Positions 1 to 64,000 of a stretch of DNA of 64,000 bases are shown here, one piece after another. Source of the stretch: Diplonema japonicum. Its lineage: Eukaryota; Protista; Euglenozoa: Diplonemea. The notes beneath the pieces are model-generated. The model was not told the origin of the DNA. It searched no databases and was given only the letters and a program-made list of their open reading frames with translations. The position numbers were made by a program, and so were the translations under genes. Where the stretch lies: contig OZ025655.1 of assembly GCA_964019335.1 (NCBI GenBank), positions 620,001 through 684,000 of the forward strand. Reading direction: 5' to 3'. Within the stretch, counting starts at the first letter, position 1. The number at the start of each line of letters is the position of its first letter.

Positions 1-1361
1 GTCATAGGGCCGGTGTCACGAGACCCCTCTACCGTTTGCTGCTTGCCGAGCACTATTGATATGACTGTGTCCCACTTGGGAGCACCTGAGACGAACAGGA
101 GAATCTTGCTCGTGTTGTATGAGATACGAGGCTTCACGGACCTAAGGAAAAAGTAAGTCAGAGTCACGTAAAAATGGCTCCCAAACTTATCGACCTTTGT
201 GCACTGTTCCATGCTGGAGTCCATGTCAAACACATCGTCGACGGAAAGGGGGTGCAGGTGGTATTTTACAGAAAGGTGTAGCAGCAGCATTTTGCTCAAC
301 TTATCCACGTGGATCCACCTGTTGAAGCCTGACGGCCGGTGACCAAAGAAGAACTTCGTTGGTTCAGGTGGAGTTTTTATTATCATAGCCTCTTCCGCAC
401 AGAAGTCGGTGTAGGAGAAATGCCCCATGTCCGTGTCCTTCGACAGTACGTGCAACTCGGCCAGTTTCAGAAATGTCAAGCAAACAGCGAACTCCGGGAG
501 TGCAATTCTCCCGTCCTGGTTCAAATCCACACAACGGAATATTTGTTTAAGTTGGCCTTCAAGGGTCAAGCCTTGTTGCTTCAAAGCCAGCCCAAGCTCA
601 TGCATCATAAGCAAGCCGTCGACGTCTCGATCAAAGCGATTGAACAGCTGCTGAAGCCGTGTGGGTGTCAGGTCGTATAAACTGTCGATGGAGCTCTCTA
701 CCATCTTTTTCTCGGTGGTCGGTGCGGTCTCTGCGGACACCTTGAAGTCCCCCCAGAAGAACAGTCCATCGACAGTGCCGTCGCCTGTCTCTTTGTTGTG
801 CTCCAAAAAGCTCGTCCACAAGTCCACCTCCTCCATCAAGGCGTCCAGATGCTTGTACCACTGGACCCAGTTCGTGACAGAGAAGGGGATAATAGCTTTT
901 GTATGCAATCCCCCCCACATGTGATGATGGCAGGGGTCAGCCTCCTGCACTACGATCTGCCCGCCTCCCTTGAGCCTGCGCATGGGGGTGGTGGCTGTAT
1001 GCCCACGTGTCATGCTGTTGTGTCTTGAAGGCGACTTAACTTTCAAATGAACAGGAAGAGCCTCTTCCTTCCGCATGTCATTTAGACAGTTCATGAGCTT
1101 GAGCCTATCCCCAGTCTTAACACCCATACAGGCAATGTCGTTTGCTGTCAAGATCTCGAGCGCTTCGCCGTCTATCCCCTCAGAGACGAAGAGTTCCGAA
1201 TAGTCGTTGCCCAGGCCCAGCGAGCTCACCCATCTTGCAACTTGCTCCTTAGACCAATTGCTCCTTCCGAATATGTTTTCCGAGTTCATCGAAGAGTTAC
1301 CCGAAAGTGTGTCCCATGACTCACTGTCCCTCTTGTGCTTTGTGACAACATCGCGCAGCAT
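1..1361 (-). CDS. SAM + EF-hand + CorA-family Mg2+/metal transporter fusion (3' end runs off the window)
   Basis: Manual translation gives an open frame from ATG 1361 to the window edge; it is absent from the ORF track because it has no stop. It carries a SAM motif (WSKEQVARWVSSLGL...FVSEGIDGEALEIL...GDRLKL), two EF-hand loops (DRDVDGLLMMHEL, DLNQDGRIALPEF) and the CorA cytosolic signature RWIHVD...KYHLHPLSVDDV...TKVDKFGSHFYV. Confidence 0.8.
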   Translation of the reverse strand, partial: MLRDVVTKHKRDSESWDTLSGNSSMNSENIFGRSNWSKEQVARWVSSLGLGNDYSELFVSEGIDGEALEILTANDIACMGVKTGDRLKLMNCLNDMRKEEALPVHLKVKSPSRHNSMTRGHTATTPMRRLKGGGQIVVQEADPCHHHMWGGLHTKAIIPFSVTNWVQWYKHLDALMEEVDLWTSFLEHNKETGDGTVDGLFFWGDFKVSAETAPTTEKKMVESSIDSLYDLTPTRLQQLFNRFDRDVDGLLMMHELGLALKQQGLTLEGQLKQIFRCVDLNQDGRIALPEFAVCLTFLKLAELHVLSKDTDMGHFSYTDFCAEEAMIIKTPPEPTKFFFGHRPSGFNRWIHVDKLSKMLLLHLSVKYHLHPLSVDDVFDMDSSMEQCTKVDKFGSHFYVTLTYFFLRSVKPRISYNTSKILLFVSGAPKWDTVISIVLGKQQTVEGSRDTGPM

Positions 1362-1482
1362 CGTAGCATCTGCCCTCCCTGAGCTGGAGAATGGTGTGTT
1401 TTAAGCACGAGAACCAGAGGACGGGTGGGGGACACAAGGACCGTATAACTAAAGGTAATAAAGTATTTTTTGTTTCGGTTCT

Positions 1483-1519
<37 letters not shown>

Positions 1520-1543
1520 TTAAATTGTGTTGGTCCTCGTTAT

Positions 1544-4500
1544 TCACATAGTGGTGGCAGGCGTGGGTGACTTCACTGGGGGAAGGAACTGGCTATGCAT
1601 TCCGGCATATACGTGGTCTGCTGTGGAGGTGTGGGAGTAAGTTGGGGAAAAGAGTGTGAGTGGCTTCAATCGGCGTACAGAAACGTCCTCTGTGTACTCG
1701 GAGTGGCCCACAGAGCGAGGGGAGGCTGCAGAGGTTGGGCTGGCTGCATGGGTGGCGTAGCCAAGGCGCTCCATCTCGTTTGGAGGAAGCCTGAGCCCGT
1801 TTCTGGGGGGAAGAGTTGAGCTAGTGGGGTTATCGCTGACCCCGTACAGCGGTCCCTGGTTGGACATCACACGCGTTGAGAAGTGCAGCACGTGGTTATT
1901 CTGCGACACACCCATCGAGCTCTCCGCCGTGCACCCCACACGGTAGTGTGTGTTGGCTTCCAATTGGTCCATCTTGAAAGAGCATTTAGTCGATGATCCC
2001 AAACACACAGGCTTCTCGTTGTAGCTCGCACTCAGATACACCTTGTACACTAGATTCGTATGACTCCTCCAGTTGTCTGGTTTCTTCCACCTCACTGTTG
2101 CCGAGGTCTCTCTCAAATTCACAATCTTGAGCTGCGTCGGCGGCTGCGGTACAGACGGTGCATGGAAATGCGCAACAGGGCTGTACTGCGACCATAGATA
2201 CCCGTTCTGTGTAAGATTCTTCGTTCCTTTTTTATTTTGCATTACCTGTCCTTCTTGAGTTTCACCTTCCAGCCGTTGGTGTTCCTTGCACACCATCACC
2301 CTGAATAAGCAGCGATGCACCGGTTCAAGCAGCTCCAGTCTGATGGATGTGTTCCTCAACAAGCCTACCGGCTGGAAGGGGCCGTGCTCAGTTGAGGAAC
2401 ATTTCTTGCTGCCCCCAGTTGTGTAGGCCATCTCAACCTGTAGATCATGACGTAGGCTATTGTTAGCATACTTTGTAGAGGTACTGCACGTCCTTCCTGT
2501 TCTGTCTCTGGTGCCAGCTGAGCGAGATGACGTTACCTCGTCTCTCGTCCAGGACTGGCTTCGAGGGTGCTGCGGGGAGGGTTTCGAACTCGACAACGTC
2601 TTGCCATTCCCGCCAGTCACCATTGGCGTCCACTTCACGTGACTTAACGTGGTACAGAGAGTCGATGGTGAGGTCATCTAGCGTCAGGAGCGTCGAGGTG
2701 TCAAGGTCCAGCTTGAAGGTGGAGGGGCTGGGGATGTCGTTAATGGACAGTTGCAGTTCAGACTGTTTCGGTCTCCAAAGAAGCACATTCGGGTCGTCCA
2801 CCTTTTGAGCCTCTCGCCACACCAACACTGAGACCCCCGTCTCTGCAACATCCGTCACGCGCGCAGACAGCTCGGGCAGTGTAAGATATTCTATCGCATT
2901 GCTCCACAGCCCCCACCTGTCATCGTCGTAGCACACTCTCACAGTGATTGTGTACCGTGTGTTCACCTGCAGCCCTGTCACCGTCCATGAAGAAGTGTTC
3001 GGGTTGTCAATGAGGATGTCTTGGCAGGGCTTCCCCTTCTTCTTCTCCCTCTCGACAACCATTAGCTGGTATTGTGATATGGCAGTCGCTACGTCTCCGG
3101 CTGCGTACCCAGTGTCCCAGTCCACCACACAGTGCGTGCTGCCAATACCCCTCACGCACAAGCTTATTTGCTTCAGCGTGCATAGCTCTGCTTTCTCAGA
3201 CCAGACACCCCACAGCAATTGGTCGCCCGCCTCTTGTCTCTCTCTCTCCCTCTCCTCTGTTGATAAAAGAGGTCTACCTTCAAAGAGTGCCTCTTCATCC
3301 ACCAACTGCAGCACGTTGTACCCATTGGTATACATGGCCCTCACTATCACAGTGTAGCTGGAGTGAGGTATCAGTCCGTCCATTTTGCACGCTCTGTTCT
3401 CCTTTCCTTCACCGCAGTTTATCCTTCTTCGAAAAGAAAAGGGTTGCGGCTTGTCCTTCTCCTCTTCACAGCTTACCGATGACTCGTCAGTGGCGGGCCC
3501 ATGGTTCGCCTAATGTGTTTTGAGTTACATTTCGTATCTCTAAAAGCCGTCAGCCCCACCTCAGAAAAGAGCTAGTTGTCAAAACAATGGCGGGAATGAT
3601 TACACGAATGTTTTCTTTTTTCTCTTTTTTTCTTTTTCGTGCGCCTAATTGACAAGGTGCTTAACACAAGGTCTATTGCAGAAGTAGGGCAAATTGTATT
3701 CCCCTCCAGGCAAACCTTTACGCAGTCTCCTCGAAAAAGTTTTTTTTTTGGGAAAAAGATATTCTCGAAAATCCTTTGTTTAGCCCCTTTGAATCCCCTA
3801 TGGACTTTGACGGCTTTAGAGATATGAAGCGTTTACTTTTTAAACTAGTTACATACGTTATCGGCTGTGCCTGTGATGACAACCTCGTACCGCATGTCGT
3901 CGCCGTCGGGGTACTTTGTGACGCGCTCCAACTCAAGCAGCTGGAGTTCCTGAAGCTTAGCAAGCTGCTGTTGCTTCAGCTGCTGCTGTCTCTGCGTCTT
4001 GAGCATCTGCTCCAACTTCGTACTGCCCTCCAATGCCACAGGTTGATTGTCAGTTGCGTCCGATTGCATTGCGAGGAACTCTCTCTCATAGACGCCTCCG
4101 TCGTCTAGCTCCTGCTTCATGACTTCGATTTCGTTTTGTAGGTTGCGCTGCTGGTCTTCAAACTCAAGCTGTTGCTGCTGCTGCTGCTCGCGGAGCCTAG
4201 CTGCAATTCGCTGCTGCGGTGCTCGCTGCCACTGTACATGAACGAACGTTTCACCTATCCTACTGACCTCAACAGTGGTGGGAGCCAGTGTGCAGCAATA
4301 CAACTGTTCGCACCATATCCCGTAAGCCCCGTTGGAGTAGCAGGGACGAAGGCAAAAGGAGTACTGCATGTTGGGAGTTAAGCTATCCAAGCGGTAGTGG
4401 TTCGGCGACGCAGGCAACTTCTTGCAGAAGTGCGTCCTATCCTTCCCCACAGTCGACACGGACAACTCGCATGTTTCGACAACAGCCATCTCCACAGAGC

Positions 4501-7500
4501 CAGGTGTCTGCACCTCGCGTAGGGACTTCCGCTTTGACTTGTTTTCCCGTCCCCATGATAGAAAGACGCACTCTTCCCCCACAAGGTTGATCTCCAAGCA
4601 CAATAAGGGTTGTGTTGTGAAGGTAACCCCGTCGCTCCATGCACCCCAAGAGTTCTCCGTCGAGGCACGCACCATCGCTGTGTACGAGTGGCTGGGCTTC
4701 AAACCGATGAGCTTGATGCAGCATGTTTGGAACTCGGGGTCGCTCTCTAGCAGTTGACGCTCTTCTAAGACCTTCGGTTCTTCTGCTTCACCATTCTTCG
4801 CTTTCGGAAGTGAGTAGATCTTCAAGTGGTATGACCCGATTGTGTGTGTGGCTTGTGACCCCTCCCCACGCCGTGTCCACTTCACTTCTGCTGTCTCCTC
4901 TGTAATCATCACAACTTTGATGTTCATAGGGGACAGCGTGCATAACACGATCTCATCGCTCCACTCGCCCATCCTCAGCTGCCCTTCGTTGTCAATAATG
5001 CTCCTCACTTGTATCTTATACCGCATGTCTGACTGCAAGTTCGTAAGCCTGTAATGTGTCTCAGTGGTAGTGAACTCTTCTTCCTTATCGGCTCCTTCTT
5101 GCTCACAGGAACATTTCACACAAAACGATGTCTGCGGTGAGATCTTGCCTGCACCTCTCTCCCAGTTCAGCAAGATGAAGTCCTCCCCCACGCCTACTTG
5201 TGTATCAATGTCATCCAGGGATATGCCCGGCGGTCCCACCTGAACACGTACTTTATCCAGTGTTTGCACCGTGACGGCCTTGCTCCAAGCAGATGTGAGC
5301 ATACTAACCTTGCGCACCCTGAGCTCATAAAGGGTGTTGAAGCTCAGGTTGGATATGGTGATCTCAGCACCTTTAATCTTTTTGCTGGCGCTTGTCCCGC
5401 TATCGGTCACGGAACAGCAGGATATCTCGTACTCGGCACTCTTCTCCCGTAACACCTCTGCTGCATGTGCGTGGACCTCACGACACCACTTTGTTGTCAC
5501 AAAGTTTTCCCCCACAGAGACCACCTCCAAGGCAATGTTGGCTAATGTCGAGAAGGCACAACTGTCTGTGTAAAAAGAAGAGTAGTCCGCGGCGATCAAG
5601 GGCAACGCTACTGTGATGCTGGTGTCGGTTGGCCTGCCTGACTCGGGGATGGTCGGTGCGTAGTCCCTGGTATCAGAAGGCCTGTTCCACCCGCCGTTCT
5701 TGGCGTAAGCTGGGACTTGTTCCACGCACAGCAGGTGCACGGAGTAGACTGTCAGAGGTAACAAATCAGTGAAGACATATTCGGTGTCCGAACCAGAAGG
5801 AAGGGTACGTGTCGTAGCCCTCCCATCTCCTATGAGGGTGATGAAGAGCTGCCGTTGGCGCCCGTCGGGTATCGCTTTGTTAAACCAGTTCAGCTTTAAC
5901 CAATCCTGGCTCGTCTCTACCAGACGAACATCGATGGACTTGAGCGCCACGTAGATAGGGTTGCTCCAGTGGCCCCACGAGCCTTCATGCATGGATTTCA
6001 CGGAAACGGAGTAGCAGCAGTTGATTGATAGACTTTGTATATCGTACTCAGTTTGGCTGCCTGGCAGGGTCACCTCTTTGCAGAAGTCATCATCGGTACC
6101 GACTATCTTGACGAGACATTTCTCAATCTGCTCCACTTTTGTCTCTTCTATGTTCGTCTCCGACACACCCCGCCCCCACTTGACCCTAACATACGAGTGT
6201 GTGATCTCTGACACCACCATCTCTGTCGGCATTGTTGTCTTGTATGGCAGCAAGTTAGACACAACACCCCATTCTCCTTTAGGGTTACATGCGCACACCC
6301 CCACTTCATATGAGGTGTTGGGGTTGAGGTGCGGGATCCTGATGGTGGACGAGTCGTAGGCAAGGAAACTTTCAAACTCCAGTTCGCGCTTTGCTTCGCC
6401 ACCCTCCTCCCCCTCCTTCACGCTGAAAACCTTCACGTTGAACTCAGTAATTGAAGCATCGGCTATGTACACGGGCGATGGCTTGAGCGCCTTCATCTCC
6501 CCGCTTGATAAGTTTTCTTCTATCTTCTGATTCTTGATCTCGTTCAGCTTTGCGGCAGTGGGGTTCTCCTGGGTCACGGTGCCGACGTAAATGGGCTCGC
6601 AGCATGGGTGGAGTTTTGCGAGCTCGTCTGAGGGCGGGATGCGCTTCCACGACACATGTGCGTAGTCCTCGCCGACAGCGTCGAGCTCGACCTCGATGGA
6701 CGAGTTGGTGCGCACATAGACTGCTTCGCTCCACACACCCCACACATTGGTCCTTTTGGGATACGCGCTAATGCACATGCGGTAACTGGTGTCGGGGGCA
6801 AGGTGCCGCAGCGTGTAGTTCTGATCACCGTCAACAAAGTACTTAAGCTGTGCCTGCGCAGCAGCCCCCCCATTCTCGTCTAACGTCAGCGACGTCGCTG
6901 CTATTCTGTACTTTGTGTCTGCCTCATCCCATTCGTCTTCCGCACCTTTCTCTCGCTGCCACGTTATCTTGCAATAATCCTCGCCGAGTTCTTGTACTTC
7001 CAATTTCAAAGGCGGCATTGTGGTCACAACAGCCGCCGCTGACCACGGTGACCAAGTTTGCTGTGCATCTGCGGTGCATAACTGGGCTGAGTAGCTATGG
7101 TTAGGTTTCAACCCCTCTACAATGAAGAAAGGCTTGTCTTCGTCTGTAAAGTGGTACTTCTCTAAAGGGACCGCTACGCCGTCCTCACTGAGTACATTAA
7201 CGCGCAGGATGTACATCACAGCCTCACTAGGTGCTAAGGGGTCCTCGTCCACAGGCACTGTGTCGTAAACAGCGCTTACGGTACGCGGCTTGCGCTGCCA
7301 TGCAACTTCGAAGCACGTCTCGCCAATCATGGTGAACGAGATCACACTGGGCAGCGTAACGATAGTTTCCGGTGGGCACCAGCTGCCCCATTTGTCTTGC
7401 GGTGCGTTGTACGCTCTGATCTGCACGCTGACACGGGACGATGGGTCGAGCTTTGTTATCCGATATCCAAACACATTTGTGAATTCCTGACACATGATAC

Positions 7501-9166
7501 TTTCCTCAGTACCCAGGGACGTTGACAGCCTCACGACCTTCAACTGGTACTTCTGGTCAAGGGGGTCTACTCCGTTCAGCTCGTAGAACTCAGACGACCA
7601 ACGTAGTTGAATGAAATCTTCGCCCCGCCGAACGAGGTGTACTGAAGCAGGCCCCGCAGTCTTCACAGTAATTGCTTCTGACCACGGCTGCCACCTGTCA
7701 TCGATACACGCTTGGATGCTCACACGGTACTCCGTTGCAGAGGCCAGTTCTTCGAATCTATACTCAGTGATGTCTGCTGGGAAGTACTTGGACAACCTGA
7801 AAGGTGTTGCCGCTGCTGAGACCTGCACGTGGTACCTCACGACAGAGTCGTGGTGTCTCTTGTCATTTCTAGCCCAATTTAGTTTCAGCCACCCCTCTCC
7901 CACAGCATCAACATTCACTTGCAACGCTGACAATGTAGACACATAGGCACTCTCTCCCCAAGGACCCCATTGTCCATATGCGGTTTTTGCTCTTGCTGAG
8001 AGCTTGAATTCAGTATTAGCGGGTAAGTTTATGATTCTTGTGGACTTCTCCTGTTTAGGGAGGATTACCGTCGACTCCTCTTGTGTGGGGACGTTGACGC
8101 ACCGCACTTGCCAGTTGACCACCTCAGCGGAGGTGCTGAGAGCAACTGTGTCGTCAGCTTCTTCCGGCTGTTCCCTGTCCCACGAGATCAACAGGAAGTT
8201 GTGCGACACTGCCTGCACACCTATCATGCTAGTTTTGTTTGCTGTTTTGAACTTCGAACATGTCCACGGTGACCAGTCGCCTTGTATGTTGAGGTGTCTT
8301 GAGTGGATGCCATACACCCGCCCTGGCAGGAGGTTTTCCATCTTATTCACACAAACAGTGCCTGTGAAGAGCTGATCATTGACAACGGTCGGCTGGGCGT
8401 TAGGGTTGGATAGGAGCTGGCTCTGGCTGGGGAAGAGCTCGAGGCGTAGTGAGAACTGCTGCACTGAGTTGCGGTTACCAACAGACGGTGGTTGCGTGCC
8501 GACTTCCTCCCCCTCACGCCCCCACCACGCTACTGCGTAGTCCTCGCCCACCTCCGTTATCTTCACAACAACGTTGCACAGGGTGAGAAACCGCACAACG
8601 TCCGACCATTTCCCCACTTCGCCATACTGGTTCACAGCCCTGATCTGCACATTGAAAACGCCTTGAGGATTGAGATCCTCTACTTTGAACTCCCGTTGTT
8701 CCGCTGTAAGCTCCTTGTCGCAGACGAATGCCGATAAGACGTTCTCTTTCTGCCGGACGCGAAGATGGAATTTTGAAGCGGTGCACCAGTTGTGAGTTGC
8801 CGTCGGTTCTTTGTTGCTGCCCCATTTAAAATGGCCATGGATGCTGTCCTGCCCCACGGCACCGACATGAACAGAACATGAAGGGTGCAATGTGGCCGTA
8901 GACGAACACCAGTTGCCCCACTCGCCTCCATCGAACTGTGCCCGCATGCTGACCTTAACATCGGACCCCGGCACCAGCCCCACCAGTCGGTATGTAGTGT
9001 CGTCATTCAATTCAAACAACCGCTCAATTTTGTAATCGTCAGCTGTCGCCAGCAGGTGGTACCGCTTCAATGTTGCACCATCGAACAACTCCCTGCTCCA
9101 TGTCACCTCGACGAAGTCCTCCCATATCTTCGAGAAGGTGATTATAATATGGGCATACTGCGGCAT
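1544..9166 (-). CDS. Giant fibronectin type III repeat protein (~2400 aa, ~20 FN3 domains, no signal peptide); exons 9166-3857, 3509-2472, 2437-2246, 2206-1544
   Basis: Three ORF-track ORFs are joined in frame by GT-AG introns 3510-3856, 2438-2471 and, probably, the in-frame 2207-2245. The FN3 pattern (VGEDY..V.W...Y.L...L.P.T.Y.V.V.A....WG.WS) recurs throughout. Start is the first ATG (MPQYAH) after a pyrimidine tract and AG. Confidence 0.85.
3527..3832. repeat. Imperfect ~26-bp inverted repeat (3527-3552 / 3808-3832) bracketing the interior of the 347-nt intron; MITE-like or intron-folding stem
   Basis: ACATTTCGTATCTCTAAAAGCCGTCA pairs with TGACGGCTTTAGAGATATGAAGCGT with 3 substitutions and 1 indel. 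An 8-bp direct repeat AGTTACAT also occurs at 3523-3530 and 3847-3854. Confidence 0.75.
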
Positions 9167-9265
9167 CAGTCCCCCGAAGAGAACCCACCTGCAAGGCTTT
9201 GTGTGCAAGAAAGAAGCGACTCAAATAATACTAACTGACTTTAAAAAACGCAAATAAATATCGAT

Positions 9266-10501
9266 CTAAGTGTAAATGTTAGATTTTTGTCTAGGGTTTT
9301 GCAGAGGCACCATTCTGGGGGGAACGGGTTTCATAGGCCCGTTCAGGAGAAGCAGGTCGTTGGCAGCAGGGCTGGCCGTGGCGGCAACGAAAAATTCTTC
9401 TTTGTCTTCCCGGATCGATGGCGGCGGGACAGAGGGCGCTGATGCAGCGTCGACAAAGGTGCGTATCACAAGAGCGCCAACAACTGCGTTGCTGCGTGTG
9501 AGGGGAATTGATGTCTCACGGATCTCCTCGGCATGCTGGGTGGCGAGAGTGACACTGCCCTCCCCTAAGAGGGTGTCTTCACTGCGTGGGCAAAAACCAC
9601 GGTTTCTCACTTTAAACCGAAGTACTCGCGTTGTTACAGTGAACATCTCGCACCACACAGGCCGTAATGTCATGTACTTCACGGAAGTGGTCATCACGTG
9701 CCCGTCACCTGTCTCGAGCTGCACATAAATATCACTGTTAACAAGATCCGCTGTTCTGAGCACCTTTGTCCGCTCGATGAGAATATTCATCATGAACCCG
9801 TCCTTACTTGCCACCGACTTACTAGACACCGATGATGCCGGGGACGGGATGTACTGCTCTTCAGTGTCCTGCACAGGTACAGGGGGCGACGGGGTTCGCG
9901 GAGGTGGTGTTATTAGAAGGGGTTGAGAGATTGGCACTGGCACGCGAGACAATTGCCTGCACATGAGCTGCGCATTTTGTAGCTCTGTGCGCAGTATGCC
10001 GTTTTGAGTTGCAAAGTCGACTGCTGTTTTACGGGCTGCGATCAGTTCTTGTGTTGTTATTTTGAGCTTTACAGCCATGGCAACTTCAGTATCATCCTCT
10101 TCGGTCTGCACAATCGCCTCAGTGGTGTCAGCGGAACGTGCAGTGCTAGTGTCGCTGCGGATCTCTCGTTTATTACGTGGTACAGGTGGCACTCTCACTG
10201 TCTGGGTTTTTGCTCCACTAGAGAGAACAACGAGCCCAGCAGCCAGCAGGCTGAACACATGGTACGCCAAGCAATTCTCGTCGACGCACAACACACCGCA
10301 GGCACCTCTCTCCCTCAAGATCAGCCACCCCTCGTACGCTCTTCTTGTTTTGACACTCCGCCGTTTGTTTCCGAATAAATACCACGCAGTGCCTGCATGA
10401 CCCCGTCCTTCAAGAACCCTGACGAGCTCCCTGAAACTGTTCTTGCTAGACACTAGGAGGATTCGGCGGGCACCATTCCACACTTCGTACGGTTGGAGCA
10501 T
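9266..10501 (-). CDS. C2-domain protein with coiled-coil and proline-rich segments
   Basis: C-terminal C2-like pattern SDIYVQL...TTSVKYMTLRPVWCEMF...LRFKVRNR...EDTLLGEGSVTL. Confidence 0.7.
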   Translation of the reverse strand: MLQPYEVWNGARRILLVSSKNSFRELVRVLEGRGHAGTAWYLFGNKRRSVKTRRAYEGWLILRERGACGVLCVDENCLAYHVFSLLAAGLVVLSSGAKTQTVRVPPVPRNKREIRSDTSTARSADTTEAIVQTEEDDTEVAMAVKLKITTQELIAARKTAVDFATQNGILRTELQNAQLMCRQLSRVPVPISQPLLITPPPRTPSPPVPVQDTEEQYIPSPASSVSSKSVASKDGFMMNILIERTKVLRTADLVNSDIYVQLETGDGHVMTTSVKYMTLRPVWCEMFTVTTRVLRFKVRNRGFCPRSEDTLLGEGSVTLATQHAEEIRETSIPLTRSNAVVGALVIRTFVDAASAPSVPPPSIREDKEEFFVAATASPAANDLLLLNGPMKPVPPRMVPLQNPRQKSNIYT

Positions 10502-10556
10502 GCTGAGGTGGTATTTAAGTCATACGCAGGGGATATTTAACAAAATTCATTCATGC

Positions 10557-11984
10557 TCAAATCACACTTGGCAATTTTGAAACCGTGGAAACGGTTGAAT
10601 TCCTTGAGTTGGCAATCTTCCTGGGTCGTTCAGAAGTGGGAGGATTGGGCAGGAAAGAGGTGCTTGCGTGGTTCAAGAAAAGACCGAGGGTGCTGTTCGA
10701 GTGGATCGGTGTATCAGGTGTCTTGTTGTTGGCTCTGTCAGCGTGATCAAAACGCAGCTTGGCGATCTCATCGTTCTTGAGATCGACCTCCGCGGTGAGC
10801 TCCTTGATGTGTTTCTTCTTCTGCTTGACGAGGTCACGGAGCTCCCGCATGCGTTGCATTGTGTCCTCATTCTCTTTTTCGAAATCGACGTTCAAATGGA
10901 CAGACTTCATCCATGATTCCTCAAGGCTTTTGATATGCGCGTCAACTTCTGAAATGTTTTTCTGCATCTGTATCTCACTGCCCTCTTTTAGAAGCGGTTT
11001 CGCCTTGTTGATATGACCAGACTGCCTGGTGCGGTACACAAGATGCGGTTTCGGGGACGTGGGTATCGCCATGATTATGGGAGGGGACGGCTTCCAAGGA
11101 TGGGCCTTGTGAAGCGGTGTTGGGTCGAAATAGGTGTTAACTGTGTCGTTGGGGTACCTCTGCATGAGGTACACCATGAGGTCGGAGTAGTAGATCAAGG
11201 CTGCTTCATCTTCCTCGTTGAAGGACGCTGTACCGCAGTTCTTGTTGGTGACCTGTAGAACACCAAAACGCTGCCCGTTGTTGAAGAGCAGCGGGACGCA
11301 CAACAAGCTTCTGATCCGGTACCCCATTTTTCTGTCCTGCTTGACGTCGTACTCCAACGCGGAGTAAGCATGCGAGACGTTGACAGTGATACCTTTGGAG
11401 AAGACTTCTCCGCACCACCCGGTTGTTGCAGATGCTTTGATCGTGCAGGGCTTCACAAAACCGCTGTTCACAATACAGGCCGCTTGGAGCTCATCAGTTC
11501 TTTTGACATATTGGTAAACAACCGCACGCTCACTTCTCAGACGTGTTGTGATCGCCTCTAACAGAAAATACATAGCAGAAGACAAGTAGTCATGGTATGT
11601 GAAGCTCAAGACGTTGGGTTGCGGCACAAGCGAAGCATTTACATAGGGGTTCGCGACTGGCGATTCTCTCCTTGCGTTGGCGTCCAGCAGTTTGTTACAC
11701 GGCGGGGTGGGTGGCTGTACTACCTTTTTGATGTGTTGTTCGATGACTAACACGTTCTTTGTGATGACATCTGCCCATTCTCTGAGACTGTTTTGACCCA
11801 GCTCGAACGCCTTCGCGCCCCCCATGCATCCTGACAGTTTTCTCAACTCCACCAACGCCTCCCTCAGTTCTGCTTGGTCTCTTTTCTTCCCTCTCTCTTC
11901 TTCCAGTTGTACCTGCTTCGCCTGCAGTATCTCATTCCTAATCGTTGACGCTCGTTTCCCTGAACGGGTGGACTCCATCGTCAT
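10557..11984 (-). CDS. GAF-domain protein flanked by coiled coils
   Basis: PDE-type GAF signature GWCGEVFSKGITVNVSHAY...DRKMGYRIRSLLCVPL...GVLQVTNKN...FNEEDE (NKFDE motif). Start moved to MTMEST, downstream of the poly-U tract. Confidence 0.85.
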   Translation of the reverse strand: MTMESTRSGKRASTIRNEILQAKQVQLEEERGKKRDQAELREALVELRKLSGCMGGAKAFELGQNSLREWADVITKNVLVIEQHIKKVVQPPTPPCNKLLDANARRESPVANPYVNASLVPQPNVLSFTYHDYLSSAMYFLLEAITTRLRSERAVVYQYVKRTDELQAACIVNSGFVKPCTIKASATTGWCGEVFSKGITVNVSHAYSALEYDVKQDRKMGYRIRSLLCVPLLFNNGQRFGVLQVTNKNCGTASFNEEDEAALIYYSDLMVYLMQRYPNDTVNTYFDPTPLHKAHPWKPSPPIIMAIPTSPKPHLVYRTRQSGHINKAKPLLKEGSEIQMQKNISEVDAHIKSLEESWMKSVHLNVDFEKENEDTMQRMRELRDLVKQKKKHIKELTAEVDLKNDEIAKLRFDHADRANNKTPDTPIHSNSTLGLFLNHASTSFLPNPPTSERPRKIANSRNSTVSTVSKLPSVI

Positions 11985-12133
11985 GTTGATCTCTTCGCGG
12001 GAAGAATTAAAGGGGGTTTTGAGGGGGGGGAGAAAAGAGAGGGGACAAAAAAAAAAAAAAAAAAACACCAAGCCATTTTTCTTTACGGGAAAAAACTGAT
12101 TGCACCCCTCTGTCATAACACTGATCGTGTGGT

Positions 12134-13334
12134 CTACTTCCAGATCGCAGTGACGGAGGTGAACCTCGTGTCCTGCGTTTGTCTCCTGATTTCTGAGAGC
12201 TGGCTGCCATCATACTCCCAGACCTGCGTGGGATTTTTTTTTTAAATTATATTTTTGAAGTTTTACGCATACCACTAGTGTGCCTGAAGAACAAACGGTG
12301 ACAACGGTGTTCCTGTCGCCCTCAGTAGCGAAAGCGATAGAGCGAATGCGGGATGGGTGGGCAGCCATTCTCCAGCGTTGGCTGCAGGAGTTGGGAGTGA
12401 TTCTGACTAGTTCAAGAGTGCCGTCCTCAAGGCCGAAAAGGAGCGAGCTTTCGTCAATGAAAGTGGAGCAGTGCGCTTCTGAAGCGAGTTTTGTTTCTGA
12501 AACCTTGTCACCCTTTAGGTTGTATACAGTGACGTTCTGTTCTGCGCACAGGGCGTAGACTTCGCCTGATGGCGAGAAGTTGACAAGGTTCTGCGATGCT
12601 TTCAGTTTAATCTGAAGGACGAGCTTGCACTTTGAGAAGTCCCACAGCTTCATGAAGGCATCGTCGCCCACAGTGATGCCCAGGCTACCCGAAGGGTGCA
12701 GCGACACGTCGTTGATACGCTTCTTGTGAGCCTGCTCCTTCCATATCGTCATCCAGTCAGAGGTCCGCATGATGATGATTTGCCCTGTAGCTGTTGTGAC
12801 AAGCAGGTTGTTTCCCACAAGACGTAGTCTGGTCGGTGTGCCTTCGGAGCCCACAGATCCTACTTCCCGAAGCCTTTTCGCGTTGAAGATTGTTATCGCT
12901 TCGTCTGATGCAGCACTGAGTATCCATTTGTCAGAATGAGCAATGCCCGAGATGTACCCCTGGTGGGGTTTCACCGCGAAGATAGATTGCAGCTTGTTTG
13001 TCTTCTCGTTCAGCGTCCACCCCGCCACAGAGGAGTCGTACGTCCCTGCCACGATCATCAGCGTGTTCTTCGCGTTCACCTGCGTTTCCTGTTTTTTCAC
13101 CGTTTTGACTTTTTTCTTCGGCGGTTCGACGGGATCTTCTTTCGGTTTGTGCGTTTTGAGAATCGACTTCAGCGACGTTTCTTCCGTTGTCTCCGGTGCT
13201 CTCTTCAGCACCTTTTTCGGGGTCACTTTCTTAGGCACCTGTTCTTCTTCTTCTTCTTCATCTACCGCACCTGGTGCCGGCCAGCCACCACCACCCAACA
13301 AGAACATCCTCGCTTGCGCTCTACGGCGGGCCAT
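12134..13334 (-). CDS. PAK1IP1: WD40 protein, PAK1IP1/Mak11-like 60S biogenesis factor (383 aa; intron 12224-12272)
   Basis: IVAGTYD...FAVKPHQGYI...WILSAASDEAITIFNAKRLREVG and AHKKRINDVSLHPSG match the family. A 49-nt GTATGC..GCAG intron restores the last WD repeat (GTLV|VWEY...TRFTSV). Confidence 0.75.
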
Positions 13335-13508
13335 TTGTCCTTTCTTTTCTACCCCTATTCACGTCTGTGAAATTTGACTTTTAAAAAAAGGGGGAACCTT
13401 AGAAAAAACCGACAAACCAGAAACCGGTTGTTCTAAAAAAATAAATAAAAACACAAAATAAAAACCTTTTTTTTCACATCTAACATAGCGGTAATATTCT
13501 AGTAGGTT

Positions 13509-14855
13509 CTAATACTCAGTGGTATGGATGGAGAAGCGGGGGCTGCCACGAGGCAGGGAGCGGGTGTTCTGCAGGGTGGCCCGTACTTCTGGTTTGGGTG
13601 ACCTCACGTTGGTGAGGGAGGGCTTGCGAGGCGACATGGACGGCCTGTTCGGTGTGATGGAACGCAGTACACGGCTTGAGCGTAGGGGCGAGGGAGGTCG
13701 TTTCTCGGCAGCGACAGTGTCGATGATGCTTTCCAGCTTCACACAGGCGGACTCCATGCTGTGGGTGAGCTCTGCCACATCAGCAATGCACCCCATGACG
13801 TCTTGGTGGGTCATCGTGCGCGACAGTGTACACCGCAAAGCGTTGCTCCGTTTTAGCGCTCTCCGCAGAAGAGCAGCAGCGCTGCACACATCTCTATTCG
13901 ATCCCATAATGTGGGCAGGGCTGGACTTGGGCTTAGTAAGCGTTTTCACCACCCGTACAAAGTTATCCCATTCGTCGATTTGGCTAGTGATGGGTGAGGG
14001 TGTGAGCCGTTCGTATTGCTTTGTGTGTGGTGACATGTCCAGCCCGGTCTCATCGACAGCCAGCCGCACGTACCTCACGACATCGTTGACCTCTGCGATG
14101 AAGCTCTGCAGGTGCTGGTGTGTTGCGAGGGTGTCGATGATGACGTGGGCCACCGCTTGCATACCGCCCTCCGTTTCGAAGTGCTTCCTAACACGGTCGG
14201 CCAGCTCCATGGCCCACGAGGTCTTGCTGTTCACCTCGGACAAGCGTTCCTTCACCATCACAAGCTCTGCTTTGAGCGCGCGGGTATCCTTCTCATGGCT
14301 CTGTTCGATCTTCTGCAGCTTATCAGGTGCAGTGCGGATGTGATCGAGCTGCTCGGTAAGCGTGTCAATACGCCACTGCATGTCAAGGATCGTCTCATTG
14401 GCATCGGTCAGCTTCTTGCGATAGCTGTTTATATCAACGTCCCACATGAGGGATGTTTGTGTGTTGATATCATGTGAAGTTGAAACGGATGTTTGCGTGG
14501 TGTTGGTGCGGGCGTGCTTTGGGGCGGTTTGTGTAGATGAAGAGACTGTGAAGGGAGCTCGTGCGGAGAATTTCATGAACTCTAATTCGTTGTAGGCTTC
14601 TTCCAGTTCCTGGTCGCGTGTCCGGACGAGCCGCTCGGATTCCTCGGCACGTTGCATCACAGCGTGCAGATCCTCATACACTTGAGCCAGTTCTTCCTTC
14701 AGCTTGTACTCCGCGTCCCTTTGTAGCACTTCACTTACATCGAGCGTTTCGTCAACTTCTAGCAGCTTCGACACGTCGTCTTCCGGTTCAAACCCATCTG
14801 CGCTGACGATGCTGCTGCTGATGTTGGAGATCGGGCTTATCTCGCCGTATTTCAT
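13509..14855 (-). CDS. Hypothetical coiled-coil protein with SP-rich C-terminus
   Basis: 448-aa ORF on the array strand with heptad-rich segments and coding-like composition. Confidence 0.7.
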   Translation of the reverse strand: MKYGEISPISNISSSIVSADGFEPEDDVSKLLEVDETLDVSEVLQRDAEYKLKEELAQVYEDLHAVMQRAEESERLVRTRDQELEEAYNELEFMKFSARAPFTVSSSTQTAPKHARTNTTQTSVSTSHDINTQTSLMWDVDINSYRKKLTDANETILDMQWRIDTLTEQLDHIRTAPDKLQKIEQSHEKDTRALKAELVMVKERLSEVNSKTSWAMELADRVRKHFETEGGMQAVAHVIIDTLATHQHLQSFIAEVNDVVRYVRLAVDETGLDMSPHTKQYERLTPSPITSQIDEWDNFVRVVKTLTKPKSSPAHIMGSNRDVCSAAALLRRALKRSNALRCTLSRTMTHQDVMGCIADVAELTHSMESACVKLESIIDTVAAEKRPPSPLRSSRVLRSITPNRPSMSPRKPSLTNVRSPKPEVRATLQNTRSLPRGSPRFSIHTTEY

Positions 14856-14951
14856 CTCTTTTGTTTACGCCCTTGAGGTGGTAGAAGGGGGTGGGGATGG
14901 TGGCGTTTTAAAAAAGAAGGGGGAAAAAAAATAGCTGTAAAGTTAACTTTC

Positions 14952-15149
14952 TTAATTCATTATACCATCTCCCGGTACGTGTAAGTCGTAGCTCAGCTTC
15001 TCCGGCCGCGTCTTCACGGTAGTCCTGAGCCCGTAGTGCTCCACGTTGCTCGAGCTCATTGTCGGGGGGTCGCATTTCTTGAACTTCGACCTCCAGCACT
15101 CTTTCATGAGCTCCTCATTTTTGAGTTCTGTGGCGCCTGCGCCGGACAT
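14952..15149 (-). CDS. Small hypothetical protein (65 aa, MSGAGATELK...)
   Basis: GC-rich coding-like island on the array strand, preceded by a pyrimidine tract and AG. Confidence 0.5.
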   Translation of the reverse strand: MSGAGATELKNEELMKECWRSKFKKCDPPTMSSSNVEHYGLRTTVKTRPEKLSYDLHVPGDGIMN

Positions 15150-15306
15150 CAAAACCCCGACCTATGGTACTCTCAGCAGAGAAAGAAAAGGGGAGATGGG
15201 GCAACAAATGAAGGAAAGGGACAAAAGTACTTTCTATGTAATAAACAATGTGGGGACAGGGTAGGATCTAGATTTTTTTTTTTTTTTTGACACAAGAAAA
15301 AACAAA

Positions 15307-17079
15307 TCAGTCGGAGTAACTGTCATCAGAGCTTGAGCTGCTGGAGCTGGAACTGGAACTGGAGCTAGAGTCCGATTTCTTGTCTTTTTTCTTCTTAGTT
15401 TTCTTTTTTTTCTCAGGTTCAGGTGGAGCGGTCTTGACGGGTGTGCTGTGGTTAGAAGCGCTCTCGTCATCAGACATGGGTTTAGCGTTGGCAACACTCT
15501 CTGCGTGTGCACGGTGGGCTGCGGCTTCCTGCTGCTTCTCAGGAGCACGGAGCCAGATGGGCTTCTGCCTGGCAACCCGTGCCTCCATGCTGTCATGATC
15601 CAGCTTCCACTGTCTTGTAGTTGACTTCCACTTCGGTTCTTTCTCCTCGTCTTCGTCCTCGCCCCCTCCCGGTTCTGCTTCGTACCTCTTCAGCATCTTG
15701 GCCACATCGCTTCTCTTCTTTGCAGCGACCACCTCCTCTTCTTCCAACCTCTTGCGGTGTTCTTCCTGTTGAACGATTTCCTTGCTTCTTTGCAGATGCA
15801 ACATGTTCGCCGCTTTCGTGTACCTGGTTGGCATTGGTGCAGACTTCACAGGCGACCTGCGTTGCGGTGCTGCACGCGGTGTAACGTACGGCCAGCGTTT
15901 CTCAGGCAGCGTGCTGTCCTCCACCTTCATCTCGTGGCTGATGACGTACGCTGGCTTCGAGGTCGACTTGGACAGCGCGAACTCCTTCACATCAGTCTTG
16001 TGGGGGTCTGGCTTCCACACCCTGTTGAGCGCCTCCGCCTCGCGATACTTAGCAAAGTCGGGAACGGATGTGTTGATCACGGGTTTGAACTTGCATTGCG
16101 GGTTCAACCCCTGCGACTGGCTCCTTCGCACTGTCATCTTCTTTTGCTCCTTCGCCACGCGAGGGATCTGCGCCTCATACTCCGCAAGCTTGTACCGGGC
16201 AGCCTCCTTTACGTCCATCTTCCTGATGATCTCCGCCTCTGCCAGCTTATGCCACCTCGGTTCCAAGACGCTTCTTGGTACGGGCTTGGCCTTAATTTTG
16301 TACCCCTGCATCTTCTCGGCGATGGGGACGTATGTGGACTTCCGTAAAGGTTCTGAGATGTACCCCCTGTGGGTGTGCGTGGGGTTGGGGGTGTATGAGC
16401 GGGCTTTGTGTTTCATTTCAGCTTGTTGTTTCAGAACAAGCCGTTTCTCTTCTTGTTCGAGTTGCATGAGTTCAAACTTGTTCATGAAGGTGGAGGGCGG
16501 AACGGGGTTGGCGCGGAAGGTGTCTTTTCTGCCGTTGGGCCTGCAGAGTGCTTCGGACTCCTGCTCGCGTCGTATGTGCTGCTCACGTTTCTTGACCTCA
16601 GCACGCACAGAGGGGGCTCCTTTCTTCGCCCTTTCACGAGCTTCGAAAGAGAATGGCTGCACGGCAAGACTTGCTTCACGTCTCTTTTGGTATTCATGGT
16701 GGTAGAGAGAAGGCTCTGTTGAGACCTCAAGGGGGAGGTCTGTACTGTTCGCAGCTGCTTCTTGTTGTTGAAGGAGCTCCTCATACGCCGTCATGCGTGC
16801 CCTGTGGCCTTCTGCAATGTTTCGAAAGGGTTCATCTGGTGCGGGGTTTTCACGTATCCCGGCGGGTTCAGTCCTTTCTAGTTCACTCAGTCTTCTCTCG
16901 AGTTCGGCCTGTTCTCTCCTTAGTTCTGTAAGTAACTCGTAATCCTCGCTTGTCTCCTCCTTGTTTTCATTTTCCATTCGTGTGGAACCTTCAGGGCGGC
17001 GTATCACCTCTACCTGGGTGTTCCTTTCAACACTTCTCAAGACTCTATTATATGGATCGACGTAATGGGTCTGCATCAT
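15307..17079 (-). CDS. FAM161: FAM161/UPF0564-like centriole/cilium microtubule-binding protein
   Basis: QPFSFEARE, FRANPVP, IKAKPVPRSV and FKPVINTSVPDF motifs typical of FAM161; poly-Ser tail. Confidence 0.7.
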   Translation of the reverse strand: MMQTHYVDPYNRVLRSVERNTQVEVIRRPEGSTRMENENKEETSEDYELLTELRREQAELERRLSELERTEPAGIRENPAPDEPFRNIAEGHRARMTAYEELLQQQEAAANSTDLPLEVSTEPSLYHHEYQKRREASLAVQPFSFEARERAKKGAPSVRAEVKKREQHIRREQESEALCRPNGRKDTFRANPVPPSTFMNKFELMQLEQEEKRLVLKQQAEMKHKARSYTPNPTHTHRGYISEPLRKSTYVPIAEKMQGYKIKAKPVPRSVLEPRWHKLAEAEIIRKMDVKEAARYKLAEYEAQIPRVAKEQKKMTVRRSQSQGLNPQCKFKPVINTSVPDFAKYREAEALNRVWKPDPHKTDVKEFALSKSTSKPAYVISHEMKVEDSTLPEKRWPYVTPRAAPQRRSPVKSAPMPTRYTKAANMLHLQRSKEIVQQEEHRKRLEEEEVVAAKKRSDVAKMLKRYEAEPGGGEDEDEEKEPKWKSTTRQWKLDHDSMEARVARQKPIWLRAPEKQQEAAAHRAHAESVANAKPMSDDESASNHSTPVKTAPPEPEKKKKTKKKKDKKSDSSSSSSSSSSSSSSDDSYSD

Positions 17080-17526
17080 TATGGTATTTTTTTTTTTTCC
17101 GCCTTGTCAGCGTACTTGTTTAGAGTGGGTGAGAATAAAAAAAGGGGGGGGGGGACAAAAGAGGGAAAGTACTGATGGAATAAAGTAGGAAAAAAGAGGA
17201 AAGAAAGGGAAAGAAAGAAAAGAAAAAAAAAAGAAAGGGAACTGTATTTTTTTTTTTTTTTTTTTTTTTTACAGCATTAAAAGGTCAGAGATTATGTTGG
17301 TAAGTAGTTAATTAACAAATTCCTTCTTTTTTTTAACACCCCACCAAAGCTGGGGAGGGGGGAAAAAAAATGAGTTAAAGGAGGTCTTTGAGACACTATC
17401 CTACTAACATTTTTTTTTTTTAAATACTAAGGTACAGGGATACAAAAAAGGGAATTTCCTGGAATTTTTTTTTTGGTTTTTGAAAATTCTTGCTTTTAGA
17501 ATTTTTCTTTTTTTACAAAACAACAA

Positions 17527-17579
<53 letters not shown>

Positions 17580-18661
17580 TTTTTTTTCTTCTTTTTTTGA
17601 GTAGCTGTTAGTTACAGAACACCATATTGAGTCATGAAGGTAACGCGAATTAAACTAATGGCTCATTTGTCGATAGTAAAAGTAGTCTTTTGTTCGTCAT
17701 TGTGTCACTGCCCCTTCATACATATCAAAGACCTGGGATTTTTTTTTTCTTTTTTTTTTTTTTTTTGGTTCTGGGGCCCGGTTCACTATGTCCACACCAT
17801 GGAATCACGAGATTTCATTCTGGTTTTAAGCAGCCTAAAAACTACGTATTTTTTTTTTTCCCCTTCTTTCTTTTCCTCTTCACATTTTACACAAATGTGC
17901 AAAATAATGAGGCCTTTAGTGAATGAAAAAAAGACGACAAAAATAAACAAAAGAAAACAATGGAAAAAAAAAAAGTAAAAATAAAAAGAAAATACACGAA
18001 ACATAACGAAAGCGCCTTTTTGTTTTTTTTCCCCCCCACATACATAATTACTTTCATTTTCTCCCCCCCCCCCCCTTCCCTTCCCTCACGAAGTAGATCC
18101 AGGTCTGAAGTCACTGTATTTCATATGCAAAGAAAAGAAAAATACAATAAGAAAAAAAATTTTTTTTTGGGCAAGCTTTCATAGATAGCTTCCACACGCT
18201 TTTCTTTTGCTCCCTATTTTTTTATTTATTTTTTGTCACCATTAGAGGCATTTGCAATGAAAGTCATGGAAGGGAGGAAGGGGGGAAAAAAAAAAGAAAA
18301 AAGACATCCAAGAAAGTAATTGGGGAGGAAACCAGATCAAAAAAAAAAAAGAAAAGTACGTAAAGGGGAGGGGCGTCACATAACGCGGAAACTGGAGCAA
18401 AAAAAAAATGACAAAAAAGAATTTTTTAAAAAAGAAAAAGAAAAAAACCCCTCCCCCAAGTAAAGGACCATGTCACTTGACGGGGAAAAAAAAAAGACAA
18501 AAAAAAAAAAAGACGACAGGGAAAGGAAAGGGAAGAAAGACACAGATTGGTTTTTTTTTTTTTTTTTTTCTTTTTTTTTCCTGGGAGATTTTATTTTTTT
18601 CTCACCCCCCCCTGATAATTACAATGAACATTTTTTTTTTTTCAATCTATTATTTATTTTT

Positions 18662-18971
18662 TTATGCACCTAACACAAACGCCAAGAAAGCCTTGCAGGC
18701 CTCCCAAAAGATGAACATGAGGCACAAAACAACCCCATCTGTATGTGTATGATTCCCCCCCCCCCCCCCCCCCCCTTTACATACTCAATAACATCTCCTC
18801 CCAGGGTTCCAGCATGTAAATCGCAGTAGTGATCTTGTACTTCTCGTAGCTGCCCACCAACTTCCTAATCGGGTTCCGACTTGAAGATTTTGGGACTTCT
18901 GGGAGATCCAAGTTTCCCTTGTTCCATGAGGGAACACCGTAACGCAAGCCCATCTCTGAAGCAGACCCCAT
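18662..18971 (-). CDS. SPTSS: Serine palmitoyltransferase small subunit (ssSPT, 87 aa; intron 18739-18784)
   Basis: After removing a 46-nt GTATGT..ACAG intron the sequence reads YKITTAIYMLEPWEEMLL|NGVVLCLMFIFW, matching the ssSPT YMLEPWE..FN plus TM motif. Confidence 0.8.
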
Positions 18972-19642
18972 GTTATTATTTTTTTTATTTATTTCTGATT
19001 AACTCCTCCCAACCTACAAGATTTTCTTGTTTTCGACAAAGGAAAAAAAAAAAAAAAAAATTCTTTATGACTATATGTCTTTCGTTTTAAAAAGCTGCGA
19101 AAGTTTTTTGCTCGGCACAAGTTGCATATAGTTATAAAATCATTTTTTGAAAGGTAACAAAAAAAAAAAAAAAATCAACGCAAACATAACACAAGAAGAT
19201 CTATTTAAAATGGGAAACAGGTGGGGAGGGAGAAAAAAAAAAGAGACAATTAGGCGCAAGTGGCTGTCTTTTTTTCTTTTAATAGGGAAACTTGACATGA
19301 AGCTGGTGCCTGTAACATGCCCGGGCGAGTCGAAGTTTGGGGATCACTTAAAAAAAGAGTTGTGGCGATTTTTGTTGTTTGTGCAAAGCTGCCTCGCACC
19401 CTTTTTAGCAAATAACAATTCATTTACAATTATTGTTTTTTTTTTTCTCTTTTTTTTTCTTTTTTTTTTTTCTTGTTTACGCAAACTTCAAAAAAAAAAG
19501 GGAAAAAAAGATAACGAGGATACTAAAATACCTTTACATAATAAAAAATAAAAATAAAACTGTCAACAATAGAATGGGGGAAGCTGAATCTCTTTTTCTA
19601 AAATCTGTGGGATTTTTCCCCTCTACCACTATAACAAACTTT

Positions 19643-19677
<35 letters not shown>

Positions 19678-19786
19678 ACTTTTGACAATAAATGGGAGTG
19701 GGAATGGGGAATACACATTTTCTTCATTCATCTTCCTCCTTTTTTTTTTTTTTTTCCTTCCTAATCGTTGCCTTCCATTCCCATCG

Positions 19787-22700
19787 CTACCCGTATTGGA
19801 GGTTTTGTAGAGGGTTTGCCCCCGAAGTGGGAAGTGGTGTCACGGAGTAGGGGTCTTGCTTTGGTGCCGCTGACCGGTGAACACGGTTGTCCTCGACATA
19901 CTCCTGCCCCTCCCCGGGGCCTCCCTTCCAAGTCACGACGTACCCACTGGGAGGGAGCTCCCAGATGGCATCAATATCGTTGCCTGCCCCTTCTGGGTAG
20001 TAGTAATACCTCCCTCGGGTGTTGCTCCATCGTGCAATGAACCTCTCGCCGCCCTCGTCCAGTACGGAGACCACCTTCTCTGTCCTTTCAGGTGGTGTGT
20101 CGTACATCATCTGCGGCGGTGGCTTCCTCGGTGCGTATATTGCATCAGAGAACTCCCCCCGCCTCTCCCTTGGTGGTGGTGGGCCTCGCTCTGCGTTTGT
20201 TTCCTCGTGTCTGTTGGTTTCTTCTTTCTTCTCTGTCGTCTTGTTCTTCCTCCACAAGCACATCCCTAGCAGGAGGAGCAGCCCACAGCACAACAGTGCC
20301 CCCGCGATGATCAACGCAATCGCCCAGTTCGGGATGTCGTCGTCGCTGCTGCTTCCGACCGCCGCAGCGGCGCAGCACGTGGCCTCGTTGCACCCCTGCG
20401 CGGCGCACACGGAAGAGGTTTGCGCCCTCCCAGCAGGGCAGGTAAAGGTGGTGCAGCTGGTGCAGCACACTGCAGCCGTGCACACATTGCCGCAGGCTGG
20501 CGGTGCCGACAGCACAGAACACGTGTTTACGAACGACGAGCATCCCCCGCACACGGGACTCCCGCTCCACGACCCACCCGCTTGGCACACTACACTGCTG
20601 CAGGCAGCACCGTTGACAGTGTACGTGCACGTCGTCCCAGTAGGGGCCTGCCCTGTAGTGGGACACCCAGTCGCACCTGCCGGTGCCACAGTGTTGTAGC
20701 TGCAAGTATTTGGAGTAGTTGGGGTTGGGGCACCTAACCTGTTGATAATCTGCACGGATGACACCTGCGTGAGCGCATTGTACAGGGCATCGCCCCCTTG
20801 CTGCACGACAAGGCCCACAGAGTAGGCGGTGTCTGTGTCCGCAACGTTGTCCTGCACGCCGGTGACCGTGATGGTCTTTGGGGTGTTCCAGTCGCTTGCG
20901 GTGAACTCGATGCTGCTGGGGTTTGCTACTCCTTCATTTGTGTTGTTGCTCACAGCTTGTATCACAACAGGTGCTGTGGGACTGGAGTCCAGGCTGACAG
21001 TGAAAATAGCACTACCGCCCAATTCAGATGTGAACAGCGAGCCAGTAGGCGTGACACGCACCCCAGCTTTGTCATCATCCAGTGTTGTGACGGCAACGTC
21101 ATCAGGTTTGAGCCCGTTGTAGACTGGGTCGCTGCTCACAGCCGCCTGCACTGCCACTGAGAAGGTGATGTCACCATCGTCGACATCGTCGTTGACAGGC
21201 GTGACGATGACTGTCTGGGGTGTGCTCCAGTGGGTGCGGCCCATGTTTGAGCCGCCTGCGATATTAGGTGTGAAGACCAGAGTACTACTATCGATGGTTG
21301 CTTCTGTGGTGTCGGTGCTCTGCACCATGATCGAGACATCTGCTGTGGGCTGCGTGTGGAGCACGACCGTGAAGGAGTTAGAAGCACCTGTCTCGTTGAG
21401 TATCATGGTTACGGGGGCTACTGTCACCCCACGCGTGTCGTCATCAGTGTTCGTCATCACCATGTCAGGCAAGTCAAGACCCGAGAAGTTCGGGTCACTG
21501 CTCACAGCTGGGCTCAGAACCACGTTGTACGTCACATCACCGTCGTCGACAGCATCTTGCACACCAGTCACTGTGACAGTGCGTACGGCATTCCACGAGC
21601 CAGTCGTGAAGACCAAGGAAGAGACTGACACCACACCCTCGCTCGTGTCAGTGCTGGAGAGAGCAATCGTCACATCACTAGTCGGTTGTGTGCTGAGCAC
21701 CACTGTGAACACGGCATTAGTCCCTGCTTCAGAAGTCGTCGCACTGCAGCACGAGCATGCACCTGGCAGCACGCACACAACAGCTCTAGAGTCATCGTCG
21801 TCTGTGTTGGTAACTTCAACCCTGTTACCCGGCAACAAGGAGTACGCGGAGTCAGCCGTGACTGGCCGGTTCGTGAGTACATTGTACACCACATCACCGT
21901 CGTCGACATCGTCGTTGACTCCCGTCACGGTTACCACCTGCGCAATGTTCCAATTTGCAGACGTGAAGCGTGTCTCTGTAGGGCTGACTGTGCCCTCTGT
22001 TTGATCCCCGCTCACAATGGGGATCACAACATCGACCGTTGGCTGAGTCTGCAGCGTCACAGTGAAGGTGGCCGTCACGTTGCCCGCTTCGTTCGTCACA
22101 AGCCCCGACAAAGGCGTCACTAGCACTGCTGCTGTGTCGTCATCGACGTTGAAGATGGGCACGCTGGACACCATCTTGTTAGCGTAGTTCGCGTCGTTCG
22201 ACACGATGGAAGCAAAGCGCACCTCGTATGTCACATTGCCGTCTGCCACCTGATCATTGACCCCACTCACGGACACCGTCACGGGCTGCGACCATGTGTT
22301 CATGTCGAACCTGATGACGAGAGGCGTGATTATGCCCTCCTGAAGGTTGGAGCTCTCTAAAGAAATCACGACATCGCTGACCGGCTGCGATGACAGCAGA
22401 ACCTCAAACTGCGTGGTGCCGCCCTGCTCTGTGGTGAACAGGTTGGGGTCCGCACGGACAATGACGTCAGCAGTATCGTCATCGATGTTTAGAACCTGAA
22501 TAGGCTGCGATGTGGCGCTTGAGTAGCTAGGGTCGGTGCTGCTGCTGTCACAAGTGATCAGGTACACCACGTCACCGTCCACGACAGAGTCGTCGACGCC
22601 TGTGATCGTAGCTACCTGGCTGGTGTTCCACGTCAGCGACGTAAAGGTCATCATGTTGGGCGACACAAGACCTTCTGTCGTGTCATTGCTAGTGACATTC

Positions 22701-25700
22701 ACCTCTACATCATCGGTTGGCCTCGATGACAGCTTCACAAGGAACTCAAGGTTCATGCCCATGGCCTCTCTTGTGTTTTGGTTGAAAAACGGGTTGGCAG
22801 GTTCAACAAGAATAACCGCAGTGTCGTCATCAGCGTTAACCACAGCCACATCAGACGGTTTTAGGCCGTTGTAGCCCGCGTCTGTACTCACAGCTGCTGA
22901 TACAACAATGTTGTACGCCTGATCGCCGTCGTGGCTGACGTCGTCGACACCTGTAACCGTGACTGTCTGTGGTGAACTCCAATGGGCCCTGCCTGGGGTG
23001 CAAACAGTCGCACAGCCGCCGGGAAGGAACACGAGCTGAGCAGGCGACACGACACCCTCACTAGTGTCTGAAGTCGTCAATGCGATGGTGACATCACCAG
23101 TTGGCTGCGTGTGGAGCACTACAGTGAAAGTATTCTGACCACCACCTTCCGTTGTCCGCAGCCCAGTAGTGGGGTTCACGGTAACACCCACCGCATCATC
23201 GTCCACGTTGGTGACGAGGATGTCAGGGATCAGCATGCCCGTGTAGCCTGTAGGGTCCATCGTGTTCACTAGCATGGATATCGCGTACTGCACATCACCG
23301 TCATCCACTGCGTCCTGCACACCAGTCACAGTGACGCTGGCAAGTGCATCCCAGTTGCCTGACGTGAACGTGAGCAACGTGGTCCCCACCAGTCCCTCGC
23401 TCTGGTCACGCCCGATGATATCGATCCTGACGTCTTGAAGGGGCTCGCTGTTGAGCTTAACCGTAAAAACTGCAGTTGTCCCATCTTCACGCGTCGTGAG
23501 GGTTGTGATTGGAACCCCGCTGACATCAGCAACCGTCACACCAGCAGCGTCGTTGTCGGTGTTCACCAGCCGAGGGTTGGCGGGGTCCATTCCTTGATAC
23601 ACAGGGTCCGTGCTTTGCGCGATTTCTGTGATGATAGAGTACTGCACGTCACCGTCGTTGATACTGTCATCGACACCAGTCACGGTGACGGTCTGTGGCG
23701 AACTCCAATTCGTCGGTGTAAAGAGCAGTCTAGTTGGCAAGATAGAGCCTTCTGTGTGGTCGCCGCTTAGCATAGGGATACTGACATCTGCTACCGGCTC
23801 TGACTGCAATTGGACAGTGAAGGTACTGGTGGCACCTGCTTCAGACGTGTCACCGGTTGGGGTGCCGATGAGCACACCAGCGACGTCGTTATCAGCGTTG
23901 TGCACCACGACGCCGGGTGATGTCATGCCGTTGTACTGCAGGTCAGTGCTTGTGGCAGGTCCCACATTGATAGGGTATGTCACTGTGCCGTCCATCACAG
24001 CGTCGTCGACACCCGTGACGGTAACTATATTGGACAGTGGCTGGTTCCACGTGAGAGGTGTAAGAGTTATGGTCGTAATGCTGATGGTGCCTTCTGCAGC
24101 GTTGGTCAACGTCAGCGGGAGGACAACATCGGCCGTCGGTTGAGAGTCTAATTGAACAGTGAAGGTAGCAGTGCCACCCCCCTCAGTTGTGGTGAGATTG
24201 TTATTGCTGATGGCGATGCCCACACGATCGTTATCCCTGTTGACGATGAGCACTTCGGGTGCCGTCAGCCCTGCATAGACTGGGTCAGCACCTGAAGCCA
24301 GTGACGTAGCAGCAAAAGTTATGTCACCGTCTGAAACAGCATCATCAAGTCCCGTGACAGTCAGTGTCTGTGGGGTTGTCCACGTCATTGCCGTGAAGGT
24401 GAGTGTCGGCGGTGCGATGGTTCCCTCACTTGTGTCGTTAAGGGCGAAGGTCACCGTGACATCAGCAACAGGTTCAGTGTTTAAGACAAGAGTGAAGAAC
24501 GTCCTCGTGCCCGATTCGTCAACGACTGTGTTCCAAACACCGTTTGCAGGGGCCACCGTCAACCCTGCAACATCGTTATCCGTGTTGACAATGTTCGGGC
24601 CCGTAGGGGTTAATGCTGCGTACTTCGCGTCTGTCGACACAATGCTCCCGAAGGTGACGCCATAGGCGATGTCCCCGTCGGCAACAGCATCGTCGACGCC
24701 TGTCACAATCACCGTCTGCGGGATGGACCACTGACCGGCGCCCCCAGAGGCAAAGGTCAGTGACGGTGTTGTGACACCCTCTGTGAGATCATTGCTTGAA
24801 ATCGGCAGAGTAACATCAGCGGTAGGTTGTGTAAGCAGCACCACGGTGAAGGATGCACTCTGCCCTGCTTCGGAAGTTGTCAAAGCAGCCATGTCTACGT
24901 TGATGCCGACCACGTCGTCGTCCGTGTTGGTTACCTCTACATCTGCGGCGTTTGCTAAGTTGTAAGTAGCATCGGTGCTGGTGACGGTAGTCATGATGAG
25001 GTACCTTACATCGCCGTCATCAACGGGGTCTTGCACACCCGTTACAGTCACGGTGCGTACTGTGTCCCAAGAGCCAGGCGTGAAGGTGATCGAAGGTGTA
25101 CTAAGCGTGCCTTCCTGCGGGTTGCCATTCGACAGTGTCACAATGACGTTGGCAGTAGGCTGACTTCCCAGTGCCACTGTGAACGTGTCCGACGTACCGG
25201 TCTCAGTTGTTGTCAGAAACAAGGGTGTCACAAGCACTGCACTCGAGTCATCATCTTGGTTCTGACAGGTCAGAATATGCGGGGCAAGTGCCGCGTACGC
25301 AGCATCGCTACTTGTAGGTGGCCCGATGAACACGAAGTACGACACGTCACCGTCGTCGATGAAGTCGTCTTCACCTGTGATGATCACCTGCTGGGGTCTG
25401 TTCCAGTTCGCAGCAGTAAACACCAATGCAGATGGAGACACAGTGCCTTCCGTGTGATCCCCGCTCGTGACCCCCACAGAAACATCAGCCAGCGGTATGG
25501 TGTTGAGCTCCACAGTAAAGGAAACCGAGCTGCCAGCCTCTGTGGTTATCAGTGACCCACTTACGATAGTGAGGCCCGCCTGATCGTTATCCGTGTTGAC
25601 GCCTGGCACTGTGTTAAGAGGGGCAAGTCCCGAGTATTTCAGGTCGGTGCTCACCAACGGGGAGAAGGACACCAAAAAAGGAATGTCACCATCATCGTGG

Positions 25701-28700
25701 TTGTCATCGACACCAGTGACGAGCACGGTCGCAGGCACGTTCCAGTTCGCAGATGTGAACACAGTAGCCGTGGTGGGTGTTGTTGCTTCAGTGGTGTCGT
25801 TTGTCACAAAAGAGATGCTCACATCGTTGGTGGGCTCGCTGAGCAACCACACGGTGAAGGAGCCGACACCGCCTGCTTCAGTGGTGGTCACTGTAGTTGT
25901 AGACACAGCAACACCAGCCGTGTCATCATCAAGGTTGGTCCCCTCAACGTCTGCGATTGCTATTCTGTTGTAGTTCATGTCAGTGCTCGACGCTGCGTGC
26001 TGGATGAGGTACACAACAGAACCATCATCGATAGCGTCGTCCACTCCCGTGATCGTCACTAGGACGGGTGTTGCCCAGTTCGCCGTTGTGAAGGTGATGC
26101 TCGCGGGACTTACAGTGGCCTCCGTAGTGTCATTGCTGCTCAAGGCAATGGTAACATCAGCTGTAGGTTCTGACTGCAAGCGGACGGAGTACGTGGCGCG
26201 GCTGCCGAGTTCTCTCGTGGTCAGCCCTGCTGCCACAGTAATCAGCACCCCAGCTGTATCATCATCAGTGTTGGTGACCGACACATCAGATGGGTTGATC
26301 ACATTGTATTTCGCGTCGGTGCTTGTGATGCTGTTCGTGATAATGTTGAAGACCTGGTCGCCATCAGCCACGTTATCGTCAACGCCTGTCACAGTGACCG
26401 TAGTGGGAGAACTCCAGTGGTTGGCACCAGGTGTTGACGCACCTGGAGTGAATGTCAAAAGGGTTGCCGAGATGCTGCCCTCAGTCAAATCGCTACTGCT
26501 AAGTGAGATTAAGACATCAGCAACTGGTTGCGTGTGGAGAGCCACTGTAAAGGTTGCTGTACCCCCTGCCTCAGTCACTACAAGACCAGAGGTAGGGAGC
26601 ACTGTCACTCCAGCAGTGTCGTCGTCCACATTGGTAAGGCTCACCTGCGACACAGTGTTGAGTCCGTTGTAGTTAGGATCAGTAGACACAGCAGCACCGA
26701 TGATGATGTTGTACGCAACGTCGTCGTCGTCGATAGCGTCCTGCACACCTGTCACAGTCACAGTCACCACGTTCCCCCATGTTGATGGGGTGAAAGTAAT
26801 CAGCGTGGTGGGGGTAGTCCCCTCACTGGTGTCATCAGATGTGAGCGTGATCTGCACATTGCTAATGGGCTCTGTCGCCAACGAGATTGTGAAAGTTGCT
26901 GTTCCACCCACCTCCGACGTTGTCAAGCCTCCTGTGGGTGTCACGTTGATGCCTGCCACATCATCATCAGTATTAGTGCCCGTCACTGTCGCTGGCGACA
27001 CCAGGGCATACCTCGCGTCGGTCGTGCTACCGATGGTGGCGATGATGGTGTACGCGATGTTACCGTCGTCTATAGAGTCGTTTTCTCCCGTTACAGTCAC
27101 TTGTCGAGGCGTGTTCCAGTTGGCCGATGTAAATGTAAGTTGCCCTACCGACACAGTAACCTCCGTGAGGTCGCCCGACTGCAGGTCGACAATCACATTG
27201 GCAACAGGTTCACTGTTCAGAGTGACTGAGAAGACATCACTTCCGCCAGTTTCTGTGGTGGATAGTCCCATAGTTGGCGTAAGAGAAATGCCTGCGACAT
27301 CGTCGTCAGTGTTGATGACAGTCACGTCAGAGGGGTTGATCCCCAAGTATGACGCATCTCCTGTGGCGGGCTGTGTGACGACAGTGAAAGGTATGTCGCC
27401 GTCTTGGACAGAGTCGTCGACACCACGAACTGCAACGTTGCGTGCGGTGTTCCAGTTCATCGACGTGAACACGAGGGAGGTGGGTGTGATGGAACCCTCG
27501 GTGGCGTCGCTCACAGTCATTCCTATAGTCACATCATTGACTGGCTCAGAGTTCAGCATCACAGAGAACGTGGCTGAACCCCCTGCCTCCGTCGTCACCA
27601 AAGCAGAAGTCGGAGTCACTGTGACGCCAGCAGTGTCGTCATCAGTGTTCGTCAGTGTCACTGTCGTGGGGCTAACCCCATTGTAGCCCATGTCCATTGA
27701 GGTGGTCGTTGTCGACACTGTGTACACCACGTTGCCATCCTGAACAGCGTCCTGTACGCCTGTAATTGTCACTTGCTGCGCGGTTGACCATGTGGTGGAC
27801 GTGAATATCACAGAAGCAGGCGACACAGTCCCTTCTGCGATGTTGTTGGATACCACCGCGATGGTTACATCTGCTGTGGGCTGTGTGTTCAACACAACCG
27901 AAAACGCTGTTGTTCCTCCTTGCTCTGTGGTGGTCAGCCCCGTTGTTGGGGTAACAGACACCCCTGGCGTGTCGTCGTCAGTGTTTGTGACTGTCACGTC
28001 GGGCACGATGACCGCTGCATAAGCCGCATCAGTGGTAACAGGGTTTGAGTTTGTGACTGTGAACGTAATGTCGCCATCACCAAGGAGGTCGTCGACACCA
28101 GTGACAGTGACTGTCTGGGGGTTGCTCCAGTGGTTAGCACCTGCACCGTTGACACCCGCACTGAATGTGATGGACGCAGGAGAAACGGTACCCTCAGTCA
28201 CATCACCGGACACGATGTTGATAACAACATCGGCCACAGGTTGCGTGTTGAGGACAAGGGTATAGGTGGCGGTACCTCCCGCTTCGGTGGTGGTAAGGGT
28301 GGTTGGAGTCACAGTGACACCCGCAACGTCATCGTCGACGTTAGTGACAGGCACGTCGCTGGGCTTGTACCCGTTGTAGGTAGGGTCTGTCGTGACCGCT
28401 GCATCGAACTGCACATTGTACGCCACGTCTCCATCATCGACGGCATCCTGCACACCGGTCACAATGATGTCCTGCGGCACGTTCCAATTCATGGTCGTGA
28501 ACGTTATGGTGTTGACATTGGTGACGCCTTCCCCAGGGTCCGTGGACCGCACATTGAAAGCAACGTTCGCCGTCGGCATGGTGTTCAGCACGATGCTGAA
28601 GGTAGAGCTTGCCCCGACCTCCGATGTGACAACACCACCGGCAGGCAGTCCATATGTCGACTGCGACACAACAGGCACCGCATACAAAACAAGACACAGC

Positions 28701-28732
28701 AGTACCCTGAGCAGGGTTGCCTTTATTTTCAT
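19787..28732 (-). CDS. Giant type-I membrane adhesin/receptor (2981 aa): signal peptide, 23 ~112-aa Calx-beta/cadherin-like repeats, Cys-rich stalk, TM helix, cytosolic WW-like module
   Basis: Hydrophobic N-terminal leader; repeat consensus T.EAGG.ATFTV.L.TQP.ADV.I...S.D.TEG.V.P..LTFT..NW..PQTVTVTGVDD..DDGD..Y...NTDDD; TM WAIALIIAGALLCCGLLLLLGMCLW followed by RKNK; intronless. Confidence 0.85.
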   Translation of the reverse strand: MKIKATLLRVLLCLVLYAVPVVSQSTYGLPAGGVVTSEVGASSTFSIVLNTMPTANVAFNVRSTDPGEGVTNVNTITFTTMNWNVPQDIIVTGVQDAVDDGDVAYNVQFDAAVTTDPTYNGYKPSDVPVTNVDDDVAGVTVTPTTLTTTEAGGTATYTLVLNTQPVADVVINIVSGDVTEGTVSPASITFSAGVNGAGANHWSNPQTVTVTGVDDLLGDGDITFTVTNSNPVTTDAAYAAVIVPDVTVTNTDDDTPGVSVTPTTGLTTTEQGGTTAFSVVLNTQPTADVTIAVVSNNIAEGTVSPASVIFTSTTWSTAQQVTITGVQDAVQDGNVVYTVSTTTTSMDMGYNGVSPTTVTLTNTDDDTAGVTVTPTSALVTTEAGGSATFSVMLNSEPVNDVTIGMTVSDATEGSITPTSLVFTSMNWNTARNVAVRGVDDSVQDGDIPFTVVTQPATGDASYLGINPSDVTVINTDDDVAGISLTPTMGLSTTETGGSDVFSVTLNSEPVANVIVDLQSGDLTEVTVSVGQLTFTSANWNTPRQVTVTGENDSIDDGNIAYTIIATIGSTTDARYALVSPATVTGTNTDDDVAGINVTPTGGLTTSEVGGTATFTISLATEPISNVQITLTSDDTSEGTTPTTLITFTPSTWGNVVTVTVTGVQDAIDDDDVAYNIIIGAAVSTDPNYNGLNTVSQVSLTNVDDDTAGVTVLPTSGLVVTEAGGTATFTVALHTQPVADVLISLSSSDLTEGSISATLLTFTPGASTPGANHWSSPTTVTVTGVDDNVADGDQVFNIITNSITSTDAKYNVINPSDVSVTNTDDDTAGVLITVAAGLTTRELGSRATYSVRLQSEPTADVTIALSSNDTTEATVSPASITFTTANWATPVLVTITGVDDAIDDGSVVYLIQHAASSTDMNYNRIAIADVEGTNLDDDTAGVAVSTTTVTTTEAGGVGSFTVWLLSEPTNDVSISFVTNDTTEATTPTTATVFTSANWNVPATVLVTGVDDNHDDGDIPFLVSFSPLVSTDLKYSGLAPLNTVPGVNTDNDQAGLTIVSGSLITTEAGSSVSFTVELNTIPLADVSVGVTSGDHTEGTVSPSALVFTAANWNRPQQVIITGEDDFIDDGDVSYFVFIGPPTSSDAAYAALAPHILTCQNQDDDSSAVLVTPLFLTTTETGTSDTFTVALGSQPTANVIVTLSNGNPQEGTLSTPSITFTPGSWDTVRTVTVTGVQDPVDDGDVRYLIMTTVTSTDATYNLANAADVEVTNTDDDVVGINVDMAALTTSEAGQSASFTVVLLTQPTADVTLPISSNDLTEGVTTPSLTFASGGAGQWSIPQTVIVTGVDDAVADGDIAYGVTFGSIVSTDAKYAALTPTGPNIVNTDNDVAGLTVAPANGVWNTVVDESGTRTFFTLVLNTEPVADVTVTFALNDTSEGTIAPPTLTFTAMTWTTPQTLTVTGLDDAVSDGDITFAATSLASGADPVYAGLTAPEVLIVNRDNDRVGIAISNNNLTTTEGGGTATFTVQLDSQPTADVVLPLTLTNAAEGTISITTITLTPLTWNQPLSNIVTVTGVDDAVMDGTVTYPINVGPATSTDLQYNGMTSPGVVVHNADNDVAGVLIGTPTGDTSEAGATSTFTVQLQSEPVADVSIPMLSGDHTEGSILPTRLLFTPTNWSSPQTVTVTGVDDSINDGDVQYSIITEIAQSTDPVYQGMDPANPRLVNTDNDAAGVTVADVSGVPITTLTTREDGTTAVFTVKLNSEPLQDVRIDIIGRDQSEGLVGTTLLTFTSGNWDALASVTVTGVQDAVDDGDVQYAISMLVNTMDPTGYTGMLIPDILVTNVDDDAVGVTVNPTTGLRTTEGGGQNTFTVVLHTQPTGDVTIALTTSDTSEGVVSPAQLVFLPGGCATVCTPGRAHWSSPQTVTVTGVDDVSHDGDQAYNIVVSAAVSTDAGYNGLKPSDVAVVNADDDTAVILVEPANPFFNQNTREAMGMNLEFLVKLSSRPTDDVEVNVTSNDTTEGLVSPNMMTFTSLTWNTSQVATITGVDDSVVDGDVVYLITCDSSSTDPSYSSATSQPIQVLNIDDDTADVIVRADPNLFTTEQGGTTQFEVLLSSQPVSDVVISLESSNLQEGIITPLVIRFDMNTWSQPVTVSVSGVNDQVADGNVTYEVRFASIVSNDANYANKMVSSVPIFNVDDDTAAVLVTPLSGLVTNEAGNVTATFTVTLQTQPTVDVVIPIVSGDQTEGTVSPTETRFTSANWNIAQVVTVTGVNDDVDDGDVVYNVLTNRPVTADSAYSLLPGNRVEVTNTDDDDSRAVVCVLPGACSCCSATTSEAGTNAVFTVVLSTQPTSDVTIALSSTDTSEGVVSVSSLVFTTGSWNAVRTVTVTGVQDAVDDGDVTYNVVLSPAVSSDPNFSGLDLPDMVMTNTDDDTRGVTVAPVTMILNETGASNSFTVVLHTQPTADVSIMVQSTDTTEATIDSSTLVFTPNIAGGSNMGRTHWSTPQTVIVTPVNDDVDDGDITFSVAVQAAVSSDPVYNGLKPDDVAVTTLDDDKAGVRVTPTGSLFTSELGGSAIFTVSLDSSPTAPVVIQAVSNNTNEGVANPSSIEFTASDWNTPKTITVTGVQDNVADTDTAYSVGLVVQQGGDALYNALTQVSSVQIINRLGAPTPTTPNTCSYNTVAPAGATGCPTTGQAPTGTTCTYTVNGAACSSVVCQAGGSWSGSPVCGGCSSFVNTCSVLSAPPACGNVCTAAVCCTSCTTFTCPAGRAQTSSVCAAQGCNEATCCAAAAVGSSSDDDIPNWAIALIIAGALLCCGLLLLLGMCLWRKNKTTEKKEETNRHEETNAERGPPPPRERRGEFSDAIYAPRKPPPQMMYDTPPERTEKVVSVLDEGGERFIARWSNTRGRYYYYPEGAGNDIDAIWELPPSGYVVTWKGGPGEGQEYVEDNRVHRSAAPKQDPYSVTPLPTSGANPLQNLQYG

Positions 28733-28828
28733 GTTGTGTAAAGGCTACCTGTGATACAGTGCGGTAGAATATATATATTTCTTTGGCTCAAATCCACCTT
28801 TTTTTTTTCTTTTTTTTTTCTTCGCCGC

Positions 28829-29790
28829 TTATTTTTTCCCGGCGGTGGCTTCCTGGAATTTCGCCTGCATTTTTCGTTTCCTGATGATGTGGCTTAGCTC
28901 TCCCTTGGGAATCTCCGACTCGTCTTGGTGGGTGATGTCCCCGTACCCATGCCACCCAGGGAGGATGCTCGGACGGTCTTCATACTCAAGAACAGCAGCA
29001 TCGTCTTGAAGAAGCGTTTGGTACTCTGCCATTGTAACATAAACCATGTTCTCATCTATCCAGTCAGGGGTTGCAAGGTCGCGGAGTTTAGAGGGGAGGA
29101 TGGAGAGCTGTTCGCCATAATGAACAAAATTGTTACCAGTGCTGGACCCCGTGGGGGTATGGACGAATCCGTCTAGCGGTGTGAAGATACGAAGAAGAGG
29201 GAGTTCGGTCATGCCAGGGTTTCCGATAGTTGTTGTGACCATCGGCTGACCGAATGTGATCACGTTAAATATGTTCTTGTTGTGCTGGTGATTGAGGTAC
29301 ACTGCGACAATACAAGCAATGGCACCACCACTGCTGTGCCCCGCCATGATGATCCCGTACCCTTCAGGGATAATGTTGTCTTCAATGATTTGCTTTGTGA
29401 TCCCTACGGCGGCAAGATGGTGCTCTTCTGTGAACGATGTCCCGCTGGGCTCCATGTTCCAGTCCATCACCGGGACGTGTTCGTCCATGGCATTGTCTCG
29501 GATGTCGGTGTTCGCTTTGATGTAGATTATAACCTTTTCCCGTTCGTGATCAACGTCCACCACCACAACGTCAGGAAGAGTGTAGAAGTACTTGTTGCTG
29601 TTGCTGTGTATTTGAACAATATGTTCCTCACACTGTGCGCCGTGTTCCTCCATCAAGGTTAAGATTTCCGTGTAGTCACGCGCTGTGACCTGCATCGCCC
29701 TGTTTTTCATGTCCCCGCCGCGCTCCTTCTCCATCAGGAGCCGTTCTTGGAAGTCGTCATGGAAGCTTGCTACACGGAGAAACCCGTCCT

Positions 29791-29823
<33 letters not shown>

Positions 29824-30164
29824 GTTTTGTTTTTTCATGATACCTCGAGCTCTCGGAAGTATTCCGGACCGCCGGCACCCGTCTGGCATGCTGCGAGGAA
29901 ACTGAATAGTGACGGGGCGTCCGATCCGCTCATGCCGTGCATGACCTCTAGCACGCTTGTGATCCTCTTCATTTGTCTCTCCGCTTCTTCTAGTTTTTCA
30001 ATCGGTACCTCGTGATCCCCGTTGCCCAAGTCGATCGCTTTCTCTGTTCTAACCCGCATCGTGGCGTGCTCCACTAAATTGCTCGAACTGTAACCAAAGT
30101 GTTCCGGGCTCACCCCGTCGCACGCTCTGAGCAGCTGCCTGTACACCCTTGCTAGCTGCGGCAT
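28829..30164 (-). CDS. Class-3 lipase-fold protein with N-terminal LYR-like segment (426 aa; intron 29789-29843)
   Basis: Two ORFs are joined by a 55-nt A-rich GTATCA..ACAG intron (ELE|DGF). It carries the GHSSGG nucleophile elbow, VITFGQP and D.F..P...FVHYG; the N-terminus reads ARVYRQLLR. Confidence 0.75.
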
Positions 30165-31670
30165 TGGGTGTGCTGACCTTTTTTTTTTTTTTTTTGTTGT
30201 TGTTGTTGCCGGTATTCAATTTCAAAAATTTCGGTTTATTTGAAAAAAAAAAAAGGAAAGTGTAAAGGGGGGAAAGTCATCATCGATGAGGAAGAAGTAC
30301 TTCGCAACTACCCATCAAAAAAAGGACAATTAAAGAGTGGGAAAAAAAATAGGGGAGGGGAGGAAAGGAGAGAGGGAGGAGAAGATCGCAGAAAACAGTT
30401 AATTCAGTGGGTCGAAGTTAGCACTGTATGTAGTTCAACGTTTATGCCACTAATCACTGTTACTCTTCGTTGTCATGTTCTCAGGGGGAATGGGGTGGGG
30501 TGGTGGGGTATTTTTTTTGTTGTTGTTGTTGTTGTTGTTGAAGCTATAAAAATTTAAAACAAAAAGAAAAAGCAAAAGAAAGGAGAGGTGTTTTGCCACA
30601 CATTTTTTTTTTCTTTTTAAATTGCCTTGTCTCTTCTTTCTTTTCTTTTCCTTTTTCTTTTTTTGGTTCTGCTTGAAGGCGGTTCGCCTTCCTTTCGTTT
30701 TTTTTTTTTTATTTTTTTTCTTTTTACTTTTCTTCCCCTTTTCAAAAACTTTTATGGAACAGGATCTAAAATAAAAAAAGGGGGAACGAGAAAGAGCTAG
30801 AAAGGTGTGGATCTTTTTTTTTTTTTTTTTTAATTTCTGTTTTCCCAGTGGAATATGGAACAAGAAGGGATAGGTGCGCACATCCAAAATCGAAATTGAC
30901 AATGCAACTGAAAAAAAGAAATTGCAAGAGAACGATGGTGGATTGTGGTTCTATACCCCTGGAGTGTAAAGAATAGGAAGAAGAAAAAAAAAAGAATGAC
31001 ATATTCTGGGGCTTTTTTCTTGTTGCGCACAAGCGGATCTTTAAAAAAAAAAAAAAAAATGAAAACAAAAACTTGTTCAAAATCAACCAACAGCATTGCC
31101 ATACGAATAGTCTACAGTACTGACAAATATTACATTGTTAATACCTTTAAAAAAGAAGAAAAAAAGAAAAACAAGGGAGAAGGGTGGGGGGAAATAAGAA
31201 TTCCCCTCACCCTTATAATGCCTCCAAGATACTATAAGGGAAGTGGTGGGAACGGGGAGGAAGAGCTTGCAAACTGAGAAGGAAGGGAAGAGAAAGTGAA
31301 TGAGCGGAGCAAGGTGGAAAGCTTTAGAAAAGGCAAAAACATCATTTATTAAGACACTAAATTATATGAGCTTTGCTTTCGTGCAGCTTCTCCTGCCCCA
31401 TTGCTGTGCCCCTATCATCCCAATCTTTTCCTTCTTTATTCCGTCTCCTTCCCAGTTTACTTTTTCTCTCCCTTTCTTTTTTTTTTTTTTTTAAATTCTT
31501 TATACACAAAAAAAAAAAACAAAAAAAAAAAATCGGTACGGTCCAATAGGGGTATGCAGTGTAACTTTTTAAGATAAAACGAAACGATAGGTGCTAGTTT
31601 TTGTTTTTATTCTTTTTATATTTTACTATCGTGTTAGGGCCAGGTATTAACACTTCTTTCTCCCCCATTC

Positions 31671-32600
31671 TCAGCAAAACGAGGGACTGGTGCAGCACCT
31701 ATCGTGTTTCAAACACTGCTCGGAGGCTCTGGTTTTGGTAAGGTGCTTCTTGTGGGAAGCGTTGCGGGCAGTGGTTTCGGAGAGAGTACGGCGCTTAGTG
31801 GGTTTCACAGTCTTCTTCTTGAGGCTCTGCTTTTTGCCCCTGTAGTGCATCTTGTTGACAGGTGGGTCAGGGTACCCAGGAGAGCAGGAAGCATCACTGC
31901 ACACATCCGAATCAACAAGAGAGAGGGAACTTTCGTCAAACGACACTGTCAGCCCACAAGACGACTGGCTGTCCATTGTGAAGGTGTCCTCGTCCATGGT
32001 GCACGGGCATTGAGGAACAGGAACAGGAGCAGGAGCAGGAGTAGCAGCAACAGCTACTGTAGGTGTCGGTGGGTCCTCGCCCACAACGTCCAGACCTGCA
32101 GCGTGAACGTCTTGTCCGAAGAGAACCCATTTTTTTTCCATTTTCTCAAAGCGCCTCCCCATCTGAGCGATCTTCTTCTTCTTCCTCAGCATTTCCTTCT
32201 CCTCATTCTTCGCGACTTTCTTCACCTTCGTGCCCTTCTTCCTTGCCTTGTATTTGTACGCGCTTGCACGGTCCTCATAGCACAGCACGTCGTGGCACTC
32301 CGTTGCCTGCACTTTGGAACAGGCAGCCTTCTGTGACGTGGTGTGTTCCTTCTTCATCAGAGCTATCCAAGCACATTCCTCTTCGTCCCTTAGGACTTCC
32401 CCCTCCATGTTCACTTGTCTCATGAACGTCAACACCGCCACGGAATCCCATAGTTTCGGCCTGAATGCTTGATCTCCAAATGGCGGTTCCCCTGCAAGGT
32501 CCTTTTGCGCGAGTGTGACGAGCACGCTCTCATATTGGCAGGTCGCAGCCACGAGCATCTTGCGGAGTGCGTCGAGCTCCTGGTTGAGGTGCACGTCCAT
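31671..32600 (-). CDS. Hypothetical protein (309 aa)
   Basis: Long ORF on the array strand; start reassigned to MDVHLN after a pyrimidine tract and AG. Confidence 0.6.
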   Translation of the reverse strand: MDVHLNQELDALRKMLVAATCQYESVLVTLAQKDLAGEPPFGDQAFRPKLWDSVAVLTFMRQVNMEGEVLRDEEECAWIALMKKEHTTSQKAACSKVQATECHDVLCYEDRASAYKYKARKKGTKVKKVAKNEEKEMLRKKKKIAQMGRRFEKMEKKWVLFGQDVHAAGLDVVGEDPPTPTVAVAATPAPAPVPVPQCPCTMDEDTFTMDSQSSCGLTVSFDESSLSLVDSDVCSDASCSPGYPDPPVNKMHYRGKKQSLKKKTVKPTKRRTLSETTARNASHKKHLTKTRASEQCLKHDRCCTSPSFC

Positions 32601-32710
32601 GTTGTCTATACAAGACCTGAAGGCGTGACATGAAGGGGGAAGCAAAAAGGAGGAAGTCTTTATAAAAATCTATTTGGGAGATTGTGTTGGGTTTGTTCGA
32701 CCGAAAGCGT

Positions 32711-33373
32711 TCACTGCAGCCACCCTGGTATCTTTTGAAGCTGGTTGTCATGAACACGTGCCATTCTAGAATAGTCGATGTTGGGGTTCGGGTCCGTTAG
32801 CCAAGCAGGGTCGGGTCTGGGAGGGGACTCGGTAGGGGACTGCAACACCCTGTAGTGGTAGGGGGTGTTGTCGGATAGAATAGATGGCTTAATGCGCCCA
32901 TTGGGGGTGACATGTGTGGGTATGTGGGTTGGAGGTTGCTGTAGTGCAGAAGAACCCTGCGAAGGTAAGCGGGGCGGGCTCGCTGCAGACCTGCTCTGGT
33001 AGGACCGTCTCTGCACCTCACTCTCCCTCACAGCGGGGTCTGACTGTCTGTTCTGCAGCACTTTCTTCCACAGTGTGTCCCTCCTGTGTTGCTCTTCGAC
33101 CTTTTTCTGCTTTGCCACAGTCTCTCGTTTCCGTTCCACCTCCATGGCATGAGTCATGGCTTGCTCTCCTTCTCCTTTCCTGTCCCAGTATGCCTCCACA
33201 TGTCGCTTGCACACTTTCTCCCCTACTGGAAGCCCTTTCCAGACCTTCGGTTCTCTATTGTCAGCCCATGCAAGCTGAGGTTTCACTTCTCTTTCGCGGA
33301 CCTCCTGGTCTTTGATGGACTGCTCGATGAGGTCATCGAGCTTCTTCTGATACCCGCCGTCGAGCCAGTCCAT
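32711..33373 (-). CDS. Hypothetical protein (220 aa)
   Basis: ORF on the array strand; start MDWLDG downstream of a poly-U tract and CAG. Confidence 0.65.
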   Translation of the reverse strand: MDWLDGGYQKKLDDLIEQSIKDQEVREREVKPQLAWADNREPKVWKGLPVGEKVCKRHVEAYWDRKGEGEQAMTHAMEVERKRETVAKQKKVEEQHRRDTLWKKVLQNRQSDPAVRESEVQRRSYQSRSAASPPRLPSQGSSALQQPPTHIPTHVTPNGRIKPSILSDNTPYHYRVLQSPTESPPRPDPAWLTDPNPNIDYSRMARVHDNQLQKIPGWLQ

Positions 33374-33461
33374 CCACTGCCTGGGGTGGATAGTATGGTC
33401 CCCCCCTTCTTCTTTTGGAAGAAAGAAAAAAAAAAAAGAAAACAATAGAATCCTCTCTTTT

Positions 33462-34397
33462 TCAAGGAGGTTTCGGTTTGGGGGTGTCTGCAAGAGGGGG
33501 GTTCTCGGGGCTGGGCTGTAAAGCCGTAGCCGATGAAACAGTCTCTAAAAGGGCTTGGTGCTCGGTGTGGAGTTTTCTGTACTTCCGTCCGAGCTGCTCC
33601 GCTTCCTTGAGTTCGCGTTCGATGGTTTGGTTCTGGTAGCGCAGGTCAACGACATTAGAAGAGAGGGTGAGGTTCTGGTCGTGAAGGCGCGCGATGTCCA
33701 GTTGCAGGCGGTCGTTTTCAGCGAGAAGCCTGTCGAGCTCGAGATGAATTTCGCGTTCTCGTTGCGACAGCTGTTGTTTTTGTCTTTCAAGAGCATCGCC
33801 CTGCCGTGTGATCTCTTGTTTCATCTGCGTCTTCTGCCGGAGCACTTCGTCTTCAAACTGCCTGTAGATTTCTTTTTTGTCGCCTCCACTGTGCTGTGCC
33901 TTCTCTTCTAGAAAGGTGATGAACCCTTCATACTCCGAAATAACTGACTCCATCAACGGGCCATATACCTTCGTCACGCCTGAGAGCATCTGAAAAACCT
34001 GTCGGAAAATATTGAGCCTGTGATAGTGTGTCTCCTTGGGGTCGACTGTGGTCAGGAGACGAAGCTCGGCATCGATATGGGCTTCGATGTCCAGCAGTGC
34101 TTTCGGTTTTGTGTTCAGCCTGCTTTTCACCTTTGGCAGCTGTGTTGAGATGTGTCTTCTATCTCCCGCCTGCATTTGCACGCTGAGGAATGATTTTACT
34201 TTCTGCCTCGTTGCTGCCAACTGCTGCTCGTTGCTTTTCTCCTCGAAGAGACTCGCGCTTTCCACGGTCTTCGGCCTCGTGTGTACTATTCTAATCGGCT
34301 TTTTGACTTCGTGAACCTGCTGGGCATGCATTTCCCTTGCTGGCAAGGCTTCCAACCCTGTCCATTTACTGTCAATTTTGCGCTTCGTTGAAAACAT
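33462..34397 (-). CDS. Coiled-coil protein with TSNAXIP1_N-like domain
   Basis: IEAHIDAELRLL...RLNIFRQVF...YGPLMESVISEYE resembles the translin-associated factor X-interacting N-terminal domain and is followed by a long coiled coil. Confidence 0.6.
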   Translation of the reverse strand: MFSTKRKIDSKWTGLEALPAREMHAQQVHEVKKPIRIVHTRPKTVESASLFEEKSNEQQLAATRQKVKSFLSVQMQAGDRRHISTQLPKVKSRLNTKPKALLDIEAHIDAELRLLTTVDPKETHYHRLNIFRQVFQMLSGVTKVYGPLMESVISEYEGFITFLEEKAQHSGGDKKEIYRQFEDEVLRQKTQMKQEITRQGDALERQKQQLSQREREIHLELDRLLAENDRLQLDIARLHDQNLTLSSNVVDLRYQNQTIERELKEAEQLGRKYRKLHTEHQALLETVSSATALQPSPENPPLADTPKPKPP

Positions 34398-34413
34398 TTT
34401 TTTTTTTTTTAAA

Positions 34414-36085
34414 CCACTAAAGGACCGGGGGTTTTGGCGAAAAAAGTACCAAGGACCGTCTATTTATGAACCCGGGAAAAAAAAAATGCGAGAGTTTAAC
34501 CATAGGAAAGTACACTATACCCTTTAAAAAGCACGTGACCCAGGGGGTAAAAAAAACAGTTTATTTTCCATGCAGGGGGACTTACTTAGTGTTCATACGG
34601 GGTCGGGAGAGGAAATATACGACAAAGTACCGAGCATCGCGAGCGACTTTGCTCAACCCACTCGAGGGCGCTTGGGCGGAGGACAGCCTCCCTCACTTTT
34701 TTTTCTTCTATAGATGTCGATTTTCTTCCAACATTGGGTCCTGGCGGACGCTGAAGCCCTTGAGGATTTTTTTTTCAAGCGTCCCCAGAATTGTCGGGCA
34801 GGGCAACATTGCACGTTTTGCAGGTAAAATTGTTTTTTTTTTTGATTTTTGGCACAGCCTTGAGGTGAATTTCATACTATAGGCAAAGTCGTAGAGATTA
34901 AAGGCAAAATTATAGGCAAAGCCGAAAAGGTTAACACGGGTTTAGTAGCCGTGCCACAAGAGGAACCGGATGCTGTCCGAACTCTGCCGCATGACTCTGT
35001 CATGGCGTGAGATTTGTTTGCTGGCCTCCTTTTTCGTTTTTCTGCCCACTGTCGTCTTCCGGAGTTGAACCGTGCCCACGGGTTGTATTTTTCTGTTGCG
35101 CTGAACCTCCGATAGCATGCATACCCGTACTCAAAAGAGAGCAGAAGAACTGGTAATTAGAATAAAGATTATCCATCGCAACCCAGTGACCACGATGCTC
35201 GAACTGTCGCAGAAGACGTGGTACCGTGTCCTTTGGGTCCCCACCAGGGTAAATTCTAATGTTAAGCGCGCACCCCGACGGAGTACACCTTAAAGCCATA
35301 GCGCTTGCGTTTAGCTGGTTGAAAAACGCTGTGCTTAAGGCGGGAGAAGGAGCGAATCAATGCTCAGCCCTTGACCGGGGGTGGTATGCAGCTTTCTAGC
35401 TGGGGGGAGTCGGGAATGCAGCATCTCTACTTTTGATAGTGTCCCGTTGCCCAGTGAGCCAAAGTGGACACAACAAGAAGATATGGAGAAATGTGGCGCG
35501 GTCCAGGACACGGCCTATGTAAGGCGTTGTAATCTCTTCCTTTGTAGACCAGTAGTCCTTGACGCCCGCCCTGCAGACTTCGTCCATCAAGGCGGGCAGA
35601 ACCCAGACGGCGATCCAGGTGTTCAGTTGTACCACGTCTGCGTCCAATGTGGTGCCCTTGGATGTGGTGCCCTTGGATGTGGCATACACCTTTGAACAGC
35701 TGATAATGGACCTCAGCAAGCTGTTTGTGATAAACAAACTGAAAAGTTGTAGCCTATCCATGTTGCTGTTCGATGTTGCTGGACCCCTGTACCCAAGTCA
35801 TTTCCCAGCGCACACCACCCTCATCTGAGGTGGTGCTGGAGTTGGAAGAAGCTCTTCAGAAGGTTCTCAGAAGCTGCTCTCAAATACCAAGTACGAAAGG
35901 ACACCAAGCAACCCCTTGGGGACGGGTTTTTGTGTTTGTTCTTCGCGCAAAAGGGTATTTCAAATAAAAAAGAATCGCGGAACAATGGGTCTTAGTAAAG
36001 TCCAGGGGCTGTGTGGCACAAAAAGTGTCACATAGAAAAGATAATTTTTCTTAAGGACACATATGTCCTCATGGTCCTTTAGTGG
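34414..36085 (-). mobile_element. Decayed, internally deleted piggyBac-family DNA transposon (1672 bp)
   Basis: Perfect 13-bp TIRs CCACTAAAGGACC (34414-34426) and GGTCCTTTAGTGG (36073-36085), flanked by TAAA (left) and TTAA (right), with internal transposase fragments. Confidence 0.85.
35000..35761 (-). pseudogene. piggyBac (DDE_Tnp_1_7-like) transposase pseudogene
   Basis: Fragments in different frames: LFSLFITNSLLRSII..SKVYA, VKDYWST...PYIGRVLDRATFLHIF, TPGQGLSID, FQPAKRKRYGFKVY, SGCALNIRIYPG, VAMDNLYSN. There are frameshifts, a 15-bp tandem duplication (35647-35676), and the C-terminal half is missing. Confidence 0.8.
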
Positions 36086-36317
36086 TTAAATTTTCTTTCT
36101 GTGATCGGGAATAAGAATCGGTGAATGAAAAAAAGGAAGAAGAAGAAGAAAAAAAAAAAAAACATTTGGTACTGGACAGACATGGCATGGAGGGAAGGAA
36201 AATAAAAGTACTTTGTTATTACACAGGAGGGGGAGAAGGCCTTAAAAACGTATTTTTTTTTTGTTTTAAAAAAAAGATAAAAGTGGTGCGGGAAATCATT
36301 CACGCCAAGAGAAAACT

Positions 36318-36349
<32 letters not shown>

Positions 36350-36485
36350 CCAGCTGTGTCACGTCCGTTGCTTCGAGAAAAGGGCATGGGATGCCGAGGA
36401 GAGACCGAATTTCTTCTTCTTTATTTCTCTCCTCTAAGGACAGACAGAAAGGTACTATTGGGTGACTCCGCGGTCAGTGCGACTA

Positions 36486-36523
<38 letters not shown>

Positions 36524-36714
36524 CTTCTTATTCTTCGTTTTCGTTTTCTTCTTCTTCTTTCCATCTATCACCTACCCTCATCACCTCTCAAACAAAACAA
36601 AAGAAATTTCAACAAAAAAGGGGGGAAAGGGGACAGCCAAAAAAAAAAAAAAAAAAAAAAAAAAAATGAGAGTACAAAGAGAGGAACACTTTTATACAAA
36701 ACAACTACACCTCA

Positions 36715-37716
36715 TCACCACAACCGGGTATGAGAAAACGTAGAATTCGGTCGATGAGCACGTGTGAGATTGTGTTGGGATGTAGGAAGGCTCTCGGCGT
36801 TGGTAACGCTATGGGAACAGAAGGTTAAACTGTGGCCGGTAACACCTCTTCTGCCACGAACAGGCTCAGCGAGAGACCGCCCTGCCAAGGCAGAGTGGAC
36901 ATTGTCGGACTGTTGATGATGCAGCTTCTTCCTGGCAAACTGGTACTGCACAGGCTTGTTCCAACACATAGCCGCGGCCGTCCCTTCCCCATGCGGGGCG
37001 TACAACCTCTTCTTCGCCACGTACAAAGGAAGGTCTTCTCGCGACATGGGCTCGCAGCTGCTGCTGCGTGTCATGTTTCTCGTCACTGCAGGTGCATGGT
37101 GTTGTCTAGAGACTGTGAAGTGCTGCGAGTTCACCCCCAGCTGCACACCACCCCTGCCTTGCCTCCGTCCGGTATTCTCCCCCGCCAGGACACCCCCACT
37201 CACAGAGATGTTCGACACCGTTTTCATCGGCGACGCGCTCTTCTGCTTGTGCTGGATCTCCTGCGACGGCCCTGGGGGACAGCTGCGTGACCTGCACTGC
37301 ACTTTTACCCTAAAATCTGCAGGCGGTTCCGAGAGGTGCGGGATACAGTTGCGAGGCATGATCTGCCGCAGCCCCTTCAATGGGCTTGCCCCCCTCTCCA
37401 TCCTCTCGATGGACCCTACAGGTTGGTCAGTCAGCCTCAACGGCATTTTGTTGATCTGTGCTGTCATGGGTGTCGCCTTTCTGCCTGTTTTCCTTAACGA
37501 TGGCGACCCCGATCCCACCCCGTACGGCGGGGGGCTGTACGCACCAATCGACCCAGTCCGCTTCTTCGACGTCATGAGGTCTGCCTCCCTAGCAGGTGCT
37601 GGCGACACACTCCGTCTTCCAGTCCTTGGTGTGCGCAATTCTGCGCTCGACAGGTCGTTCATCAGAGACGACCTCGGTGCCCTGATTGCCCTGCAGGACC
37701 TCTCCATTTCCATCAT
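36715..37716 (-). CDS. Hypothetical basic, low-complexity protein (333 aa)
   Basis: Long R/S/P-rich ORF on the array strand. Confidence 0.65.
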   Translation of the reverse strand: MMEMERSCRAIRAPRSSLMNDLSSAELRTPRTGRRSVSPAPAREADLMTSKKRTGSIGAYSPPPYGVGSGSPSLRKTGRKATPMTAQINKMPLRLTDQPVGSIERMERGASPLKGLRQIMPRNCIPHLSEPPADFRVKVQCRSRSCPPGPSQEIQHKQKSASPMKTVSNISVSGGVLAGENTGRRQGRGGVQLGVNSQHFTVSRQHHAPAVTRNMTRSSSCEPMSREDLPLYVAKKRLYAPHGEGTAAAMCWNKPVQYQFARKKLHHQQSDNVHSALAGRSLAEPVRGRRGVTGHSLTFCSHSVTNAESLPTSQHNLTRAHRPNSTFSHTRLW

Positions 37717-37798
37717 GGTACTTGTGTTGGGTGGCTGTGTGGTACTCGTAAAGGGAAGACAGCGCAGTGTATAAACTGAACAAATACAAAACTCTAAA

Positions 37799-38993
37799 CT
37801 AGACGTCTTCTATGGTGCCGTACTCTCCTATCACCTGGTTGAGGAACGAGGCCAGTTCCGTCTGCGGCATGGCAGCAGGAGGTGTGGCCGTGGCCAAGGG
37901 AGCTAGTCTGCACCCATCTGCATGTGTTTTAATTTCCTCGAGCCTGGTGACAAGTTGGTTGCTCCTTCTAAGTGCTGCTGTCGTGTCAGTTCTCAGCTCC
38001 GCTTCCGTCTCCCCGCAAACTGTGATCAGCCCTGCAGCAGCCGAGCCTATCTCACTGGCTTGCGACGACAACGCGATCCGCTTACTGGTGCTTATTTCAT
38101 CGGCATTTTTAAGCAGCTCTTCCTTCCGTTCCTTTAACGCAATCAGCACGTTTGCCTCGGCAGTCATGAAAGCCTTCTCGATGTCCTTCTCCGCCATCAC
38201 TGACAAAGCGTCTACCGCCGCGAGCTGGACCTGTGCCGTGGGCTTACTATTATCATGCGTGCCATACCTGTATGTCCCGCGCGGCTTCCTGCAAACCACC
38301 TAACAGATCGCCTCGCATGTCTTTAATAAATAACTTCAGTTTATTAGACGCCTCCTCGGCAGCGGTCTCCAGGGGGATCACTGTGCATGTTGCGTGCGAC
38401 CCATTGAAGGGGACAGAGCAGCAATCTCTACAAACAACAATGTCGCACGTTTGGCAGTACAACACGATCTCTTGGCCTGCGTGCTCTGTGCAGCGGGACT
38501 GTTTGTGGACAGGCCGTTCTGTGGCCCGTACAGCACGATGCCGCCTGCCCACCTTGGAGGCGTGCATGGACGTGAAATGTGTTTTACAAAAGTACGCGTC
38601 ACAGTTGTCGCACCACATCTCAGCAGGGATGTCTTTGCGTTCGCATTCCTCGCAGTTCGGCACCTTCAATACGTCTTCCGATCTGTTCAGCCTGGCGATG
38701 AGCACAGTGTTGGCAGGCAGCGCGCTTGCACCAGCTGAACCCACAGGTGTGGACCCGCACCCCCTGGGACACGCAACGCTGTCAACGTCTATGCCGAAGG
38801 AGGAAAGAGTTTGCGTGGTGCCTTCACGCGCGTACCCTGCGATGCATTCATGGCAATATGTGTGCGTGCAAGGCAGCAGCCGTGGCATGGAATTGCCCGA
38901 CGAGCTGAACGGCAGCCCACATGTATCACACTCAAGGACAGGACCAGTTTTTCTGATCTTCTTGACAAACAGCCCGACGTCGCTGCTCGCCAT
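37799..38993 (-). CDS. TRIM/RBCC-like protein: RING, two B-boxes, coiled coil (385 aa; intron 38231-38267)
   Basis: RING CDTC...PRLLPCTHTYCHEC...VACP; B-box1 CEEC...MWCDNCDAYFCKTH..MH; B-box2 CTEH...LYCQTCDIVVCRDC...H. A 37-nt GTATGG..ACAG intron joins the coiled-coil exon. Confidence 0.85.
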
Positions 38994-39106
38994 GTGGCCC
39001 TCCAGCTCCTGGAATGTCTTTTTTTGCAAACAAACAAGAAAAAAAATAAGATAGTAGAATGAATGAAAACACACTTTTAACACACATCCCTTTCCTTGTT
39101 CCCGCA

Positions 39107-39586
39107 TCAGCTGGAGAAAGTGGAGTCTTTCCGAAGCTCCTTGGCGGAGACGATGGAGAGTTGTGCTTCGGTGGGTGTGCTGGATGTGATGGAAACATTC
39201 CCGTCGAAGGGGTCGAACTCCTTCCGCCGTTCATCAAGGGCCGGGCGGAGCTTGCTCTTGCGGTATTCGACTCGATAGTAGTTCGCCAGCCACATGGCAT
39301 TGATCATGACGGCAGCAAAGAGGTAGGCATATAGCCATGTGATCGAATACATGAAGTTAAGCTCCCCTAACTGGTATTTTCTGTTGTTTTCTTCTATCAT
39401 TCTCATAAATTTATTGTATGAATGCTTCATCCTGCTGAACAGGCTCGGGTTCAGCGGTAAAACTGGTTCCGGCCTCACCTTCAAGGAGTTTTTATGCGCG
39501 CTTACTACAAATTTGTGACTCCCCATGTCACCCCTCACAAGCTTCCTCTCCACCGTTTTTTGCACCGGCTTCACTTTGTTACTCAT
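39107..39586 (-). CDS. Hypothetical single-TM protein (159 aa)
   Basis: Hydrophobic stretch FMYSITWLYAYLFAAVMINAMWL; A-rich leader before the ATG. Confidence 0.6.
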   Translation of the reverse strand: MSNKVKPVQKTVERKLVRGDMGSHKFVVSAHKNSLKVRPEPVLPLNPSLFSRMKHSYNKFMRMIEENNRKYQLGELNFMYSITWLYAYLFAAVMINAMWLANYYRVEYRKSKLRPALDERRKEFDPFDGNVSITSSTPTEAQLSIVSAKELRKDSTFSS

Positions 39587-39711
39587 TTTATTTTATTTTT
39601 TGAAAAAATCTTTTTTTTTTTCTGAAAAAAAAGTTTTTTTCTTTCTTTTTTTTTTTACAGAACCATTCACTGAGGAGGAAGAAGAAGGAAAAAAAAGTTG
39701 TTTGTATTCTT

Positions 39712-39921
39712 TTAATTTGGAAATTCCAGGTTTTCTAATTCCTTCAGTACTTTGTTACGTTGTTCTGTGATGGAGTCCACTTCTTCTTGTAGCTCGGCGC
39801 ACTCCGTGTTTTTAAGTTCTATCAATTCATGCAGCTCACCAACCTGAGTTTCTATGGTCCCCGCCTGAAGATGGTCGTAACTGTGAGTGCCGTTAGATTT
39901 TTTTTTAAAAAAAGGAGAAAG

Positions 39922-39954
<33 letters not shown>

Positions 39955-40750
39955 ACCTGTCATCCAGAGCATTGCCCAGCGGCCGGAGGTACCCGGCTTT
40001 CAAATTAGAAATCGTTTTGCTGTAAACAGATGACGCGTGGACAGTACCGGTGGGGGTTAGTTTAAATTTGGAAGTTTGGTCCTAATTGTTTTTTTCTTTC
40101 TTTTTTTTCCCCGCCCCCCCCCTCCACTTTCATACGTCAAAAGCTATATTCTCCTCCTCTACCATAACCTCTACTACCCGGGCTACTTTTTTGTACAATG
40201 GGACCAATTTGGCATCGTTTTGAGGAGAGCTTCCCACGCTGGCCCGTTGTAATATTTCCTGCTGGGATTCAACGAATACTGGGAGCGAGATGGGCTGGTC
40301 GCCTGCACCCGACTGGAAGCAGTGAAGCTGAATACGAGATGTTTTCTGCTTGTACTCCGTGGGTTCATTAAACACCGAGAAGATCAAACCAATAGATATC
40401 CCGTACTGCTGAAGAGTTGACTGTGTACGCAAATCAACGTGCGACGGTGGGCATGTGATCTTTGGATGGGAATGGTACCATCCTGCTACTCTTGTTGGAA
40501 CACCTGTGGCATCTGTCACTCTTTCCGCCTCTTGAGCGGCTTCTATTTGATCCTCTGGGCTTACCTCTACTCTGTCGCTCTGCTTGTCGCTCCTTGGCCG
40601 CACGCACGTTTCCCAAACTAACCCATCGTCGCCAACCTGCCCGCCCAAACAAAACCCGATAATTTCCTCCCCTTCAGTCGTCAGTGCGTGGCCCACGCAG
40701 CTTATCAGCACATTATCGCTAATCAGAACTCGCTTCGGTAGTGTGTGCAT
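39712..40750 (-). CDS. BRCC3: BRCC36-like JAMM/MPN+ K63 deubiquitinase (302 aa; introns 40082-40135, 39881-39956)
   Basis: HALTTEGEEIIGFCLG...RSDKQSDRVEVSPE...GWYHSHPKITCPPSHVDLRTQ. Two GT-AG introns restore the C-terminal helical/coiled-coil region. Confidence 0.85.
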
Positions 40751-40844
40751 TTTTTCCCCCCCTCCCCTCTTGTAGTGTGTGTGTGTTGTGTGGTTTTCCT
40801 GGATTCTTTCAATAGATTTTTTTTTTTTTTTTCGCGCAGGGTTT

Positions 40845-40850
<6 letters not shown>

Positions 40851-40890
<40 letters not shown>
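40851..40890. repeat. (AT)20 microsatellite
   Basis: Perfect dinucleotide run. Confidence 0.95.
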
Positions 40891-40893
<3 letters not shown>

Positions 40894-40957
40894 CCAATAC
40901 TCTAAACACACACAAAAAAAAGGGGGGGATAAAAAAAGAAAACCACATCCCCTCTTT

Positions 40958-41460
40958 CTAAGATGCCCATTTGAGTATGTCCTGCATGCTAGGATCCATT
41001 GCCGTATTTGTCTTTTCCAAATGCTCCACAAGTTCGGTAAGCGGGATGTTTCCCTTAGCTGCGGGTAAATGTTGTATAATTTTTGGGTTCAAAATGGCAT
41101 ACAAAACTCAAGCCCGTACATCATTTGCTCGAGTTCTCTCTCTGACGGCTTTGGATTGGTCTCGGAAAAGACCTTTAGCAAAAGTTGCTCAGGGAGCTGA
41201 CCACTTTCTTTCCCGTCGTAGGCTCTTGCAGCGCTTGTGACTGTATGTTCTGGTTCGCTATAGGGCTTCCGAAGTGCCTCCAAGTACTCCTCTTTCGTCA
41301 CTGTTTCTCCACTCCCGCTCAAGAGGGCATCCAGGTCTGCCTCCTCGTAGAGCCTTCCTATCCCCCTTATGCAGTGCTTTACTGTGTCCTTTGGGAGAAC
41401 CTGCTTCCTCGGAGGACGATCGAATAAATTCCAAGTTTCAGCCCATTCTTCCTCACCCAT
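40958..41460 (-). CDS. Divergent calmodulin/myosin-light-chain-like EF-hand protein (152 aa; intron 41059-41102)
   Basis: EEWAETWNLFD...CIRGIG...ARAYDGKESGQL...SERELEQM shows calmodulin-fold spacing with degenerate loops; 44-nt GTATGC..GCAG intron. Confidence 0.7.
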
Positions 41461-41892
41461 TTGTGTCCTCTTTCTTTTTAAAAAAAAGAATATAATGTTG
41501 CGGTGAGGACAAAAGAAAAAAATCGAAAAGAAGCGAACAAAAAAAAAAAAAATAAAAGAAACAAGAGGGACGGGAAGTTGTCTGGGGTTTTTTTTTTTTT
41601 TTTTTTTTTTTGGAAACAAACAAGAAAAAAAAAGAGAAAAAGAACAAGAGGGGGGGGAAACGAAATGTGAAACAAGACAGAATTCTATCAAAGAACTGAC
41701 ACCTTGCGTTTTTCGCGCTCACCAGTTTGTCACTTCGGCTTCTTAAGTTAAAAGAAAAACGGAAGAAGAACTTCTGTTCTCTTTCTTTCCTTTTTGCACA
41801 CCTCAAAACACCCCCCCCTTTTTTTTGTCCTTACGCACGGGAGAGAAAAAAAAGAGAAACAAGAGTTGACAAGTCTAAACAGCCCCTCTTGG

Positions 41893-41951
<59 letters not shown>

Positions 41952-42106
41952 AGGTGTCAACAATCACACTACTAGTCGCTCACTCAAAGAGGGGGGGAGA
42001 AAATAAAAAAAGAGAAATAAACCTGTCGGCTTGCTTGGGCGCATATGAATTACAACCAAGCACTTAGACTTTGCCATCATAAAATAAAACTGAGAAAAAG
42101 AGAAAT

Positions 42107-43054
42107 TTATTGGTTCATGAGCTTGATAGCCGCCTCCCAAGAAGAGGACTTCTGTGTGGACGCGTCACCGGCACCATGGCCGTACGTGAAGGCGGGGACG
42201 TTGCGGGTCTTGTCGAAGAAAGATGCGAACCAGACCATGTACCCGCCAAGGTTTTGCTTGTTGATTTGCTTGGCCATGTTAAGTGCCTCACCTGCATCGC
42301 TGCCCGCCATGCCACCCAGAACTGCTTGGGTGGGAACATCAACAGTGATGGGGAAGCCCTCCCACTGGTGAGTGGCATTAGCGTAATTCTTAACGTACTG
42401 TAGGGAACTAAGCCCCCCGTACACCATGATGCCCACTGTGTCGATGAGACCTGTCGTCGTCCAGTTGTGTCCTGCGGTCTTGTTCGTCCACCCATTGTTC
42501 ACCATGTAGTTCTCCGCAGCCACCTGGGGGAACCCGTACACAGGCTGTGTCACTATGAAGTCTGGGACAAGCGACTTGAGCTTTCGAACGAAGCTCCCCA
42601 GGTTCTCAGCCACGTTGTCGGTTGATCCTGCTTGGCCTTCGATGTCCAGATCAATGCCGTCTGCTCCGTGCAGTGTCGGCCACTGTGCCACCTTCTCCGC
42701 CATCGCCTCCGCGGCTTCCCTTGTCTCCAACCAGTCCCACATCTTGTTGGAGTACGACTGTCCCCCGACACTGAAGATCACGGGGACTCCAGGCTTGCTG
42801 CACCCATCCTGTCCCTTGCACTTCCCAAAGTTGCTCATTGCAGGCGGGACATCCGGCATCATCTTTGGGTTGATGAACGTCAACCACAACACGTTGCTGC
42901 CGTTAGCTTGGTAAGGGTACATGTGCGGCTGCCAGTTGTCCTTGCTTGTGTAGTTCTGAACCGTGTCGTCTGCGATCAGACAATACATGCCGCCTATCTT
43001 GGCGGGCAGGCCAGCCAGCGACGTCGCGATCAGCGTTGTCAGCAGTGCAGCCAT
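42107..43054 (-). CDS. Secreted glycoside hydrolase family 18 (chitinase/endo-beta-N-acetylglucosaminidase-like)
   Basis: Signal peptide MAALLTTLIATSLAG; FSVGG and the intact catalytic motif ADGIDLDIE (DxxDxDxE); C-terminal GGYMVW. Confidence 0.85.
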   Translation of the reverse strand: MAALLTTLIATSLAGLPAKIGGMYCLIADDTVQNYTSKDNWQPHMYPYQANGSNVLWLTFINPKMMPDVPPAMSNFGKCKGQDGCSKPGVPVIFSVGGQSYSNKMWDWLETREAAEAMAEKVAQWPTLHGADGIDLDIEGQAGSTDNVAENLGSFVRKLKSLVPDFIVTQPVYGFPQVAAENYMVNNGWTNKTAGHNWTTTGLIDTVGIMVYGGLSSLQYVKNYANATHQWEGFPITVDVPTQAVLGGMAGSDAGEALNMAKQINKQNLGGYMVWFASFFDKTRNVPAFTYGHGAGDASTQKSSSWEAAIKLMNQ

Positions 43055-43167
43055 TGTTTTTTGTTTTTTTTTTTTTTTGCGAGTGTGTCTGGTTGCTTTG
43101 TGTCCTAGGTATAGAACGAAAAACGTGAACATTCAAATGCAAGGTACCTCATGTGTAAACAAGAGGA

Positions 43168-44658
43168 TTATTTGAACGCGGACTCGATGGGTATGACGTG
43201 CAGCTTTGCTCGACGAGTGCTGTCGGATCTCAGCCACCCCCGCAGAAGCGGAGGGAGGGCTGCGGTATCTATGGGAGTTGATTCGATGCGCGGGGGGCTG
43301 TTCCATCTGGACTTCAGCTTCAAAGTCCTCCGACAGAGCCTTCTCTTGATGGCCTTGAACTCCACCATCTGCTCAGGCGACAGGAGTAAAGGGAGCTCGT
43401 CATCAGGGATATGGTTGCGCCAGTCGCGGGTGCTTTTCGGGTACGTTCTCTTGCGCAGCTCCGGCTTGGTGACGGCAAGCCCGACACCTTTGCCCCCACA
43501 GGAAGCAGCATAGCCTGGCATCTGCCCGGCGGGTGTGATGCAAGCGATTTTGGCCTCCTTCACGGATTTGCACTTCGAGAGTACCTTATCCAACCTTGCC
43601 TGTGACTCTTCTCTTGTGAAATGTTTGAAACTCGTAACCAAAGGAAGCTTTGTCTTGACACGAGACAGGGCGCTGTGGCTGTGAGAGTTATATATAGAGT
43701 GGGTGCGGGGTGCAGTATTTGCATTTGAACAGGGCCAGCTATGCACCTCATCGTTCTCTGCCGCCAGTGCCGTCGCCATGCGTTCGGCGATGATAAGCGC
43801 TCTGCCCATCTTCGCGACGTTGTGCACGCTGGGGACGCGGTACTGCTCCCGGTTGGTAAGGAGATACGTTTGTCTCCGAAGAACATCTTCTTCGACCTGC
43901 TCGTAGGGAAGGGCAGTGCTAGCATTGCGTTGCCGCCACCCCCGCAAGACAGCCGCGTCCCGCTCTCCATGGAACAACAACTCATCAAGTGCGATGTCCT
44001 GTTCACTCTCCTTCAGTGCCGTCCCCAACGCTCGCACCCCTATCACATGGCGAATGAAGTCTTCAAACCCAAAAACTTGCTCGCTGTTGAGGTTCACCTG
44101 AACCCCGATCTTCGAGCACGCCTCCGAGATGACCTCCCCTCGTATCTCATCCGACTCGTCCCCTTCACAGAGATATGCAAAAGCGTCTTCCAGTTCTTTC
44201 TTACGGGCTTGTGCCTGTCGCATTTTAATAATTTTGCACAACCGTAGGAACATATGTCCACTGAGGATCTTTCCATCTTGCCACTCCACAGCATCAAGTG
44301 CGGAAGTAAGGTCCTTGTGGTTGAGTGCCCACCCGATGCTGCACAGGATACTGTCTATGCCTTTGAATGTCAGCAGGGACTCTACTTCGTCTTGGTGTAC
44401 CTTTATAAGCGCTTCCTTCTCCCGTCTTGTCAACGCGAACGCAGCGCCTTGTTTCATCCTCCTGATGCTGATTATTGCTAGCACCACCATTTTGAAGGGT
44501 CCCAGGACCGCTCTTCTCCACTGACCTGACGTCCTGCTCCTCCGCCTGCTCGCCTTCCTGCTGAATGGTGAGAAAGATCGGGCTCTTGAAAGCATTGTCC
44601 CTTTCCGGCTGCGAGAGACCAACGGGCCATATTTCATCTGACCCTGACCTTGGGCCAT
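43168..44658 (-). CDS. Hypothetical protein with degenerate EF-hand-like region (496 aa)
   Basis: Long ORF; ELEDAFAYLCEGDESDEIRGE resembles a calmodulin-fold segment. Confidence 0.6.
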   Translation of the reverse strand: MAQGQGQMKYGPLVSRSRKGTMLSRARSFSPFSRKASRRRSRTSGQWRRAVLGPFKMVVLAIISIRRMKQGAAFALTRREKEALIKVHQDEVESLLTFKGIDSILCSIGWALNHKDLTSALDAVEWQDGKILSGHMFLRLCKIIKMRQAQARKKELEDAFAYLCEGDESDEIRGEVISEACSKIGVQVNLNSEQVFGFEDFIRHVIGVRALGTALKESEQDIALDELLFHGERDAAVLRGWRQRNASTALPYEQVEEDVLRRQTYLLTNREQYRVPSVHNVAKMGRALIIAERMATALAAENDEVHSWPCSNANTAPRTHSIYNSHSHSALSRVKTKLPLVTSFKHFTREESQARLDKVLSKCKSVKEAKIACITPAGQMPGYAASCGGKGVGLAVTKPELRKRTYPKSTRDWRNHIPDDELPLLLSPEQMVEFKAIKRRLCRRTLKLKSRWNSPPRIESTPIDTAALPPLLRGWLRSDSTRRAKLHVIPIESAFK

Positions 44659-44829
44659 GCAGTGCCGTTTTACTGTGTGGCGTTATTAAAGGTCAGGGAG
44701 AGAATTTTAAAACGCAAAATAATTTCAGGGTAAAAGAAAATACACACTACGGTTTATGACGATAAAATAAAAGCATGGGATGGAGGTGACGGGAGCAGGA
44801 TGCTCGACTACACTCTTGCCGCAGCGGAA

Positions 44830-47800
44830 CTAGGACAGGGGCGCATCTTCCTTCCTGCGCTTGCTGGGGTGGTCGTCTTCGGGTGGCCGGCGAGCTTGCT
44901 TAGCAGCAAGGTCTTCTTCTGCGCGTTCCTCAAGGATGTCGAGGGCGGACTCTTGGAAAGAGTTGTCGGCTTCATGAAGGAGCTCGTGCTTGACCCCACC
45001 GGTGAACGGTGTGGTTTCTGAAAGGTTTCCGCCCAGCGCACCCAAGTTCAGCCCATCTAACTCGCCCAGCCCACCAAGCATGTTTGCCACCTCGGCGTCA
45101 GGGGCCACTTGACCTGTAGAGTCAATGGCGTCGGGGGCCGCATCACTTGTCATCCCCGTGTCGGGGGCCACATAACTTGCCACCTCGGACTTCGTCTCTT
45201 CCTTCACGCCCTCATCAGGCAGCCCGAACGTCATGCCTCCCAGGTCTAAGTTCTGCAACGCCACCTGATCGTCGGTGTCAGCCGTCTCTTCCTTCGTGTC
45301 CTTCGTAAGCTTGATCTCTTGCAACCTCATCAAAGGCTCCGGCTGATCAGGGTTAAAACCAAGGACGGTCTCATCATAGGGAGGCCGCGGTACTCCGTTG
45401 TGGCAGCTGTTTAGTGTAACAAAGGAAAAGAAAAACCATACTTTCTGCAATCACCAGCACTTGGGTCAAACGGGAAGTTGCAGTATGTGCGCTGGTAGTG
45501 CCCACAAGTTCTCCTCTTCCACACTTCTCTCGAGCACGGCTTGTACTGGCTGTGGCAGCCAACCTTTGTCTGCGTGTGAGGCGCCCACACAAAATTTCCG
45601 TCGTTGTCTCTGGTGAATATACCACACACTTCAGACTCAGCAGTGATACTGTCGCTGCAGCGACAGCCGTGTCTGAAGCACCCACCACATTCTTGCTTGC
45701 AGACGTGACCACATTTAAGCACATCCCCGCAAGGATAATCGCAGACAATGTGCTCACCAGCGTGGCAGGGCCTCTTACACCTGTGGAGCTCGGGCTTGTT
45801 GCACTCTTTGAATTTCGACTTGCACAGCTGTGCACAGAAGCCATCGATCTTCACCTCGGCGCTCTCTCCCTTCAGCAGGTCCTGCACATGGATCTTTTGC
45901 GACTCGAGTGGGTGACGATCACATCTGAGAGGGAAGTGACTGCCAATCCAGTTGTTCGCCTGCAAGGTGTTCATGGTCAGCTGCCAGTGGGGCACTTCTT
46001 CGCTGTCAAGAAGCTGCCCGTTTCCGAGGATCACCATTCCAAACCTCGCCCTCGACAGCAGCACGCACATCCTGTCTGGCGCTTTGATGAACTCTGTTAA
46101 TTTTTGTGTTCTCACAAGCGACACGATCATCACATCGTTCTCGTCACCTTGGAAACGATCGACCGTGCACACCATGTCACGCCTGTGGCAGTCGGCGAGC
46201 TCCAACGCCTCAGTCAGTTCTCGCAGCTGACCCTTGTAGGGGGTTAGCACTGTCATCTGGTTCAAGCTAAGACCACGTGCAGTGAAGTACTTGACAAGCC
46301 ACACCACCATGCGAACCTCAGTGGGGTTCACGACAGATAAACCGACTTCAGAACGCTCCTCCGAAGTGTTGTGTGACCAGAACCACACAGGCTTGCCGAG
46401 TCCGGGGATGTTGCCAGGTTCCCTAATCTCACCAGTACCATCACAGTGCATCTTTCGTGGCTCCAAGCAAGGATCGTCAATAAGCTGCCTGTAGAGGGGC
46501 CTCACGAACTGCGAGATTTGCTTCACCATCCTTCGCTGGTTGGTCAAGTTGTGTACGGGCACCTCGTTATTTGCCATGCGCTCAAAGAGAGACAGGTCCA
46601 GACGACAGTCACGCGCAAGATCATAGTTGTTGACGATAGGTCTCAGCTGCTTGTGGTCGCCGATGAGCACCACCTGCTGGATGGACTCCTGGTTCAAGCA
46701 CGATAAGATTTGACTCTCCAAAATCTCAGCAGCCTCCTCGACAATGAGAATAGTGGGTTTCACTTTGTTGAGAAGCTCCTTGTTAATGGTGCAACCTGTA
46801 GTCGTGAGACCAATGACCTGAGCGTGCTGCAGGGCGTCGACCTTGGTCTGATCCCTAAACTCTTGCTGACTTGCAACAAGGTAGATGTACTCCGCTTTGA
46901 GCTTCTGGTATTGCTGCATGACAGCCCGTTTGTGCCGTTGGGTCCACGCAGACTTGAGCTCTTGCCTTTGTGCCATGCTCAACTCGTTGAGGTTCTCGAA
47001 CTCTTCAGGGTCGAAGTTCAACGGTTCGAGCCTGGGGAGGGGTCTGTCTGGGAGGACAGAAGAAAAGGAGTTCATGAAGCGCATACGCGCCTTGTCTTCG
47101 TTTTCCTGCTCCTTCTTCGTCTGGTAGATGTCACGCTGCGCTTGGAGGTTCATGCCTTTGGGCATCCCGTCGTCAGAAGCTTCGTAGTCAGAATCGTTGT
47201 CCTTGTTGTCGTCTGCCATGGCTGCCTTCGCAACGTCCTCCAAACTCACGAGGACCTCGTTGGCTGCCTCGCCGAGCCAGGATTCGATCTTGGAAGGAGT
47301 GACTTCACCGAAGTGTGCAGATTGTGCCTCTGTCATATTGCACATCATGCATTCCACCGTCAGGTTTGCACCGTCGAGATGCGAAATCTCAGCACCAAGG
47401 TTCTTCAACAGGTCCACCTTGTTCCTTAGTGCGCTGTACAGGAGCTTGCTGTAGTTCATGAGGTTGGGCTCGATTTCGAACCTTCTGACGTGCTCGTTCA
47501 CATTGTACTGAATCAGCTCCTCGCACTGCGAACGGGACCCGAATCGCACAAGGCCTTCCTTCTTAGAAGGGTCGTGCACATCATCTCGCAGGGACGGCTT
47601 GACGTCCATCAGGAACTCGTCGAGAGAGTGGTTCTTGTAAGTGATAATCTGGATCGGGCCTGTGTCCTTGATGAGCTCAGCCATGTCACGCTCCTTCTTC
47701 TGTTCCAGCTTCATGATTTCAGCAAACAACGCGCTCTGCTTCTCATCAATGGCGTGCATTTCTGCCTTCCTGCTCGTTCTCTTGTTGTATAGAACTTCAA

Positions 47801-50558
47801 TGGTCTGTGTTGGTTATAGTATATCGTGTTGTCTCGCTGCATACCTTTCTCAGCTCCGACTTGTCTTTTGTTTTAGATGTCTTGTCACGCTTCAACTTCA
47901 GTGATATGATCTCATCCTTTGCTTTGTCCACCTGCACCTGCAACGTTTGGTACTCCTCCGAAGCCTTCTTGGCCTGCGCTAAGTATTTCTCGATCAGCTT
48001 CTTTTCAGGGTTGCGCTCCATCTTGTCGCGCGCTGCGTAACGAGTACGGAGGATCACGTCCACCATCTTCACACCGGTGTAGGACTTCCCTGTCCCGGGG
48101 GGGCCTTGGACAAGAAGGAAGCTGTTCTTGAGACCAGAGATGGCACGCTCCTGTGAAGGGTCAAAGGTGTTCTCTGAAACGCAGTTGGCAAGTTCTTGAA
48201 CGAACTCCAACTCATTATGCGCCACCCAAGGAGGGGTGCGTGGCTTGTCATTGCCGTATACAAGGTAGTCCTCAAACGGGCAGTGTCCTTTCTCCACAGC
48301 CGCTCTACCGAATTGCTGCAGGGCCTCCAACACTGGCCTGTAACCGGAGAAGAAGATAGTTCTCGCCTCCACGAGCCAGCACTCCTGATCTTTAGCGGTG
48401 TATTGCAGGTGTTGCAGCTTCTTCTGCAGGTCCAACGGATCGCCAGCGATGAACTCCAAACCCAAGATCCCTTCGTTCAAGAGAATCTGATCTCTGTGCG
48501 ACACTACTGCCCACCACACTGTGCTCTGGAATCTGTCGATGGTTAATGCCACGAGGTTCCCGGTACCCATCATCCTGTCGTTGCGGGTGGTGTCAATTGG
48601 TTTTGATACCTCATCTTCCAGGCGTCCTGCATGGCCTCGACGATCTTGAAACGCACCGTGTAGCACAAGCGACCTGCGTTAGTGACAGCACCGACGTAGT
48701 TGACCCCCAAAATGCCGACAAGCTGTGTTGTGTGTGGTTGAATTAGATGCGTGCGGCATACCCTGCACCACGTCGAAGGGTTCGAGACGGAACGCTTGTA
48801 CTCTGCGTCGTCGGACTCTGCGAACTGTGCGTGCTTGTAGATCTTGTGGTGCATGGAGAACTGAAACTCCTTGTAAGTGTCAGCCCTCAGAAGAGTGAAG
48901 GAGGACTTTGTATAATTCTCAGGAGATCCCCATGACCCTGTGTCCCTGTTCCTCGGCAACCTGTCCGGCTCCAAAGCGTCCTCCTCAGCGAACTCGTCCA
49001 GCGTTGGCAGCGGGTTGAACCCATCTGTCTCTGCGGAGTGGCCCTCCCTTTCTGCGGAGATGATCTCGTCGACATTCAGCAGCTGTTTCTTGTCCTTGAT
49101 CATCAGCGTGTTGTAGCCCTTCGCTGCAGCCTTGCCAAGCAGCCCGACGAACGACTCCCTCTCGCCCATCACCCCCTCAAGCTTCTTCAGAGTCTCCACG
49201 AACTCTTTTCCCAGCACCTTGTCCTTTGCTGCGTTTTGTTTCGCAGCGCGAAGCAGTCCATGCAACTTAGCAACATCCTCGCCAGTGTTCTTCTTGTAAA
49301 GGTATATAAACTGAGCCACCTGCACAAGCACCGACGGGGACAGCGACGGGATATGCAGAGGAAGGGTGGTGGTCATGAACGTCGTGCCCGTGAAGGAGTT
49401 AAAGAAAGACCACAGTAAAATGTGCATGTTCGAGTCCTCCAGCCACGTGCGGGAAGCAATCCCCAGAATAAGAAGAACGTGCCACTGCATAAGACCCCCC
49501 GTGGCCTTGTTGGTGAAAGGCTCGCCGAGGATACGGCACCAGATCTCCAACTCCTGCACGATCTTCACGTACAGCGACAAATCGGCGCCAGCCTCAATGA
49601 GGTACAAGAGGGAGAGCATGTACTTGCGTACTTCTTGCGGGATGATCTGGCACTTGAAAGGGATCTTCTCCTTCGATGGGTGGAACATTGCGACGTTTGT
49701 AGCTATCCAGCGAGACTGTGTGGCGGACTTGTACTTGCTCTTGGTAACGTCTGTGCCTTGGAAGAGCCTTGAGAACTCGAATTTGACAATGTCTCCCACC
49801 ACGAAGGACTGGTGCATGAGGGAGGTCCCGTCAAAGAGGATCTTCCTGTTGCCCTGCTTCATGAAGACGGTGTCGCGGGCGAGCTCTCTTGGGACCGTCT
49901 CGTCGTCTCCTAGGAGGTCGATGTACCCCAGGTTGTGCTGCGGCACAAGTGTGGTGATTTCGCCAAGGGCAACGTTTGAGGAGTGCGTGGTCTCGTGGGC
50001 GTAGAAACGGCGTGTGAGCTCCTTGATTGCGGTACTCCTGTTCTCGAGCACCAAGTTGTCCTCCACCTTCATCGCCTTGTCGACGGTCTCACGGCCTTCC
50101 AACTTGTTTTTCTTCGCGTCCCTCATCGCTCTGTCCCTCTCGGCAGCCTCGTCTCTCATCTTGTAGTACTTCCCACCCCTCATGATCGCGATTTCCTTTC
50201 TCCTTGCGATCTCCTCACGCTTTTCCTTGTTATTCTTTGCTGTCACGGTTTCGGCTTTATCCAGCTTTCTTTTGCGGGTCTCCTTGGGCTTTGGCTTGGC
50301 CGCGATAGGGTCGCGCATGGCCGCGGCTTTGTTCTGGGCCTTTAATTTCTTTACCACCGCTTCCGTCCGAACAGGCGCTGCAGTGTCCTCCATGTTGTCC
50401 CCGTCGTCGGTGTTCTCCAACAAAAATGCATCCATCTCACGCATTTCCTTCTGGGTCTCCGTCACCGCGAGGTCGTCGGGCATGCCATCAAGCTCTTCGG
50501 CCTCACGTGTCTCGCGTGTCTCTTGTCGGTGGGTGGTCCATGTGCTGTCCCCTGGCAT
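44830..50558 (-). CDS. ZNFX1: ZNFX1/Hrr1-like SF1 (Upf1-like) RNA helicase with NF-X1-type zinc fingers (~1859 aa; introns 48723-48761, 48575-48609, 47805-47844, 45407-45441)
   Basis: Walker A VQGPPGTGKSYTG; VIGLTTTG; ILIVEEAAEILE (ZNFX1-type EEAA); LIGDHKQLRP; SLFERM; TVDRFQGDEND; Cys/His repeats HRCKRPCH...CGHVCKQECG. Four short GT-AG introns keep the frame. Confidence 0.85.
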
Positions 50559-50882
50559 CCTGAACACAACCCCTCCCTGAGGCTGCTGATGGTAGAGCGT
50601 AACGACATTGCATAGAGGGAAAAAAAGAGGAAAAAACTACTAAGTGGAGAAAGAAAAAGGCACAAAGGTTTTCAAAAGGAAGGGGGGTGGAGGGAAAGGA
50701 GCGCGCAATCGCGTTAGCGCTTTCTCGAAAATGCTAACTAGGCCCCCTTAGTTCGGGGAAATCCTCAAAATCAACCCGCTATCTTCGGCTTTGGGCATCC
50801 TTTCATTCTGTCGAATCAAGACAAAAAAAAAAAAGAAAAAAAGAAGAAAAAAAAAAAAAAAAAAAACACCCCATATTTACGG

Positions 50883-51275
50883 TTATGAGATCTCGTAGGT
50901 GACGTCGGAGATGGCAGCACAGAGTGCGTGGGGAGGGCAGTCGGTTGCAAGAAGTTGCTGGCAGTTAGAAGCTTGCTTTTTTAGAGTGGACAGGTCGAGC
51001 TGGGCCTGATGGAGGTCCCGCTGTAGCGTGAATGCCTCCAGTTCTTTATTCCTCCGTGCTTCGTAAAGAAGGTCCTGAGCTGCTTCTAGCAGCTTGTCTG
51101 AATCTCGCGGTTTGCCAACTATATCATCATCATAGCCCAGTGCCCTGGAGCACACCCACCCACACAGGAAACCGATCATCACTAGCGTAACTGTCCGTAT
51201 TCTTTTTCGCCATCTCTTCCTTGCCCTGCTCTGGGCCGTATCGACAGCCCAGCTGTACTCATCATGCCGTGTCAT
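50883..51275 (-). CDS. Hypothetical type-II membrane coiled-coil protein (130 aa)
   Basis: Basic patch, then TM VTLVMIGFLCGWVC, then coiled coil; start reassigned to MTRHDE. Confidence 0.6.
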   Translation of the reverse strand: MTRHDEYSWAVDTAQSRARKRWRKRIRTVTLVMIGFLCGWVCSRALGYDDDIVGKPRDSDKLLEAAQDLLYEARRNKELEAFTLQRDLHQAQLDLSTLKKQASNCQQLLATDCPPHALCAAISDVTYEIS

Positions 51276-51537
51276 CTTACCATCAAAGGGTTGCTTTTGG
51301 ACTAATGTTTTTAATGCGTTTATCGCTACTCTCCTTTTTTTAATATATTTTTTGTCACCCCTTCTCCTCCACCTTTTTTTTTTCTTTTTTTTTTGCACAG
51401 AATGAAAAGAAACAGTATTAAAAAAAAAGAAATACACCCGTACCCCCGTACCCAAATCAATAACTGCGTGTAACTAAAAAAAAAAAAAGAGAGAAAGAAG
51501 GAAGAAAAAAAAATTTTGTATCACTGTCATTGTCACA

Positions 51538-51563
<26 letters not shown>

Positions 51564-51570
<7 letters not shown>

Positions 51571-51818
51571 GAGCTACTCCCTGGGAGCTTCATCCCTGCG
51601 GCCTTCGCCAGCATTGAGAGCTGTTGCTGCGATGTCACCAGTTCCTTTTCAACGCCTGTGAGGCTCTGCAAGTTGTGTGCCATGCTCGTGGTAACCTTTT
51701 TCAACCGCTTCTCAAACATTGGTAGGGGCTTGGCCATTTTCCCTATTGCATTTATTTGCTTGTGGCAGTCTGGAGGGGGTGCTGCAGGAGCCATTGCCGC
51801 TGTACTCAAAGAGACCAT
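51564..51818 (-). CDS. Small coiled-coil protein (84 aa)
   Basis: Coding-like island between homopolymer tracts; (CAAAA)n leader before the ATG. Confidence 0.6.
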
Positions 51819-52232
51819 TTTGTTTGTTTTGTTTTGTTTTGTTTTCCCCTTCTCCTCAATATGAAGAAAAATATATATATAAAAAAAAAAAAAAACCAGG
51901 CATTCTACAAATCAATACAAATAAGATACACAGGAAGGGAGAACTAGGTAAGAAAAAAAAAGAGGGGGGGGAAGGCGGAGGCTGGAGATGGAGAAACAAA
52001 GGTGGTGGAAAGAGTGTTGAAAAGGGGGGGGGAAGAAAAGAAAAAACATTTTTAACACAAGAAAAAAAAATAAGGGGGGTAAAAGAGGGGGGCAGAGAAA
52101 AAGGAGGGAAAGGGAAGAAAAAAAAGGGGGGGGGGAGGAGAATAGAGAAAGCGATCTTTTTCTACACCCCCCCTTTTTTTTTTTAATATAAAGGGGGTTC
52201 ATTAACAACAATCTATATGGAAAAAAAAAAAA

Positions 52233-52811
52233 TTAATAAAACTTTGATCCGGCACCATCACCGAAGCTGGTGGGGGCAAACTTGTACGCATCAGTCATGC
52301 CAGTTAGGGTAGGCCGGATGTGACCTGGTTTGTGTTGTTGGACAAAGGGCTCCCTGGTAGGGGGAGGTGGTTTCTTGAATGAAGGGACGGGGGGACCGAA
52401 TATGTTATTATCGTGGTTGATACGAGAGCCGCGTGTGGAAGACGCACCGGCCCTTGCCCTGTTGGAGAAGGGATCGGAGTCTGTATTGACTCTGGAAGAT
52501 ACAAGCTTCTTCGGTGGCTCTATAGCCATGGAAGGTGCATTTTGCAAGTGGTTGGCCCTGGAAGTGGTGGTATGTTTAGGCTCCCAAGAGGTACTTTCCT
52601 TTGGTGCCATGACCCTCCGGGATGCCTTCTGCGGCGCCGCCCTATCTCCACCCTCCACTGCATACGGCCTTTCATTCCCACCACTGCCTGCTATCCTCTT
52701 TGTCCTTGCCATATCCTTTTGCACCACACTGTCTAGTAAAAACAAGTTCCTCGGGCCCGTATCATAACTGAAGTTGGGAACTCTTGCAGGAGAGCTGTGT
52801 GAAATCGGCAT
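52233..52811 (-). CDS. Hypothetical protein (192 aa)
   Basis: ORF on the array strand; start MPISHS after a poly(A) leader. Confidence 0.65.
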   Translation of the reverse strand: MPISHSSPARVPNFSYDTGPRNLFLLDSVVQKDMARTKRIAGSGGNERPYAVEGGDRAAPQKASRRVMAPKESTSWEPKHTTTSRANHLQNAPSMAIEPPKKLVSSRVNTDSDPFSNRARAGASSTRGSRINHDNNIFGPPVPSFKKPPPPTREPFVQQHKPGHIRPTLTGMTDAYKFAPTSFGDGAGSKFY

Positions 52812-52839
52812 TTTTTTTTCTTTTTTTTTTCTTCTTCCC

Positions 52840-52870
<31 letters not shown>

Positions 52871-54180
52871 CTTTTTTTGAATATTTCACTCTTTTCGGAA
52901 AAAATACCTCACGCACTCGGGTTTGCCACAGTAGGCCGACTTTTTTTTTTTTTTTTTTTTTTTGTTGCTAGGATCAGTTTCCTAGTGGTGAAGTAATTTC
53001 AGAGTGTCTGTAGAGTTAATAAAAATATTGCCTGGAGCACGCAGTCAAGATGCAGAATTTAATACTTTTTTTGGGGGGGGGTTTTCTTTTGAGAATAATA
53101 ATAAGAAAAAAAAACCCCCCTTTTTTTTGTGGTGTAAAAGAAGAAGAAGAAAAAACCCTCTGGACACGTATGGTACAGCCCTTCGCAAAAAAAGAAAGAA
53201 GAAGAAGAAAAAAAAAATGTAATAAGAAATAAATTGAAGTACCAACTAACTAAACTTTACCGGAAAAATAAAAGACATTTTTTTTTTGAAAACTAGATAA
53301 TAGGTGGGGTAAAAAAAAGGAGGGGGTGGTGGTTGCACTCCTTTTTTTGGGGGGGGGGTTGTCACTGCAAATGAGAATTGAGTTCACGCGTCCCCCAAGG
53401 GGAAGAAGAAGAAAAAATGAATTTCATCGAAAGACTAAAAAGAAGAGAAGGGGGGGGGGGGGGGGGGGGGGAGGGGGAAATGGGTTTCGTGCGACAGGTT
53501 TCTTCTTCTTTAGTTTTTCTTTTGCACCCTTATTCAAGTAGGGAGCACCTAGCCTTACAACTTCGCCTTCTTCTTTCTTTCTTTTTCCCCAATGAGGGAG
53601 GGGGGGGGGGGGGGGCAAGAGAAGGCTAAATTGAAAGAAACGAAAAGAAAGGGGGAAAAAAAAAAAGTAAGGGTGGTTGATGGTGCTTGGCGGTTTAAGG
53701 CTGCAATGAAATCTCTCTCATTTCTCCTTTTATTCCCGACCATGAGCCAGCCCTTTTAAAAAGGAAAAAAAAAAAAAAGAGGGGGAAGTGTTTCTTGTTA
53801 AGAGAGCGGAACAAGGTCTCCCCCCCCCCTCTTTTTTCATTTTCTTTTATTTTCTTCTTTTCGTTTCTTCTTTCCCTTCTCTCTTCTAATACGATTCGCT
53901 CCACTATATGGTCTCCCGTCATCCATTAGGCATGAATACTAGGGGGAGGGGATGGGGGAAAGAAAACCAAGTTAAACAGGAGAAATGTGCAAAAGCCGGG
54001 GGGGGGGGGGGGGGGCTTTGGAAACAGGGGGAGGGTTAGTTCACTGATGTGGGAGAACTGCTAGCAAAACGACCACCAGGAAAAAAAAAAAAAAAAAAAT
54101 AGTGATTTGAGGTGGACGGAAAGAAACTAATTGGAATTTTTTTTTTCTTCTTTTTCATTTTCCGGACGGCCATTCCCGCA

Positions 54181-54887
54181 TCACCGGATGCCTCTTGAAG
54201 GGTTTTGCCAAGGTGGAACTTCGACAGGTTTCATAATAGCTTTCGGTGTATTCTGTGAGTAATAATATTTATTTACCACCACCACTACCACCATACCGGT
54301 TCAGGAGACGCCCCGCGAGACTCAGTTAGACAGATTCGTGATTTCAACTGGTCAAGAGAATCCCCATGAGGAGCTTCTGAAGGCGGGCTGCGTACATGCG
54401 AAATTGATTTCCTTTTTTCATGAAGCCGCTCCTCGTAAGTAGATTCCTGCAGCAACCTGTCGTAGGTGGCCACATAGGCACCTGTTTCCCCTTTGTCCAC
54501 AGCTTCTTTTATAACTTGCTCCGCTCCGTTGGTGAAGTCCCATCTAGGGGAGTTTTTTGGTTCGCCCGGTTGCGGTGCTACCATGGGCGACATCTTCCCT
54601 CTGCTGACCCGCTTCTCGGCGAGTTTTGAGTTGAAGCTTGCTTCTTGTTTGAACTTCTCTGCCTCGTTCACGCAGGTTGTTCGGACGGCCCGCTTCTCAG
54701 CGAGCCTCGCCTGGTGGTGTGCTTGCTGGATCTTCTTTTCCTGGTCCTTGTCGATCTGCGCACGCTTGTCCTCGACCACCGGTGCCCTCCGCCCCATCTT
54801 CGGGGAGTTCTTTGTCACCTCCTCAAGGATTTCAGTGCTTATGTTGCACGGCTCAAAAGAGTAGAGATCATCGATCACATCGCCCAT
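54181..54887 (-). CDS. Hypothetical protein (220 aa; intron 54253-54296)
   Basis: Start MGDVID; a 44-nt GTATGG..ACAG intron gives the in-frame terminal exon NTPKAIMKPVEVPPWQNPSRGIR*. Confidence 0.65.
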
Positions 54888-54903
54888 GGCAGAGGGCACC
54901 TTC

Positions 54904-54935
<32 letters not shown>

Positions 54936-54957
54936 TTTAAAATATTGAAACACAAAG

Positions 54958-55006
<49 letters not shown>

Positions 55007-55035
55007 CGTTACGGGAGAGGGGTCAACACTTCTAA

Positions 55036-55818
55036 TCAACGAGCGCCTAGGGCACCGCGACCGCCATCAATACGGACCGACTCGCCTGTGATGAAGGCAG
55101 CTTGGTCAGACGCGAGGAAGGCGATTAAGTAAGCAACCTCCAAGGGTGTGGCGACACGACCCTCCGCCTTTGCAAGGGGATGGGTCACATCCACTGAACG
55201 TTTAAGGAAGGCAGCGTACTGAACATCGTCCAGCCCACCGCGTTTCTGGAGCTCCGTGACGACGACGCCAGGGTTCACTGCGTTGACGCGGATGCCATGT
55301 TCTGCAAGGTCAAGAGCAGCACATTTGGTGAGCATCTCTGTGGCTGCCTTTGAAGTGCAGTACGAGGCAGTTCCTCCAAAGGACTGCACACCGTTCACAC
55401 TGGAGACGTTCACGATGGACGGCTTCCTCCCCTGTGTGTACCCTGCCTTCATGTAGGGGACACTGTGTTGCATCATCTCGAATACACCTTTTGTGTTTGT
55501 GTTGAAGTTTTCCATCAGGTTCTTAACGTCGCAGGCGTCTGTTCCGAAGGCGGCGCCCTTTAGAACACCAGCGCAGTTTACTAGTACATCCAAGCCGCCT
55601 AGTTCTTCCCCTGCTTCTTTGACTACTCTCTCGCAGACTCCTTCGACGGCCACGTCGCCTTGGTAGATGTTGCACCCCAACGCTTTCAATTCATCCAGTT
55701 TCTTGACGTTTCGCCCCACAGCAGCGACGCTTGCTCCTTCCTTTAAGAAATGCCCGACAGTTGCCTCGCCTATCCCGCTTGTCGCACCTGTAATCAGTGC
55801 TAGCTTCCCGCGGAGCAT
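55036..55818 (-). CDS. Classical short-chain dehydrogenase/reductase (SDR)
   Basis: TGATSGIG, VNCAG, NVSS, catalytic YCTSK, IRVNAVNPG and ITGESVRIDGG motifs. Confidence 0.9.
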   Translation of the reverse strand: MLRGKLALITGATSGIGEATVGHFLKEGASVAAVGRNVKKLDELKALGCNIYQGDVAVEGVCERVVKEAGEELGGLDVLVNCAGVLKGAAFGTDACDVKNLMENFNTNTKGVFEMMQHSVPYMKAGYTQGRKPSIVNVSSVNGVQSFGGTASYCTSKAATEMLTKCAALDLAEHGIRVNAVNPGVVVTELQKRGGLDDVQYAAFLKRSVDVTHPLAKAEGRVATPLEVAYLIAFLASDQAAFITGESVRIDGGRGALGAR

Positions 55819-55916
55819 TTTTTTTTTTTTTTTTTTTTTTTTTCCCCGTCTCGAAAAAAAAAATTTACTTTTTTTATTAAAAATAAAAAGATAACTTACT
55901 AATAAGACAGGAAATG

Positions 55917-55953
<37 letters not shown>

Positions 55954-57002
55954 CCCGATCCTCTTTTCTCCTCTTAGTGCTTTTAAAAGGGGAATTGAGA
56001 CTATAACATGTATGGTTCAGACGTCTTTAGAAAAGAAAATGAAGAAGAAAAAAAAAATTGTAGGGAAAAACATGGGATATGATGGGTAGGATTAGGCGGC
56101 AGTTTTTTTTTCCCCCCTCTAAAATTACTCCACGAGAGTTCGGCGGGGTGGGGGGGGTTTTTTTTTTTCTTCCTCTCCCCCTTTTTTTTCCCTCCAACCC
56201 TCTCTAGAATCATGCGGCTTCGGATCCAATACCCCCTCTTTTTTTTCACTTACAAGCAGAACAAAGCATAAAGGAAATTTTGGTGTATTTTTGCAAAACG
56301 TTCAAAATCAGAGCAACAATGACTCTGGGACGGCTTCGCATAGGCTTTCGGCTGATGCTTGAGGCGACATGTGTGTGGCAGAAAAAGAGGAAAGAAGCTC
56401 GAAACCCTTTTGTTTAGACAACGTCAAGAAATGAAGGAGAGAGAGAACAAAAACATTCGAACGACTTTTTTTTGTTTCCCTTTCCCCCCTCCTTCTTTTT
56501 TTTCTTTGATTTGAAATCACGCATTTACAAAAAAAAAAAGATAAAAAAGAAGAAGGGAATCAGATAATTTGTATGCATAAACCCTTCAACACGTTAGATG
56601 CCTTTATTATTTTTCCCCCTTGGTTTTTTTTTTTTTTTTTTTTTTTTTCCAAAAACCAAAAAAAAAAGCCCACTTTTTGGAGAAAGTGTCAGCAACCCGC
56701 AGCGGCGTGACTACTACTCCTTTCTGGAAAAAGGAAAGAAAAAAAAAAAGAAAAAAAAAACAAGAAGGATAACAAAAACAACAAAAAAAAAAAAAAAAAA
56801 AAAAAAAAAGACGTTAAGGTTTGGAATAATATAAATATTATCAAAGGGGGCTCGAGAAAACAAAAAAAAAAAAAAAGGAGAGAGAAAAAAAAAAAAACAA
56901 TGAAGTTCTTCTTTTCCTCAAAAAAAAAAAAAAAATTGGGAAAGGCGAGAGATAGAGAGAGCCAAGAAGAAACCTTTACTAAAAAAAAAAAAAAAAAAAT
57001 CA

Positions 57003-58574
57003 TCACGGACAGGACTCGCCAGCACACTTGAACCACATACGCAGCTTGTTGTGAAGAGCTTGGATGGTGCCAGGGTTGGCTTTCAAGGTACTGTTGTAGA
57101 TGTTGTCCATCTGCCAAGGATCGTTGCTCACATTGTAGTACTCATAGAAATCGATGTTGTCGAAAACTGTTTCGCCTGTTGCCGTAGTTTGGAACTCCGA
57201 GTAGAGCGTGTCTCCAAACTCCCCGTTCAGGTGCCTGATTCCAATGTAGTTGTTCGATGCATCTTCGATATTGTAACAGTTCGGAATGCACTTCGTGTTG
57301 TTGTCATTATAGTAATACTCAATAAACATGGAGTCCCTCCACCCCGCAGTGTACTCGGGCACGTCAAACCCATCAAGGTGTTTTTTCGTAGCAGGCATCA
57401 ATTTATCCTTTTCATGCAAAATAAAGGGTAAAATCGATTTCCCGTCCATATTCGCCGGTTTTGGCAACCCTGCCAACCCTAACCAAGTAGGTGCCAGATC
57501 CACCTGACTTCCAAGTGTTTCAAAGGTACTACCCGCTGTAATACCAGGACCTCTCACCAGAAGGTGGATTCTAATGTCGAATTCATATACATGACGTTTG
57601 TCGAAAGGGAGGTTGAACTCCCCCAGCTGGAAGCCATGGTCGGACGAGTAGAAGAAGTACGTTTTGTCCATGATACCCAGGTCTTCACACAGTGCCATGG
57701 TGTCTTTGATGACGTCATCGACAGACATCAAGGTACGCCATCTGTCTTGGAACACTTGTGTGATCTTTGCGGAGGCGCCTTCTGTGATCATGGGTTCTGT
57801 CCTGATGGTGTAGTGGTGGTCAGCACGCGACTCAAACGAACAATTCCATGACACAGGGCGGGGTTCATGAGGCGGCCATGCAGGGTCCCAATGGTCTGCG
57901 TACCACGGTGCGGGTGTGAACGGCTCATGACACGCCTTTGGTGCAATGTACGCGAAGAACGGTTTCGGTCCGTTCGCAACACGTTTAATCCACGCGTTCG
58001 ACACATTGCCCACGACGGACGTCGTGTAGTTGTCGGGGCCGCCGTGCCACATTCCGTCTGCGAACCCTTCAACACCCTCCACCGCGAACGATGGGGAAAA
58101 GTAATCCCCACCACCATTCGCGAAGTAAGCATCGAACCCTTCCGGAGCCTTATCCGGACATGAGTTCAAATACTTCCCGAAGATGCCCACCGTGTACCCC
58201 GCACCCTCTTTTAGAACCTTCGCCATCGTTGCATTGTTCACAAGATCTTCATCAACATGCATGCAGCAGGAAGGTGCGGCGTGCCCATTGGGGCAAAGAC
58301 CCTCCTTCTTGATGTTGTGGAAGTATCTCCCTGATACAAGCTCAGACCTGCTAGGGCAGCAGATGGGCGTGTGGATGAACCAGTTTGTTGCCATCGCACC
58401 CTTTTCAACAAGCTCCTTCTGTGCCACAGGCATGGGGCCCACACCGTTGTGCATGGGGAACGACCCACCTAGCTTCTGGTCTTGGTCATCCGTGAGGAAG
58501 AAGACTATGTTTGGTTTTTCGGGCTGAGCAGCGCAGAGCAGCGCGCCTGCAAGGATTAAGGCCCCTGCTTTCAT
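57003..58574 (-). CDS. Secreted/lysosomal formylglycine-dependent sulfatase, N-acetylglucosamine-6-sulfatase-like
   Basis: Signal peptide; PNIVFFLTDDQD; CCPSRSELVSG (CxPxR); GKYLN; SSDHGFQLGE; YEFDIRIHLLVRGPGI; DPWQMDN. Confidence 0.9.
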   Translation of the reverse strand: MKAGALILAGALLCAAQPEKPNIVFFLTDDQDQKLGGSFPMHNGVGPMPVAQKELVEKGAMATNWFIHTPICCPSRSELVSGRYFHNIKKEGLCPNGHAAPSCCMHVDEDLVNNATMAKVLKEGAGYTVGIFGKYLNSCPDKAPEGFDAYFANGGGDYFSPSFAVEGVEGFADGMWHGGPDNYTTSVVGNVSNAWIKRVANGPKPFFAYIAPKACHEPFTPAPWYADHWDPAWPPHEPRPVSWNCSFESRADHHYTIRTEPMITEGASAKITQVFQDRWRTLMSVDDVIKDTMALCEDLGIMDKTYFFYSSDHGFQLGEFNLPFDKRHVYEFDIRIHLLVRGPGITAGSTFETLGSQVDLAPTWLGLAGLPKPANMDGKSILPFILHEKDKLMPATKKHLDGFDVPEYTAGWRDSMFIEYYYNDNNTKCIPNCYNIEDASNNYIGIRHLNGEFGDTLYSEFQTTATGETVFDNIDFYEYYNVSNDPWQMDNIYNSTLKANPGTIQALHNKLRMWFKCAGESCP

Positions 58575-58665
58575 TTTTTTTTTTTTTTTTGTAGTTCTGA
58601 ACGGTGATGCGTTTGCGGTCTGATTACATAAAAAAAAGGGGGGTGGAGGAGCAAGACTGCGTTAC

Positions 58666-58699
<34 letters not shown>

Positions 58700-58795
58700 G
58701 ATACCCCTTCCCTACTCACCACGGTTCTACCATTTTTTTTTTCTTATGAAACAAATAAAATCAAAATAATATAACACACCCCCCTCCTTCCTCAC

Positions 58796-59689
58796 TCAGG
58801 CCATGTTCACTTGCAGCCCCAACTTGGGTACGGGCATCGCACCGTTAGCGAAGAATACGTCTAAGGAGCCCGAGTATGACTTGGAAGTGAAGAAAGTAGA
58901 GCCTTGTATGCCCAGCGTGCAGTGTTGAGGTGAGAGGGTCGAACGTAGACAGACAGTGCTAGGAGGGGAAATGTAAGGCGGGGGAAAGCCAAGGCCCACA
59001 GAGATCTCAGGCTTGGTAACAGAGGGATAGAGAATCGCAGCAGTAAACTTCTTGAAAGACAACATGGCAGCAGTGGAATAAGGTGGCAAGAGCGACACGA
59101 CAGCGTTGGCTGACTGCACTCCTAAGCACCTGCTGAGGAAGCCTAATTCCTTACCATGTCCTTCATAATGCACGTTAAGTTCTTCTAAAGAGTTGCTATG
59201 GGCTGCAGCGGCAGAGACCAATAATGTGCCTTTTGTGAAGAATTTGAATAGGTAAGATAACGACAGTGCATTTAAACCTTCGAAAACAGCGCCTGATTCG
59301 GTCAGACCACCTCTCCAATGGCAGCCAAGGGACCCGCCGAGAAATTTTAAAACGGTGGTGGAAGACGGGAGTTGTTTTGATGACTCCCATCCGATGCTGT
59401 TTACAAGAGCGCCCCTTGGGAGGTTCAACTTCACAATAGTCCTTCCAGAGAATCCTTGTGATGAGCCTAACCCCTGGGTAACTGTGCTCCATCGGTTGCT
59501 GCTCCGACCGGAGTCCACTCTAAAACCAACCACCGGACCTTCCCTCCCGCTTCCCAGTGCGACTTCTAACGGTACTCCCTTCCATTGCCATCCTAAACTA
59601 GCTATATCAAGACCCGCCTCAGCATCAGGTGTCGGTTTCACCATTTGAGCTACCTTACCCACACTGTCTTCCATTTCTGGTAGGCTCAT
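58796..59689 (-). CDS. Putative divergent mitochondrial outer-membrane beta-barrel (VDAC/Tom40 superfamily-like, 297 aa)
   Basis: About 300 aa, Gly/Ser-rich with alternating-hydrophobic segments and no obvious TM helix. The C-terminus PKLGLQVNMA fits the beta-signal polar-x-G-x-x-hydrophobic-x-hydrophobic. Confidence 0.5.
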   Translation of the reverse strand: MSLPEMEDSVGKVAQMVKPTPDAEAGLDIASLGWQWKGVPLEVALGSGREGPVVGFRVDSGRSSNRWSTVTQGLGSSQGFSGRTIVKLNLPRGALVNSIGWESSKQLPSSTTVLKFLGGSLGCHWRGGLTESGAVFEGLNALSLSYLFKFFTKGTLLVSAAAAHSNSLEELNVHYEGHGKELGFLSRCLGVQSANAVVSLLPPYSTAAMLSFKKFTAAILYPSVTKPEISVGLGFPPPYISPPSTVCLRSTLSPQHCTLGIQGSTFFTSKSYSGSLDVFFANGAMPVPKLGLQVNMA

Positions 59690-60829
59690 TTTTTTTTTTT
59701 CCCCCTCCCCGTGGAATCCTTTGGAAGAAAAGTTTGGTGGTGGAAAACGAGGGGAAAAAAAATGGGGGAGAAAGGTATGAGGGAGGGGGGGAAAGGGAGG
59801 AATGAAAGACACCCTCGTGCGGTCTTTTATTTTGTTTTATTTTTTTTTCTTTTTAATTCTTTTTTTTTTCTCTTACGTGTATCGTTATGTTTTTTTTTTT
59901 TTAAAGAGTTTTTTTTTTTTCTTTTTTTTCTTTCATAGTTGGTTTTTAAAAGAGAACAGCAAGGTGGTCTTTATCCAAGGAGATAAAGAAAAAAAAATAA
60001 GAAAAAGGGAAGGCGAGAGGGAGGGAACAAGAATGGAAAAAAAAAATAAAAAAATAAAGAAAAATTTGGATTTTTCAAAAAATAAAAAAAATAAAACAGG
60101 GGATTTGCGAATAGCAAGGTAAATTCGAACTTTCCCTTCTTCTCAAAAGAAGTATTGTGTAAAAAGTTGTTGGTTTTTTTTTTTTTTTCCCCCTTCTTTT
60201 CCCTTTTTTTTTTTTTTTTTTTTTCCGCTCTTCTTTTTTCTTTTTGAAAAAGGGGTTCCAAGCCGCGGCATGTATCAAACACGCCCCTTAAAGGGGAGCA
60301 CTCACCTCCAGTACTGCGATTGCCTTGAGCAACCCATTGCGCTGGAGGCAATTCCAATAAACTAGACCAACAGGTGGTCCGTCATAAATATTACGAAAAA
60401 AAAGGGGGGGGTAACGTTGTGAGTGCAGCGTGCAATCTACAACGATGGGGGGAAACAGCCCCCCATCAAAAGAAAAGTTTTTTTTTATAACACAGTAATA
60501 AAGATAAACCATCTTGAATAACAGCTTCTTTCTTTCTTTTTTCCTCTCTCTCTCTCAACTCTGTTGGTGGCTAAGACGTTGCTATTTTAGTATTCTCTCT
60601 TCCTCTTTTTTTTTTTAAAAAAAAAATTTTTTTTTATAAACACTTCAACCTTCAACTCGCTGGGGTGAATGCCCGTTGCAAGAAAGGGAAGCAGGGTCGA
60701 TAAACAATAAAAAGAAAAGGTAAACCAGGAATTCGGTATTTCCTTTTTCTTTCTTTCTTTTTTCGTCTTTTCTTCTCGTTTTCTTTTTCCTTTTCTTCCA
60801 AAAAAGCCATTTGCAATCATATTCCAAGA

Positions 60830-62779
60830 TCAGACTACCCTCTTGAGGAGGTCAACTGGCTGGCCTGTGGAGGACTCTGCGACCTCCGAGTAGTCTCTGT
60901 ACTTCGGGAGGATGCGCTGGGGGAGCTTCATGGCGTCCCTGCGGAAGGGGTCACCGAGCTCCCTGGTGGTGTGGACGTCGATGACGGTGGTGACGCCGTC
61001 CTTCATCTGGGAGTCGACAGCGGAGCGGAGGGCGTCGCCCACCTGGTCCAGGGAGGAGACGGTGATCCCGCGGCACCCCATCGCCTCCGCGATCCCTGCG
61101 AACCCTGTCTCCGGGTTCACGAGGTTCGTCCCGACGTAGCGGTCCCCGAACCACAGCACCTGGTTCTTCTTCTCCGCGCCCCACTGCTGGTTGTTGAAGG
61201 TGACCACGGTGGTGGGGATCCCCTCCCTCGCGCACGTCAGCAGCTCCATCAAGGACATCCCGAAGGCTCCGTCCCCGACGTAGGCGACAGCCGGCCTCTC
61301 CGGACACCCCACCTTCGCCCCTATCGCCGCCGGGAAGGCGTACCCGCAGTTCCCGAAGGTCAGCGCCGCAAGGTAGCTGCGCGGCTGCTCGAACCGCAGG
61401 TACCCGTTCGACACCGAGCACGTGTTCCCGATGTCCGTCGCCACGATCGCGTCCCGAGGCATCGCCTTCTCCAGCTCCCACAGCACCTTCCTCGGAACGA
61501 GCCTCCCGCCGCTGGTCTCGCAAGCCTCCACGTTCGCCTCCGCCATCGCCTCCAGCTCCGTCGTCCAAGCCGCCCGGTGCTCCTCCATCCTGGCCAGTCG
61601 GCTCTTCGTGTTCTGCTGGAAGGGCGGGGCCGCCGTCCCCGCCTGCAGCCTCTTCAATAGCGCCGTGCAGAAGAGCCCCGCGTCCCCGCACACCCCGACA
61701 TCCACCTCCTTCACCCTCCCCACCTTCTTCGCGTCCACGTCCACCTGCACAACCTTCGCCCCCTCCGGCCAGTAGTCCATCCCGTACTGCGGGTTCGTCC
61801 CGAAGGGTCCCAGCCGCGTCCCGATCGCCAGCACCACGTCCGCCTCCTTCACGCAGTTCATCGCCGTCTTGTGCCCGCAGTAGCCGAGCGGCCCGCACCA
61901 CAGGGGGCTCCTCTTGTCGAACGCGTCGTTGTGCAGGTACGTCGTCGCCACCGGCACCTGCAGGTAGTCCGCCAGCTCCCGAGCCGCCGCGAACCCCGTC
62001 TCCGACATCACCACCCCTCCCCCGACCACCATCACAGGGTTCGAAGCTCCTTCCACCAGGCGTGCCGCTTCCTCGATTCCCCTTTCTCCTCCTGCTGAGA
62101 GTTCAGGGATGTTGATCTTTGGGATCTTAACCTGTGTTTGTTTGTTTGTTTCTTTCTTTCTTTCTTTCCTTCCTTCTTATTTTCTCTCCCACACACAAAC
62201 CTTGTTCTCACCATAAAAGTAATCTCTGGGGATGTTGAGCTGGATTGGACCTCCCTCCCTCACAGCGCTGTCGAAGGCGTAGCCAGTGAGCTCAGCCATC
62301 CTCGCAGGGTGCACCACGTGTACCTGCTCCTTCGTGATGGTCTCGAAGATAGGGAGCTGTTCCACCTCCTGGAAGCCCCCCAACCCTTTCGTGCTGGTTG
62401 CGGCCTCGGGGGTGATCGCCACCACGGGGCTCCCGGTGTAGTACGCCGCTGCAACCCCTGTCACGAAGTTCGTGATCCCGGGACCGTTCTGCGCGATGCA
62501 CACCCCGTGCTTCCCCGTCACGCGGGCGTACCCGTCCGCCATGTGCGCCGCCCCTTGCTCGTGCTGCACAGACAGGAATCGGATCCCCGCAGCGGGGAAC
62601 AGGTCCAAGGCGTCCATGAAGGCCGACCCCACGATCCCGAACACTGTGTCTACCCCTCGCGACGCGAGCGTCTCCACGAACGCCTCAGAGTTCGACATCA
62701 ACGTCGCCTCAGACGACCCAGCCCACCGGCGGCCCCTCAAGGTCTGAGCTGCACTCGCGGTTCTGGCGTAGCGTTGCAT
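60830..62779 (-). CDS. xsc: Sulfoacetaldehyde acetyltransferase (ThDP-dependent, desulfonating) with N-terminal mitochondrial-type presequence (626 aa; intron 62132-62200)
   Basis: Xsc-specific motifs SEAFVETL...FGIVGSAFMDALD, GLGGFQEVEQLP, GPIQLNIPRDYFYGE, TDIGNTCSVSNGYLRFE, FGNCGYAFP, GDGAFGMS...NNQQWGAEKKNQV and ELGDPFRRDA. A 69-nt GT..ACAG intron joins GENK|VKIPK in frame. Leader is MQRYARTASAAQTLRGRRWAGS. Confidence 0.9.
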
Positions 62780-62954
62780 TGTTTTTTTGTTTTTGTTTTC
62801 TGCTCCCCTTTTTTTTCTCCCTTTTTGTGTGTGGAAACCTGAAGGGGGTAAAATAAAAGATAATACAGGGGTTAAAAAATCGAAAAACAAATAGGTGACC
62901 ACCTTAAAGAAAAGCATAATAATGTATACAAGCACAAGCCGGAAGGTTAATGCA

Positions 62955-64000
62955 TCAAATACTCCTCTTGCCATATGGGGTTGAGTCAGAGGATGCTTGG
63001 GTATGCGACCTTGCACTGCCCTCCTCCTTCTCCGTGTCGAGACCGTAGGGTGTGTCATGGAGGTCTTTGTCGGGGTTATCGTTAGCATTGTCGGAGATGA
63101 CGACATGCCGGTTTTTCCGTGCAGAGCTCTCGCCGCCAGTTCTGCCGGTGAGGCACCCGCTTCGGGCGCTGTCTCCACCAAAAGGGACCATGTTTACAGC
63201 GTATGCAGGGTGCGGCTTGGCAAAAGACGGGGCTTTTGTGTTATAGGACAAGAGATCGTCTAGCCTGCCAGTGTTGCTCTCTTCCATTGGGTCGCCGCCG
63301 TGCATGTTATCCCATGCTGCATGGAAGGCATCGTTGTAGACAAAGCTCTGGTCGCCGTGCGGGTCGCCGTAAGGGTCTGCAGTCTCACACTCCATCATCG
63401 AGGCATCAAGCACCACACCATCCAGCCTCTGCACATCGTCTACTTTCCCCAGTGATAGTGGGTCATGTGCCTCATCCCCCAACGACTCGTCCCTGACACG
63501 TAGGTACCATTTCAACCACGTGACCAACGACAGGCGGTTGCACCCGCAGCACCCCAACAGCTTGACTAGACACTTCATGATAGTTCTGCTGCAGAATACC
63601 AACCCTATCATGCACATCGCTATCAGAATTCCGCACATTAAAGCCACAGCCAACGTCCATACAGGCACCCCGTCATTGCTTTCTTGAATGATAAGAGACT
63701 GCTCCGATAAGTTGAGCGGTATGCTGGCGTACACGACTGTGGCATTCGTGATGAGGTTGGCGGTAGGGTACGACTTTAGAAACCACGCATGACCCTCGGC
63801 GGCGTACAACTGCGCGTCGATGCTGTGTGGGGAAAAAAAATGTGCTGCGAAAAGGTGCGTACCTCCCAGGGTCCGTGATGTGCCGCAGGACGTCGAGGCC
63901 TTCGACGACCTCTCCGAAGGGGGCCAGACCCAGCTGGTCGAATGTCCCCGCGTTTTCTTGTAGGCTGATGACAATGTGTGTGGTGCGTGAGTCTGGCTGG
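62955..64000 (-). CDS. Membrane-anchored cyclophilin-like protein (5' part outside the window; intron 63823-63862)
   Basis: Manual translation PDSRTTHIVISLQENAGTFDQLGLAPFGEVVEGLDVL..|..IDAQLYAAEGHAWFLKSYP gives a cyclophilin C-terminal pattern, followed by TM VWTLAVALMCGILIAMCMIGLVFC. Confidence 0.7.
   Translation of the reverse strand, partial: SQTHAPHTLSSAYKKTRGHSTSWVWPPSERSSKASTSCGTSRTLGGTHLFAAHFFSPHSIDAQLYAAEGHAWFLKSYPTANLITNATVVYASIPLNLSEQSLIIQESNDGVPVWTLAVALMCGILIAMCMIGLVFCSRTIMKCLVKLLGCCGCNRLSLVTWLKWYLRVRDESLGDEAHDPLSLGKVDDVQRLDGVVLDASMMECETADPYGDPHGDQSFVYNDAFHAAWDNMHGGDPMEESNTGRLDDLLSYNTKAPSFAKPHPAYAVNMVPFGGDSARSGCLTGRTGGESSARKNRHVVISDNANDNPDKDLHDTPYGLDTEKEEGSARSHTQASSDSTPYGKRSI

What the first reader, a model, noticed from the sequence alone, without database searches (positions are those of the whole stretch)
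60830..62779. Bacterial-type sulfonate C-S cleavage enzyme (Xsc) domesticated as an intron-containing, apparently mitochondrion-targeted protist gene
Seen: the full-length Xsc motif set, a spliceosomal intron, membership in the host co-oriented array, and a ~22-aa Arg-rich, acid-free N-terminal extension (MQRYARTASAAQTLRGRRWAGS). Established: Xsc converts sulfoacetaldehyde + Pi to acetyl phosphate + sulfite. It is the convergence step of bacterial taurine/isethionate/sulfoacetate catabolism and is normally coupled to Pta or acetate kinase and to sulfite oxidation/export. Inference: this protist may run an organellar organosulfonate catabolic pathway producing acetyl phosphate, acquired by HGT. 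Eukaryotic xsc homologues may already be known in some marine algae, so novelty for this lineage needs checking.
Basis: partly seen in the sequence, partly recalled or inferred. Interest (0 to 1): 0.85.

Follow-up and report, generated by a model that had tools for sequence, protein, structure and literature searches.

The report
Diplonemid nuclear sulfoacetaldehyde acetyltransferase (Xsc) gene
This is a real, spliced and expressed nuclear gene of the marine protist Diplonema japonicum for Xsc, the enzyme that cuts sulfite off sulfoacetaldehyde, but it is an old gene shared by all sampled diplonemids and many other eukaryotes, not a recent bacterial import.

Summary
Window 60830-62779 (minus strand) encodes a 626-aa protein in two exons (62779-62201 and 62131-60830), split by a 69-nt GT..AG intron. 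A Diplonema japonicum transcriptome protein (P0001) matches both exons and the exact junction. It scores 802.7 bits on the Xsc equivalog TIGR03457 (cut-off 676.4) against 369.7 on acetolactate synthase (cut-off 538).

The 27-residue N-terminal extension has 5 Arg and 1 acidic residue, and AlphaFold models it with low confidence. A contig from a ~98% identical relative lacks the intron and begins with the spliced-leader 3' end.

New findings:
- A near-identical second copy lies 19.6 kb away.
- Six named diplonemid species form one clade.
- All 95 eukaryote-like Xsc sequences form one group. It includes a dinoflagellate, two amoebozoans, a stramenopile, Ancoracysta and a jellyfish.
- That group is marked by presequence-like N-termini and a C-terminal motif (ES.T.QP.D) seen in 91/95 eukaryote-like and 0/83 bacterial sequences.
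- The genome also encodes an expressed Pta and an animal-type sulfite oxidase. It has no acetate kinase and no clear taurine aminotransferase.

The recent lineage-specific HGT reading is therefore not supported. Mitochondrial Xsc-Pta-sulfite oxidase catabolism is plausible but untested. The D. papillatum orthologue is already named Xsc at NCBI, so this is a new member of a known kind.

The parts
62839..62840 (-). AG acceptor for spliced-leader trans-splicing; the mature 5' UTR would start at 62838
   Evidence: The X3 contig has 8 loose letters at 62839 that read ACTTTATT on the gene strand. This is the 3' end of the SL exon ...CTGTACTTTATTG|GT. The SL 15-mer occurs 204 times in G000 and 0 times for the control. 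The sequence at 62841-62839 reads CAG on the minus strand.
62780..62838 (-). 5' UTR (about 59 nt)
   Evidence: Covered by X3 contig record 10, up to 62839.
62699..62779 (-). N-terminal extension of 27 aa (MQRYARTASAAQTLRGRRWAGSSEATL); putative mitochondrial presequence
   Evidence: Translation. It lies upstream of the Met that aligns with bacterial starts. It has 5 Arg and 1 Glu. AlphaFold pLDDT is 38-45 over residues 1-20. Three synonymous and no non-synonymous changes fall here in the X3 relative.
62201..62779 (-). Exon 1 coding part, 193 codons (presequence plus ThDP N-terminal PYR domain)
   Evidence: PF02776 at 123.7 bits. Identity to P0001 is 193/193.
62132..62200 (-). Spliceosomal intron, 69 nt, GT..AG, phase 0, A-rich tract before CAG, GC 0.35
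   Evidence: The in-frame TAA is seen. It is removed in P0001 and in X3 contig record 10. The A-rich tract before CAG is typical of D. japonicum introns (PMC12621601).
60830..62131 (-). Exon 2 coding part, 433 codons plus stop (ThDP central and C-terminal PP domains)
   Evidence: PF00205 at 111 bits and PF02775 at 132.3 bits. Identity to P0001 is 432/433.
61190..61276 (-). ThDP-Mg binding motif GDG-X24-NN (residues 479-507)
   Evidence: Translation. G479, G481 and N507 are invariant in 63 sequences.
61322..61322 (-). The only nucleotide that differs from copy B within CDS plus intron (Ile463 here, Met463 in copy B and in the transcript protein)
60833..60886 (-). C-terminal tail of 18 aa (EVAESSTGQPVDLLKRVV) carrying the eukaryote-specific motif ES.T.QP.D
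   Evidence: Translation. The motif is in 91/95 eukaryote-like and 0/83 bacterial sequences. Bacterial proteins end 1-5 residues after query position 607.
60652..60829 (-). 3' UTR (at least this far) and end of the block duplicated in copy B
   Evidence: X3 and X1 contig pieces reach 60652. The duplicated block spans 60652-62841. Both end points abut masked low-complexity DNA, so they are approximate.

Best explanation
The locus is one of two nearly identical nuclear copies of the Diplonema japonicum gene for sulfoacetaldehyde acetyltransferase (Xsc, EC 2.3.3.15).

Shown:
- It is transcribed. Transcript evidence exists for the gene pair and for a close relative.
- Its single 69-nt GT-AG intron is removed.
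- The mRNA 5' end is consistent with spliced-leader addition.
- The protein carries the full ThDP-enzyme architecture and scores as an Xsc equivalog.
- The coding sequence, including the N-terminal extension, is under purifying selection.

Inferred:
- The 27-residue Arg-rich N-terminus imports the protein into the mitochondrial matrix.
- There Xsc converts sulfoacetaldehyde plus phosphate to acetyl phosphate plus sulfite.
- The genome's single expressed short-form Pta turns acetyl phosphate into acetyl-CoA for the TCA cycle. No acetate kinase is present.
- A cytochrome-b5-type sulfite oxidase detoxifies sulfite to sulfate.

The source of sulfoacetaldehyde is unresolved. Taurine is known in a sister species, and isethionate is another candidate.

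Evolution: the gene was already present in the common ancestor of the sampled diplonemids. It belongs to a single eukaryote-wide Xsc group whose nearest sampled relatives are proteobacterial Xsc.
For: Identity:
- TIGR03457 scores 802.7 bits (cut-off 676.4) and PRK07525 831.9 bits, against 369.7 on AHAS (cut-off 538).
- The exon-wise scans and the read-through agree.
- All three ThDP domains are present, as are the GDG..NN motif and E74.
- The AlphaFold model is confident: pLDDT 91.3, pTM 0.92.

Splicing and expression:
- P0001, from the EukProt D. japonicum Trinity transcriptome, matches exon 1 at 193/193 and exon 2 at 432/433 with junction K193|V194.
- X3 contig record 10 skips 62127-62197 with 2 bridging letters, a net loss of 69 nt.
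- That contig carries ACTTTATT at the AG acceptor, matching the SL gene found 204 times in the genome.

Selection: 25 synonymous against 3 non-synonymous differences to the X3 relative.

Host integration:
- The gene sits on chromosome C8 (860,770 bp), and SL genes occur on that chromosome too.
- A second copy lies at C8:700466-702265.
- DNA contig X10 spans 60801-62763 with the intron in place.
- The intron has the species-typical A-rich tract before CAG.

Phylogeny:
- The diplonemid clade has support 98*.
- All 55 sampled eukaryote-like rows fall on one side of a branch (SH-aLRT 83).
- Bacteria form one clan at 100* in the FastTree.

Targeting:
- 75 of 93 eukaryote-like homologues carry N-terminal extensions of 15 aa or more.
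- 69 of those 75 have a net charge of +2 or higher.
- The D. japonicum AHAS, expected to be mitochondrial, starts in a similar way (MKRYLSRGRG...).

Partners:
- Pta passes the equivalog cut-offs (TIGR00651 320.9 against 311.2; NF004167 435.4 against 418).
- Pta is 100% identical to a transcriptome protein and is conserved in D. papillatum.
- The sulfite oxidase has Cyt-b5, Mo and dimerisation domains.
- Acetate kinase gave no hit.
- Taurine and tauropine were measured in D. papillatum (PMC8611851).
Against: - No enzyme assay exists for any eukaryotic Xsc that I could find.
- No Xsc structure is in the PDB, so substrate-binding residues cannot be checked.
- No localisation data were found. The D. 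papillatum mitochondrial and subcellular proteome supplements, as stored (at least one file cut when stored), do not list it. No targeting predictor was available.
- No taurine:pyruvate aminotransferase or other dedicated sulfoacetaldehyde-forming enzyme was identified among nine class-III aminotransferases.
- The transcript protein carries Met463 and therefore equals copy B. Expression of the window's own copy (Ile463) is not separately shown.
- X3 is labelled RNA only as a guess and comes from a relative.
- Only 8 SL letters were seen.
- The conserved eukaryote-only C-terminal tail could signal a functional shift.
- Pta has only about 13 extra N-terminal residues, so its co-location is uncertain.
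Confidence: 0.72

Rival explanations
1. The eukaryotic clade, this gene included, has shifted function. It would be a ThDP enzyme derived from Xsc that acts on a related substrate, for example sulfinoacetaldehyde from hypotaurine or another 2-substituted acetaldehyde, and not a true sulfoacetaldehyde acetyltransferase.
For: - A conserved C-terminal tail (ES.T.QP.D) is in 91/95 eukaryote-like and 0/83 bacterial sequences.
- In related ThDP enzymes the C-terminus can cap the active site. This is general knowledge and was not tested here.
- No dedicated sulfoacetaldehyde-forming enzyme was found.
- No eukaryotic Xsc has been assayed in the literature searched.
Against: - Scores are well above the Xsc equivalog cut-off for five eukaryotes, at 802-865 bits.
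- Identity to proteobacterial Xsc from genera with described Xsc pathways (Cupriavidus, Achromobacter) is 54-61%. That these genera have described pathways is from my own knowledge.
- Pta and sulfite oxidase, the expected downstream enzymes, are present.
- The tail is modelled with only moderate to low confidence, pLDDT 51-68.
Confidence: 0.12
2. The protein is Xsc but is not mitochondrial. It would be cytosolic or in another compartment, and the N-terminal extension would not be a presequence.
For: - No predictor or localisation data were available.
- The D. papillatum orthologue was not found in the stored parts of two proteome supplements.
- Diplonemids relocate many metabolic enzymes to glycosomes (PMC9512073, listed).
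- Pta has only a short N-terminal extension.
Against: - The extension has 5 Arg and 1 Glu and is modelled with low confidence.
- An R-R-W|A pattern at residues 17-20 fits an R-3 processing site. This is inference from general knowledge.
- Presequence-like extensions occur in 75/93 eukaryote-like homologues from unrelated lineages.
- There is no C-terminal PTS1; the protein ends KRVV.
- Sulfite oxidase with a b5 domain is classically a mitochondrial intermembrane-space enzyme (general knowledge).
Confidence: 0.2
3. The gene is a recent, lineage-specific horizontal transfer from a bacterium into D. japonicum. This is how the finding frames it, and the high G+C of the gene hints at it.
For: - The gene is 0.64-0.67 GC against about 0.50-0.58 for the other window genes.
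- The family is predominantly bacterial.
Against: - Orthologues at 63-75% identity exist in Rhynchopus, P. papillatum, Lacrimia, Artemidia and Flectonema, and form one clade at 98*.
- The best bacterial identity is only 54-61%.
- The eukaryote-only tail motif is shared.
- The high GC3 equals that of the host's tubulin genes at 0.88. It fits codon bias or GC-biased gene conversion in multi-copy genes.
- The intron and SL acceptor are host-type.
Confidence: 0.03
4. The stretch is an assembly chimera, or contamination from a bacterium or one of the endosymbionts of D. japonicum.
For: - D. japonicum carries two bacterial endosymbionts (PMC13598402).
- Logan contigs break at the low-complexity flanks.
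Against: - A spliceosomal intron with an in-frame stop interrupts the gene.
- There are two copies on an 860,770-bp chromosome-scale scaffold among co-oriented host genes.
- DNA contigs of an independent run cover the gene with its intron and reach the upstream neighbour.
- The transcript form is spliced.
Confidence: 0.01

Closest known systems
Bacterial sulfoacetaldehyde acetyltransferase Xsc (EC 2.3.3.15; NCBIfam TIGR03457 / PRK07525), e.g. the proteobacterial enzymes of Cupriavidus, Achromobacter and relatives
   Same: - Three-domain ThDP architecture and the GDG..NN motif.
- Length of the mature core, about 580 aa.
- Equivalog score of 802.7 against a cut-off of 676.4.
- 54-61% identity over the whole core.
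- A Pta is available to use the acetyl phosphate.
   Different: - Nuclear eukaryotic gene with an intron and an SL acceptor.
- 27-aa presequence-like N-terminus.
- 18-aa C-terminal tail with a motif absent from 83 bacterial sequences.
- The xsc and pta genes are not adjacent: pta is on another chromosome, C11.
- No tauXY or tpa partner was recognised.
Sulfoacetaldehyde acetyltransferase of Diplonema (Paradiplonema) papillatum, as named in NCBI (P0003), and the unnamed orthologues in other diplonemid transcriptomes
   Same: - 73% identity over the exon 2 region and 76% over the full alignment.
- Same length class (628 against 626 aa).
- Same kind of Arg-rich N-terminus (MQRISKPQVASRAASVLRSMRC...) and the same C-terminal motif.
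- Same clade.
   Different: - A different species.
- D. japonicum has two copies.
Acetohydroxyacid (acetolactate) synthase catalytic subunit, the nearest family with solved structures (e.g. 1jsc, 1n0h)
   Same: Same ThDP fold and domain order. It gives the best PDB matches at about 220 bits. In eukaryotes it is also a nuclear-encoded, mitochondrion-targeted enzyme.
   Different: - Below the AHAS cut-off (369.7 against 538).
- D. japonicum has a separate AHAS gene on C86, which serves as a distant outgroup with branch length 5.9.

Membership tests
Xsc, sulfoacetaldehyde acetyltransferase (TIGR03457 equivalog) | Whole-protein score above the curated equivalog cut-off and above any other ThDP family | tested here: met
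   P0001 scores 802.7 bits against a cut-off of 676.4. The next family, AHAS TIGR00118, scores 369.7 against a cut-off of 538. The window read-through scores 780. The exons scanned apart score 252.5 and 511.6.
Xsc, sulfoacetaldehyde acetyltransferase (TIGR03457 equivalog) | ThDP-enzyme architecture (N-terminal PYR, central, C-terminal PP domains) with the ThDP/Mg2+ motif GDG..NN and the cofactor-activating Glu | tested here: met
   PF02776, PF00205 and PF02775 are all present. The motif is at residues 479-507. E74 is present here and in at least 90% of 63 aligned sequences.
Xsc, sulfoacetaldehyde acetyltransferase (TIGR03457 equivalog) | Phylogenetic placement with Xsc and not with AHAS or other ThDP enzymes | tested here: met
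   It groups with proteobacterial Xsc. The D. japonicum AHAS is a far outgroup.
Xsc, sulfoacetaldehyde acetyltransferase (TIGR03457 equivalog) | Catalysis: sulfoacetaldehyde + Pi -> acetyl phosphate + sulfite | not testable with these tools
   This needs an enzyme assay. No Xsc structure exists in the PDB against which to check substrate residues.
Bacterial-style Xsc pathway module (xsc with pta or ack, and sulfite disposal) | A phosphotransacetylase or acetate kinase, and a sulfite oxidase or exporter, in the same genome | tested here: met
   Pta is on C11 and passes TIGR00651 and NF004167. It is expressed (P0289). A sulfite oxidase is on C8. TauE-family genes are present. Acetate kinase is absent.
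Bacterial-style Xsc pathway module (xsc with pta or ack, and sulfite disposal) | A recognisable sulfoacetaldehyde-forming enzyme (Tpa/Toa, TauXY, IseJ, SauS, ComDE) | tested here: inconclusive
   Nine class-III aminotransferases were found, and none matches a taurine aminotransferase specifically. The nearest characterised enzymes are GABA-AT (PuuE), ornithine-AT, BioA, ethanolamine-phosphate phospho-lyase and PbfA. TauXY, IseJ, SauS and ComDE were not searched.
Nuclear-encoded mitochondrial matrix protein with cleavable presequence | N-terminal positively charged, acid-poor extension absent from bacterial homologues | tested here: met
   The 27-aa extension has 5 Arg and 1 Glu. It is modelled with low confidence. 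Comparable extensions occur in 75/93 eukaryote-like homologues.
Nuclear-encoded mitochondrial matrix protein with cleavable presequence | Demonstrated import, or a positive call by a trained predictor | not testable with these tools
   TargetP and MitoFates are not on hand. The orthologue was not found in the stored parts of two D. papillatum proteome supplements.

The most novel reading that the evidence does not exclude
A mitochondrial Xsc-Pta-sulfite oxidase route for C2-sulfonates (taurine or isethionate) is an ancestral, widely retained trait of a whole eukaryotic Xsc clade. That clade includes diplonemids, dinoflagellates, amoebozoans, stramenopiles, Provora and even cnidarians, and is marked by its own C-terminal motif. 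Abundant heterotrophic marine eukaryotes would then mineralise organosulfonates directly, a role now credited almost wholly to bacteria.
Probability: 0.4. Interest if true: 0.65.

Novelty: new member of a known kind. Interest (0 to 1): 0.42.

Why it matters
Taurine, isethionate and related sulfonates are major currencies of the marine sulfur and carbon cycles. Their breakdown is normally attributed to bacteria, with eukaryotes seen as producers. Diplonemids are among the most abundant and diverse heterotrophic protists in the deep ocean.

This gene is conserved, selected, probably highly expressed and duplicated, and the genome also encodes Pta and sulfite oxidase. That suggests diplonemids can take acetyl-CoA and sulfate straight from C2-sulfonates. 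The same may hold for many other eukaryotes that carry the same clade-specific form.

For this particular locus the result is mostly a clean annotation. The family is known, the sister species' gene is already named, and the recent-HGT angle does not hold. The open and testable questions are the activity, the location and the substrate source of the eukaryotic form.

Tried and rejected
Gene context and intron conservation in the other diplonemid assemblies (P0004, P0006, P0018, P0003) could not be examined.
The exons were searched apart by reference. The database protein P0001, transcript-derived and equal to copy B, stood in for the full length.
- Rooting: the D. japonicum AHAS outgroup is too long (5.9 changes per site). 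Ten more distant Xsc-like representatives (P0142-P0156) scattered as long branches. The root, and so the direction and donor of any ancient transfer, is unresolved.
- Literature: no paper in the searched library treats a eukaryotic or diplonemid Xsc. Xsc appears only as a counted eukaryotic transcript in the Amazon plume study (PMC5012681).
- Proteome supplements of D. papillatum (PMC12699882, PMC12697944) were searched by enzyme names and Pfam names without a hit. At least one stored file is truncated, so this says nothing either way.
- Reads: X2 laid nothing and X1 laid only flank pieces, because of a contig filter. All runs were contigs, so no depth, transcript ends or allele-specific expression could be read.
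- High G+C as a foreign signature: rejected, because GC3 equals that of tubulin.
- Functional clustering with neighbours: the sulfatase (57003-58574) and the SDR (55036-55818) lie nearby. The SDR best matches generic glucose/butanediol dehydrogenase models below cut-off. Genes between the two Xsc copies have no pathway-related domains.
- The duplicated block's ends (60652, 62841) coincide with transcript ends. They also abut masked low-complexity DNA, so retroposition was not inferred, and the intron is present in both copies.
Full report
**What is at the coordinates**

The finding's span, window 60830-62779, is exactly the start-to-stop span of a minus-strand gene.
- The reading frame runs from the ATG at 62779 to 62201.
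- It is then interrupted by 69 nt (62200-62132, GTTTGT...CAG) that contain an in-frame TAA.
- It resumes at 62131 and ends with the stop at 60830-60832.
- That gives 193 + 433 = 626 codons.

Each was searched by reference. For full-length work I used the database protein P0001, which a search returned.

**Is it Xsc?**

Yes.
- Pfam finds the three ThDP-enzyme domains: PF02776 in exon 1, and PF00205 plus PF02775 in exon 2.
- In NCBIfam both exons hit the Xsc models far better than any acetolactate synthase model. TIGR03457 gives 252.5 and 511.6 bits, against 140.6 and 208 for TIGR00118.
- The six-frame read-through of the genome scores 780 bits.
- The full-length P0001 scores 802.7 bits (cut-off 676.4) and 831.9 on PRK07525. 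On AHAS it reaches 369.7, below that model's cut-off of 538.
- The ThDP/Mg motif GDG-X24-NN is intact. The cofactor-activating Glu (E74, in HEQ) is present here and in at least 90% of 63 aligned sequences.
- An AlphaFold model from that alignment is confident (pLDDT 91.3, pTM 0.92). Only residues 1-20 and the last few residues are poorly defined.
- No Xsc structure exists in the PDB. The nearest chains are AHAS at about 220 bits. Substrate-contact residues therefore cannot be checked.

**Organism, expression, splicing**
- The best database hit to exon 2 is P0001, a 626-aa complete ORF from the EukProt Trinity transcriptome of Diplonema japonicum.
- P0001 matches exon 1 at 193/193 and exon 2 at 432/433 residues, with exon 1 ending at K193 and exon 2 starting at V194. 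This is independent transcript-level support for the intron and for expression.
- The window is G000:C8:620001-684000 of a 62.5-Mb assembly. That fits the published D. japonicum YPF1604 genome of 62.3 Mb (PMC13598402).
- An intron is ordinary in this species. There are 10,131 high-confidence introns, 98.3% of them GT-AG, with a median length of 41 nt. They have an unusual A-rich tract before a CAG 3' end (PMC12621601). This intron shows exactly that (…gaaagaaagaaacaaacaaacaaacacag).

Public runs, all held as contigs:
- A DNA-type run (X10) has a 1,989-nt contig that covers 60801-62763 with the intron in place.
- A run guessed to be RNA, from a ~98% identical relative (X3), has a contig whose two pieces abut at 62198 and 62126 with two bridging letters. 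That is a net loss of 69 nt at the intron.
- The same X3 contig carries 8 unaligned letters at 62839 that read ACTTTATT on the gene strand.
- I recalled the diplonemid spliced leader as ending ...CTGTACTTTATTG and tested that. The 15-mer CTGTACTTTATTGGT occurs 204 times in the genome against 0 for the control. One copy shows the expected SL exon followed by GT.
- The genome reads CAG at 62841-62839 on the gene strand. An SL acceptor at 62840-62839 and a 5' UTR of about 59 nt are therefore likely, though this rests on only 8 letters from a relative.
- Against that relative the CDS has 25 synonymous and 3 conservative non-synonymous differences. The presequence region has 3 synonymous and no non-synonymous changes. 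This indicates purifying selection.

**A second copy**
- The Xsc profile finds two loci on C8: this one, and C8:700466-702265, 19.6 kb away and just outside the window.
- Over CDS plus intron the copies differ at one nucleotide, window 61322. This copy has Ile463 and the other Met463. The flanks differ at 69 positions.
- P0001, the X10 contig and the X3 relative all carry the Met463 form.
- Transcript evidence is therefore strictly for copy B or the gene pair. Expression of the window's own copy is not separately shown. Both Ile and Met occur at this column in homologues.
- Genes between the copies show nothing pathway-related.

**Composition**
- The gene stands out at 0.64-0.67 GC with GC3 of 0.81-0.90. 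Twenty-one other window ORFs have GC3 of 0.50-0.74.
- The host's tubulin genes have GC3 of 0.88.
- This is therefore the host's own bias, from high expression, from GC-biased conversion in multi-copy genes, or from both. It is not a foreign signature.
- The intron is 0.35 GC, like the intergenic DNA.

**Relatives and history**

Named orthologues:

| Organism | Identity over exon 2 |
|---|---|
| Rhynchopus euleeides | 75% |
| D. papillatum (named Xsc at NCBI) | 73% |
| Lacrimia lanifica | 70% |
| Artemidia motanka | 66% |
| Flectonema neradi | 63% |
| Polykrikos (dinoflagellate) | 61% |
| Stereomyxa (Amoebozoa) | 60% |
| Ancoracysta (Provora) | 59% |
| Copromyxa (Amoebozoa) | 57% |
| Rhopilema esculentum (jellyfish, on a 4.4-Mb contig) | 57% |
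| Paraphysomonas (stramenopile) | 55% |

- The best 80 bacterial species representatives in GTDB are 54-61% identical and almost all Pseudomonadota.
- A FastTree of 180 rows puts all bacteria in one clan (100*). An IQ-TREE (LG+C20 PMSF, quick search) of 94 rows puts all 55 eukaryote-like rows on one side of a branch (SH-aLRT 83).
- The diplonemids form one clade (98*). That clade sits inside a 98* group with a clade that includes the Polykrikos sequence and with unnamed marine sequences.
- The root is not resolved. AHAS is too distant, and ten more remote Xsc-like representatives scatter as long branches.

Two independent characters back the single eukaryotic group:
- A C-terminal tail with motif ES.T.QP.D is in 91 of 95 eukaryote-like and 0 of 83 bacterial sequences. 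Bacterial proteins stop 1-5 residues after query position 607.
- N-terminal extensions of 15 aa or more are in 75 of 93 eukaryote-like sequences that begin with Met. Net charge is +2 or higher in 69 of those 75.

Most of the 95 are unnamed metatranscriptome proteins. I call them eukaryote-like on these characters and on their clustering with 14 named eukaryotes.

The gene is thus ancient in diplonemids and part of a eukaryote-wide form. A recent transfer into this lineage is excluded. An old bacterial origin is plausible but not demonstrated here. A 2026 preprint reports that most diplonemid HGT candidates are shared with other marine eukaryotes (10.64898/2026.01.29.702485). It does not mention this gene in its main text.

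**Pathway context in the same genome**

| Component | Result |
|---|---|
| Phosphate acetyltransferase (PTA_PTB domain) | One gene on C11, 342 aa; TIGR00651 320.9 against 311.2; NF004167 435.4 against 418 |
| Pta expression and conservation | 100% identical to a transcriptome protein; 53% to the NCBI-named D. papillatum Pta |
| Acetate kinase | No hit |
| Sulfite oxidase | One gene on C8 with Cyt-b5, Mo and dimerisation domains and an N-terminal extension |
| TauE-family genes | Present |
| CDO-like gene | One |
| SLC6 transporters | Present |
| TauD-family genes | Present |
| Class-III aminotransferases | Nine, none matching a taurine aminotransferase specifically |

- TauE, CDO, SLC6 and TauD are generic families and prove nothing on their own.
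- TauXY, IseJ, SauS/T and ComDE were not searched.
- Taurine and tauropine have been measured in D. papillatum (PMC8611851), so a substrate pool is plausible.

**Mechanism proposed**

Shown: a nuclear, spliced, selected Xsc orthologue with a presequence-like N-terminus, plus Pta and sulfite oxidase genes.

Inferred:
- Import into the mitochondrial matrix. Residues R17-R18-W19|A20 fit an R-3 processing pattern (general knowledge, not tested).
- Desulfonation of sulfoacetaldehyde to acetyl phosphate and sulfite.
- Conversion of acetyl phosphate to acetyl-CoA by Pta.
- Oxidation of sulfite to sulfate.

Not known: the enzyme that makes sulfoacetaldehyde, the role of the eukaryote-specific tail, and where Pta resides.

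**Novelty**

The enzyme family is well known. The D. papillatum orthologue already bears the name at NCBI. Eukaryotic Xsc transcripts have been counted in a metatranscriptome (PMC5012681). I found no paper that studies a eukaryotic Xsc, though the searched library is open-access only. I file this as a new member of a known kind. The clade-wide eukaryotic form, with its presequence and tail motif, is the more interesting by-product.

**Tool notes**

Noticed in passing
G000:C8:700466-702265 (locus L082), 19.6 kb beyond this gene and outside the window: A second Xsc copy. It is identical over CDS plus intron except for 1 nt (Met463 instead of Ile463), and its flanks diverge. This suggests recent duplication or gene conversion. 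The transcriptome protein P0001 equals this copy.
   Followed up: yes
Alignments A1/A2; window 60833-60886: A eukaryote-specific C-terminal tail motif, ES.T.QP.D, is in 91/95 eukaryote-like Xsc and 0/83 bacterial Xsc. Its function is unknown, and AlphaFold models it with only moderate to low confidence.
   Followed up: partly
P0080 (Rhopilema esculentum, 4.37-Mb contig) and P0108: A jellyfish genome encodes an Xsc of the same eukaryotic form with a long presequence-like N-terminus. An animal Xsc would be worth its own look.
   Followed up: no
window 57003-58574 (-) and 55036-55818 (-): A sulfatase (PF00884 plus SGSH_C) lies about 2 kb downstream of Xsc in the same co-oriented array, and a short-chain dehydrogenase about 5 kb downstream. 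The SDR matches only generic models below cut-off. A functional link is unproven.
   Followed up: partly
G000:C38:183635-184837 (L097:1294-2724:+): A class-III aminotransferase-fold protein scores above cut-off as PbfA, (R)-1-hydroxy-2-aminoethylphosphonate ammonia-lyase (645.8 bits against 525). This hints at phosphonate catabolism in a diplonemid.
   Followed up: no
G000, 204 places (e.g. L103:1480-1515): Spliced-leader RNA genes (…AACGATTCTAAAGCTACAGTTTCTGTACTTTATTG|GT) are dispersed over many chromosomes, often near chromosome ends, and do not sit in one tandem array.
   Followed up: partly
window 17001-20000, 30001-32000 and 56001-57000: Long AT-rich gaps (GC 0.31-0.41) with poly-purine and poly-pyrimidine runs lie between the co-oriented genes. 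The largest is about 2.7 kb, upstream of the 2,981-aa ORF at 19787-28732.
   Followed up: no
G000:C11:336644-337597 (L084:1468-2493:-): A short-form phosphate acetyltransferase is conserved in diplonemids. Its nearest named relatives are in Chara, Sphaeroforma and green algae. GC3 is only 0.51, unlike Xsc.
   Followed up: partly
G000, 56 tubulin-domain matches: Tubulin genes are highly multiplied and scattered, for example seven on C58. Their GC3 (0.88) matches that of the duplicated Xsc. This raises the question of whether GC-biased gene conversion, and not expression, drives GC3 in multi-copy genes.
   Followed up: no
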